In this document: positions 1 through 64,000 of the stretch, piece after piece
Layout of the letters: each line of letters begins with the position of its first letter
Position numbering within the stretch: position 1 is the first letter of the stretch
The notes under the pieces: generated by a model
What the model was told of the DNA's origin: nothing
The model's database searches: none
What the model saw: only the letters and a program-made list of their open reading frames with translations
Assembly (NCBI GenBank): GCA_964035545.1
Contig: OZ037769.1
Span: 11,252,633 to 11,316,632 of the forward strand
DNA: 64,000 nucleotides
Reading direction: 5' to 3'
Source: Bugula neritina
Taxonomy: Eukaryota; Animalia; Bryozoa
Program-made: the position numbers and the translations under genes

Positions 1-1721
1 AAGTTGGGGGTGACTGGGTGCATTAGTTTAATTTCTGAAGTTTGGAGATTCCAACTTAAACCCCCAACTCTAAACTCAGAACTTCAAACTACCGCACTCA
101 TTCAACTCCAACTCAGTGCTCTTTATAGAACAATTCAAGAAACTCTGTTTGACTATAGCAGTGGTTCCTAAAAAAGTATTTTAAGTTTTTAAGGCTACAG
201 ACCATTTGTCTCAAACCATTTGTCAGCACTGTAAGCTAGACCAGACTGCTCCATCTTATCTGTCTAAAAGAAGGATGCTACACTAGGCTGTGCTATTAAT
301 AACTGTGTGACTGGTTGTGAGTTTAATGCCTAAGATCAAAACATTGCCTATTATAGCATACCAGAACTCCTGAACAGGCTTGAGGAAGTAGTAATTGTGT
401 TGATTTAAGACTCTACTTGATTATAAGAAGTCTGTCAGTTCGTTATTCTCACAGCTGCCGTTCTCCATGTTAAAACTATCCTTATAACTTGAAGTTACAT
501 GATGTAGTTTGTTTCAGCCCAGGTGACATCCAGTTTGTTAATTCAAAACCCAAATTATTAATCATTTCCAAATATGTGGAGAATGGTTTTCAAGGGAGTC
601 CCTCAAGGCTTATAGAGTTTTGTAACTGAGGTTAATGATGCAAGATCTCCCAAAACTTGTTTTATGCAGCAATTTTTCTTCTCTCTTTTGTTATTAATAG
701 GTAAAGGAGTTGTCCAATATAAAGTGAAGTTCAATATTGTGCATTCTACTAACTTACTATGTAGTAATGGAAGTTCATTTTTAAAACTGAAAGTAAATTA
801 AAAATAGATGATAGGTACATTCCTTGTCTGCTCAATAAGTTGCTGTGTGAAGTAGAGTGAGTCTAAGAACTGAATAGAAGGCATATGGTGGGCATGTATC
901 TAATGTGTTCCCTAAAGGCTTGTAATTTGAACATATTGTATAGAGTGATAATTAACTTAATACAGTTGTTAATACTAAAACACAGCCTGTAGCATTAGTA
1001 TTGAGGCTCAGTCATCTAATCACATGGGGTGAAGGATCAATACAATAATATCATTATTTGTTCTAAAATATCAACCTGCATTAAGTTACTCGTAGTGTTT
1101 GTTTAAACAAAATGAACTCAGCACCAACATGCTGTAGCATTGACTGTGTGAGGGGATTGTAAGGAAGTTGTGAGTAAAATGATATGTGTTGATGAAAAAT
1201 AAGTTGACAGTATAACTTACACATTTAATCACCACCCAAGATGCCAAAAGGTGTTGAGTTTTTCATTCTTATATTGTAAGGCGAAATAGTTTGTGGTATT
1301 TGGTAACTTATTTTTGTACGAACTTGAAATGCAAGCTTCAAACCACTTGGAAACTATAATCTTAGGTTCAATGTTGAACTTAAGCTGCACGTATACAGGC
1401 AAATTATTTTGGCCGATTTTGTACTAGCCGATTTCTCTGTGGCCAATTTGCAATGAGCCGAAAAATCTAGATGATTTTTATGTCCTGCATTATTTGTCTG
1501 CTTTCGGATGGCTCTCAGTCTATATAACTTTCTTAGGTTTATGCGCAGAGGTACAAACGCTCCCTGATCTGAAATGATTTCAACAGTAGTGTTAATCGCT
1601 CGCTGTCGTGATTTCTGCCGCCTTTTGATTGGCTGGTTCAACTGAATATCGGCGAGAAATTGATCATACTCAATTGTGAAAATCGGGCCAGGAACAAAAT
1701 CGGCTGATAAATTTTATTTTA

Positions 1722-1763
1722 AAAAACTGTCGGCCTTATGATTTTATAAGGCCGACAGTTTTT
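1722..1763. repeat. Perfect 18-bp inverted repeat inside a CGGCC/GCCGA-rich degenerate repeat (~1395-1790)
   Basis: aaaaactgtcggccttat - gatttt - ataaggccgacagttttt. Confidence 0.85.
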
Positions 1764-1989
1764 CGGCCTTATGAAATATTTATATAGAATACAAGGAATT
1801 AGGCTAGAAGTGTGTGGCATTTGTTTTAATTCGATACCTAGCATTGGGACAATCTCTAATATTAGAATGTATAAGCATAGCACTAGCCAGTTTTGTATCA
1901 CTGATAATATCCTGCGGGAAGTGTAGAGCTTCTTGTCACTCATAACTCACTCTAACATTATTCACTATACTCAATGTGTTGTTGGTCAG

Positions 1990-4900
1990 GTTATTCCACA
2001 ATCATTGTGCGGAACTTATTGAACGACTTAAAGAAAGTAGCCATAGTTGGAGCGCCATCTGACGAGGACAAAGGTGCTGTCGTTATCTTTGAGCTCGACC
2101 AAACCAGTAAGGTTCTGAAGGAGCGGCTGAAGTTTATGGGAGACCAGTTTGGGTCTGGGTTTGGATTATCTGTTGCAGTTGTAGACATCAGGAATGATGA
2201 GTAAGTCAGTCACCAATTACCATTTTAATATTGAAGTGTTTAGGATTGCCTTTTCTATGTCATGAGGGAGTAAATCCAACAGTGCAATTTATCCAATTAT
2301 AATTATATACTACTAATATTGTAAGTATGTGTGTTTACATACGATATGATTATTGTGATGTATGACTATGCATACTTTAACACTCAACTGTTTCTAATTT
2401 CAAAGTTGCAGAATTTATAACTGTTTATATTTGGTTTCTTTTTTGTTGTTTCAAAATTAATACAAAAGAAGTTTTGCAAAAACTGAAGGACAAAGAAATC
2501 TTTGCAATTCAACCAACAACTTTTTAAGATTCCCAAATATATTGTGTTGGTAATATACTATTTTTAGACACCCGAGCATGGTGGTGGGAGCACCATTTTA
2601 CAGATCTTCATCTGTTAGTGATGCCAACTCAAGAGAGACCATCTCCGGAGCCATATACTTCTACCAGAACTACAATGATGGCATTCGTGGTGATTCTAGC
2701 AAAGTGATCATCACTCCCGGGCTGTGTAAAGCTGCGGACACCTCCATGTGTGTCAATGCACAGTTCGGGTATGCTGTGACTGGTGTTGGAGATGTGAACG
2801 GCGATGGTTTTCATGGTTAGTTTTGTTACCATACTGATCTCTTGTCAATGTAGCTCTATGTAGTTTCCTAATTAACAATTGTCATCAGCAAAATTTGACT
2901 ATGATTATTGACATTAACTATTTACATCAACTATAGGCTACTATATTTTATGATATTTATTTTGCTGTTTTAATGGCAAAAGAATGTGCCAGCTGCGTGA
3001 TTTTTAATTAATAATTTCTAGTTTTACTCAAACTTCAAATAATTTATTGTTTAAATTACATCTCTCCTATATAAATTATGAAATTATTTTTTAAATAAAC
3101 TTCTTTAGATATTGCTGTTGGAGCTCCATTCTACGGACGGGGAGCCGTATTTCTATTTAATGGCCGAGCTGATGGCAAACTCGAGGATACGCCAAGTCAG
3201 GTGCGTTGGTCAGCTTTGCTACAAGTTTGAAGGCAGACTTCTAGTTACCAATTATTCTCATCTACATTATTACCTGCTGATTTTCAGATTATAATGGCCG
3301 AGGATATCTCAGAAACTTACACAACCCGACCTATAAGTGGGTTTGGGATCTCCTTATCTGGTGGGCAGGATATGGACGGGCAGGGATATGCGGATATACT
3401 AGTTGGGGCTCACTCCTCATCACACGTTGTCCTACTCAGGTATAGCTGATAAACGACTGGCAAATGATTTCCTGTTTTTGTCTCTAACTGTAGACCAAGG
3501 GGCCCCAGGGCCACCTCTGGTCCTTTGCCCATTTTTCAGTGGCCCTTTTAAAGCTTCAGATAAGTCAAAACTGTTGGAAATATTCTGATTAGCACAGTAT
3601 AGGTTTGGTGACAAATGACTTTATTATAATAAAATTTAACATGTGTATAACCATGTGGCCCTTTGTTTTGGCTGACCTCTGAACTTGGCCCTAATGCAAA
3701 AGAAGTCGCCCACCCCTGCTCTAGATGCTAAACTCTCTGCTTTACTTTTTACCTTCACAGATCAAGGCCTGTTATAAATGTGCAAGGAGCGATAAAGCTG
3801 AATAACACCATACTGAGTCCCAAGAAAGATGAAACCGAGTGCCTCTCTAACCCAAGTTCTACCAAATCCTGTATTGACTTTACGATATGCTTTACGGCCT
3901 CCCTGGCTCTCGCTGGCTCTACGAAGTAAGAATTCCTTGTATTGTCATTGGCTAATACTATTCCGTTATTACTCATGTATATAAACCATGGTTTTTCAAC
4001 CAATCACCAGCCAGCTATTGCGTTATCTCAGAAATTTTTTTTGTAACAGTGCTCTGTATTGGACATTTTTAAATTAGTCCATAATCAATAAATTTATATT
4101 CTTATAAAACTTTACAATTTATTTACCAAGTTCCTTAAAGATGTTGGCCTCACTGCAAATAGCTATATTTCCTACTGTAAATATGTTGGATAATACAAAC
4201 TTATTGGGTATTTTAGAAGTTCTGGAGTTCGTGCCACAGTCGATTATACTGTGACTGGGGACTCAGGCTATGAGTATCTAGGCAACCGTAGAGTGAGGTT
4301 TAATGTGGCTGGTGATGCCAGTACGTCGGTGTACACGGGTTCTACTGTTGTTGACGTCAATGGCATGGAGCAGTGTATCTTGATGGTGGCTTATATTACT
4401 GTAAGTAATATGCTGTTGAAGTAAATATATCATTGTATTGGCGTGTCTTGGAATGCCTATATTTTTCTTAGTAATATAAGATAATAAAGGTTTGTGGATA
4501 GATTGCAGGATGGGCGGAGACAAACCTGTGTGTAGGCTAGGTGGGTGGAACTTGGGGGGCATATAGTGTAAATAACTTGGGGGGCATATAGTGTAAATAA
4601 CTTGGGGGGCATATAGTGTAAATAACTTGGGGGGCATATAGTGTAAATAACTTGGGGGGCATATAGTGTAAATAACTTGGGGGGCATATAGTGTAAATAG
4701 TCAGCCAAGGTTATGTGCAGAACTAATTTTTACTAAATTCAAAACTACAATATATTTGATAAAATTAAATCTCCGCTCAAATATTTTTTCAAATATATTT
4801 TGTAGCAGTTTGCAATAATTATAATAATGTAACTCAACTTTTTTAGCTATTTAACTCCAAATATAACAGCAATACTTATGATGACAATGAATAAATAATA

Positions 4901-7900
4901 ACAATAATATTATATTTAAATAGTTAACAGATTATTTTATCACAAAATTCTCTGATTTATTTATTCTCTTTCTACTAAATGAATTGAGTGTTTCATTTGT
5001 CGATGAGTTACTAGGAAGCCTGTAAAAAAATAGAGCTTTGTAACGAAGTATTTTTGTTTGTGATCTCATACGTGCAATGTTGAATGTAGTAGCCACACAA
5101 TTTCTTTAATTATGATCTACAATAGGGAGGCAAATTAACTTTTGTTGCAATCATAATTTATTCCACGTACTTACAAAGCAATGTTAAATTTTATTTGTCG
5201 ACACGTTAGCGTTGTAGAGCCACCCTCTAATATAAGTTATACAGATTAAAGCCATTTTCTAATGTTTGTATCGTCAGTGTTGATAAGTTGTGGTTTTGTT
5301 ATAACAGGAAGTGAAAGATGTGTTGAAGGCAGTAGAGTTTGAAATGGAGTACACTTTGGCTCCTCCTTCCAGTGTTCAGTACGAGGATATAAATACTTAC
5401 CCTATAATGGACGTGCTGTCTTACTCCATACCCACTGCTAAGGTATATCAGCTGTTTATCTCTGCTCTGCTATGCTTTCTGGGAAATCATTTAATATCAG
5501 ACAGTTAGGCTGTCAATAGTCTTTCATGTCAATAGTTATTTTTGTTACATTTTTGACATTCTATTTGTGTTAACAAGCATACAAGGAAAACTTATCACTT
5601 ATATGCATCTAGTTATGTCTAGATTTCAAAACGAATATTTTATCTCATCGCAGATTGACTTCAAAAGAGAATGTTTGACCCCCAGCTGTCTGACTGACCT
5701 TGCTGTAGTTGCCATGTTTACTGACGTCAAGAACGTCATTCCTGTGGAGGAAACGGAACAGACTGGAAACAATGAGTTTGTTTTTGACTCCAACAGGGTG
5801 AGTTGGCGTTTTCATAAATAATTTTGTATCATTTGTCTACAAATTGAGTTTAAAACTCAGAATTGTCCTCTCTGCTCTTTCAGTCATATTCCCTTATGAA
5901 TATATGAGTGTTTGTCTAGCCATGGTAGTGTTACAGCCTAACAGTGTTAGTTTCTAGGAGTTAAGTTTTTATAGTTTTTGTATATAAATATGAAAACTAA
6001 GTTGAAATTAAATGCGTTGACTCTGGTAGTTCTGTGTAATTTATACATTCTGAAACAGTTGCATTTATTGCCATCATTTGGCACACAATCAATTCTGTCT
6101 CAGCCTTCAATAGTGCAACCTGAAGTTATACAAAATCTGAATTATTTGGTGTTAGTTTCCAGTCTTCTGGCACAAAGAGTGAATGCAACAACTTTTCTTT
6201 TTGAGTTAATGAATCATTAGTCAATGTTTCAGGTTGACAAGCTGAATCTCACTGTAACTCTGACCGTGGAAGAAAGCAAAGACCGTGCCTATGAAACTTT
6301 TGTCTACGTGAATCTTGAGCCGGAGTTGCGATACACCGGCGTGTCCACCTCTCTGGACCCCGTGAGTTTATTACAACTGCCTAACTCGTTGAGTGGTCAT
6401 CTGGAAAATTCTATTCTTCTTTGCCAACACTTGACTAGTTTCCTTTTGTTTATATCAAATTTTGGCAAACATTATAGCAAAGTTTTCTTATCAGGGTTTA
6501 ATTGCAAGGATGTGTTTGTTGCAGTCTGCATCTTGCTCTGATGGAAATAAAGAATTCACTTTAATAGTGTGTAGCTTTGGATCCATACTTCAAGGAGAGA
6601 CGCGTAATGTCACTCTCACATTGTCATTTGATGAGCTCGGTCCATCGTTCACTACTATCAACGTCACAGCAAACACGTGAGCTTCCCTTTGCAGTATGCA
6701 ATAACAATGTTTTTAGTAGACGGAATTTTTGAAAGGCACTTTCTCTTCTACTTGTCATAAAATTAGCTTTTTCTCTCATCCTTTGACTTGTGTATTTTAG
6801 TGGACATGTCTTTATTTTTCTAAAATTAAACTTTTGAGGTAGAAGTGCTCTGCCCTCTGACAAATACTCTTAAATAAAATAATACAATAAACAAAACATG
6901 TTTAAAAAAGATGGAGCTTGTATCATCTTGCTCATAATTTCGATTTATCTTATTGTTAGGCGAGACAGTTGGTACGTACATTACCTATCTAGCAATACAG
7001 CTTATTAGATACTAATGCTAAGCAGTATCAACTGTATTATTGTATGTGTTGAATACACAAGGAGAGATGTGGAGATGCTTTATGTTTATATTTACAGAAC
7101 AAGTGAAGATAATCACGCTGCCAATGACTTTGCGTCTCTCAAGGTCAAAGTCAACATAGTGACTGATTTAGAACTCCTAGGGTATGTGTGTTTGTAATAT
7201 CTTATTGTTAGTGTAGTATTTTAGCGATCACTTATTTAGATAAATACTCTCTGATTTTAATACATCAAAGAAGATTTGTTTGCTATTTTCTTCGGGGTAT
7301 AAGAAAAGTTTTGTTAGACAATTAGTGTTAATTAAAGTAAATATTTGGCTAGTGTAGGTTTTCAATTTTTCTTTCACTATTTAATGCCGAAAGAAATCGC
7401 AGCTTTTCATGACTAAGACCCTGTAAAATTTACCTTATGCTCACATAAGACTGAATAAATACAGAGATTATGCTACTGCTGTAGCTACATAATATAATTG
7501 TCTAACTATTTCCAACACAGGAGTGCGACGAGGGGTGATAGCGTTGAGTATGGTGACGGTGATGTTAAAGGCGTTTCAGCCATTGAGACTGATGCTGATA
7601 TTGGGGACTACGTACAGCACACTTATACTGTTAGTACCTATTTATCAGCTCACGTAACTAACTTTATGGTTTTGTAGACAGGCTCTACATAGTTCTTGCT
7701 TTCAAATTATCAGTTAGTCTTCCGAATTTGAAATTGTCTCCCATGACTTTGTTGTAAAATTATTTTAGTTAAAAAATTCAGTTAGACTCTTGCCTGTTGG
7801 GTTTCTAAAATATTTTGTGTGTCTGCCAATCATTTTGCCATGCTCAGTCTACTTGCATTAGTTGGGCATAATTAAGGAAGTTTTTCAGTTTTTTTTAAGA

Positions 7901-10842
7901 AACTTGGAAAACAGAAAAATACCTTGGCAATATAGAAGTGATTTTAAAAACAGACTCAAAGGGGTCAAAGACCATGTGTCATCATTACTAGCTAGAAAGT
8001 ATAAGCTGGTGTTAGTTTAGACTGTCTTGCCATCGGCATTTGCCTTCTTGTAGCTCAAATAGAGTATGCAGGTGTCTGTCAGGTGTCTGTCAGGTGTCAG
8101 GCAGGTGTGCAGTGACAATACATTGATATCACACTGTATGTGAGCCACTTAGCTATATGATCTGATCTAAATGCATTATAAAAAGAGGAAGTGATAATAA
8201 CAGTACATTGGACTTCCTTGTCTTGTTCTATTGTAGTTTTAAGTAAGTTAATCAATAGATTCATTTCAAATTGGGAAGATTAAAATGTGGCACTTGATAT
8301 TTGCTTTATTCTATGACAGTGATTTTCATATTATATTATCTGTTTGTAGATTATAAACAGTGGAGAGTATGGCAGTGTGTCCAAGGTTTCTCTTGTTGTG
8401 CAATGGCCTTATGAGATAGCTGCCAGTGGTGAATATCTGCTCTACATGACCATGACCCCTAGGATTGTTGGTGTCGCTGCTGGCAAAGGTCAATGCCGTA
8501 CTGACACTAAGTACATCAACAGTCAAGGATATGATGTTAGTTCTATCTAATAGCTCAAATATTTGTTTTTATGCTCTCTTTTGCCACAGAGGGGAAGGGG
8601 TGGGGGTAGGTGTTTTATATGCTTTGGTAATGAAGAATGTTGAGTATATTGAGCATGATGTTCGAGCTCGACAACTTAGGTGTCATTTGTGTGATTGTAG
8701 TGTTGAAATTACTCAGTAGCCCCCCCCCCCCCTCCCCCTGTTGGTGTAATGGTTAGCACCAGAGACTTGCAAATCGGAGGTCTGCTGTTCGAATCCTATT
8801 GGGGAAAATATTTTACAGTGATAAGGACCTTCAGTAGAACTGTTTCATAAGTCACTTAGTATTCCACTAGTTATTTATTGCTGTACAATTATCACAATGG
8901 GATGTGAGTGTCTTTATTTGATCGTTAGTTACCATTACTCTGTGTTGTTCCTCTGTGTCATTACTTTGTGTCATTACTCTGTGTCATTACTCTGTGTTGT
9001 TCCTCTGTGTCATTACACTGTGTCATTACGCTGTGTCATTACGCTGTGTTATTCAGGTGATTGAAGAAGATGATTTAGCTGTAGTTCCGTTACGACGTCG
9101 GCGTCAAGTTGACAGCGAGGCTGCCGGAGTAGCTCCCACAGGAGAGGTCTCTTCTAGTAAAATTGTTAACCTGGTAAGAATTTGCTATAAGACGGGAAGC
9201 TGCCTCACTGTGTAAGCTCTCTATTTGCTGACAGTTATATTGTAGTGACAGTTATAGAGTATAGCTTATAACAAGTGTAACAAGTATAAAACAATTGGTT
9301 TGTCAGAATCCATAAAAATTATTTTTATTTTAGTTAATGAAGAGACATAATAGTTTCTAGTATGTTCTCTGATTACTTTTCTTGGTTCGCTAACATGAAT
9401 CATTCGTTTTTTTAGAATTGTTTTGAGAAGACAGCCAACTGTTTCAACATAACCTGTGAGTTCTTTAATCTGGTGCCCAAGGAGACCATCAAAGTGAGAT
9501 TTAACTCGCGTCTCTGGAACAGCAGTCTGGCCCAGGAATATGCGGATGGAGTAGATCTCGTCAGAATAGCATCCACGGGCAGTCTGTTCATAGACCCTGC
9601 AGCGAAAGTCAGCCAAACTAATACTAATAACGACTTTACCAATGTAAGTTTATGTTCCAACTACTGGGAAGGTGAAAGTTAGTGTCTGGGTACTTCTGAG
9701 ATGTCTTTTGCTATCACCTAGCACTATTCTATCATTAGAAAGCATTATACTCACTGATTCTAAGAGACATAGCATTTCCACACTGTAGACTGTAAAGTAT
9801 ATTCCCATGGTACTCTTGCATCATCAAACTTATTATTTTAATGCACACATGTATCTGTTTTTGTTCAATAAATTTAATGAATTTTTTTTAATGAGAGAAA
9901 ATTTGCAGTCACGGAAGACCTTCAATTAATGAATATGATGTTGCTATGCTTAAAAATAGTAATTTTTGCTAATGTTTGAGATAATTAATATTTTAATGTT
10001 GTGATAGTACCTATTGCCGAAACACTCCGCTCACTTTTACTTATTATTTGCAACTCTTGAAATATAATTTCTGGCAAACATATTTTTTAATTAATTATAT
10101 TATTACAAAAGCATTAACGTTTTGAAATCTATATGAAACATCCTTAAAATTACACTTCTTTGTATTGTCCAGGTTTACACTGAAGCCAAGCCCAACTTTT
10201 TAAATATTACTCAGCCTATAAAGATATGGATTATAATCGTGGCCGCTGTAGCTGGGATATTGCTTCTTATTTTAATTATCATCATCTGTTGGAAGGTAAA
10301 GTATTTTGTCACGTAGGCCGATATATTTGCATTGTTTAACGGGAATATACAGTTTTTTGCTTAAAAATTTAGCAATTCGAATTGTAATGACAGATATTTT
10401 AGAGAGTAGTAGTTTTCATCCATTATATTTTGTTTAGAACTAAATTTGTATATCAAAGAGAAGCCTTTGCATAGCACATGTTTCCTAGCTTGTAAAGAAA
10501 TATTTTTTTATGCGAATACAAGTAGTTTGCTCAGCCAATCAGAACACATGGTTTAGCAGACTTGTGATTGACTAGGTGCCACTGAGTATATAAATCACTG
10601 ATTTAAAAACTGCAGTTATGTTTAGTGGAAACAGCCAAGTGTGTACAGGTCTGTGATGTTGGTGCATCAAGTTAATACAGGCATATGCAAATAGCCAATG
10701 ACTGTGTGGCTGTTAATGCTTGTTTCTGTTTTAGTGCGGATTCTTCAAGAGAAACCGACCAACCACATATGGGGTCAAAGTTGAGAAGCAGAGAGGAGAG
10801 TATGAGCAAGTCTCACAGAGGGACCAGGATGCTCTAACTTAA
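1990..10842 (+). CDS. Integrin alpha subunit, 5'-partial, about 17 exons visible
   Basis: FG-GAP/Ca-binding repeats (VAIVGAP; FGSGFGLSVAVVDIRND; VVGAPFY; AQFGYAVTGVGDVNGDGFH; DMDGQGYADILVG), calf-domain exons (FNSRLWNSSL), furin-type site PLRRRRQ (~9090), TM exon 10173-10295 (IWIIIVAAVAGILLLILIIIICWK) spliced to CGFFKRNRP...DALT* (10735-10842). GT-AG introns. Confidence 0.95.
3496..3718. mobile_element. hAT-type MITE in integrin intron
   Basis: Ends caagggg...cccctg, flanked by imperfect 8-bp ctgtagac / ctctagat (NTCTAGAN-like target); internal gggcc/ggccc motifs as in the MITE at 58142. Confidence 0.55.
4551..4699. repeat. 25-bp minisatellite, 6 copies
   Basis: Unit cttggggggcatatagtgtaaataa. 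Confidence 0.95.
8735..8841 (+). mobile_element. tRNA-derived SINE or tRNA pseudogene
   Basis: A-box tggtgtaatgg, B-box gttcgaatcc, poorly paired stems, preceded by poly-C; intronic. Confidence 0.6.
8932..9052. repeat. Degenerate 12-bp tandem repeat ending at a splice acceptor
   Basis: (cattactctgtgt)-like units up to ttcag at 9056. Confidence 0.85.
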
Positions 10843-12452
10843 GATAACTAGGGTACCCTGTAGATGGCACACTACTTAGATAATCATACACACCAGCTTC
10901 AACTTTCTACCAGAGTTATTCTCTCCCTGTCTATTTTTTATACAATGGCAAATTACTAAGATGCATTCCAACAATTATTGTATTTTTGGCACAGTTACTC
11001 TGGTAGATCAATCTGAAACTGTTAGGCTTGCAATACTACTCAACTTTAGAATTATAACTATATTATACTACTTGAGAATTATTGCTATTTATTGGCTCAA
11101 ACGTATCACTTGCTAATATTTGCGCTTTTTTTATGTTTTCCTACTTAACCTAGTTTCATACATGCGGACATAACGTAGCTATACTTTAGCAGCAGGCAGA
11201 AAATGTGTATTGATCTACACAAAATCAAGTTCTAGCACCTGTGGTGACACTTCACAGGTTCAAATTATTCATAATTTTTATGGAACCAATAGCTTCTTAG
11301 TAGAAATATTATTTAGCTTTTTAATTTTGACAATTATTGGCAATCACTATTGGAAGGTCTGTTTACTACTTTTCATTCCTTCACATGTATACATGTAGTT
11401 GTTGCAGTTATCTGGCTTAGCTAGGTTATGGCATTGTCTAAAGTCTAAACCGTTTCATATCAATTTTATGTTGGTATTTGAACTTTTCAAGGTCGTTTTT
11501 GCAAGTATTAGTTTTTCAACTTTAATACTTGACTTCCTAAAAAAATATTTATATTAGTTATTTCTTCTTTTGCTATGAATTAATGAGCTTTTCTGATGTT
11601 TTGATCATTCCAATGTGTTTATTTTGTAAGATATTATTTTTTGTTACTCACCAACTGTAATGATATTGATTTTGCACTATCTGGTATTGCTAATGTTTTT
11701 TTTTCCATTTAATTTTCTATCTCAATATATTTTGTACATAAATACTGTGTAATTATATCCATTGTTAGTATCAGTCTATTATATAAGTGGCGTTTTATGC
11801 AGATTACAAAATGTACCTAGTAAGCATTAAATATAATAAATAAGCTAATATGTACATCATTTCAATGGATGTATCTGCATTTATAAAGCTAGCACTTTAA
11901 AATGTTGAAGTTGTGATTGCTTTAAATATTATAGCTGAATATAAATCAACTATCACTGTAATTCGAAGTCATGCATTGAGCAAAGTGTGGTTACAAATTT
12001 TAACCCCTAATAGTCTTTGTCTAATTATAATTATATGCTTTTTATTTATATGAATATGACCTGTTTGGAAGTAACTGAAACATTTGTTGAATGTTTAGTT
12101 ATAACTTCTAAATTGCTAAAAATTATCTCAATTTTATTACAGCATTCATTGTAAGAGATTCATCCACTTTATGCAAAATAGTTTTGTTGGGTATAGAGTT
12201 ATCTTTTCTCATATAAAAACACTGGGGTCAACGCACCCGAACATCCACATACTCGTAGCTAAATAGGAAAATATAGCCACAAAGAATTCTTGCAGAAATG
12301 TAGTAGATTTTCAAATGAGTTGTAATTTTTTTGCTCTATTAGCAGACCTTCTGTTTATAGAACATTATATCATTGGTATTATTATATTAAGGCAATAGAA
12401 AAACATTCTACAGGCATAACATGTAGATGCGGTTTTCTTTGATCCTGATCAT

Positions 12453-12462
12453 TGCGCATGCG
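12453..12462. promoter_or_regulatory. NRF1-like motif, candidate eIF2-beta promoter element
   Basis: TGCGCATGCG in a locally GC-richer patch upstream of the periodic tract and of an acceptor (tgtag, 15114) 44 nt before the eIF2-beta ATG. Confidence 0.4.
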
Positions 12463-15158
12463 GCATTCACTCTGGATGTGGAGGCCACATAATGATTTGC
12501 TTATGAAGAAAAACTGATGCAATGTGACACCTTGACTTCCACACACTTCAATTTTATTCAATTTTAATTACTGTATTTTCCATGTTGAACTCATGCCTGA
12601 GTTTCTTATGCTTTGTTCAAGTAGTTCATATAGATTATGTTTATGATTAGCCATTTATGATTTATTATATAAAATAATATATCATATATGATATTCAGTT
12701 TCACTAAATTTAATCATTATGATTAGATTTATATAATATATTATAATTATGCTTATGAATACGAGACCGAGTAATCAAATTCAATACGGTAATTATTACA
12801 GTAATATTAATCACAATTATATAATAAAAGTTAAATGTCGGAATAGGTTTAACTTTAGTCTTTGAGATTTTATAATCATAATAATTATGGTGTCTGAAAA
12901 GTGAAAGAGTTAAAGACTAAGGTTGAACTTATTAGTATTTCGACTGTACACTCACACCGTGACTGTAAGTGACTAACTCTAAGTGTATAGTCACAGTGTG
13001 ACTGTGAGTGTAACTGTGCACTAACACTGTACACAGTACAGTCACGGTGATGATTGATTTAGATTATGGAACTGGGTGTGATAGTCTTAGTGATACAGAC
13101 CTGACACTGATACTGATAGTGTTGGACTGTACAGTGTACTTCTAGTAATACTAATACTAATACTAGTAGGATGAACTTGAAGATCAACTTTAAGTTTTAC
13201 AATTGACTTAGCCTTACTGAGTTACCAGGGTTACTGTTACTGTTAGTGTTTTTGTTACTGATTGCCATAATCACCATCATAGTGGTTAGACTTACAATTA
13301 CGAATTAGTATTACTTTTCGTCTGACTCTTATAGTTAATATAAGTCTTAATCTAAATTCAAAGTGAAAGTCTCACACTGAGCACTATAAGTGTAAGACTA
13401 ACTCGAAGCGGTGGGCCTAAGTATAACTGTTAATCTAATGAGTAATCATAATGACTGAGTCTAATGACTATAGCTATTAATAATCTCACTATTAGTCTAA
13501 GTATTAGTATTACAGTATTACATTTATTATTAGTATTACAGATGTTTATGTTGTCATGAAATTTAACAAATATTTATAATAGACAGTTATTACAAAATTG
13601 AATGTAATAAATAATAACAGTGATTTTACCACATTTTTGTAATAACTGCCTTGATACTTATAGTTATACTTATGTATTTCACATTGGTAATCTAAATTTT
13701 TATTTTTAATTTTCAAGTTCATTATAATATTAATATAAATTCTGTTATAATTACAATAATTTTTAAATCAACTAGTCAACTATTTATACTAATACTGATA
13801 GTAATAGTTACAATTATAACCTATACTAATAAGAATACTTATACTTATGGCTATACTAGTTGTGTACTTGTTAGTTATAGCATAACTATAAGTATCAGTA
13901 GTATTTCATTTACTATAAGTAGTTATATTTATAAGTTATAACTAATTAATATCATTAACCTATATAATATTTATATGAATATATCATAATCATAACTTAT
14001 AACTGTAGGCATATTTATAATAAGTGCTATAAATGCTTATGTAATATGAGTACGAGCATCACCATCAGTGTGATAATGTAAAGACACTGAATATAGCATT
14101 TAGTAGTTGATTTTTTACATATCGATGTTACTGCTGAATCTCATATTGTAAGTGTAATTATAATTATATAAAAATAAGTACAGAGCTACAACATTTATGG
14201 TAAGTAATTACTAATAAATGTATGTAAATATAATTATAACTAATAATTTCAAATTTTAACTAAAACATCAGCATAAAGTAATGATATTAAATATATTGGT
14301 ATTACCAAACTATAAAATAAAACGGAAAATTTTAATTCATGTTGTAAAATAAATATAAGTATATATATAAATATCACTGTGTATCAATTATAGTTGTAAA
14401 AGTAAATTTGACTATTTCAAAGTAAGTTTAACTATTTCATTATATTTGAAAGTTTTTTGTTTTTATTGAAAAAGTAATTATAAGTTCAAGTATAGTTATT
14501 TTTAATAAAAAAATACTTTTGTTCTGTTTCAAAGTAAAAGTCAATCCCAATTACATTATGATGCTGTAACTCACAGAGTCATAGTGCAGGCACCCTCATT
14601 AACTCTCACAGTCACAAAACAGACAAAGCTGGTCACAAAGCTAATATGAAAAAAAAATATATATATATATAATAATAATAATAATATAGAGGGGCATGGA
14701 GCAGCGATAGCTTCTTGCGACATTTTGTAAATACTTTAAATGAGCTTCTATTTTAAATAATCCAACAGAGTTTTGACTTTTGACTTTTTTTTCTTTCATT
14801 TTTGTTCATGCCTACTTATATTATAGCTAGTATTTACACTGAATTTCACAATGTGTTGTCATGTCTGTGATATGCAATAAATCAACAATCAACAATCGAA
14901 TGTAATTTTAGCTTATAGTGTTGAGTGTTTTATTTTATTCTCTTCTATGGAGTCATATAAATTTGTATAACATGTATCTATTATTCAGCAATATACTATG
15001 TTTCAGCAAGCTTTGATGTAAAGTTTCAGATTTCAAACCACTACATGTTAGTCTGGTGGATAGTATATATAATCGTTTAAGTTGCAGTACTTTTCATTCT
15101 ATTGTTATCTGTAGAACTGCTTTACTATCACATTGAGAATATAACTAAGGTTGTAATT

Positions 15159-18046
15159 ATGGCAGAACTAAATAAGGAAGAGCCAATGGAACAGGTAATA
15201 TTCTATTATATAAGAAATAAATGCCAGAATTTCAATAATTTTAATTGTTTCAAACATCAGACAAGCTAATAGATTTATTTTGATTATTTCTCAACCAAAT
15301 GCCATGCTGCATACAATCTCCGTACTCTATTTCTAACATTAGATATTTGATCCAAGTATGAAGAAAAAGAAGAAAAAGAAAAAGACAGCTTTTGATTTAG
15401 ACTCAGCCCTGTCTGGGGGTAGTCAGCCCACTGATGAACCGGCACCAGACGGTATCTTCTCACTCCATATTATAGAACTTTTACACTTAGTTGTGGTAAC
15501 CTGGAAGGTTTTCTGTCTCTTTGTGAATTGTAGAAAGCTCAAAATACGCCGAATCTATCCAACATAAAGATGTTTAACAAAAATGAATTCTTTATTTTAA
15601 AAATGCAAAATGTCTCATGGCTGAATCATGTGAAATTGAATAATAAACTGGACTTTTTGTCCTCCTAAAACTGTTGAATTATTAAGGTAACCATGGCTAT
15701 GCACTTAGAACAGTTAGAGTAAGCACTGACTGGTTAAACATTGTCAGCTAACATTGTGATATCTCTTTATAACAGGTTTAATTTGGAGTTTTCATTCCAT
15801 TGTTCACTCCTAAATATAACTTAAAACAAAACACCATGTCCCTGCTGGTGTAGGAGTAAACCAATTTAGTTTGAGTCTCTTGGGTTGAACAGTTCTTCAT
15901 GTTGTGTTTGTCTCTATCGCTTCAGCTACAGCGGCCAGCCAAAGTGACACTCTGGATATGAGCTCGGTGAAAGAAAATCTACCACAGGTAGGCAGTCCTT
16001 CAAGTACTGTTCAATCTACCAATACTAATGCTTTTGCAATTTATTTCTCACATCAAAGTACTGCACTCTACTGAGCTACAGTCTTACTAGAAGCTATATA
16101 TGTAGCCTGGAGTTAACAAATAAAGTTATACAAACTTCCATAATGATAAGTATCAAAGTTTTTCTAAATGTCAAACACTCGCAACCAAAAATGTCAAATT
16201 CATCAAATCAACTCGTAAAAACTACTCAGTAATTATTTTCTGAACTCAGGAGCCGGAGGCTGTGGATCCTATAGATGAATTCAGTCAGAAGAAAAAGAAG
16301 AAATCTAAAAGTGTGAAAATAAGTGATACTAATGAAATACTCGGTACTTCTGAATCAGCTGCAGTCCACAAGGTGGAGGAAGGAGAGTACACTAAAACTG
16401 ATGATGACTACACGTATGATCAGGTGAGGTGTATACTACACGTATGATCAGGTGAGATATATACTACACGTATGATCAGGTGAGATATACTAAACATGAA
16501 CAGGTGAGGTAAAGGCTAGATAAATATGCAACGTAGTATATATATGCAGTCGGGTTGTGTATGAAATATAACTCTTACCCCTATCTCTTTTCTGTATCAA
16601 AAAACTCACACAAGTTTATAGTCGCTATCCCTGTGAGAAACCCCTGATGAATAGGTTTTTTGTTAAATCGGGCTAAGGACTTGTTAAGATGGGGCACAGG
16701 AGCAATTATGACTGGATGCTCTTCCTAACATCGCCAATGGCCTTCGTTGGGTTCATGTTTACTAAGCCAGCACTCTAACCCCTAGACCACCTGCTCTTCT
16801 CTGTGTAATGGCGGCTCAATTATCTCTTTCAGCTTCTCACTAGAGTATTTAACATCATGAGGGAGAGAAATCCCGACATGGAATCCGGAGAAAGGAAGCG
16901 ATTTGTGATGAAACCACCACAGATGGCGAGGGTTGGCACCAGGAAGACGGCATTCACCAACTTTGCTGACATCTGCAGACTCTTGAAACGCCAGCCTAAG
17001 CATTTGCTCCAATTCTTATTGGCTGAGCTTGGTACTAGGTATGTTACCAATGTGAAGGGAGTTTTCTCCCCTCCTATTACTTCAGAGTAGATAACTCCAA
17101 TGTGTCTCTAAGCACAGGTCAAATAGATCGGTGAAATAGTTTTTGAAAACTCATGCCAGTGCATAAATGTTTATGCCAATGTATTGTATACTTACAGTGG
17201 CAATGTAGACGCCAATAACTCACTCATTCTAAAAGGGCGTTATCAACAGAAGCATATTGAGACAGTTCTACGTAGATACATTAGTAAGTTTATAGCTTAT
17301 AGTGTGTAGATACATTAGTAAGTTTATAGCTTATAGTGTGTAGATACATTAGTAAGTTTATAGCACATAGTGTGTAGATACAATAGTAAGTTTATAGCAT
17401 ATAGTGTGTTGATACAAGACTAAGTTTATAGCATGTACTGTGTTGATACATTAGTAAGTTTATAGCATGTAGGGTGTAGATACAATAGTAAGTTTATAGC
17501 ACATAGTGTGTAGATACATTAGTAAGTTTATAGCATATAGTGTGTAGATACAATAGTAAGTTTATAGCTTATAGTGTGTAGATACAATAGTAAGTTTATA
17601 GCTTATAGTGTGTAGATACATTAGTAAGTTTATAGCATATAGTGGGTAGATACAATAGTAAGTTTATAGCATATAATGTGTAAATGCAATAGTAAGTATG
17701 TGTATAAACATATGTAAATTTGCATTATGTGAGCGTTGTAGCATATACTACTTTTGTGGTGGACTAGTATAGTGTAGTATACTAGAAAGTACTGTATGTA
17801 TAATAAACTAGAAAGTAGTATACTATACTATACTATACTATAAGTACTGATATTGCAATGTTTGTAGAGGAATACGTAACGTGTCACACATGCCGATCAC
17901 CTGAAACGCTGCTAGAGAGAGAAATCCGTCTGTTCTTCCTGCAGTGTCAGCACTGTGGCAGCAGAAGCTCCGTGGCTAGCATCAAGTCAGGATTCCAAGC
18001 CGTTACTGGCAAACGTGCTGCCATGCGGGCGAAAACCACAGCATAA
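15159..18046 (+). CDS. EIF2S2: Translation initiation factor eIF2 subunit beta, 7 coding exons
   Basis: [12 protein letters not shown]|[14 protein letters not shown]; DYTYDQ|[59 protein letters not shown]|[25 protein letters not shown]|[37 protein letters not shown] (C2-C2 zinc finger). Confidence 0.97.
16403..16512 (+). repeat. Tandem duplication of exon end plus donor site (about 28 bp, 3-4 copies)
   Basis: actacacgtatgatcag|gtgag repeated. Confidence 0.9.
16604..16796 (-). mobile_element. tRNA-derived SINE, copy 1
   Basis: Aligns by eye with 57666-57875; this copy lacks the B-box segment. Confidence 0.8.
17273..17700 (+). repeat. 34-bp minisatellite, about 13 copies, containing the exon end and donor site
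   Basis: Unit tagatacatta|gtaagtttatagcttatagtgtg; the first copy is the real exon/intron junction. Confidence 0.95.
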
Positions 18047-21000
18047 ATTATGTTGTTATGTTTATGTTTTATTCGCAATAAACTGTTGACTGCCAAATGC
18101 AGATGCAGAAAACTTTTCTGCAAGTTTTAAATGTTACATTATCTGGTAATATTTTGTATATAAGATGTTTACCATTCTGTGTCTTTATCATATGTGGTAT
18201 TATTGGGCTATCACATAGAGAATATTTTACAGCATTTTCTTATTAGCAAGTCACCATTATGTCCTGTACTTCAGTCTTCTTAATTTTGTGCTATTTCAAA
18301 TATGGTGAATAAATATAATTACAATATATTACATTTGTTTTTATTTACTATCCATAGCCTCAGTGATAACATTTTTGTTTCTAGCCTGCCTTGTTATGAA
18401 TTTAACAACAAAGATTTATTATTATAGAAAATAATGTTAATGTCTGGTTTTAAATTGATAGAAAGATACAATGCAAATACAATCCAACTCTCTTGTTTAC
18501 TACTGCATGCCTTTGCAAATTCCATTATATCGTGTAACTAAGTTCTTCTATAACAGTTATATACTGGCCACATGTAATAGCAATGAGTATCATTGTTTAC
18601 TATGGTTGCTAAGGAACGGTTGCTTCAAACTACTACTAAGTACTTGAAGACATTGATTAGACTCAGTTATGCTAATTGTGTAGATACATCATTTTGTAGT
18701 CAACAACCCATTCTAATTAGTGCAAATAAACTTGTCAACAATTACAATGCATCTGCAGTGACTGTTTCACACTTGACTACAATATTTCATTACCCACTCT
18801 ACTGCCTCATACTTTTAAATAACGTGCAAATAAAAATGTCTATTTATAATCTCTTCACTTATCTCCACTTTGTCCTGTTTGGGTAGTGAAAAAAAATACT
18901 CATTTATAAAACAGAATGAAGTTCAGGTTTTGTTTTAGCATGTGCCACTTTGCATACATGTCTAACTTTAGCTGCAGAGACTAGCTGCTTTATGTGTGTG
19001 TTGTGACTCTATATCTCTCAATGTTATGAAAATTTGGGCAACACGTTTCTTTATTTATGGGTTGCCAAGAGTTGCAATATAATAATATAGCCACATTTTC
19101 CATAGAATACAACTGTTTGGATATTTAGCTTTAAGATATATCATCTAACATCAAGATGATTTTAAGCACAAGGTTGTTTTGTCCGTGTTGTATTCAGTAA
19201 GCAAAGTTATAATCTTTTGTTTTGTTATTTTAGACTTCATATACTTTTGTTAATCAATACAGTAACCATTGACTTGTTAGGTGTACTATAGTAACACATA
19301 ACAACACTGGCAGCATCTAACAGCTGATGACCCGGCAGCATATCATTTGCTAATGTATTGCTAGTGTTTTCCTATGCATTTAACTGAAACTGTGAACAGT
19401 GAATGTAGAAACTTAACTCTCCTTACTTGTTGTATATTTTAAAAATATGTCTAATAAAGTTAACAGAGCTGACGCAGATAAACAGTGTCATATAGTGTTG
19501 ATGCGAGGATATAAAAAAATTGCACTGTAAAAATATTGTAGGTTCTTACAAGTTGTGACTGGTACAAACGTCCCTACACTCTTGTCTACTGCAACTATAG
19601 TTTTCTCTCAGCAACACAATTTTAGTCAATATCTGAGAATAGCTAAAGGTCTATAACATTTTTAATTTACCTCACTCATTGGACATATGATACTAACACG
19701 CGTATGTGCATACTGTATGCTGTTGTATTCATTAATAGACTTTCACTGCTATTGGATCAACGTGCTCAGCATGTTACAAAACTTAAAATTTTCTCCACAC
19801 GTTCAGGCTGGTAATATTTTATAGGCAGGAGAAAACTAACTTTAAACTCTCAATTAGGACTTTTATAAATTTTGCAGTTATACATTTTTATGATGTCAAT
19901 GGTCTTTGACTAGCTTGCCTAGAACTGGTAAGGGTTTCCAACTCTAAACTTGCATTGTTAGGAAATCATCCAGTACAATAAATAGATTAAATTCATAGAG
20001 ACATGCAGTCATATAGAGTGGCATGAATTAAGCCTATTTAACAAAGGCTACCACTCCCCTCCTCCATGTATGCAAGAGTGTTTAAACTTAACAAAGTGCC
20101 ATTAGCTACTGTCACAGGCAACTGGAACTAGTTGGAAACCACAGCACACTCTTCCTTCTAAAAATTGTATGTAATAGAAGCCTAGGCTAGCGCTTCCAAA
20201 TATCAAACACCTGCTATTATCTTAACTAGATTGGCAGGTATCTGCTAGTTATAACTTATTTGCTAAATTGTTCTACAAATTACATTAAACTTTGAATTTA
20301 AGAAAAATGAGCATTAATTTAAATCTAGCCAATATAACTGTTGCATATTTTGCTACAGTATAATAATATATTTGTCAAGTTGCCAAATGCTGAGATGCGA
20401 CATAAGAAACGCTTCTATGAAATATTTTAGAACTCCAAGTTACTTTCACTGTCTTTGGAAAGGCAAAGTTTTTTGATCTTCAATAAATGTGGCAATGTGT
20501 CTCAACTCCCAGGAAGTTTAATTAAATGTATAAGTTTTTTGTTTGCACTTACTTTATTTTCTAGCAAATGAAAACAATTATGTAAATATTATGGCCAATT
20601 AGTGTTGGCTACTTAATCTATTATAGATACATAGTATACTGTATACCTAAACTTCCTGATAGGCCAGGCACCTACAGACAATGTCAATTACAATGGCAGG
20701 TGGTGACCAACAACTGTTAGTACTTCACTAAATGAATTTTAGCTGTTGGGTATATTGAGGTAGCCTGCCGGTTATTACTTTCTATGATGATGGCGTTATG
20801 CATAAGAGTTGGTGTTTTGTCAATTTGGCTGTCTCTACAAAGCCATGAAATTCTATTTAATTCGTATGAAACAGAATTTACTCTTGATGCTCTGGTTCTA
20901 ACATCTAACAATCTAACATATTCTAAAATAGAATTCTTTTCAATTTACAACCTTATCCCAAGTATAAAAGGCTGTTGGATATGATTTGATAATATTATGC

Positions 21001-21621
21001 AACTGTTTTAATGTGAAAATAGTTGTGCCAAAACCTGAGAAGTACACAACATGAGCTTTGATCAATGTTAGTATATGAGTTTTATTGATTGTTCTGTAAA
21101 ATGACAACCAAAACTGCAACATATACATGTGTCATATATTACAATAACTTGAAACATTTTGATAGCATGAGAATACAATTGCCTTAAAATAGAATTAGAT
21201 ATTATATTTAGGTATTATAAAATTTAGATTACATTCTGCACCTTTTGATGGAAATTTCAAAAAGTTAGTACTATAATAAACTAAATGCAACCACTAAAAG
21301 ACAATTTGGCCAACAATGCAGCAATATACAGTCGAATATCTTTGCCGTTTCTCTTTGGCTAGCATATACGAAATGCCTTACTAACCACCCGCATTGCATT
21401 ACAAATACCACGCTGATTGTAGTCTGCAAAAGTTTGAATATGCTTGCATAGCAGGTTAACGATGATATCATTGTTGTCGGCTACTGGTTGGTGGTAGAAT
21501 ACATAATCCAATTTAATTTTTAAAACTGTGTCGATGTTGAACTAGTTTTTTCTGTATTCGCTCAATTATCCATTTTAATTTGAGTTAAAAGTAACCACAG
21601 AGTTAGAGGTTAAGGATGGAT

Positions 21622-23368
21622 CTACAACGCTTTCTTGTTCTGCACGGGTAGATACAGCTTGAACTCTGGCGGTAATTCATCTTCCGAGTAGAGTCTGTCT
21701 GAGAAATATACTCTCCTTATCCTGCAGTTGGCGTGAATCTACCAAAATAGAAAAAATTCATCATCATACGCTAAATAACTTAAAATAAATCAAGTTTTCC
21801 CATTCAAGCCTTTTAATGACATTTTTGCTTCAATTAAACAACGCAATGTTTAGATATGAATAGCATATTTTGTCACATTTGTTTTATAGAGTGAATATAT
21901 ACCACAAATAAAATTTAATAGGCATCTCTACCAATTCAATAAATCTAGGATACAGGCAATACGAGTAGTTCAGGTAGTATGAGTCATCTAGGTAATGCAG
22001 GTAGTATGAGTCATCTAGGTAATGCAGGTACACACCTGAACTCTGAGAGTTTCTATGTAGTTTGTTCCATAGGCACGTCTTGTGAAGTCTGATAAGTTGA
22101 ACTGAATCTGATTCCAGCCATCATCCAATCTCATAGGCATGGTGCAAATAAATGGTTTGACTCGAGTCGTACTCTGATAATTACTAGCTCGGAATCGTCT
22201 TCTCACATTCTTATCATCTAACACCTGCAGACATCAAGATATTTTAATAGTAGATTGTAACTGAACAGTAGAAATAGAGACAGTTTGATAAAATATTTTT
22301 GCATAAAAATTATCTTTTTCATTTGTTAAGCATAAAAATATTTTTAAAAACTTTAAAATAAAATAAAATTACCATTATAGTTAATTTACATAACCACTAC
22401 TGAAACTTTGTTAAATAGTAGATTTTCTGTAATTGTGAAATTAGCATACTGAGCCTATTTAGGCTTTTATTTTAAGATGGTCTTACCTGCACTTCAAATG
22501 TGAAGTATTTTTTCAAGTTTTTAATTATCATGACCAGGAAAGGAAGTTTAATGCCCAAAGTCTTTTTTGCATCTGCTGGACATGTGATAAATGTGGTGCT
22601 ACAATAAAAACAATAAGAAATTAGCATACATAACAAACACCTACTATTTGAAAACAGTTAGATTAGAAGCATAGCTATAGAGTCTATAAAACATTTCTTG
22701 TATAATTTAAATTAACTGTTGCCAAGTCTACATAACTATGAGTTTTAAAATGATATTACCAATTGCAAATGCAATAGCTCAAGTTGTTGAAGTTGTCTTA
22801 CCTGACATTAGTGCCAACTATCTCTAGAACAAGTGATTGAATATCATTATCTGTGATACGTTTTATGTGTCCATTCCTGACCTACAACATATATTTAGTG
22901 TAATGAGTCCAGTTCATGACATCATTTGAGTATGAAACTGAAAACAATTTTAAGCATATAGGTGCAATGAAATTAACAATTAACAGTGAAATTTATGCAA
23001 ATCTAATAATAGTTTATGCTATAACTAAAATACTTAATTGCTAAGCGCAAATCATAAAAAAATTATTTTAGTAAATCTCGAACTTGAATATTCATATTTT
23101 GTGCAATTGCATGGAGATACTAAATATTAATTGCTTTAAACTCTGATTTTTGCTAAACATGCATTTGTAGAGAAAAAAATCCAAACTCTTTGCAAAGTTT
23201 ATAAATTCAACATGGTGGTCAATGTCACTTAATAATAATGCAACTATTGTAAAATTAGGTTTTAGAAAACACGCGACTACATACCTTTTTGTCCCATATT
23301 TGTAGTGGTTTGCTCCCAATACTATACAAAATGGATAGAAATCCACTTTGAAATGTGTTTTTAAACAT
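21622..23368 (-). CDS. CFAP20: Cilia- and flagella-associated protein 20, 5 exons
   Basis: [28 protein letters not shown]|[27 protein letters not shown]|[37 protein letters not shown]|[44 protein letters not shown]..|[38 protein letters not shown]. Confidence 0.98.
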
Positions 23369-23753
23369 GTTTAATTCAAGGTAAAACGTGAACTATCGTA
23401 TAACAACCTACGTCTTCTAATGCTAACAGTCAAGTTACAAAATCTCTGGAAGTACAGCTGTAGTAGTTGCCAAGTGAGTGAAATGAATTTGTGTGTATAA
23501 AATGCACGGAGTTGTTAAGGTGTTGATAAGTGCGTAGTAGTAAATGTAACTAGGGAACTAGTTTTAAACATAACCTAAATAAAATAAGAAAAAATAAACT
23601 AATACGTCAAAACAAATGTTCAACTTTGTTGAATTAATTTTTTAAATGTATGGTAACAAATCGACCTATTGTTGTTTTAATATTACGCTCAACAAAACTA
23701 TATATTTGCGCGCCATTATCTATCGCGATAAGTCACTGAACGTCCTTGCCATT

Positions 23754-23766
23754 GTTGCATGGCAAC
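23754..23766. promoter_or_regulatory. RFX X-box-like palindrome upstream of CFAP20
   Basis: GTTGCATGGCAAC within cattgttgc-atg-gcaacaatg, about 390 bp upstream of the ATG of a ciliary gene. Confidence 0.6.
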
Positions 23767-24625
23767 AATGAGAATGAGTACTTATTATTATACCTCGCGA
23801 ATTGTCATAACATAATAAATACATTGTGTACACAATGAATTGATTGGTTGCTCTTTGTAAAGTAATAAATTAGCCAGTAACCAGTCGAAATAAATGTAGG
23901 TTGACAAGATAGGCTTCTTAAGCAATCATATGCAAAACTAAAAGTCTGTAACAATTTGACATTAACAACACTAAATTAATAGAAGATCGCCTATAAAATA
24001 TGTATTCAATTACACAATGCTTTATAAGATTTTGTACTAAATATGACATTAAATGCCTATGTATCCAACACCTTCAAATGCATATGTACCACAATCTAAA
24101 CGATGCATCATCAATGCACATGTGAAGGCTTTATGTTTCATTTACTGCATAGAATATAAGACCTAGTTGATTTCTCCGAAAACTCTTTATTGCATAAATT
24201 AAAAAAATAACTTCAACTACAGAATTTATTGAGGTGGGAGTAAAAACAGTTATAACTGAATAAAGTTAAAACAAATTTTCGTAATTTAAAAATTAACTAC
24301 AAATAAGCATATACAGCAACTATTAATGGCATTAAAAGGTTCATCGGCAAAACACTTTCAACATGTGCTAGAGCAAAAATTAATAAACATAAATATCAGC
24401 ATATTAACATATTATTGGTTGTTGTATTATAAATTATCAGGTATTTCTTTTAAATCCACATCATTCAGTTATAAATAAATTCAGCAAAATAATCTTCATT
24501 GCATCAAATTTTGACTCATTAAAAATTACAAACAAGAAGGTAAATCACAATATACAAGAGTCTACACTTTACAATTATAAATAATATTTTACACATTATA
24601 TACAACCAGCATGCAGCTGTTCAGG

Positions 24626-27600
24626 TTATGACGAGGATTTGGTAAGACCAATCTGACACCCATCAGACACCATCTTACGGAGTAGTTTAGCTGTGTTTCT
24701 GCTATCCACTATACCTGTATATACAAGAGGCACTATTGTTACTTTGTACTGTAGCACATGCTAGCACATGCTAGCACATGCTAGCACATGCTAGCACATG
24801 CTAGCACATGCTAGCACATGCTATATATTGTGAAATATAACATTCTATAATAGAGTCAAGCCTCAGTACAAGTAAAATTATTCACATATAATTATTCCTT
24901 TGCAGTTGCATAATAGAATACTTGTGTTACAGTGAATGCAATATATATTTTATTTTGACCATGTTATAACTACTGTAAATAAGTCATTATTTATCATTAG
25001 AAACCCCAAACTACATCCACTAATTTATTTCTTATATATTAAGCAAGCAGTATTGATTTCCAAGTCAAGGGAATTTCCTAAATCTAAGACAAACACAATT
25101 GGTATCAGTTATCTATTCTGCTGGTGGTGAAGTAGGGGTGGGGTGGGTGGAGGGCTCAGCCTTTCTACTCCTTGAGAAAAAGCCCGATACACATACACAG
25201 TCGTGTAAATAACTCACCTGAATGCTCACGTCCCTCAAACTCCAGGCCAACCTCTTCCATTGATTGCTTCAAGCCCCTGGGTGACCTTGAGTAAAACCTC
25301 TAGAAATATAAAATCAACACCAACGTTCTTGAAAGCTGCAGGAGTAAAACAACTAGCAAATTTAAGTTAATAAAGAAAATCAATAGTCAATAATAATTTT
25401 CTAAAATTATAGAAATATGATAACATCAATGTAAATTTCTCAATAGCATTGGAGGTTCTAAACTATTTCTAGGTTATCAGATTTGTAAAAATGTAATTCA
25501 ATGAGCTTTTCATGTTTATACATAATTTATAAGTAACCAATAACACACCCAGTTGTTATAATGTAACACTATATTGTAGTACATACAAATACTGAATACT
25601 ATTATTATAAATAGTAACAATACAATTGTATACTATAATAGGGAGAGAGCACAATTCCTAGTTTGAACTCATTTCACGAAAGTTGACACCCTAGTAGTAA
25701 TGACAGGCAATCACATGGTTGCATTGATGATTTGTCCTCATGACCCCTGCTGACGCCTCCACTAACTCTGCAATGATTTACTCCAAAAATCTGTGCTTAC
25801 TTCTACCATCTTCAACACTGATACAAGAGACCTGGCTGAAACATTTACCACTGAGCGTTCACGCCCTGGTGTGGCTTTGTTTGTTTGTTTGTTTTTATTT
25901 TGTCGCAGTCGGGAAAAAAATTAATTGAGAAAAAATAAACAAAATGACAGGGCCTATGGCGCAATAGCACTGTAGCTAGTGGAAAGCCTTATCTTAGTCT
26001 TACAAACACTAGAGCTTAAATCTTCCACTAACGACGATCACAAAAAAGTGAATTTGAAACAGGTTTATCATTAATTCACCAACAAGATTGTTTATGTCTG
26101 TAAAAAATACCCAGAAACTCCAAGCTGTAGAAACGCAGATATGGCTTTTAAAAGGCCCAGATAACTCACTGGCTACACATTATCTACTCTCAGTCAACTT
26201 AAATAGACTAAGATCAGACTGTGCGTAGGGTGGGCCGTAGAGATAGTCCGCTCTGAGAATGAGAACATGAGGCTAAGCAGAAGAACAGTTTCCAGCAATA
26301 AAGACACCACTTAGCACCGTTAGAGGACAAGATAATGGAATTTCTGTTACAGTTTACAAGAGAAGACAACTACTAAATGCTGGCATACTACTACAATATT
26401 ATACAGTGGGTAAGTGGGCTTAACATAATATCATGATATTTAAACAGAAGTCTAGTTATTGTGTGTATAATACAAGTAACTCAGTCTAAAAGTTACTCCA
26501 TAACCTCAGTTCTGCATATACCATGATACTTATATCATAATAATAGTGAACAGAACTGGGACTCACTTTGTAAACAGCTTTTAGATCAACCCATGACTTC
26601 ATTTGTTCAGGAAATACAATACTTTTCCTCTTCAACTCTTCGGCAAGGCAGATGCCCAAATCCCAATCTATGGGTAAAATAAATAAATTTTTACTACTTA
26701 AAAGGAAAGAGAAGTGAAACATTGAGCAGTTCCACAAGTACTGAAATAACAAGCTACTTGATGTATATGATTAGTAGGTATAGAAGTAACAAGCTACTTG
26801 ATGCATATGATTAGTAGGTATAGAAGTAACAAGCTACTTGATGCATATGATTAGTAGGTATAGAAGTAACAAGCTACTTGATGCATATGATTAGTAGGTA
26901 TAAACTTTCTCAACAATTCTGTGGCATCTCGTCATCCACTGTAAAAAGAGTCATATTAGCTAGAAAATATTCAACATTATTATATCTCCTGACAGCCAAA
27001 TAAGTAAATTTGCACAGATGCTAGTGACTTGACTCACTTGTCCAGGTAGCGAATGCACACAACTCCCCATCTCCACTGTTGAAGGTGAAACTAAAGTCTG
27101 TACTTATACTGGCCATCCACTTCTTAAACTTGCCCATCACTATGTCTATAGGAAATGCTTCGTCTACTTGGGACTGAAATATTGTGCAGACTGGGTAGGT
27201 AATAGCAACTAAGGGTTGAAGCAGAACGTCTGCTTAATTCCCCAAGAAAAGTTTTTTTTGCTAAAATGAAGTTAAGTGAGCGGTAGTTCCAGGGACCTAA
27301 TGCAAAGTACAGAAAAGTTAGAAAAAGTGTTTCATATTGAATTGATTTTCTTGGACAGTTTTTACTCAAAAATTTACTCAACGCTGATCTGTATGACTAT
27401 TGCTGTTTTAATAGCAGAACTCCAGTCAAAGAAACATAATTTTTAAAATCAGCATAGCCAGATTATGTAATTGTTAGTATTACCACAACGCACAGCTGTT
27501 AGTATTATCATTCTCATCTCACAGTCTTCAAGTACTTGCTCTAACATAGTGTGACCAGCAAAGCATGAAATATTTACCTGAGTTATTCCAGTAAGTTCCG

Positions 27601-28503
27601 TGCAGAATTTACTGAGAATTGGTTGTTCCAAAGGCTGCACATAGTGATGGAACTGAGAGAGAATATCTCCTGTATTTATGTTGACTAGCAGAGCTGGGAA
27701 CTCAACTGTAAATATTACATAACTAACCATAAGTATTCATATGTAAATATAGGTTTCAAGGTGCATCACATGACTGAGTATGGTATAGGTCACAGTTTCA
27801 TAGGAGCCACACCAATGTATGGCTACGGGTGGTACAGAAAACTTACTAATTTCGTTGCGTTGAGAAGGAATTCGCTCCCCATGGTTCCAGCAAGTTGATT
27901 CAAAATCAATAATTACAACATATGTAAACTTTTGCTGGTAACTGGATGGTGTACCTAAAAATAAAATAATAATGAATAAAACTCATCTATATTACTTTCC
28001 TGTTAATACAAAACTGCATTATTTATATTCTATTTAATGATACTTATGATGCAATGAGAATATACACATATTGATGTATCCAGGTATTTTATGATTCTAC
28101 ATCTGTAAACTGATCTGCGAGATAATAACACACCTGTACCGGCAGCTGGTTTGATAACATTACGAGTGTCAGAGGAATTGAAGTAGCGCTCTTCAAGTAA
28201 GCCAAACTGTCTAAAATATTAAATAAATAATTGGAATTAAATATTTCTTCAACTGTCATGCAACACCTGATGACTAAAACAGAAAATACTTTCAAACCAA
28301 AGAGTCTATCAAAATTATAACTGTTTTGTCTAAACTAAATTATATATTTCTACAAATTTATATACGAAAATTATTGTGATAGTAAAGAAATTTCATATCT
28401 AATACTTATAAACACACTTTAGAGTCACTCATTACTGAGTTAATCACTCAATTCTGCACATCATAAGTATATCTTACCTGGCAAGCTCTAACGTTTTTGC
28501 CAT
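24626..28503 (-). CDS. ERI2: ERI2/Snipper-like DEDDh 3'-5' exonuclease, 8 coding exons
   Basis: MAKTLELAR|QFGLL; VVIIDFESTCW..NEI|IEFPALLVN..FHHYVQPLEQPILSKFCTELTGITQ|SQVD..CAFATWT|NWDLGICL..E..RK..SWVDLKAVYK|RFYSRSPRGL..VGLEFEGREHS|GIVDSRNTAKL..LTKSSS*. Confidence 0.9.
24753..24823. repeat. 10-bp tandem repeat, 7 copies
   Basis: (tagcacatgc)n. Confidence 0.95.
26748..26902. repeat. 40-bp minisatellite, about 4 copies
   Basis: aacaagctacttgatgcatatgattagtaggtatagaagt. Confidence 0.95.
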
Positions 28504-28804
28504 AATCTGGAAAGTAAATTCACTTCTCAAGAAAAAAATTAGTCACTCTAAAAGAGAAGCATGATCTGTAGTGAGAAGTTGGCTATTTAAAAACTTTAGC
28601 TCTAAACAGTAGATAAAAGCATGTGTTTATAATTCATATATGACTAACATTTCATAATCAATATCTAGCAATTTTTTACTCATTATAATATTGCAACAGA
28701 TAGTACTAAAAACAATAGACATTAAATGATGTGTTCTTAAAATGGACATTAGAGTGAAACTCACATTCCATGCCATAAGCCTAGTGATAAATTATAGTCC
28801 CAGT

Positions 28805-31800
28805 TAGTGGGGGTGCCAACATGCAAAAATGGGCGGGTGGAGCACATCAACACTAACCTTTGTTGCTATATATCACTGCAAAGCCAACATTCTACTGATC
28901 TCAGATCTGCGAGTACCTTTTTTGTATCTGGGGGGGGGGTTCTCTCGTGAGAGGGGTGGATATACAGGGGTTCAGCATTTTTTAAGGGGGGACTATGGAA
29001 CTCTAAATATTTAATTTTCTGAGTAGTTTAAGTTTGACATTAAAAATATTTTCAAGAAATGTTGTACACATATGAAACTTTCTCTAACAAAAGTTTTGAC
29101 CAAAAATAAAAAAGTGGGTGGAGCCTATAATATGACAAACTGAGTCAGTTTACTTCATTTAGTACACACCAGCAACTTATGACCTAACATTAAAGTTTGC
29201 TCAAAATCAATTGAAATTTACTATACATGGTATTTTTATGTGCTGGTTTTAACTAAGCATAACATAAAAGGCTGGGAGGGGATTCCCCAACATTAAAGCA
29301 CTGGTCATTGTCATATGCACTTAATATTCTATATGTGCGACCGTTACGGTTTTTTCGTAACGGTCCGTAACCAAAACTAGCTGAATAATTAGGGAAAAAC
29401 ATGGGAAATGAAGCAAAATTAAAAAGAACTTTGATTATTTAGGTGTATTTATTGGTGTTTTACTAGATTTGGCCAAAAAACCATGTTCATTACCAGCTAA
29501 ATTGTGAAAAATAGCCAAAAACTGAAGATATCCAGTGTGTACTAAATTAAGTAAAATGACCCAACTACTTTTTTGCATATACCGGATATTCTCTAAACTG
29601 CTACTTTTCTGTTCTAGCATTTAGAATGTTGATTTTTGGTATGAAAATATTCTATTGTGTTCTAATAATGCTCTCCGATTTTCATTACGTTCTGAACTAT
29701 ATAACATCTTTCCCAACCATGACAAATAAAAAACATAAAACGGGAGTTATCTCCTCCGTTGAAAATTATTGCATTTCTACCCAATAATATTGCTCTTTGT
29801 TGATAGGAACAACATCAGCATGATAAAAATGTATTCTTAGTGTATTTATATTAGCTTATTGACTTATTTTGAATAATTGATTACGATCAATACTATTGAG
29901 TATTAATATTCAATATTTACTGTAGAAATTGAGTGTCAGCAATAATTAACAGACCACTAATATTCGATTTTTTTATCCATAAGTATAGTAACATAAAATA
30001 TGGTTCATAAAAAAGTAATATTATGATTTCAGCATCACAAGCAATTACTATGCTCTTTTATATCAGATATTGGTAGACATTTGTAATTGTATTTATTTAT
30101 AAATAAGATAGTATTTAAAATTTTAATTTACAATAGATCAAGCTTTATTACAAAGTTTTGTTATCTCTAGCGTTTATATACCAAGTTAAATATATTATAA
30201 TTCTTCATCAGAACTGTGTTTGTTGCCATCATCATCATAATCAGGCTCTTTGTTTGAAAAAGAAGACTGGCCACTTTTGTTGTTGCAATCGAAGCATTCA
30301 CATAAACCACAGCATTTCATGATCAGGCGCTTGGATTTGCATGCTTTACTCTTACAGCCTGCTTTTTTGCATTTACATGCTGTTAAAATCACATCTGCGT
30401 TGCTCTCAAAATCATATTTTATCACAAAACTTAGTCAAGAGACATTGCTGAATATGAAAAAGTCACTTGAAGATTCATGTAATCTAAATACAGCATGGCT
30501 ATTGGCAAGACTTGCCCCAATCAAACTATTTCAATTGGATATAAGTCCTTCTACACATAACTGCCCCTGCTGGAGTAGCTTTAATGTAAGAAATTTGGTT
30601 GCCACAGAAGATAATAAAAGATCAGTCATTGGGTATTGCCCAATGATTAATGCACCATCAACAGATCCATCAACAATTTATACAATCCTTCTGCAGCTAA
30701 AAAAAAACTATGAAAGTTTTAAATCAGAAACATTCAGTAATTACATTTGATCAAACTATCTACAAGATTGCCAAAGAGATTCAATAGAACAAACCAACTG
30801 AATTTTCAAACACAATAATTCGAATGGGCGGTTTTCATATCTTGATGAATTACATGGCAGCACTTGGCAAAATGGTAAAATAAAGCGGCCTCGCCCAAGT
30901 TCTTGTGCACAGTGATATATATTCTGAAGTTACAGTGAAACAGGTGCTATGTGGTAAGCATTATAACAGAGGTGTACGGGCACACAAGATTTTGTATGAG
31001 GCAATATCAAGGCAGAAACTAAAATCTCTTTCGGAGTGGCTTCAATAAAATGATCAGTTTGACCCATTAGAGTCTCATAATACGTATTTCTATTGATGAT
31101 AACTTGCGTGAATGGACCACTGTTGCAGATAAAGTTGCTACTGCTATAAAAAAGTTTGATTCTGATACTAAATTAAAACCTAACCTTTCAATGTTTTGGA
31201 ATTCCTACCTTCACGCAGTAGAAGCCATGTTGGGATTTATTCGAGCTGAGCATAGTGGCAACTGGCAATTATATTTGGACAGTATGCAGGCAATGCTACC
31301 AGTATTTTTTGCGTATGATCGCACAAACTACTCACGGTGGCTGTCTATATACCTTATTGATTGCTAAATTTGCCTGAATCTGCTCCAGAAATTTATGGAA
31401 TGTTTGCAAAGGGTCCATTCACCGTAAATAGGACAGGAAAAAAAATTGCAGGTATGGCTCCAGATCAGGTCTTGGAGCAAACTTTTAACCAAGACAGTAA
31501 AACATCTGGAGGCATTATCGGCATTAGCAACCATGAAGAAGCTCGGACAAAATGGTTCTAGTCATATCAGAGCCCAACTGCTTTCTTTGCAAAAGGATTT
31601 TGGCCAAATAGCCTCACAGTCATCAACACTACACAAGGAAGACACAATCATTACAACTATGACAGATGAGATTGATACACAAGCAATTCTTTTTACATTG
31701 CAGCAGTTTGATGTTAAGTTGTTTAGCAATACTTCAACTGAACTTATTAATATTGCTACTGGAGTAAGTCCCGATGCGGAGACCTTCTTGTCAATAGTGA

Positions 31801-34407
31801 CTGCTATGGCTCAGGGAGGAGAAATGGCTCAAAAGTTAATTCAAGATAGACTTTTGAATGCAATAAAACCATTTTACACTGCTATTCACCGGCTTAAAAT
31901 CCCTTCCTTTAACTTTGTGGCTAAATTACTTCAACCAGCCATTAAACCAAATGTTCCTAAAATATCATTTGCTAAACTTCTCATAAGTGCCAAAAGTGCC
32001 AAAGATTTGCATACAGTTCTAGAGAAAGAAATTGGTCCCATTCCTCTTGCTCTATTTACTGAAAACGGACAGATGAGAAAAACATGCAAATTGCAACTAA
32101 TGCATATTTTGGAACAGAAATATCTTGGAAACAGGGCCTCCAATGATGATAGTCAACTGCCCACCAACAAATCGATCATTATTGATGGTATGTGCATACT
32201 TCACTCGACAAAAACATCAGGCACTTTTTATAGCTATGCTCTGAAGATGTTGGAAATATTTCTTGAATGTGGCAAAGCATATACAAGGGTTGATGTAGTG
32301 TTTGACGTGTATTCTGAAACATCAATTAAAGCACAAGAGCGTATTAGACGGGGTGCCCAATAGATGTGCTCTATTTCCATTATTCATAACAACCTGCCTG
32401 TTCCTAAAAACTGGAGTGCTTTTCTGAACAATATTCACAACAAAAATGAGTTGGTAGAGTGAAGGTGCATGGAGTAGACATATTGAGAAAATTCCAGCTG
32501 GTACATTTTTAGTGTGTAGCGCCAAAGAAGTCTGTGTTCTGCAAAACCATTATCGTTAAAATTGTAACAAATTGAAATCCAATCATGATGAAGCAGACAC
32601 GAGATTAATCTTTGATGCAGCTGATGCACTGAGTGATTACGATTTGGTAGTAATAAGATCAGTAGATACCGATGTTGCTATTATTGCGCTTAACATCATC
32701 TTAGTAATGTTTTAACTGAGCAGGCTAATAAAGATGTAGTAATTTTCGTTGGAATGGGGAGTCACAGAAGATATATATCTCTTTTTGAATCAGCCAAAAA
32801 AATCTACAAAAAGTTCTCAAGAATCTGTTATCACTCCATGCACTTACAGGTTGTGACTCAGTAAGTTCTATCTTCCGAATATCTAAAAAGCGTGCTTTGG
32901 AGGTACTTGAAAAGGAAAGCTATAATCTGTCTTTAGGTTCTGATGATTGGTCCCCAGTATCAGAAGAAACATACTTGGAGTGTGAATGATTTGTCTCCAA
33001 CCTATATGGTGCCCATGATGATATCACTGAAGCAAGATATAAAATATTGGCTTTAAAAAATGTCTCCAGTGAAGCACAGCTACCACCTAGTAGGAATTCC
33101 CTAGAATATCACGTGAAACGAGCCAATTATCAAGTTACACTTTGGCAACTTGCTTTTACACCTATTTTACTTCATCAGCCAATTTTTGACCATGGTTGGG
33201 ATACTAACTTGATTTCAATAAAATATGATTTTGAGAGAAACGCAGATGTGATTTTAACAGCATGTAAATGCAAAAAAGCAGGCTGTAAGAGTAAAGCATG
33301 CAAATCCAAGCGCCTGATCATGAAATGCTGTGGTTTATGTGAATGCTTCGATTGCAACAACAAAAGTGGCCAGTCTTCTTTTTCAAACAAAGAGCCTGAT
33401 TATGATGATGATGGCAACAAACACAGTTCTGATGAAGAATTATAATATATTTAATTTGGTATATAAACGCTAGAGATAACAAAACTTTGTAATAAAGCTT
33501 GATCTATTGTAAATTAAAATTTTAAATACTATCTTATTTATAAATAAATACAATTACAAATGTCTACCAATATCTGATATAAAAGAGCATAGTAATTGCT
33601 TGTGATGCTGAAATCATAATATTACTTTTTTATGAACCATATTTTATGTTACTATACTTATGGATAAAAAAATCGAATATTAGTGGTCTGTTAATTATTG
33701 CTGACACTCAATTTCTACAGTAAATATTGAATATTAATACTCAATAGTATTGATCGTAATCAATTATTCAAAATAAGTCAATAAGCTAATATAAATACAC
33801 TAAGAATACATTTTTATCATGCTGATGTTGTTCCTATCAACAAAGAGCAATATTATTGGGTAGAAATGCAATAATTTTCAACGGAGGAGATAACTCCCGT
33901 TTTATGTTTTTTATTTGTCATGGTTGGGAAAGATGTTATATAGTTCAGAACGTAATGAAAATCGGAGAGCATTATTAGAACACAATAGAATATTTTCATA
34001 CCAAAAATCAACATTCTAAATGCTAGAACAGAAAAGTAGCAGTTTAGAGAATATCCGGTATATGCAAAAAAGTAGTTTGTCATATTATAGGCTCCGCCCA
34101 CTTTTTTATTTTTGGTCAAAACTTTTGTTAGAGAAAGTTTCATATGTGTACAACATTTCTTGAAAATATTTTTAATGTCAAACTTAAACTACTCAGAAAA
34201 TTAAATATTTAGAGTTCCATAGTCCCCCCTTGAAAAATGCTGAACCCCTGTATATCCACCCCTCTCACGAGAGAACCCCCCCAGATACAAAAAAGGTACT
34301 CGCAGATCTGAGATCAGTAGAATGTTGGCTTTGCAGTGATATATAGCAACAAAGGTTAGTATTGATGTGCTCCACCCGCCCATTTTTGCATGTTGGCACC
34401 CCCACTA
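28805..34407 (+). mobile_element. Academ-type (XPG-nuclease-containing) DNA transposon, decayed and rearranged
   Basis: TAGTGGGGGTGCCAAC...GTTGGCACCCCCACTA termini with 3-bp TSD agt/agt; broken ORF with VITFDQTIYKIA, IIRMGGFHILMN, GKHYNRGVRAH, FFAYDRTNYSRW, DQVLEQTFN, IIDGM, VDVVFDVY, HDEADTRL, SVDTDV, LHALTGCDSVS, LPPS..H..RANYQ and a Cys-rich C-terminus. Confidence 0.85.
30423..33445 (+). pseudogene. Academ transposase / XPG-like nuclease / Cys-rich domain pseudogene, N-terminus missing
   Basis: Motifs spread over ORFs 30250, 31104, 31361, 31446 and 33047 with frameshifts and in-frame stops. Confidence 0.85.
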
Positions 34408-35419
34408 AGTACACATTTTCAGAAACACATCAGTGAAATGGTTTACCTACAGACAAACTCAAGAGTGTGAAAGCAGCTGACTTAGTATGTTTACCTCAAA
34501 TAATCGTTTGATAGGCTTAAACAAGTAACAAGTAATTGTCTTACAATCTATAACATAATATAAACCAGTATAAGTTTCAGCATACGCAGCTTGGTTTCAA
34601 ATATTTGTGTTGAACTATCTGTTATATTATAAAACGAAAGTGAAAAAAATTTATTAAAATATAATATTGACTAATATTTTGGCAGTGTGATGCTACCTTT
34701 GGAGGTAAAATGGCATTATATAGAGTTTAGATTTATACTTTACCATAGTTAAAAAGTGCACACAGTTTAAAAATGTAATAAAAAACAAACTTTTATCTTT
34801 TGAATAAATTAAGCTACTAAAAATAACGAGCAGATAAAATCTATTAGAAACCGCATAAAGTAGTGTATGGTTTGCAGGAGTACAAGCCAGAGGCACACTC
34901 AATAATTTACTAAACGTTTACTAAGCTGTTTGAATCTAGCTCAATATGTATGAAAAAGTGATTTAACTTTGAGACAGTGAGATTAGCTGCAAGCATTAGT
35001 GTAGAGTGTAGACAGACTTGATACTCGAAAATAAATTAATCGAATCAATATTTTTGGCCAATATGAAATTGAATATATTCATTTTATGAAATTCAACTAG
35101 TTCTACAACAAATTGAAATAATCATAATGGAACTAAAAACAAAATATATTTCTAAATAAAAACATGATTATCATTAAATTTAATGATTGGTGATTACTAT
35201 TAAAAATTAAATGTAATATGATTATCATTTGGATTGTCAATCAATACGAATATCAACATAAATTTTGTCATTTCCAATTATATTTATTGTTTAATTTTAG
35301 TTTTATATTATGATCATCACAATGATAATCATTATGATTTAGTCACAGTAACTTACTGTTAAGTGTTAATGTTAGGCGTTACACTTACTCGAACTAACTC
35401 GAAGTGATCATCACACTGG

Positions 35420-36990
35420 ACTGCCCTAGAGGGAGGAAGGGGTGTGCCGCATATGGGTAATGTGTTGGATAGTCATTGGTCAATAGTTATACAGTTAGTA
35501 CTGTTTGGGCTGTATTTACTGAACAGGAACTTAATCTTGTCTATGTAGAGATCTCTGAATGATTGCGTTGGTTGTGACCAATTTTCAGGTCCCGGATAGT
35601 CATTGGGAAAAAACTGTTCAGGTACTTGGTACTGTTAGCACCTACTGATCAGGGCCATCCCCTTGCTTGGGAGCGAGTTTGTATGGTGCTGTTTGTTGGT
35701 TTGTTCAGCAGCTCATCATAGGCAGAGCTGAGAGCCAGATGTTGCTCTTCTTTTGCTAGAATTTTCATAAGGAGATTAATACGTCTGTTTCTCCTTCTTT
35801 GTTCAAGGGGTTGAAGGCAGAGTTTCTTCATGCCACTTTCGACATCTTTACAGCCTTTAATATTGGCTATGAATCACACTGCATCCACTTGTATCTTTTC
35901 TAAGCCAGAAATATCCTTCTTGCAGGTTGGCTTTCAAGCTGCGCAAGCATACTCTAGGTGTGGTAGACACAAGGATTTGTATGCAATCAACCAAGCTCGT
36001 TCGGGGGCCCAGTAGAGAGCTCTTTTAATCATACCTAATTGTCTTCTAGCCTTTAATATTTTATTTGATATATGATCGTTGAGCCTGCAATCTGATTGAA
36101 GTGTAACACCTAAGTATTTTGTAGAGTCTACAATGTAGACTCTACATGATCTAGCACCGACTCATTTAATGTGTAATTGGGAGCATCGCTTACAGAGTTG
36201 AAACTTATGATTTTGCTCTTAGCAATGTTGAATGACATACCCCACTTGTCTGACCACGCACTAAGAGAATCTAGATTTCGTTGAAACCTGCTGCAGTCAT
36301 TAAATGAGGCTATCTCCTGGTAGACATGGGTGTCATCAGCAAACAAGGCACATGAGCAGTCAAGACAGTCAGGTAGGTCATTAATAAAAATGAGGAAAAG
36401 TACTGGCCCTAAAACCAATCCTTATGGCACACCTGAGGTAGCTGGTAACAGATCCGAGGCGTGACCTTGTAAAACCACTCTTTTTGTACGATTAGCTAGG
36501 AAGTTACTTATCCAGTGTAGAATGTATTCATCCAAATCTGCCATCTCTGAAAGCTTTTTCATTAGAAGGGCATGAGGAACTCCATCAAATGATTTAGTGA
36601 AGTCTAAAACAGCTGCATGAAAAGTTTGGTGTGTATCTGTAGAATGGAGTATATCATGCATAGTTGCACATATTTGTCTTTCACAAGAGACCTTTTTTGA
36701 ACCCGTGCTGCCTATTGTTTAGCTTAGTGTCAATTTTTTCCAGCAGGTTTCTCAATACCAAATGCTTTAACATCTTACAATGAATACTTGTAAGCGAAAT
36801 AGGCCGATAGTTATTGACATTGTTTGTGGACCCCTGACTTGTGAAGAGGTGAGATGTTGGCTGTCCTCCATTCTGATGAAAGCTTTCCAGTTGTTAGAGA
36901 AGCTTGAAAGATGTAACTGCGACAAACAGCAATTTGTTCTACGTCTATGCTGAGGTCAGCTTTTCGGAGGCCATCTGGTCCCCGGAGCCT
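35420..36990 (-). mobile_element. 5'-truncated non-LTR retrotransposon (CR1/L2-group-like RT), decayed
   Basis: APGPDGL, NYRPISLTSI, LDFTKSFDGVPH, WISNFL.NRTKRV, SGVP..VLGPVLFLIFINDLP, LFADD, KYLGV, RPHLEYA; frameshifted. Confidence 0.9.
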
Positions 36991-37910
36991 TAAACTTACA
37001 GACTACCGCTACGTCTAGCAGTATACAGTTACGCTTACAGCTACTGTTACGTGTTAGAATGTTAGTGACTGACTTTGGGTTGGTGTTACTCGTAGCCGTT
37101 AGCGTTTTATTAAGTTAAAGTTTGAGTTACACTTAGTCTTACACTACAGTCAGTGTGAGTGTCACAGTCACAGTGACAGTGTGAGTGTTACTTTAAAGTT
37201 TAAATACTTATACTTATACTTATAGTTATACTTATAGTGTTACTAATAGGAATAGTTATACTATTACTATGAAAATTTAGAGAAGTATAATTATTACATA
37301 CATTGAATAGAGTTCAGGTGCACCACTGTGATTGCGTTGCAGAAGGTGCAGCTTTAATGAGTATAACGTATTTTTACTTAGAAATGATAGCGATTTATTA
37401 TCCTCATTATGATTATCATGCTTTGCAACGGAGGCGTGTCCTCTGCGAGCACAAAAGGCGGAAAGCATGAGTACTTGCGACGACGGGCGTGGTTTATAAC
37501 TTCTAACCTATCCCAAATTACAAACCTGGACTTCTAAACCGGTAATTTTAAAATTTCGGTTGAATTGAATATTTTCCGATCCCCCACGACTTTTAGAAGG
37601 TTTGCTAAAAATAATTATTTTCCCCACTGTCAGGTTTCGGGATAAGTAAAATCTAACTAAAAGGTTTAAAAAGATAACTCCATTTAATTACTCAACGCAA
37701 CGAGATATTGGCGCACTAACCTCTTAAAATAGAGGAAAGAGAAAGAAAATATTGCGATCACGGACATACTGGGTTCAAAGTCCGACCGGCAACCAATTGA
37801 AAGCGATCTTGACATCCCAACACTGGTGCAGCAATACTAAGTCAAATACTAATAGTAATAGTTAATGTTAAACTTGATGTAATTGCAAAATCTGATAAAT
37901 TTTTGAGATC

Positions 37911-40900
37911 ATGGCTTCAAGAAATGTAGGACTGCTAGTTGGGCGTTGTTTGAGATTTGTTCCAAGTAAGTATTTTCTCTTTAAAAAGTTTAAACTTTTC
38001 ATTTAAAGCTAAAAATTAAAAATAAGAACGTAAGATAAAGAATTGCCATTGTGATTACGATTAGAAATAATTGAATTAAAGTTATAATTAATAATATTAA
38101 TTATAATATTAATAAATGAATAATATTAATATAAATTATTATAAAGTTATTTAGTTGAATTAAAACTAAAAACGTGATTATCAATAATATTAATTGTATA
38201 ACTCTATCACTATGAGTATGACTATGAGTATGACGGTGAGTGTGACTATCAGTATCACATTCACTTTCAGACTCACTGTCACGGACACTAAGAGTATCAG
38301 TATCAGTATGATTATAAGTATGCGATTGAGTATGAGACTCAGACTGAGTCTCATACTCAATCGCAGTATGAGTATGTCAATACCACTACCAGCCACTAGC
38401 AAAGCTAGCGGCTGGTATTGACATTGACTTTAAGTTTCACTTGCAGTTGCTCATTAAATTTTATTTATTTACTTTTGCTTTTAGTTTTAATATTTACTAT
38501 ATTTTACTTTTAGTTTTACAGTTTTAGCTTGACTTTTAAATTTACAGAATTAGACATTATCATATTCATTATGATTAGTAATTTACTAATGAGGATTAAT
38601 AACTAAGAGTAAAACCAGTAGTAGTACTAGTAACAATACTAATAGAGTAATGGTCTTATAATATTACTATACAACTAAGAATAAATGTAGTACTAATAGT
38701 ATAACATTAACTGTAACTAATTTACTAAAATAGGTATTGCTGTTGCTGTTACAATACGAGTATTAGACTTAGCATTAGCAATACTGTTGATAGTTGCTAT
38801 TAGTATTGCTATTAGCTATTAAAATTGAATTAAATTTAATGAGTGATTAAACTTAAAACTCTTACTGAAACTGGAGTAAATTAAAATTGCAAATAGAAAT
38901 ATCAATATGAATTTGAAACATTAAATTTAAAGTACTTTAGTTTCAATGTTAAATTTAGTATCAGAGTCAAGGTGGTTAGAAGGCTACCTTAGCAGCTGAT
39001 AATGAATATCAAGGAGACGTATTATGTTGGTCGATCCCACACAAACCTTGATTATCATTTCGAATTTCATAATGATGGTTAAATTATAGTGATACATTCT
39101 ACCGATAATAAAGTTATATAGCTGTCACGCCAATCAAATTAGATTATAACTTTAAGCTTTTTCTGTTTTTCATTTTCATTCTAGTAAGTTTCAATTAGTT
39201 CTGCTTACAGTATGAGTTTTAGCTCACGTAAGAAATTACAATTGTCTACTCATTTTTCAATATTTCACTGATTATAGAGCAAACTCAACAATGGAAGTAC
39301 TTGAGTACAGCACACTCTCTTAACAGCAAACAGCTGCAAACAGAAGTTCAAGATGGAGTTGGAATTATTACATTTAATCAGCCTAATTCTCCAGTAAGTG
39401 AAGATGAAAATGCATGCTGATTGTAAACTAACTGTAAAACCTTCAGTAACTTATAGTTTTTGTGCATAGAAATAATTCTGTAATTTAGCCATGCTTACAT
39501 TATCTTTATATAAATTAAATAAGATAGTTTTTTAGTATTTAAGAGCCTAAAATGCACTGGGTTTGCTAACAGGCTTTGCTCAAAATGACAGCTTTGTAAG
39601 CAGGTTACCATGGTAATATTTGAAAAAAACAGTAACTATTTTGTACTAATGATCAAGTTTTACAATTATTATTTTATATATACATCTAAAAAATAGATTT
39701 CCTATAAATGCATTACTATATTTTTCACAGCATAATTTTTAAACATCAAAGTTGAAGCATTTTGAAATATATACAGGTGCAATTTATTTATATCAATTTA
39801 TTAGACACATAGCTGCTTTAGAATATAAATGTTGATATTACATAAATATTACTTTATTATAAATTTATTTTATTCATATTATGGTACTCCTTTCATTCAT
39901 CAATATTGTGCATGCCTTTGATGGCCCTGTTTTAACTCGTATTTTGTTGCCATATCTACTAAGAATGACCTAATTACATTAATCACATTATAATACATAC
40001 CAAAAAGTTGAAGCACTTTCAGCCAGAAACTCTCCTTCTGTAGTTTTACCTTCATTAATAAACTTTTAGGTCAACACCTTGAACAAGGCTATGGATGCGG
40101 AAATGGATGAAGCTTTGACCACCATTTACCAGAATCCTGCAGTAAAGAGTGTTGTCCTGGCTTCAGCTAAACCCGGCTGTTTCATAGCTGGGGCTGATAT
40201 CAAGTTAGTATATTGGCTTAATAAATCTGTACATGACTTGATGGCGACCATCAGCTAGTTGTTTCACATCACATTTTAGATGCTGTAAATTCTTGTGAGT
40301 GAAAGTTCTGTTAACACTTTAGTATGATCTCGGACTGCAAAACTGCCCAAGAAACTGAGCAGTTGTCAATTGATGGACAGAAGTTGCTAGCCATGATAGA
40401 GAAGAGTTCTAAGCCTACAGTAGCCGCTATAATGGGCTCATGTTTTGGTGGTGGATTAGAGGTATGTGACAACTCACAGTGTAGGGCTACTATGTCAAGG
40501 TTTATAGTAAAATTATTTATCTGGATGTTTGAATCATAGGAGATGATCCACGCAGTATAGGATTTTACTGTGTTGAAGATAAAGACATTTAACATTTTCA
40601 ATGAAAATCATTCACCCAATGTTCAGCCTGTTCTATAATGCCGAAAATTGCATTTGCGCCTCAGTGCTTGATAGTCTGTATGACTTAAGTTGTTAGTAGG
40701 AAGCCGAATGTTGGTGAACTTTTGTAGCAGTTTGTACGTCATGGGTTGATATGTCGTTATATTACCCGCAGGTTGCGTTGGCTGCCCATTATAGAATTGC
40801 TGTTAACAATAGTAAGACAAACTTGGGGCTGCCTGAAGTTCAACTCGGACTATTACCTGGCGCAGGAGGCACACAAAGACTCCCTAAGATTGTTTCTGTA

Positions 40901-41430
40901 CCCAATGCTCTAGATATGGCTCTTACTGGCAAATATATAAAGCCAGTTAAAGCTAAAAAGATGGGGCTAATAGATGCTACAGTTGAACCTTTAGGTAATT
41001 GTATTTGGTTTTAGACTAACATTATTGTGATGCAGAACATGATTAAATCTAGTATAAATGGCTCTAGTAAAATTTCACCAAGCTATTCAAGCTGGTATCG
41101 ATTCATTACCTGATGTCTAATATATTTGTCCATCTGCTTGTTGCATATTTGGTTCAAACATTTAAACTTAACAGTACTACTACTACTACTGCTACTACTA
41201 CTAATACTAATACTACTACTACTGCTACTACTACTACTACTAATACTACTACTACTATAATACTACTACTACTACTTTAATACTACTACTACTACTGCTA
41301 CTGCTACTACTACTACTAACACTACTGCTACTACTACTACTACTGCTACTACCAATACTACTACTACTAATACTACTACTACTACTATAATACTACTACT
41401 ACTACTATAATACTACTACTACTGCTACTG

Positions 41431-41472
<42 letters not shown>

Positions 41473-44400
41473 ACACTACTACTGCTACTACTACTACTGC
41501 TGCTGCTACTACTACTACTACTACCTCTACTACCAGTACTACTATTGCTAGCGTCACTGCTACTAATAGTACTACTACTAATACTAGTACTACTACTAAT
41601 ACTAATACTGCTGCTACTACTACTCACAGGTCCTGGACTGAAACCCGCTGATGTTAGAACTCTGGAATACCTGAGAGAGGTGGCAATAACTACTGCAAAA
41701 GGGTTGGCTGCTGGCACTGTGAAGAAACAGCCCCGCAAGCGTAACATGGTGGACAAGGTAATCACTGTGCTCTGTAACTCATAGTAGTACTCTGTAACTC
41801 ATAGTAGTACTCTGTAACTCACAGTGGTAGTACTCTGCAACTCATAGTAGTACTCTGTAACTCATAGTAGTACTCTGTAACTCATAGTAGTACTCTGTAA
41901 CTCATAGCAGTACTCTGTAACTCACAGTGGTACTCTGTAACTCATAGTAGTACTCTGTAACTCACAGTGGTACTCTGTAACTCATAGTAGTACTCTGTAA
42001 CTCATAGTAGTACTCTGTAACTCACAGTGGTACTCTGTAACTCACAGTGGTACTCTGTAACCCACAGTAGTACTCTGTAACTCACAGTAGTACTCTAACT
42101 CATAGTAGTACTCTGTAACTCACAGTGGTAGTACTCTGCAACTCACAGTGGTACTCTGTAACTCACACTAGTACTCTGTAACTCACAGTTGTATTACTGT
42201 TAATAATTACTTCTAGATCACCGATATGATGCTACAGTACTCTCAAGGCAGAGATTATGTGTTTAATAAAGCTAAATCTACTGTTATGAAGGCCACTAGA
42301 GGCAAATATCCCGCTCCTCTGGAAATAATCAAGGTCAGTGAAGCAGCTATCATCCAAACTTCTTGTGATTTAATACAAAATTTATAGCGTGAAGCTTTTC
42401 CAGCTCTTACTAAACTAAATGCTGAAAATGCAGGTACAAGCTGACAGTACTGGCTCTGTTGTCTAACATTGTTACCGTGTATCAATGTGTTTCCAGGTGA
42501 TACGAACAGGCATAGAGAAAGGACCTGATGTGGGTTATGCAGCTGAGAGCAAAGGCTTTGGTGAGCTGCGTATGACTAATGAAAGCAAGTCTCTTATTGG
42601 TCTGTTCCACGGTTCCACTGCGGCTAAGAAAAATAAGTTTGGCAAACCAAAGAATGAGTACAAGTAAGAGACAAAAACATCTATTGACATTTAGTTTGGG
42701 TGTTTTGTATTGCCTTGCAGTAGCCATCAACTTACTTGCAGTCACTTAGGTCTGTCCAAAGCTAATCCATTGCTTGACTATCACAGAGTTAGTCTATCCC
42801 TCACTTACTATTTAAATAAGGACTTCATAAAGAGAAAGTTGCTTTCTTGGCTTTAATGCTTTCACAATTTTAATAATTTGTGGTTTTGTTATCAGTCAAT
42901 GGTATATCATTGATCAGCTAAATGATGTGTATTAACTTGAGACATTCATATATACATGTTGAGTATACATGTAGTTCCTAGCATACACTTATAACTAGTT
43001 GGATGTTTGTCTTGTATCTACCTGGACAACTGTTTCACAGGACTCTGTCAGTGTTGGGAGCTGGTCTGATGGGGGCAGGTATTGTCCAAGTCAGCATTGA
43101 CAAGGGTTACAAAGTTCTGATGAAAGACATGAACAGCGCTGGTCTGGCCAGAGGACAGGACCAGATATACAAAGGTCTCAACACGGCTGTGAAGAAGAGG
43201 AAAATTACCAGGTTTCTGCTAGACTTGAGTGTTTCACTTACTTTATCATGAAATGTGAAGAAATTTGCTTTAATTTGTAATTGGAAGCAACTATTTTTGT
43301 ATCTTCTTTACACTAAACACTCAAATTGTTACTAAAAGTCCATTAGTTAGCCACTGGGACGTTAAGTAACTTGTAAGAGCAAGGATTTATAATTTTAATG
43401 TATTGTTATTATTATGTTACCATGGCATCTAACAGTATTCTATCATGTTGTTGAAAGCAATGTTTGTATAAACTAGTGACAGTAGTGGATAGTATATAGG
43501 TGTTGGTATATGTTGCAAATTCCATGATTAAGCATAAACGTAATAGTTGATATGCTGTACTATATGAAATGCAGCATAAACTGGTAAAATTTATTAATGT
43601 TCATGCATGGGCATAGCAAGGGTAAATATATAAACAGGTTTTTTTGTAGCCAACGCATGACAGTTTCTATAGATTTAAATTACTTTTGCAAAATTACAAC
43701 TTAAATGAATTTTCTGACTATAGAATTAGCAACAAATCCTTTAGGATATATCAGAATGGTATGTTTGCAGTTATAATGAGATTAGTAAGTTAGGTACATT
43801 GTATTATATTAGTTACATATACAAGTACACTAATAGCATGCCTGTTTACAACAGCTTTGAGAGAGATAGAACCATGTCTAATGTTGATGCTACACTCACC
43901 TATGATGGCTTTAAAGACTGCGATATGGTTATTGAAGCGGTGTTTGAGGATATAAAAATCAAACACGCCGTCATTCAGGAAGTAGAAAAGGTTATCATTT
44001 GTCTTTTATCACATTTAAATGCTTTGTTTACATTCTGTGTGCACGAATTTTTCAAAGTTTGTTTACATCATACTGCTATCTCTCTCTCTCTCTATGGTTG
44101 ATGTCTTAACTCTGCATTATTTCAAAGTTATGTTTGCATTATTTTTTTGTTTACGTCACATGTACTTCTAATGAGTGGGTATCTCGGAAGATCTGGTGCT
44201 GCTATAGTTTCTCTGCAGTACCAAACATCTTTGTTGGCAAAGCTATGTCGTGTTGCATCACAGAGACATTAGACATTTAGGCTGTTGGTTATTTCATGCT
44301 TGTAATAATTCGGAAAGTTATGTGATATCACAGAAATCACTAGACTCTTACTATATGGATCTGTAGACCTATGTGTTAGTGTTGGTATATCTCACATGTA

Positions 44401-46798
44401 ACTCCATAAAGTCTAGCAATGTGTACTGTTCTACTTGCAGCACATTCCAGAACATTGTATCTTTGCCAGCAACACATCAGCTCTGCCAATCACCGAAATT
44501 GCCAAAGCCAGTAAACGACCCGAAAATGTTATTGGAATGCACTATTTCTCTCCAGTCGATAAGATGCCTCTCTTAGAAATAATCGCCACCGACAAGACTA
44601 GCGCTGTGAGTATAACATAAGTTTATTTTCTGCGTTGGGAGGTATATTGTGAAGTTATCTCATTTCCTGGGGGGGTTTATTATTTCTTACGGATGGGAGG
44701 TGAAGTACTATTTCCTGTGGAGATATTTTTATCTTTATTTGGTATTATGTGTACTTGATATGGCAAAGATCTCTCGTCTCTTTTAAAGAAATTATTTTCT
44801 ATAAGTGACATTTTACTTTATCTTACCTAGCTATTCTTTGTATGTCTTATTTTCTGTAATAGCACTAATGTACACATAGACTTCCTGCTTGCTAAATATT
44901 GGTTTCTCTCTTGTAGGAGGCTAAAGCTGCTGCTGTCGCTGTTGGTTTGAAACAAGGAAAGACGATTATTGTTGTGAAAGATGGCCCTGGATTCTACACC
45001 ACTCGTATCCTAGCACCTACCCTGGCTGAGGCAATACGGTGCCTTCAGGTTGGTTGGTCCATCCATTAGCTTATAGGTTTTCTACTCTCAAATCATCTTG
45101 CACCAAAAACTATTTGTATATTGCAATTCGTATCACCTCTTTCTTCTACAGTAAAAAGTATATTTGTTTTATTTCCTTTGTGCTGTATTTTTTCACAAGA
45201 AGATGTTACTTTGTAGGAAGGTGTTGGCCCGAAGTCTCTGGACAAGATCACCAAAGACTTCGGTTTCCCGGTTGGTACGGCCACTCTGATAGACGAAGTA
45301 GGCGTAGACGTGGCAGCTCATGTGGCTGAGGACCTGGGCAAGGCTTTCGGGGTCAGACACGCAGGGGCTGATGTCGGAGTCCTGAAAGACATGGTCAGTG
45401 CTGGACTACTGGGTAAGTGGAGATGGAGATGTTGGTGAATTCTGTTTTTCAGCGGAGTATTGTTGAGCATAATATAATAAGAGGTATATTTGTATTTTTT
45501 AAACTTCTAATCTGAAATATCGCTGATGATCTAAAGGGTTGTTGTCAATTTATAAGCTCTTTTATTCATCACTTATGGTTAGTTAAGTGACATATTTTAG
45601 GCATGCTCTGCTTTTTAATATGAAAAGAGTGGCAAAAATTAGCTTTACGCTATAATGACTCACTGTTTATCACCGTAACCGTTTTAATCCTTGCGGGTAA
45701 CAGACCTATAATGACTTCTTTATAAAACTGTTGCCATCTTGAGTAATATTATTCCAGTTGATGTTTTATACATTGGTGATAATTAGCAGAGCTCAAAAGT
45801 CTTTCATCTGACAACACAGCACAGGTGGATAGGCTGTACATAATCTGTAACCCAATGTTAGCAGCTTTGTATTAAGAACTTGCTATCACAGTGCAATCAT
45901 TTTATGCTTAGGTCGTAAGGCAAATAAAGGCTGCTTCGTATACACTCCCGGGGCTAAAGACAGAGTGGAGAATGAAGAAGCGTTGAAAATCTTCAAACAG
46001 TATAGTGTTGCGCCCAAGGCTGAGTGAGTATAACATGGAGTATATATGTCTATACTGCTCAATAGGGTTCTGCTGATTTGGTTTATAAGATACATTCACT
46101 TCTGTATGGGCTCTCCGCATGTTATGGTATTTCCAGTCACTCACGATACATCCAGTTCAAAAAGGCGGTTCATTTGATCTAAGTGCATTCGGTTTAGTTC
46201 TGTGATATGTGTAATTCTTGGATGTTATTTGTCTAGGAACACTCCTGAACATGTGGCTATGAGACTGGTATCAAGATTTACCAATGAAGCCATTATGTGT
46301 CTACAAGATGATATATTAGCTAATGCTGTAAGTTTGCCATTTCCCATACACACATATTTGTAAGTTTATAATTGCGTTGTATCAATAGTTAATCATAACT
46401 TATGTACTTTAGGCTGATGGTGATGTTGGCGCTGTATTTGGTTTAGGATTCCCACCATTCCTGGGAGGTGAGCCGCTCATTCTCTATGGTTTTATTGTTT
46501 TTTAGAAAATTGGATACTTTGAGTATTAGTTAGAAGCATTATACCTTTAGATACATTTCTCACCATTTCAAATGTTATTTTGCTGCCTGTACTAATATTG
46601 CATGCTAAGTTTTTAAACTTATCCTGGCAGACAGAATTAGTGTTTACTTCTGTAGGTCCCTTCCGATTTGTGGATCACTATGGTGCTGATAAACTAGTGG
46701 ATTTGATGCACAGGAACCGAGATTTGTATGGCGATCAGTTTCTCCCTTGCCAGCTGTTATTAGATGTAGCCAAGTCTGGCGATAAGTTCCACAAGTGA
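37911..46798 (+). CDS. HADHA: Mitochondrial trifunctional enzyme subunit alpha, multi-exon
   Basis: Presequence-like [18 protein letters not shown]; SP|VNTL; [13 protein letters not shown]; [17 protein letters not shown]|[32 protein letters not shown]; [15 protein letters not shown]; VIEAVFED; [10 protein letters not shown]; [18 protein letters not shown]; [10 protein letters not shown]; FGFPVG; [16 protein letters not shown]|GPFRFVD..FHK*. Confidence 0.97.
41174..41625. repeat. Imperfect (ACT)n microsatellite running up to a HADHA acceptor
   Basis: About 450 bp of act/gct/aat triplets ending tactactcacag at 41629. Confidence 0.95.
41770..42190. repeat. About 20-bp minisatellite filling most of a HADHA intron
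   Basis: (ctctgtaactcatagtagta)n with cacagtgg variants, about 20 copies. Confidence 0.95.
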
Positions 46799-47364
46799 AA
46801 GTGATTCTGCAGATTATAGCTGCACGTCTGCCTGCAGTCTTCAGTCACTCTACAGTCACATTTTATACTCTTATCATGTTATTCAATAGCTGATGTAGGT
46901 GACCAATCGTTCATGATATTTTGCGTTTCCTAGCAAGTTGTAATTCATACTAAGAAACTCAATGTTCTCTCTAGGTTTGTGTGCAAACAATCTCAACACG
47001 TTTGTTTGAATTATCTAATTCCAATTTCTATATCTGCGACAGATTTTATATTGTAACATGATCATCATTATATTATGATTATGCATTACTAATAATATTT
47101 ATAGTATCAGTAATTTATGAATAAAAGTAACAAAAAGAGACTCGTTTCAAGTGTTCCGCGTCAAGAAATAAAAATACTCGATTTTTGTTGTCCACCATAG
47201 TTTATTACGGAACATGGTGAGAATATGTCAAACACTAAACAATACAATTTCAAGTACACAAGTTTATAAATATTCAAGCAATCCTGATGAACATCAGCTA
47301 TTACGGACCTGCAAACTGCAGTCAGGATATGAAATTTGTGAAGATAAAAATAAGTTTATATTCA

Positions 47365-50300
47365 TCACATCATTTCTTTTTGAAGAGCATTTCTCTTTCG
47401 GATTAACCTTTTCTCTCGCTCATATTCCTTCATTCTCAAAACCATACTGAAAGTAAATAATGCAATGAATCTATCAAATTAGTGCAGAGTAAAATATGCT
47501 TATGTATTGTATCATAACTACTACCTTTTAGACGGGCAGCCAGACAATTAAAATTAAACTCGTATATGTCTAGTGCTTTCAGATCTGTATGATTCTACTT
47601 TGCAGTCAAATGATTTTTAATACAAATGTTTATATTAAATTGAAGTTTCTGATAATAGTATAAAACAGAAAAGGCTTTGACTGGATACTCACTCTGCATA
47701 TTCGCAGTCTCCGTGAAGATGCTTCTCGTGTGCACATGCCTTATACCAAGGTGTGTTTTTCTGTCGACAACGCATATAATCTATGTACAGATGTGCACAG
47801 TAATCACGGTATTGGTGAGGGACATTGGCAGCCTCCATTTCTTCATGGGTTACTTTCATCTCTACAAACAGGCATAGTAACAATATTGCATAAGGCAAAA
47901 AACAGCTCAGCTGAGATCTAAACATAGTCATTCTCCAAATAGTAGTTATACTGTAAAATTACACAGAAGCTGAAAACTACAAATACACGTGAAACTTTTT
48001 TAAATTTATCACTGAAAAAACTGTATTACAGTGAAAGAAAGCACACAGCAAAAACTAGCAAAAACTTCAGGTAGATAGCAAAATGGAATTATGTTGTGCA
48101 AATTTGATGCGATCAGCATCTTGAAGAAATACCGTAAGCACTTTTGGTAGGAGTTACCTAATTGGTTGGGTATTATTTAGTGTTTCTGTGTTAGCACTCA
48201 CACCATATATTTTTGTGTTAAGTTTAAAATAAGTAGGTATAGCATAAAGTAGCAAAGCCAAATGCAAATGACAAAAATTAATTTTGGTTCCCACATGAAT
48301 GTTTTTTTTTACAAATGCTTTCAGGTACAAAATTAGATTTCATGTGACAGAACCTTTAATGGCAAAAAATTGATTATGTAATTTAAAATTTCATTGATTT
48401 GCAGAAAATTCAAGTAAAATATTTAAATTAGGCATAATAACTTGAGTCAAGTAGTTGAGTATATAGATGTATTTGAATCACCTCAAGTCAATCAATTTCG
48501 AATACTTCAGACATTGTCAGCCTGAAATGGTTCCTGCTCTCTCAAATAATAAATAATACTAGAAAAATATAATGTTGTAGCATTTATCATAATTATGGTA
48601 ATAGTAATGATTAATAATTCTCATCATCATTGATATTGATTAAAAATGCCACAAATTAAATGAGTGACTAGCATGACCCTCATCACATCAATATGGGTAA
48701 GTTAACAGTAACACTAACAGTACAGGTAAAAGGAATATCAACTTTAGCTACTCACTATGATTATTGCCAACACTAGTGGTGGTGCTAGTACTAGTAGTAT
48801 GGGTTTAAAATAAGTTATGCTAATGCAGTCATAGCATTATTTTTAGTATTAGTATTACTATTGGTGCAACTGTACACTGATATTTTTTACAGTTTAGCCT
48901 TAGGTTATACTGGTACTCATATTCATATTGATAGTGATACTCATACTCGGAGTTAGATTTTATTCACATCCACATGAATATCTCGGTTATTGATCACATC
49001 AAACTTAAAATTCAATTTGAAACATTTAACTCAATTTTACCTGTAAAAATAAACCTAAATATTAATACTTTTAGTTTTACTATGACTCTGCCACTTTGAC
49101 TTGGTATTAATTTTAGTACAACCATTAGGGGAAGGTGGGGTAAGTTGGGTCAAGGGGCAAGTTGGGTCAGGCCATTTTCTCAAAAACTGTAATGCTAGGA
49201 AACGGAATAGTTAGGTCAAGAAGTAAAGGCCAAACTAAAACAACTTCCTGCTATTACAACAACACTATCAAAAAAGAGGTGAGTGAAATATTACCTAATA
49301 TCATTATTTTTGCTTTATTTGACATTCTGTTCACCAAAACAGTAGACCAAAACTTTGTCATTAAGCATGAGGATAGAGTGCTGATGTTTTGTGTCATGAA
49401 TGCTTAGGTAGTTAGCTTATATTTGGTGAATTATAAAACTTTTTAAATTAATTTTTTCATGCAAAAATTACATGCTTTACAAAATTGCTGCCAATGGGGC
49501 AAGTTGGGTCAAAATTTTGGGGCTAGTTGGGTCAGTGGCCCAACTTGCCCCAAGTCACTAAAACATAGTGTTAATGTAATATTATTGTTGCAGATCGTGA
49601 TACTGGATAATCACTGCTCACATATATCCTTAGAGTCTGTAACTCTTGCTAAAGAATCAGGAGTTGTTCTACTCACCTTGCCACCACATATTTCACACCA
49701 ATTACAGTCTCTGAATAGAACTGTTTTCGGTCCAATGAAAACATACTTCAACAAGGCAATGGATAACTTAATGATAACCTATCTGAACAGGAGCATAAAA
49801 GTGAAAGACATTGGCGCCCTAACAAAGCGAGCATTTGGGCAAAACATGACTGTTGCTAATATAACATCGGGCTTTCGCTCATCTGGCATATTCCCATCAA
49901 AAGCAGGCATATTTACCGACGCCGACTATGTTCAAACCGATGTTACGGACAAACCTCAAAGAGTGATCAATGAGCAAGATGATCTAATTCAACTTAGCCA
50001 AGTTCATCTCAGCCAACTTTATTCCAGATTCCAATCTACAATCTAAGCACGCCTAGTACTTCTGGTTTATTGGCAGGGGCTACCTCTCAGGATACTTCTA
50101 CTTCACTGGTGGTGGCTACCTCTAAGCAGCCTGTTACCCCTCAAGATATTCTTCTCTTACCCAAAGCTGCTCTACGCAAAAATGGAGCACCCAGAAGAAA
50201 GCGGGTAAAGACCGCTATACTGATAGACACACCAGAGAAAGAAAGAATCGAACACGAATGAGCAGACAAGTTGAATAAAGGAAAGGAACGACCTAAGCGT

Positions 50301-51716
50301 AGGCCTATAGAGAAAGAGCCAGAATCCTGCAGTGAAGATGAGCAGAACCATAGTTTCACTAGAGACAGACAGCGATTCACCATTCGAGGCGGAAGCAGAA
50401 GAACAGGATGTGACAGATGCAGAAGAAGGGGCGTTTGTGGTGGCAAAATACAAAGGAAAACGTTCAACCATAAGTTTTGTTGGAATGGTAGTTGGCAAGG
50501 ATGAAGGAGATTGGAGATTGGACTTTTACAAAAAGACTCCACAGGGCACATTCTCTAAGCCATCATAGCCAGACATATATGCAGTGGAGGCTGAGCAAAT
50601 TTTTAGAGTGCTGGGGGCACCTGTCTCAACTGGAACAACTGTTCGAACTATAGGCTGTGTTAGTTTTGGCAACAAACTAAATGGCATGGGCTTTGAGTTA
50701 GTTTTCTTGATGCCTTTATTAAATAAAAATAATAGCCCCAAGCAGATTCGGTTTACTTCTTCGTCCATTCCCAGAGTCTAAATTCAAATAATCTCACTAA
50801 CTTAAATGATGACTGGGGGGCCTATGTTACAAACTTTGTATGTTTTTCTCAAACTAATATGCTGGTAATCATTACTTAGACCTAATGAAAATTAATAAAC
50901 TGAATTTATTTCAGTGATATGTTAGATGCCATAGTAATGAAATAGCGACCCAACTTGCCCCATTTTTTTTGGTGGTGACCCAACTTGCCCCTCATGCGGG
51001 GTAAGTTGGGTCAGAAGAAAGGTTTTACGGTATTATCTGTAGCTGACTCAATGTTGGTGTTGCCTCAAAATAAAATTGGGCTATCGCAGATAACATGTTA
51101 ATCTATCTTTATGACAAACAGTTTGATATTTACATGCTTAGATCGGCCACAATATTAAAAAAACCAATTTTTGACCCAACTTGCCCCGCCTTCCCCTACT
51201 TATTACTATTACTATTAGACTAGTATTATTAGTAGTAGTATTAGTATTACTATTTGAGTATCATATTTATAATAATAATTATTATTATGTTCTACTAGTA
51301 CAACTACAAATACAACTACAAGTATATTATTGTTAATAAAAATATATTAATATAATAATGAACAATAACTACTACTACTACTAGTAGTACTACCTTCAAC
51401 TTTTAGTAATACCATTACTATTGTCCATTACTATTAGTATTAGTATTACTATAACTCTTACTATAATATAACTGTATTTAAGTATAACTTTAAGTATCGC
51501 ATTAACTGTTAGATTTACTTTTAGTTACTTATTAATATTACCTATCAACTTTAAGTTTAACTAAAATCAACATCAACATGTAGTACAGGTACTACCTCGA
51601 GGTTTTCTGCCTTCGGGGAACCCTAGAAGTGGATCAAATGTCGGAGGGTAAAAGTAATTAGGTTGGTTTTCCCTGTTTGTTATGGTTTGGTATATATTAG
51701 ATGCTACAGTGCCCAT
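47365..51716 (-). CDS. NDUFB7: NADH dehydrogenase 1 beta subcomplex subunit 7, 3 exons (51716-51596, 47861-47693, 47446-47365)
   Basis: MGTVASNIYQ..PPTFDPLLGFPEGRKPR|EMKVTHEEMEAANVPHQYRDYCAHLYIDYMRCRQKNTPWYKACAHEKHLHGDCEYA|DMVLRMKEYEREKRL..MM*; twin CX9C. Confidence 0.95.
49128..51196 (+). mobile_element. pogo/Tigger-like DDE transposon, internally deleted, in NDUFB7 intron 1
   Basis: ta|GGGGAAGGTGGGGTAAGTTGGGTCAA ... TTGACCCAACTTGCCCCGCCTTCCCC|ta (TA TSD); subterminal AAGTTGGGTCA repeats; DDE_1-type LDNHCSH..LPPHISHQLQSLNRTVFGPMK..NITSGFRSSGIFP. Confidence 0.88.
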
Positions 51717-52611
51717 AGCTGACGAAAAAATGCTACCGTTTACTATTAATATTTTTCTAAAAAAGTTAAAGTTTTACTACAAATGCATCAGAACATCAAC
51801 CGGGTCTCATAGTTGGTAAATCCCGAAATAACGCAAACCGAACGCATTAGACCGGCAGCATGTCGTGTAATATTCGTTCATTGTTTGTAGTATAATGTAT
51901 GTCTTTATAGACAATCACGGCCCAGGTTGCCTTTTTAGTCTGTGTAGGCTTGGTTAGTACGTTAGGTAAGACAACACCCGAGAAAATTCATTTTTGTACG
52001 AGAGACCTAACAATTGTATAATTTGTGCTTAATTAGCAGATAACTTACATTTTTAGGAAAAGCATTCTCCTTAACTGCATCTAACTATGTAAAAATTCAT
52101 CGCCAACGCCACAAAAATGATTTATTTTCATAGGAATATCATTATACTTGATAGCTTTTTGTTGCTTATATATGTTCTGTTCTGGTTACACTGTTCTACT
52201 AGGCTGCATAACTCTATCTTTTGGCTTACAAAATTTAGATAGCTTTGTTTCTGTTCTTCATATCATTACAAAAACACTTTTCACTGTTTTGATATTCTAT
52301 ACTTTCTTTAAAGTTTTATACTCATTGTTATTGGGTAATAATTTTAAGTAGTATTGTCATGTCTTAATGTTGTTTGTTAATTAATAAACTATATAGTATA
52401 TAGCAATTAGGAATTTATTGAGAAAAACTATTTATGCTCAACAAAGCAATTTTTACAAGATTTATTTATATTGTTTATACTTCATACTTATAGTTATGAC
52501 TTGTACATTTATTTGTTGGGTTGTGTCTGTGTTATACGAACATAACTTACAAATCAAACTAGCAGAAGTGAAATTTTAAACAACTATTTAATTAGAGAGT
52601 ATAAGATCACT

Positions 52612-55600
52612 ATGAACACAGTGGAACTGAAATCAACTACACTATTGGACTATATAATTTACTATAAACTGAGACATCTGGAGCATCTGCTTGGGTTGCC
52701 TTTGTATCCGTATGTTGACTATCAGCAGCAGAGAAGCGCTGCCCACACTGCTGTTTCTTGTCAAAACGTTGAGAATACCTTTCCCGTGCCTCTGAATAAT
52801 CAAGTCACTGCTCCTACACTACAGTTTTCTGGCAGTGGTTCTACTTATGAGCAAATTAATAAAAAACGTTTAATCCACAGTCGAGTGTTCAACCGGCATA
52901 ATGGTGGAGGCTTTAAATATAATATTTTGTCCCGAAACAAACGTTTCAACAACTCATGTTTAGTCACGTCAAACATCAACAATGATCTAAAATTGGAACT
53001 AAAACCTGAAGTAATAGCATGCCATCACAAAGATAAGTATGGATTAGAACAGCGTTTGATTGAAACTTCAGAAATAACGGCATTGTCTGAAGAAAATATA
53101 GCTGATGAGATTTCTCATGCAAAACCAGTGCATTTTTCAACATTTCCAAGACCAGTCGCTAAAAGCAAGTCTATATCACTTGATTCTGAGTACTTGAAAA
53201 GCAAATTTCTTTCTGACATTGATAAGAAACTGGAACTGCCCACACTTATACTCACTAGGGATGTTCAACGGAAGAATAATACTTATTCTATGGCAGACAA
53301 TAAAAATATACTTTCAAATGTTCAAAAGCAAGATACTCAACATAAAGGGCAGTTTGCAAAAATAAAAATAACATCCTTAAGCAAAAGTTGCATGTTACCA
53401 GCAACTCATGAAAACCTTGTTAAACCTTCTCCACCACAAAAGATGCTTTCAGATTTCAACATTAATAAACTTAAATCACAGGGCAAAGGTCAACTACAAA
53501 CTATACATACTAGAGGTCACAAAGTGGTGACAGAGAGCAGCAATTCAGAAAAGCCAGGTCAGCAAGGCGACAACAAAATTAACCAGCATTCCAAACGGCA
53601 GAAATCTCAAACACAGAAGTCATTTTCAAGGCCAAAGCTTGGTCGAAGACAGCGAAAACTCCTGCAAAAAGGAGGCAGTGGTGATAACCAATCAAACCTA
53701 GCTGTGATGTCACAATCAAAGCTAAATATTACTGATTCAGTTGCAGAAAATGAAGTGACTGAAAGCAGTTGTAGTTACAACTTAGTAAAAGCGTTTAGTA
53801 ACTCTTGTAGCGAATCAACAGAGTACAATGAATGCAACGGCATCACTGGTGATGTAAGGCATTCCGTAAAGCAGACCAAGTCAGACAGCTGTCTGTCTGT
53901 ACAGGAGTACGAGGAATCTATAAAAACAGCACCTAAGCTTATTTCACCATCAGCTTCCTTGCAAAGGCTTCTAGACGACATTATGGCTGAAAGCAAAGCT
54001 AATGCAAGTAGCAAAAAGTTAGTGGATAATGCTGCTGCTAAAATAGGTGGCAGCCTAAAGACTACTAAAGGAAAGACCACGGAGAGAAGTGAAAGTGCAA
54101 GACCCTCTATAGTTTCCAAAGAGCTTACTTTGCTACAGGTTAAAGAGTCTAAATCAGCAAACCACCAGTTGTCTGCCTCTCATATTGAGACTCAGGTAAA
54201 ATTAATGGACTCGATAATTCTGAATAATTGTTGTATATACTTTAATTGAATGTGCATATGCATTTGATTCAGCATAATACATCTATGTCATATATTATAT
54301 AAATTACAGCAATGAACACACGAAAATTTTATTGGTTATAATGTCAAAATATATACAGTATTTAACTTACATTTATCAGCATACATACCACGCACTACAT
54401 GTATTTGTTTATCATCTACATTATAAGAATAACACATAGTCACAAATATTCTGCATGTACAATATGCAATGTTATAGGTTCATTTATTATAACTTATAAA
54501 TTTAGTTCTGGCCGCCACTAGTTTATACTAATTTGAATTATAGTTTAAATGAGTTAACACATTTATGTCCTTTTGAATATTATTCAATTATCTAAATTAT
54601 ATTACAGTATGTTTCAAATCAACCCATAGACTGTTTTATAGGCCATGCAACCACAGAATCAGATAATGTGCCTCCATACATACAATAATTTAAAGACTAA
54701 TCATATAATTGCAGCAAAGTTTTCACACAAATACAAGGCAGAAATCTTTAAGAACGCAACAATCTAAAGTGATATTTGGTAAATTCTCTATGCTAGACAG
54801 CCAACAATCCAACATAGATAGCTCTGTCATAGGTGAGATATTTCATCCAAGTATTTTTAACAATAAATTTGCTTTGAATTTACTGTAGTTGTAATCTCTC
54901 CCTTTTTAATTACAATTAAGCTGAATAAATTAAATTCTTTAAACTCACTGATTCAAAAAGGCTAATTGATTAAGCCGTAGCAGGTTCATTTATAATGTCT
55001 AATTACTTTGAAGGCCAAAACGGATTGTGACCAGTATATTGTGACCAGTATATTGTGACCAGTATATTGTGACCAGTATATTGTGACCAGTATATTGTGA
55101 CCAGTATATTGTGACCAGTATATTGTGACCAGTATATTGTGACCAGTATATTGTGGCCAGTATATTGTGGCCAGTATATTGTGGCCAGTATATTGTGGCC
55201 AGTATATTGTGGCCAGTATATTGTGGCCAGTATATTGTGACCAGTATATTGTGACCAGTATATTGTGACCAGTATATTGTGACCAGTATATTGTGACCAG
55301 TATATTGTGACCAGTATATTGTGACCAGTATATTGTGACCAGTATATTGTGACCAGTATATTGTGACCAGTATATTGTGACCAGTATATTGTGACCAGTA
55401 TATTGTGACCAGTATATTGTGACCAGTATATTGTGACCAGTATATTGTGGCCAGTATATTGTGGCCAGTATATTGTGGCCAGTATATTGTGGCCAGTATA
55501 TTGTGACCAGTATATTGTGACCAGTATATTGTGACCAGTATATTGTGACCAGTATATTGTGACCAGTATATTGTGACCAGTATATTGTGACCAGTATATT

Positions 55601-57351
55601 GTGACCAGTATATTGTGACCAGTATATAATACAATTTGAAACAGAGTCCATCACAGCAACATTTTGAAGCTTGGTGTCTATGTCTATAATATGATATTAT
55701 GTGTATAATGCTTTCTCCTTTGTCATATTTATAATATATAATGCTTTTCCTGACACTTTTCTTTTTCTTGTGTATGCTTCTTTCTATATCCTATTATTAT
55801 AGTTTAAAAAGTTAAATTGTTTTAAAATTTATTAGCAGCATCATGAACCTGCAATATATGCTATTATAAATACGCTGAGAATAAAAAATATTTCAAACTT
55901 GAGTATGATATATTATATAACAATTCTGTAGGGTGCACTTGATTTTCAGTGCATTAGATTTAATATAACATATATATGCTAATATAAATACGCTGAGAAT
56001 AAAAAATATTTCAAACTTGAATATGATATATATGGTAATGCTGTAAGGTACACTTGATTTTCTGTGCATTAGATATAATATAATATATATTATATTGTCT
56101 ATGCTTGTGTATGTACAACACAATATGTCCTTATATTTCCATACTGATTTATTACAGGGACTAGGCTGGGCACCTCTTTGTACACGGGGAATCTTAGCAG
56201 AAATATTTCAGAGCAGCTTGCCAGATCGGGAGTTACGCGACCAAATAACTTCGACACAGTGGAATACAAGTACAGTCTACACTGCAATAATATCTTTTAT
56301 TCTGAATGTTCATCACAACTTCATTATATACATTTTTAGTTTATTTTATATAAGAGTGTGTATAAATTTGAGGTACTATTGTTTTAAAGCTCATTCAATT
56401 CATGAAAAATTGATTATAAACTACTGCTGATGCATTCTATTAATGCAATAAATTGTATTTCAAAATTATTTATTCATTTGAAGCAAAGTAATTTTATTTC
56501 TTATAAAATATAATAAATTAATACGCTTGAGCACAAAGCTAGTTACTCGCCATATCTATTTTAAGGGACGAACCTGAGGAGTGCCACCAGCTAAAACGAG
56601 GTCTAAATGCAAATGATCTTGAACACTGTAAAATCTGTGGTCTAGGGTTATGGAAACAACAGCAGTGTAAACCCAGGTGCCATAACATTATACAATTACA
56701 TAAAGAGAACAACTCTTACTATTGATCTTGTTGAACTAAACAAAATTCTAGTACCGGTAAAGATTTCATTTTACTTTTAGATTTTTCAACGTAATTCTGA
56801 TACACCTGACGTTTTCGGAGCACTCGAAGAGCTACTCAAATACAGTAACGAAGGTGGTAGAGTCAACAACCACAGTGTATAGTCTTATCCAACTGGTTAA
56901 GGAAGACAGAGGTAAGCGGCTTACAAGCTAGACAGATAATAAGACATCTCCTATATCATAATTTTCAAAATTCAGATTTGTTAATTGTAAATTATTGTTG
57001 TTATCTTGCCATACTTTCATGTGATAGCGGCCATTTACATCCTGTTGCCTATACTGTAGTTTTAGTAGCTTATCATTTCTTATGATACATTTTTTGATTC
57101 AAGCATGTTACCATTCTATTTTAGATATTCCCTCAAATACACTGCAGATATATAAAGATAAAAGCAGAACAAAGAGTTCTGTGCTGCCACAGGAGCTGAC
57201 TTTAGAAGAGTGCGGGTACGAAGGCAGCGTAGGCTGGTACGAAGCTGTAGACCTCGTCCTGTATTACGACTACGAGCCAGAACACTATGACTGCCCAATT
57301 CTCATCTCAGACTACTATTATATTAACAGAAAAAAGACGACAGTCAAATAG
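52612..57351 (+). CDS. Uncharacterised protein: large Ser/Lys-rich exon plus small exons encoding a compact C-terminal domain
   Basis: 545-aa ORF with donor at ~54195; phase-compatible exons ~54798-54831, 56158-56269, 56566-56676, 56781-56911, 57125-57351 (FFNVILIHLTFSEH..TTTVYSLIQLVKEDR|DIPSNTLQIYKDKS..LTLEECGYEG..LYYDYEPEHYDCPIL). The link between the big exon and later exons is not phase-resolved by eye. Confidence 0.6.
55025..55627. repeat. 14-bp minisatellite, about 43 copies
   Basis: (attgtgaccagtat)n with two blocks of the gtggccag variant. Confidence 0.97.
55866..56075. repeat. About 120-bp tandem duplication
   Basis: aaatacgctgagaataaaaaatatttcaaacttga...cacttgattttc.gtgcattagat twice. 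Confidence 0.85.
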
Positions 57352-57665
57352 TTTACTTTTGCTTTGTCTTTTTAGCCAACAAAAATTAGTGAAGAAAAAT
57401 TTTCGTTTAATAAATTTTATTCGTTGAGAATCTGAATGCCAGATATATAATGTTATATCATAATATATTATATTATGCTATATTATATTACATTATGTTA
57501 CATTACATTATGGTATGTTATAGTATACTATACTATCATATATTATTATAGTATAGTATAGTATAGTATATGTTGAGCTTGTATTAGAAGTTTTAACATA
57601 AATATGCAAGTAATTATTTTGGATAAAAACATTCATATCTTCTCAGTCAGATATGAGAATCCAAT

Positions 57666-57875
57666 ACTCACGCAAGTTTATAGTCGCCATCTCTGTGAGA
57701 AACCCCTGATAGAAAGGGTTTTGTTAAAGCTGGCTAAGGACTTATTTAAATGAGGCACAGGAGCAATTATGATTGGATGCTCTTTTTAACATCACCGATG
57801 GCCTTTGTCAGGGCTCGAACCCATAACCTTCGTGTTTACTAGGCAAACGCTCTAACCCCTAGACCACGGCTGCTC
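57666..57875 (-). mobile_element. tRNA-derived SINE, copy 2
   Basis: Minus strand starts gagcagccgtggtctaggggttagagcg..gggttcgagccc (A/B boxes); same family as 16604-16796. Confidence 0.85.
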
Positions 57876-58479
57876 ATATGGGAACCCAATGTTAAGGATT
57901 ATTAACAGCTCTATAGATTTCTTTAAACTTGCAGGCCTCGTTTGAAGTATAACTGGAGAGCTTCAATGTAGTGTAGAGGTTACCTTCTTAAGGTTACCTC
58001 TAGTCTTTGTAGGAGTTGAGCAACTGGACTACAGATACCCCCAAAATGTTGAATAAAAAGTGTTGGATTCATAACACTAGTTTCTTATCCACAGTTCAAA
58101 TGAGAATATACCCTGCCCCCCCCCCTCTCCATGTTATAGGACAGGAGTGTCCAACCCTTCCAGACCAAGGGCCACTGAAAGGAAACATTCCGGTGGCGAG
58201 GGCCGCATTGTAAACTTTAGTTTGGGCTGAGGACCACAGCATCAGTAATTTTAATTTTTTTTTATTCCAAATTCCTATGAATCATTACACAATAAAGTCC
58301 TAACAGTTGATGCAAGCTGCATGTTTTGTAGCATATGTATAAATAAGACATTTAAAAGGTAGTTTTTCACTTTAATTCATGCATAGGTTACGTGTGAAAG
58401 ATGATTTTAGTTTTATGCCAACTTGAAGGCCACATTAATGTAGGCTGGGGGCCACATCCGGCCCTGGGACCCTGTTGGA

Positions 58480-61400
58480 CACGGTTTTTGTAAACTGCGT
58501 AAACGTAAAACGGAAAAAAGTGGCGGAAACGTAAACAGGAGAAAACAACTCAGAAAAACTTCTAACGACTACTTTTAAACATAAAATCCGGTTGCGTGAG
58601 CGTGGCCATAAAATCAGGAAACATCCAAGCCGTCGGCGCACAAAGAGTTTAGTTACACAACTAGTTTTTATTATGGTGTTGACAATTACATTTTTACCTG
58701 CTAATAATTAACTTTTAAACTACAAAACCGAGCCCAATAATTGTGATTCTCGTAGTTGCATAGATACCAAAACCTTCGATGTTTTACTATTAACTAAATT
58801 TTAGTTGTTCAACTAACATTCGTACGACTTAAGTTATCTAGCCAGCATAATATTATTTTTTTATCGAAATTCCCATTAAAATATCTCATTAAAAACTACA
58901 GTGAAAATAAGTTAATATTTATCGTTGCATGTAATTGTTATAATAAAAAATGCTTATTATTGTTATCATGCTCATGAGTATTTTCAAACTTTAACTATAA
59001 AACGTAGAACTATCGTTAGTATTTATAGTACAATGCTATTTCAAATAGTGTGACTCAATTAGTATAATTTCATCAAATAAATAATTTGATTAATAAACCA
59101 AGTTAATACTTATGGGTTAAAATGCAGAACTTTTTAGTTTTGTGCTTAAAGTGTCTTACTTCCACTACCTCAAACTTAGGCCTTGTGCTCAAAACTTTGA
59201 TCGATAACTCACTAGAAGTAAATGAATAGCCATGGCAGCAAAGTTGTTTTAATTTTTTGTTCTTTAAAATAATATTGTAAAGATGTGAGTGAAATTGTAC
59301 ATACTAGTAACTTGTATGTATTACTGTACAGCATGATGTAATCAAAGAACACAATAACTTGAAGAACTATTTGATATTTATGCAATAAAACATAAAATAT
59401 GATGCAATAATATAAGTAAAAGTAAGAAAAAAAAAAACAAAAAAAAAAAACAAGTTTTTAGTTTTGTATAAAAATGTGTTCAAGGCACAGCAAATAAAAA
59501 TTACAAAAACATATTTGCTGACGAAATGTCACCAAAATGCTGAACAACTGAAACTTCATCATGGCTTATAACGCCTCGCATATAATTGCAAATATGCAAC
59601 GGCTTATCAAAGCTTTAATGCCCTAAACACCTAATATGAATGTACACATTTTGCAAAGTCTTGCTAACAGTTAAAATACCGCTAAATAAATCAATATGTT
59701 CTCAGTAGGTCTTCTTTGATGCTACAATACGATCTAGAGGAAATATGTAAATAATAATGGAACAATCAGCTGTCATTCTTTACTTTGAAAGTGACAATCG
59801 CAATCACAGTGGTGTGACAGCTACATTGAAACCAAACCAATTTGTAAAAAGCAACTTGATTACATTGGAGTCTTGTGACGGAGCTGGTGGTTTACTGTTC
59901 TGTCAACTCAGCAGTCAACTTCAAAGGACTTGCACATGCTAGCAAGCAAGTCCTATGAATTTGTAACAGTGAGTAGCGCAGGGAAATATTCCAAGGATTC
60001 TCTTCTTGAACACAAACAAAGCTGCCAAAACAAACAATCAACAAATTACAATTTTCTTCACAAGTGCAAAGCTAATGACAAAACACACAGCAAAAAATAA
60101 ACAATATAGCTGATTATACAGCTGTACCTTTATCACAGTTATTAGAACCAGAATGTCCGTAATACTTATTGCATTTATTCTTGGAGCTAATTAAATCTTT
60201 GTTCCTGCAACACCAATAAACTGCTCTTGTATTGCGCCTCTTTGTATACAAGTATTAGTTAAATACTTCTCACCCCACTCTTATCTGTTATATAAAGCAA
60301 ATCCAGTACTTCCAAGTTTTTAGTTAACTTGACTCCTGGTTCATCAAATCTTTTCAAAGTGATAGCTAAGACTTTTGGAAGCTTTGTAAACTGAGACAGT
60401 TGTACAGTTATATCTAGACTACTAGAGCTCAAAAATAGTAACATGAGTATTTATTCAGTAGTCAGAAATTCTCAAGAATATGGTCCAAAATATTATGTAA
60501 ACATAAAATACACAAAGTACCCTTCGAAAACATATCCATCTAGTTTCTTGGAACTGAATTGATGCCCTGCAGTGTGACCTCACTCTGTAACAAATAAAAT
60601 AGCCAATACAAAAACGTGATGCTATAGTGCCAATAAAATAAATGTTCTATTTGTTGCCAAATCACCTCTAATAGAGGAACTGGTAATAAATTCATTGACT
60701 GAGCAAATGCTGTTTCAGCATTGCAGAAATGACATTTAGTCAACTATTCAACTTCTGACCAGAACAATTTTGTCCCATTGAAGAAAAGAGCATAAGTGTT
60801 TAGTGTACCTACTAACTGTCACTTTAGGAATTATAAACTATACATAAGCAACAAATGTGTTCAAGCAATGTTAATGTTACCCAACCTATTGCATCACATG
60901 TTATAAACTTCCATTAATACCTCGGCAACATCATGCTGCTCATTATTCATGAAATCAGGTAAAACCTCTAAAAACAAAATATGTATGTAAAAGAAGCCTT
61001 AATTGGTGGCTATTCTTGATTAAAATGTCAATTATACATTTGGTTTTTGATAAGGGATTTGAAATTTATCGTTAGCCATGAAATTCAACCCTTGATCTGT
61101 GGAATTGCTACTGGCACAGTAACAAATGAAGCATATATAACCAAAAAAGAACACTAAAGTGAAACCAAAAGACCAAAACAGTGATCTACTTCTCGATTAC
61201 AGTATGAAAAAACATGACCATTTATTTCCTATATAAATAGAACAAGTTACTTTAAATCTAGGTTTAAAGTCATATTAATCCCCTAAGAAAAAGATAAATT
61301 AAAATTTATGTACTCACAATTTACTTGTAGCGGTGGTGTGCGGTTTATAGTTTGAATACATGCATTTAAAAAGCATGTATTTCCAAAATTAGTTATACCT

Positions 61401-62990
61401 CTATAATCTGTAAAAATTATCAAAACAACAGGACCATTACAATGAATGCTAAACAATGAATATTCTTGACTTCAAATTATATTATCAGAACAACAATTTG
61501 GCTTAAAAAAAACCTAGACTTTTTGGCTTATTTAATATGAAAAAGACTGTTACTCTCACAAGACAAATGTCAAATACACTATATCTGCACCACAAGACCA
61601 AAATGAGTCTTAACAGGGTATACAATGGGTTTTAAGATAACATGTGACTGAGTGTTATAGCCAATTCATTAAACACATATATGTTTAAGTTCAACTGCAT
61701 CAATGTGAAAGTTTGATGCACTTTTTCTCAACGATTTGAATAAAACACTCAAGTAGTATAAGTATTACTATCCATCTTGTCTTAGACTTACTAATTATTA
61801 ATCAATATACCATAAGTATAGTTATAAGCTTATATTAATATCACAATACCATTTAACAATAACTGGTTAGTGAATTACATATATAATTAAATGAATTAAA
61901 ATAAACATAAGATTAGCAGATGTGAATTACTACTACAGTATTAGAATAAGAATACCAATACAATTATGAATTATTATTATTAATAATACAAAATTATATT
62001 AAAATAATAGGCTAATAATAATACTACACTTTATATAATGACAATGATTATCATTATGATTATATTATTATTATTAATATTAATAATTAATTTAATACTA
62101 AAATATTAATTAACATAATACTAATACTTATACTTATACCAAGTTTAATAGTAATAGTAATACTAATAGACAATAGACATAGTAATAGAACTAGTAGCAC
62201 TAAGTTTAATAGCTATACTAATAGTATTACATTTACTATTAGTATTAATATTAGTATTAGTAATATAATTATAATTATAATAAATGTAATTCAATACCTA
62301 AAGTTAAAATGATATCGTAATCTATAAGTTATTATATAATTATCACTATAACTATAAGTATAAGTATATTAATTATTATTTATATTATTAATTAAACGCT
62401 ATTAGTATTACTATTAGTATTAGTAAAAGTGATACTATTACTATTAGTATTACAGCATTACTATTACTATTGAGTATTAGTATTACTATTAGTATTAGTA
62501 TTACTATTAGTATTATTAATATTTCTATTAATATTAATATTATTATTTATTAAATTTAATCGTTAATATGATTTAGATTATTATTTTAATCGACAATTAT
62601 TTAGTTTAAAAATGTTATTAATAATTTATAAGCAGATTGAGCTTACCCATCTCTAGCTTTATTTGTTATATTGGAAAGTCGAAGTGAGAATTTTAGGTTC
62701 AAGCAAAAAGATATAAGCTGTTCAGTTGAAGGGGTGTACTTGTAGAGTTGAAGATATCACGTTGGTTGCGAGGGATGAAATAGACTAAGTACTTAACACG
62801 TTGCCGAGGTTTTCTTAATGCAAGATTATTTTAATTTTAGAGTTGTGTCATTTTTCAACTAAAACCTATGCTTCGTGCATACACAAAAGTATTACGCAGC
62901 GATTACTAAAAAAATTGCTCGGTTAAGTACTTTTCCGCCGTTTTTGCAGAAATTTCCGCTTTTCCGTTTACGCAGTTTACAAAAACCGTG
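58480..62990. mobile_element. Non-autonomous Transib-like DNA transposon with cargo gene
   Basis: Perfect 26-bp TIR CACGGTTTTTGTAAACTGCGTAAACG at 58480-58505 and 62965-62990; 5-bp TSD ttgga/ttgga; subterminal (gg)cggaaa motifs. Confidence 0.85.
59700..62851 (-). pseudogene. Spliced ubiquitin-specific protease (peptidase C19)-like gene, decayed, inside the transposon
   Basis: Exon 61407-61318 YRGITNFGNTCFLNACIQ (Cys box); exon 60967-60886 PDFMNNEQHDVAEVL (QHD box, internal stop); TKCHFCN..MNLLPVPL (~60740-60670); FTKLPKVLAITLKRFD..KL (~60390-60330). His box not clearly readable; outer limits approximate. Confidence 0.75.
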
Positions 62991-64000
62991 TTGGACAACC
63001 CTGTTATGGAATAATATGAGCTGCTACAATAATCTAGTAAGTAGGCAATAGGCCAGGTCAATGTATGGACTTCACTAGACATCTTGCAGACTCTGTTTTA
63101 CATGCTTAATTTCAACAAGACTGCTGCAATTCCTTATGTTGAATTGAGCAATTGTACAGTGAAACAAAACTGTTATTTTTTGTTCAACAACTCTGTTTGG
63201 CATTTAATCTGATTTATTGTTCCAATTAAATAAGCATTAGCTGCCTTTGTAATCAAATTAAATTGATATAGAAATAAGATGGCTATTGCTAGGCAGCACA
63301 CAATGTGCAGTGGAGGTGATTGATGTCTCAAGAATGTTTAATTAACATTTGGATACATTTTAATCAGAGGTAAGGCATGTTGTATATATTGAGTTCTAAA
63401 AATAGCTGTGCATAGGAAGTTTTTATCACTACTCCTGCTGTATAAACAGTTAAATGCTGATATAAACTTTTCAAACAGCTTAGTTTGTCATTTAAAGATA
63501 GGAAAGCAGTGGGAGAATTTAAATATAGATCTAATCAAGTGGCCAAACAGGTTGGCATGGGATGCTTTCATTAGGTGAGATTTTATAACTTTGTGCACCA
63601 ATATATCATACTAACGTACAAATGTGCCATTTTAGAGCATGTAGCTGTAATATAACACTAATAGCAATAGCAACACTAATAGTGATGTATGATACAATGC
63701 ATACAGCAGTATATAATATAATGTAATTACAATTGACATTATTGTTTTCATTTTAGGACGCTTATATACCATATTAAATGTCTATACACTATATGGTATG
63801 CATCTAGTTTATTATAGGTTTCATAGAACTGAATTATATAATTAAATGAACTGGATAACTCATCATTCACATGATATGAAATACTATTTAATAATTAATC
63901 AACGGAACTGTTTAGGATTCTGGGATGTTATATATGAAGATAATTAATTTATAAGAATGCATGTCAGTGTTACATTTCTGTAACACAAGAATATTTGTAA

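Follow-up and report, generated by a model that had tools for sequence, protein, structure and literature searches.

A doubly deleted Mutator-type element in Bugula neritina points to a transposon family that pairs a USP deubiquitinase with a MULE transposase

Proteases that cleave off ubiquitin or SUMO have been gained independently by several unrelated DNA transposon superfamilies, with Ulp1 known from MULEs and Ginger and OTU from Ginger and Helentrons. To our knowledge, nobody has shown what such proteases do for the transposon. The closest described systems are Mutator elements carrying Ulp1 (KI-MULEs/VANDAL-type), reported from plants and also from hydra and lancelet (PMC2836005, PMC2528002). 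These elements share with the family described here TIRs, a 9-bp target-site duplication (TSD), a MULE DDE transposase and an internal cysteine protease deconjugating ubiquitin or ubiquitin-like proteins; here, however, the protease is of the USP/UCH kind (C19, PF00443), not Ulp1 (C48), and it occupies a separate multi-exon reading frame 5′ of the transposase. Ginger1, whose transposases can bear an OTU or Ulp1 domain at the C-terminus, and the OTU-containing Helentrons (PMC2836005, PMC6431247) are likewise DNA transposons with a deubiquitinase-like cysteine protease of their own, and the same hypothesis of ubiquitin acting in transposition or repair applies to them. Still, they belong to other transposase superfamilies (integrase-like; Rep/Hel) and use other protease clans; moreover, their protease forms part of the transposition protein as one of its domains, while in the present family the USP is read in the +1 frame with respect to the transposase.

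The only other combination of a C19 ubiquitin hydrolase with a DNA transposase that we found in the literature searched is Trichomonas vaginalis XP_001314237.1, with transposase_11 (IS4/IS5-type DDE) and Peptidase C19 domains (PMC2836005). It differs in transposase family and in its protist host, and it is a single fused protein and not a MULE; it was noted in one sentence, with no conserved multi-lineage element described. No account of a USP in a Mutator element or MULE was found in the same literature.

The window analysed here is a stretch of 64 000 nucleotides from the bryozoan Bugula neritina (GCA_964035545.1, contig OZ037769.1, positions 11,252,633 to 11,316,632, forward strand). We conclude that its segment 58482-62988 is very probably a MULE copy, non-autonomous and with two internal deletions, from a cut-and-paste DNA transposon family that pairs a USP (peptidase C19) with the transposase. 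The full-length form has a multi-exon USP/UCH gene followed by a MULE DDE transposase on one strand. In the window copy the two deletions have taken away the His-box exons along with the transposase core; very recent mobilisation in trans, by a transposase recognising its ends, would then have placed the copy here, with a 9-bp target duplication made on insertion. The map of the copy is given in Table 1.

Table 1. Features of the window copy and its flanks (window positions; L002 is the full-length copy of the family)
Feature	Position	Strand	Evidence
Left 9-bp TSD, TGTTGGACA	58473..58481	.	Identical 9-mer at 62989-62997
TIR, element 3′ end in gene orientation; true terminus CGGTTTTTGTAAACTGCGTAAACG	58482..58517	+	60-bp terminus 100% identical to L002
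Transposase remnant, last 71 codons, two in-frame stops	59522..59734	-	tblastn versus L002 8187-8399, 68%, E-value 1.4e-31
Deletion junction 2, ~1.94 kb gone (L002 6244-8186, transposase codons ~23-670)	59735..59737	.	blastn blocks, tblastn
Transposase remnant, first 22 codons, with stop	59738..59803	-	tblastn
Leader 5′ of transposase frame, homologous to L002 ~5726-6176	59804..60229	-	blastn, 88% identity
Deletion junction 1, ~2.66 kb gone (L002 3071-5725)	60230..60232	.	blastn blocks versus L002
USP exon remnant with LPKVLAITLKRF	60274..60427	-	UCH profile positions 143-175
USP exon remnant (SEVTLQG...DGYVFEG), frameshift common to short copies	60511..60584	-	
USP exon remnant, zinc-ribbon CxxC	60666..60773	-	
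USP exon remnant, QHDVAE box	60885..60968	-	
USP exon 2 remnant (CYCASSNSTDQGLNF...)	61035..61141	-	L002 counterpart backed by RNA joint 1953>2144
USP Cys-box exon remnant (GITNFGNTCFLNACIQ), donor GTGAGT	61318..61407	-	Pfam UCH E-value 1.5e-5
AT-rich, microsatellite-like internal region	61780..62560	.	6/18-bp periodic tract at 62399-62547
TIR, element 5′ end in gene orientation	62953..62988	-	Inverted repeat of 58482..58517
Right 9-bp TSD, TGTTGGACA	62989..62997	.	

On the minus strand of the window copy the USP motifs follow each other as Cys box (reading GNTCFLN), QHDVAE, CxxC and LPKVLAITLKRF, in pieces bounded by GT..AG and with stops, just as the earlier note had described. The Pfam UCH profile, applied exon by exon, matched the Cys-box piece (Table 1) and the LPK piece (E-value 0.009). 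The spliced USP gene once taken to be the cargo of the element stands as a set of motif remnants only; the His box (GHY...DD) is found neither in the window copy nor in any other short copy. Similarly, the claim of no transposase is right in that there is no intact frame, but remnants of the first 22 and the last 71 codons are kept, the latter recovered by the search of the own genome as well. Lost at junction 1 are the His-box exon together with the final coding exon of the USP and the first exons beyond it; this junction is also present in sequencing contigs (joints 3048/3080>5726). We rejected the sequence at 60117-60254 (‘YYGHSGS...’) as a degenerate His box: its homologue in L002 is 5608-5895, whereas the genuine His-box exon lies much further upstream, at L002 3400-3525, and has no counterpart in the window copy. 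The CxxC exon has an in-frame stop in all short copies, and in the window copy its acceptor AG is changed to GG; the in-frame stop of the QHDVAE exon is private to the window copy, with Arg at this place in the others. Because of the in-frame stops and the frameshift the USP of the window copy is a dead remnant that cannot act on anything, and the copy is a non-autonomous pseudogene derivative. As the Cys-box exon has no in-frame start codon, the gene must have had at least one further 5′ exon.

The single full-length copy of the family, L002 (9.27 kb, C1:703.7-713.0 kb), carries both genes on one strand, the USP ahead and the transposase downstream. Its USP is intron-rich and contains the Cys box, the QHD box, the zinc ribbon and the His box (GHY...FDD); the start codon and the 5′ exon were not found. 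In exon-wise comparison with the UCH profile the His exon, which occurs once in the genome, gave an E-value of 2e-9. L002 also has the sole intact transposase frame of the genome, of 741 codons, which is predicted to encode a MULE DDE-type transposase: it matches Pfam MULE (PF10551) over profile positions 2-99 of 99 with an E-value of 7.8e-4, at a score (20.3 bits) below the gathering score of 27.6, and six of nine relatives match this profile too (best E-value 5.1e-6). The invariant residues are D314, D383, C404-x2-H407 and E501. A Pfam scan produced no RAG1-like match for this transposase, the only one of the family, and no Ulp1/C48 (PF02902) match in the transposase frame or in the USP pieces scanned. 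The search for longer copies thus did yield one with a transposase and an intact USP, although the transposase is of MULE type and not the Transib/RAG1-core expected earlier. Four other longer copies (L004, L007, L005 and L012) were rejected as autonomous candidates, a transposase frame being present in none; they are short-type copies interrupted internally, L004 by a gag-pol LTR retroelement.

The same pairing is seen outside this genome. At least two distant metagenomic lineages likewise have a USP 5′ of a related transposase, with transposase identity of ~40%; across these lineages the pairing, its order and strand, and three intron positions are conserved. In L022 a contiguous USP ORF (41-847) matches UCH with 71.7 bits (E-value 9.6e-20, profile positions 2-253 of 254), above the gathering score, and the transposase comes after it on that contig; L022 aligns to the genomic L021 in exon blocks. 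USP exons and transposase share a strand in L021/L017 and in L020, the exons again being located 5′. The Cys box of the window copy is also found in L002 and L022, and the His box of L002 in L022, L021 and L020. Identity between lineages is 37-49% for USP exons versus 37-41% for the transposase. Nothing significant was found in searches for a USP in L016, with 5.8 kb of upstream sequence, or in L041, a distant transposase relic in the genome. No TIRs spanning the element were observed in the metagenomic contigs L020 and L016; therefore, these contigs probably end short of the element.

The recurrence of the pairing in distant lineages with common introns, together with the lack of a close host USP, is the reason to read the USP, from sequence comparison, as a long-standing accessory gene of an autonomous family rather than a recent or one-off capture. 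Of the two origins suggested in the earlier note, this is the one that was borne out; capture of a host gene was not. Indeed, the best matches to the Cys and His exons outside the element have 32-47% identity over 22-57 residues, and a word search with the L022 USP returned one fragment only and no close cellular relative. A Pack-MULE event, in which the USP exons would be a fragment of a host USP captured in this genome and functionless for the element, is very unlikely. It is true that capture of host gene fragments by MULEs is known (PMC6431247), that the USP of the window copy is a non-functional fragment, and that between L002 and the short subfamily the USP exons are barely better conserved than the introns (87 versus 83% identity, with 21, 17 and 30 differences at codon positions 1, 2 and 3). 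However, in the full-length copy the USP is complete and no catalytic motif is missing; the conserved arrangement described above, including the three intron positions, has persisted despite transposase identity as low as ~40%; the USP has diverged about as much as the transposase; and the best host USP matches, at 32-45%, are confined to short motif exons, with no close cellular relative in the word search.

Eight GT..AG joints on L002 came from RNA-Seq-labelled contigs, in which canonical splicing links USP exons to exons toward the transposase. These contigs are 90-95% identical to L002 and so derive from a related copy or strain; their RNA status is that of the library label, the splice joints being its only backing. 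Splicing in three lineages connects the last USP exon with the first exon of an acidic region leading into the transposase, and this region is in the +1 frame. After the junction the USP frame meets a stop within 15 codons in L002 and L022, which excludes a plain USP-transposase fusion through the observed splicing in these two, and within 39 codons in L021. In L020 the stop comes at 15 codons if one of two candidate acceptors is used; the second, 16 nt downstream, would bring the USP in frame with the transposase. L002 has a candidate alternative acceptor at +22 nt, while no in-frame alternative acceptor was found in L022 or L021. It is rather doubtful that the USP and the MULE transposase are produced from one spliced unit as a fusion protein by a switch of reading frame; such a switch would require the use of another 3′ splice site, 3n+1 nt downstream, or else +1 ribosomal frameshifting. 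Should fusion take place, the transpososome would receive its deubiquitinase in cis, from the element itself.

The genome contains ten near-identical short copies, and the window copy differs from four sister copies by 1-4 substitutions per 4.5 kb. The TIR of ~36 nt is common to the window copy and L002. Since the terminal 60 bp are exactly those of L002, the window copy most likely moved recently with a transposase from another copy. Away from the ends, identity of the short copies to L002 drops to 80-88%; therefore, their parent would be a different, now missing, autonomous subfamily, and mobilisation by L002 itself is only putative. Non-autonomous deletion derivatives of Mutator elements are well known from maize, as in the relation of Mu1 to MuDR. 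The internal deletion of the transposase, the retained TIRs and the amplification in trans are alike, and nothing essential differs in the window copy, which, taken alone, is an ordinary dead deletion derivative. That the short copies are retained for a regulatory role of the truncated N-terminal part of the USP or of its transcript, as a decoy or a source of small RNA, is highly improbable. Short-copy junction contigs do occur in RNA-Seq-labelled runs and the ten copies are near-identical; yet recent transposition accounts for the near-identity, and the coding sequence carries the CxxC-exon stop and the frameshift common to short copies, to which the window copy adds its private stop and lost acceptor.

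As to the ends of the element, the perfect 26-bp inverted repeat noticed earlier was confirmed at 58480-58505 and 62965-62990; it grows to 39 nt at 90% identity. Searching the genome with the 26-mer (≤2 mismatches) gave 36 occurrences versus none for the reversed control; therefore, the repeat is not due to chance, nor is it single-copy. The CAC...GTG termini did not hold up. Among 16 copies with both ends readable the outer two bases were variable (CA, TA, AA, AG, GC, TG, TT, AC, TC and GT were seen as the first two bases), and the conserved end, invariant in 16 of 16, begins at the C of CGGTTTTTG. The true ends of the window element are thus CGGTTTTTG..., at 58482 and 62988. A perfect 9-bp TSD was present in every one of the 16 copies read. 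The TTGGA reported as a duplication does occur on both flanks of the window element, but as the middle of the 9-mer TGTTGGACA and not as a 5-bp TSD; the CAC/GTG look of the window ends arises because this TSD starts with TG and ends with CA.

A 9-bp TSD is a signature of Mutator (MULE) elements, the range in the superfamily being 9-11 bp. By its ends, its TSD and the predicted transposase of the family, the window element is of Mutator type and not of Transib type; the superfamily named in the earlier note was wrong because the TSD is 9 bp, the CAC ends are an artefact of this single insertion site and the transposase is of the MULE DDE kind. Resemblance to Transib and ProtoRAG is superficial, limited to the CAC...GTG and TTGGA of the window copy, and a Transib/RAG-like element carrying a USP can practically be discarded: the inverted repeat of the window copy can be read from CAC with TTGGA on both flanks, but Transib makes a 5-bp TSD and has a RAG1-core-like transposase, whereas this family has variable outer bases, a 9-bp TSD throughout and a transposase matching MULE, not RAG1/Transib.

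In the autonomous Mutator-type element the USP may deubiquitinate the transposase, chromatin or repair substrates at the site of excision or insertion; such an effect, by analogy with the Ulp1 and OTU proteases of transposons, would favour transposition or blunt host silencing. The USP (C19) is a third kind of deubiquitinase in transposons, kept through long divergence, and strengthens the view of ubiquitin manipulation as a general transposon strategy. The genome of B. neritina offers a compact test system, with a single intact source of both USP and transposase and with very young non-autonomous copies having identical ends, the window copy among them.

The 4.5-kb element that carries the USP (UCH/peptidase C19 deubiquitinase) remnant in the window is bounded, as the earlier note had described, by an inverted repeat that is perfect over 26 bp from 58480/62990; it extends over 39 nt at 90% identity. 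With two mismatches or fewer, the 216-Mb genome has 36 occurrences of the terminal 26-mer versus 0 for the reversed control; thus, the repeat family is real and the window's pair is not single-copy. Among the genome matches bases 1-2 of the '26-mer' vary between copies, while base 3 onward is invariant. We read the flanks in 15 further copies fetched from the genome, besides the window copy; in all 16 copies with both ends readable, the ends are CGGTTTTTG.../...CAAAAACCG, with a perfect 9-bp direct repeat on either side of the element. The CAC...GTG termini of the earlier note appeared only because the window's duplication starts with TG and ends with CA, and the 5-bp duplication TTGGA is the core of the 9-bp one. 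A 9-bp target site duplication (TSD) is a hallmark of Mutator-like elements (MULEs); the TSD of Transib is 5 bp. With a 9-bp TSD in every copy read and the outer two bases of CAC...GTG not conserved, the Transib identity was rejected.

The element terminus (window 58482-58497 / 62973-62988) reads CGGTTTTTGT, and its inner end includes ACAAAAACC, which is identical to the nonamer consensus of the V(D)J RSS. In the element, however, this nonamer-like sequence lies directly at the tip, in the orientation opposite to that in the RSS. The likeness is most likely a coincidence, and may have encouraged the Transib reading.

The sole full-length copy, L002 (G000:C1:703507-713179), is a 9.27-kb element, 80-88% identical to the window copy, with two extra blocks (see table). 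Its 741-codon frame aligned to positions 2-99 of the 99 in the Pfam MULE profile with E-value 7.8e-4, below the gathering score. Public data contain eight relatives with ∼40% identity; of the nine transposase proteins in the alignment, six match MULE (best E-value 5.1e-6), and residues D314, D383, C404-x2-H407 and E501 are invariant in the alignment. D-D-CxxH-E is the MULE transposase pattern. These observations are evidence that the frame encodes a MULE transposase. The USP His-box exon, of which L002 has the genome's only copy, reads GHYVTY...WWLFDDNKV (UCH E-value 2e-9). The earlier note had suggested looking for longer copies with a transposase and an intact USP; L002 does carry both, with a transposase of MULE rather than Transib/RAG1 type.

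Features of the window copy and of L002 (joints: last base before > first base after)
Feature	Position	Description
Window TSD	58473-58481 and 62989-62997	TGTTGGACA; perfect 9-bp direct repeat
Window USP pieces, in order	minus strand	Cys box GITNFGNTCFLNACIQ; QHDVAE box; CxxC; LPKVLAITLKRF; short open pieces, GT..AG bounds
Window deletion versus L002	∼60230-60232	His-box exon and downstream exons gone
Window deletion versus L002	59735-59737	transposase codons ∼23-670 gone
L002 extra block	3071-5725	USP His-box exon and last USP coding exon
L002 extra block	6177-8399	741-codon open frame; genome's only intact copy
L002 joint	1953>2144	GT..AG
L002 joint	2619>2705	GT..AG
L002 joint	2619>2871	alternative to 2619>2705; LPK exon out of frame
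L002 joint	3025>3399	GT..AG
L002 joint	3523>3660	GT..AG
L002 joint	3717>4649	GT..AG
L002 joint	4827>4906	GT..AG
L002 joint	5640>5751	GT..AG

The main group consists of ten ∼4.5-kb copies, the window copy included, with the other nine being 95.7-99.9% identical to it. We observed two bursts, separated by ∼59 substitutions: one comprises the window copy, L003, L008, L009 and L015, the other L001, L010, L011 and L013, and within each the copies are 0-4 substitutions apart. The terminal 60 bp of the window copy are identical to those of L002 at both ends; given these ends, the single substitution that separates it from L008 and from L009, and the perfect TSD, the window copy most likely moved very recently and must have relied on transposase supplied in trans. 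L002 itself may have been the source of this transposase.

Four copies (L004, L005, L007 and L012) are longer only through internal interruption of homology to the 4.5-kb form. In L004 (G000:C1:23110113-23119838) the insert, at L004:1713-5666, is a nested LTR retroelement, probably young, whose 1317-aa gag-pol frame is uninterrupted and includes RVT_1, RNase H and both the zinc finger and the core of integrase. L006 (G000:C1:29584405-29585791) is a 1.2-kb miniature, MITE-like copy with a perfect 9-bp TSD, TAAACCCCA. A second L002-type copy, L040 (G000:C6:6706000-6715900), 92-96% identical, has a deleted and frameshifted transposase; its own 3.9-kb deletion (L002 2957>6898) joins the region of the USP LPK exon to mid-transposase, and X5, a DNA run from the organism, has the junction as well. 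A transposase relic on C7 is 33-47% identical to the L002 frame.

The USP motifs had been correctly recognized in the window copy. With pieces scanned singly, the Cys-box piece gave a Pfam UCH match that exceeds the gathering score (E-value 1.5e-5), and the LPK piece gave one with E-value 0.009. All that is left of the transposase is 22 codons from its start and 71 from its end, with stops. A stop in the CxxC exon is common to all short copies, the window copy included, and a frameshift in the following exon is also common to short copies; a stop in the QHD exon is private to the window copy, where a USP acceptor AG has become GG. Given the loss of the His box, the stops, the frameshift and the altered acceptor, the 'cargo' of the window copy is a pseudogene remnant, dead already before the recent bursts, and the copy is an ordinary dead member of its family.

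Elsewhere in the window, a 195-aa open frame (49459-50046, plus strand) matches DDE_1 (pogo/Tigger-type) transposase with E-value 1.1e-8 and is a piece of a different DNA transposon; 43 tandem copies of a 14-bp unit, ATTGTGACCAGTAT, occupy 55024-55627 at 99% identity; and a 545-aa Ser/Lys-rich open frame (52612-54249, plus strand) matched no Pfam family.

The USP pieces of L002 were searched one exon at a time against metagenomic contigs with transposase relatives; in UCH/USP searches the L002 and window exons were used piecewise, the natural L022 frame being the sole contiguous USP query. In L021/L017 (ENA ERZ1740060 NODE_2397) LPK and His exons lie upstream, on the same strand, of a 40% identical transposase, and in L020 (NODE_979) a 41% identical one is preceded by QxD, LPK and His exons. 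L022 (JGI Ga0314674_10003268, 3.56 kb) has a contiguous USP frame (41-850; UCH E-value 9.6e-20, profile 2-253 of 254) and, downstream, a transposase frame of 798 codons (732-3128). Since it aligns blockwise to genomic L021, with L021-only stretches between the blocks, L022 is a spliced, cDNA-like version of the L021 lineage. No significant USP was seen in the 5.8 kb upstream of the transposase in contig L016, and the remaining transposase contigs are too short to tell USP presence. The family is shown, at the sequence level, to encode a USP predicted to be catalytically complete (all motifs), spliced upstream of the transposase in a conserved arrangement.

Three intron positions (^) are common to L002 and the L021/L022 lineage: ...KSG^EV..., ...DD.K^V... 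and ...YE(M/K)^. Identity between lineages is 37-49% for USP exons, about equal to that of the transposase (37-41%). Outside the element, the closest host-genome matches of the Cys and His exons are 32-47% identical, in short motif stretches, and a word search with the L022 USP gave one fragment only; among solved structures this USP is about equidistant from USP36, USP5, USP15, USP14 and USP2 (E-values 1e-6 to 1e-3). The pairing, the intron positions, the similar divergence and the distance of host USPs, taken together, speak for USP and transposase having long been inherited together rather than for a recent capture of the Pack-MULE type. Of the two origins offered in the earlier note, captured host gene or accessory gene, the conserved pairing thus favours the latter.

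Contigs of runs X1 and X2 (labelled metagenomic RNA-Seq) were aligned to L002:1700-7700; being only 90-95% identical to L002, they come from a related copy or strain. They define eight GT..AG joints on L002, with consensus donors and pyrimidine-rich acceptors, which confirm the USP exons; the transcript runs past the USP towards the transposase frame. The deletion junction of the short copies is also present in X1 contigs, which may reflect transcription of copies like the window's or DNA in the X1 library.

The RNA-supported exon chains of L002 were joined solely for a reading-frame check. The USP frame stops 15 codons into the exon starting at 4650; the +1 frame of this exon and the next is open, with an acidic, Ser-rich stretch resembling that ahead of the L022 transposase core. 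In three lineages (L002:3400-4830; L022:732-850; L020:5030-6560) the transposase N-terminal exon is in the +1 frame with respect to the USP exon to which it is spliced. After the junction the USP frame stops at exactly 15 codons in L022, as in L002, and at 39 in L021, and in L020 after 15 codons if the eye-picked acceptor TTTTGTAG^TAC, chosen by sequence alone, is used. L002 has a candidate acceptor 22 nt downstream of the observed one, and in L020 the second of two candidates, 16 nt downstream of the first, would put the USP in the transposase frame; no comparable alternative site was found in L022 or L021. The transposase could be translated from a start of its own, through use of an alternative acceptor or by +1 frameshifting. 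In none of the lineages did we find the start codon or the 5′ exon of the USP.

Ulp1 has been described in MULEs of plants, hydra and lancelet, OTU in Helentrons, and either of the two in Ginger1 (PMC2836005, PMC2528002, PMC6431247), and one T. vaginalis protein has both an IS4/IS5-type transposase and a Peptidase C19 domain (PMC2836005). Full-text literature searches yielded no account of a Mutator element with a USP/C19 gene. The window copy, TIR-bounded, with a 9-bp TSD and without coding capacity, would have been moved by cut-and-paste, in trans, by a MULE transposase. The element USP may deubiquitinate the transposase, chromatin or repair factors and so favour transposition, the same general idea that was proposed for Ginger, MULE and Helitron elements with Ulp1 or OTU domains (PMC2836005).
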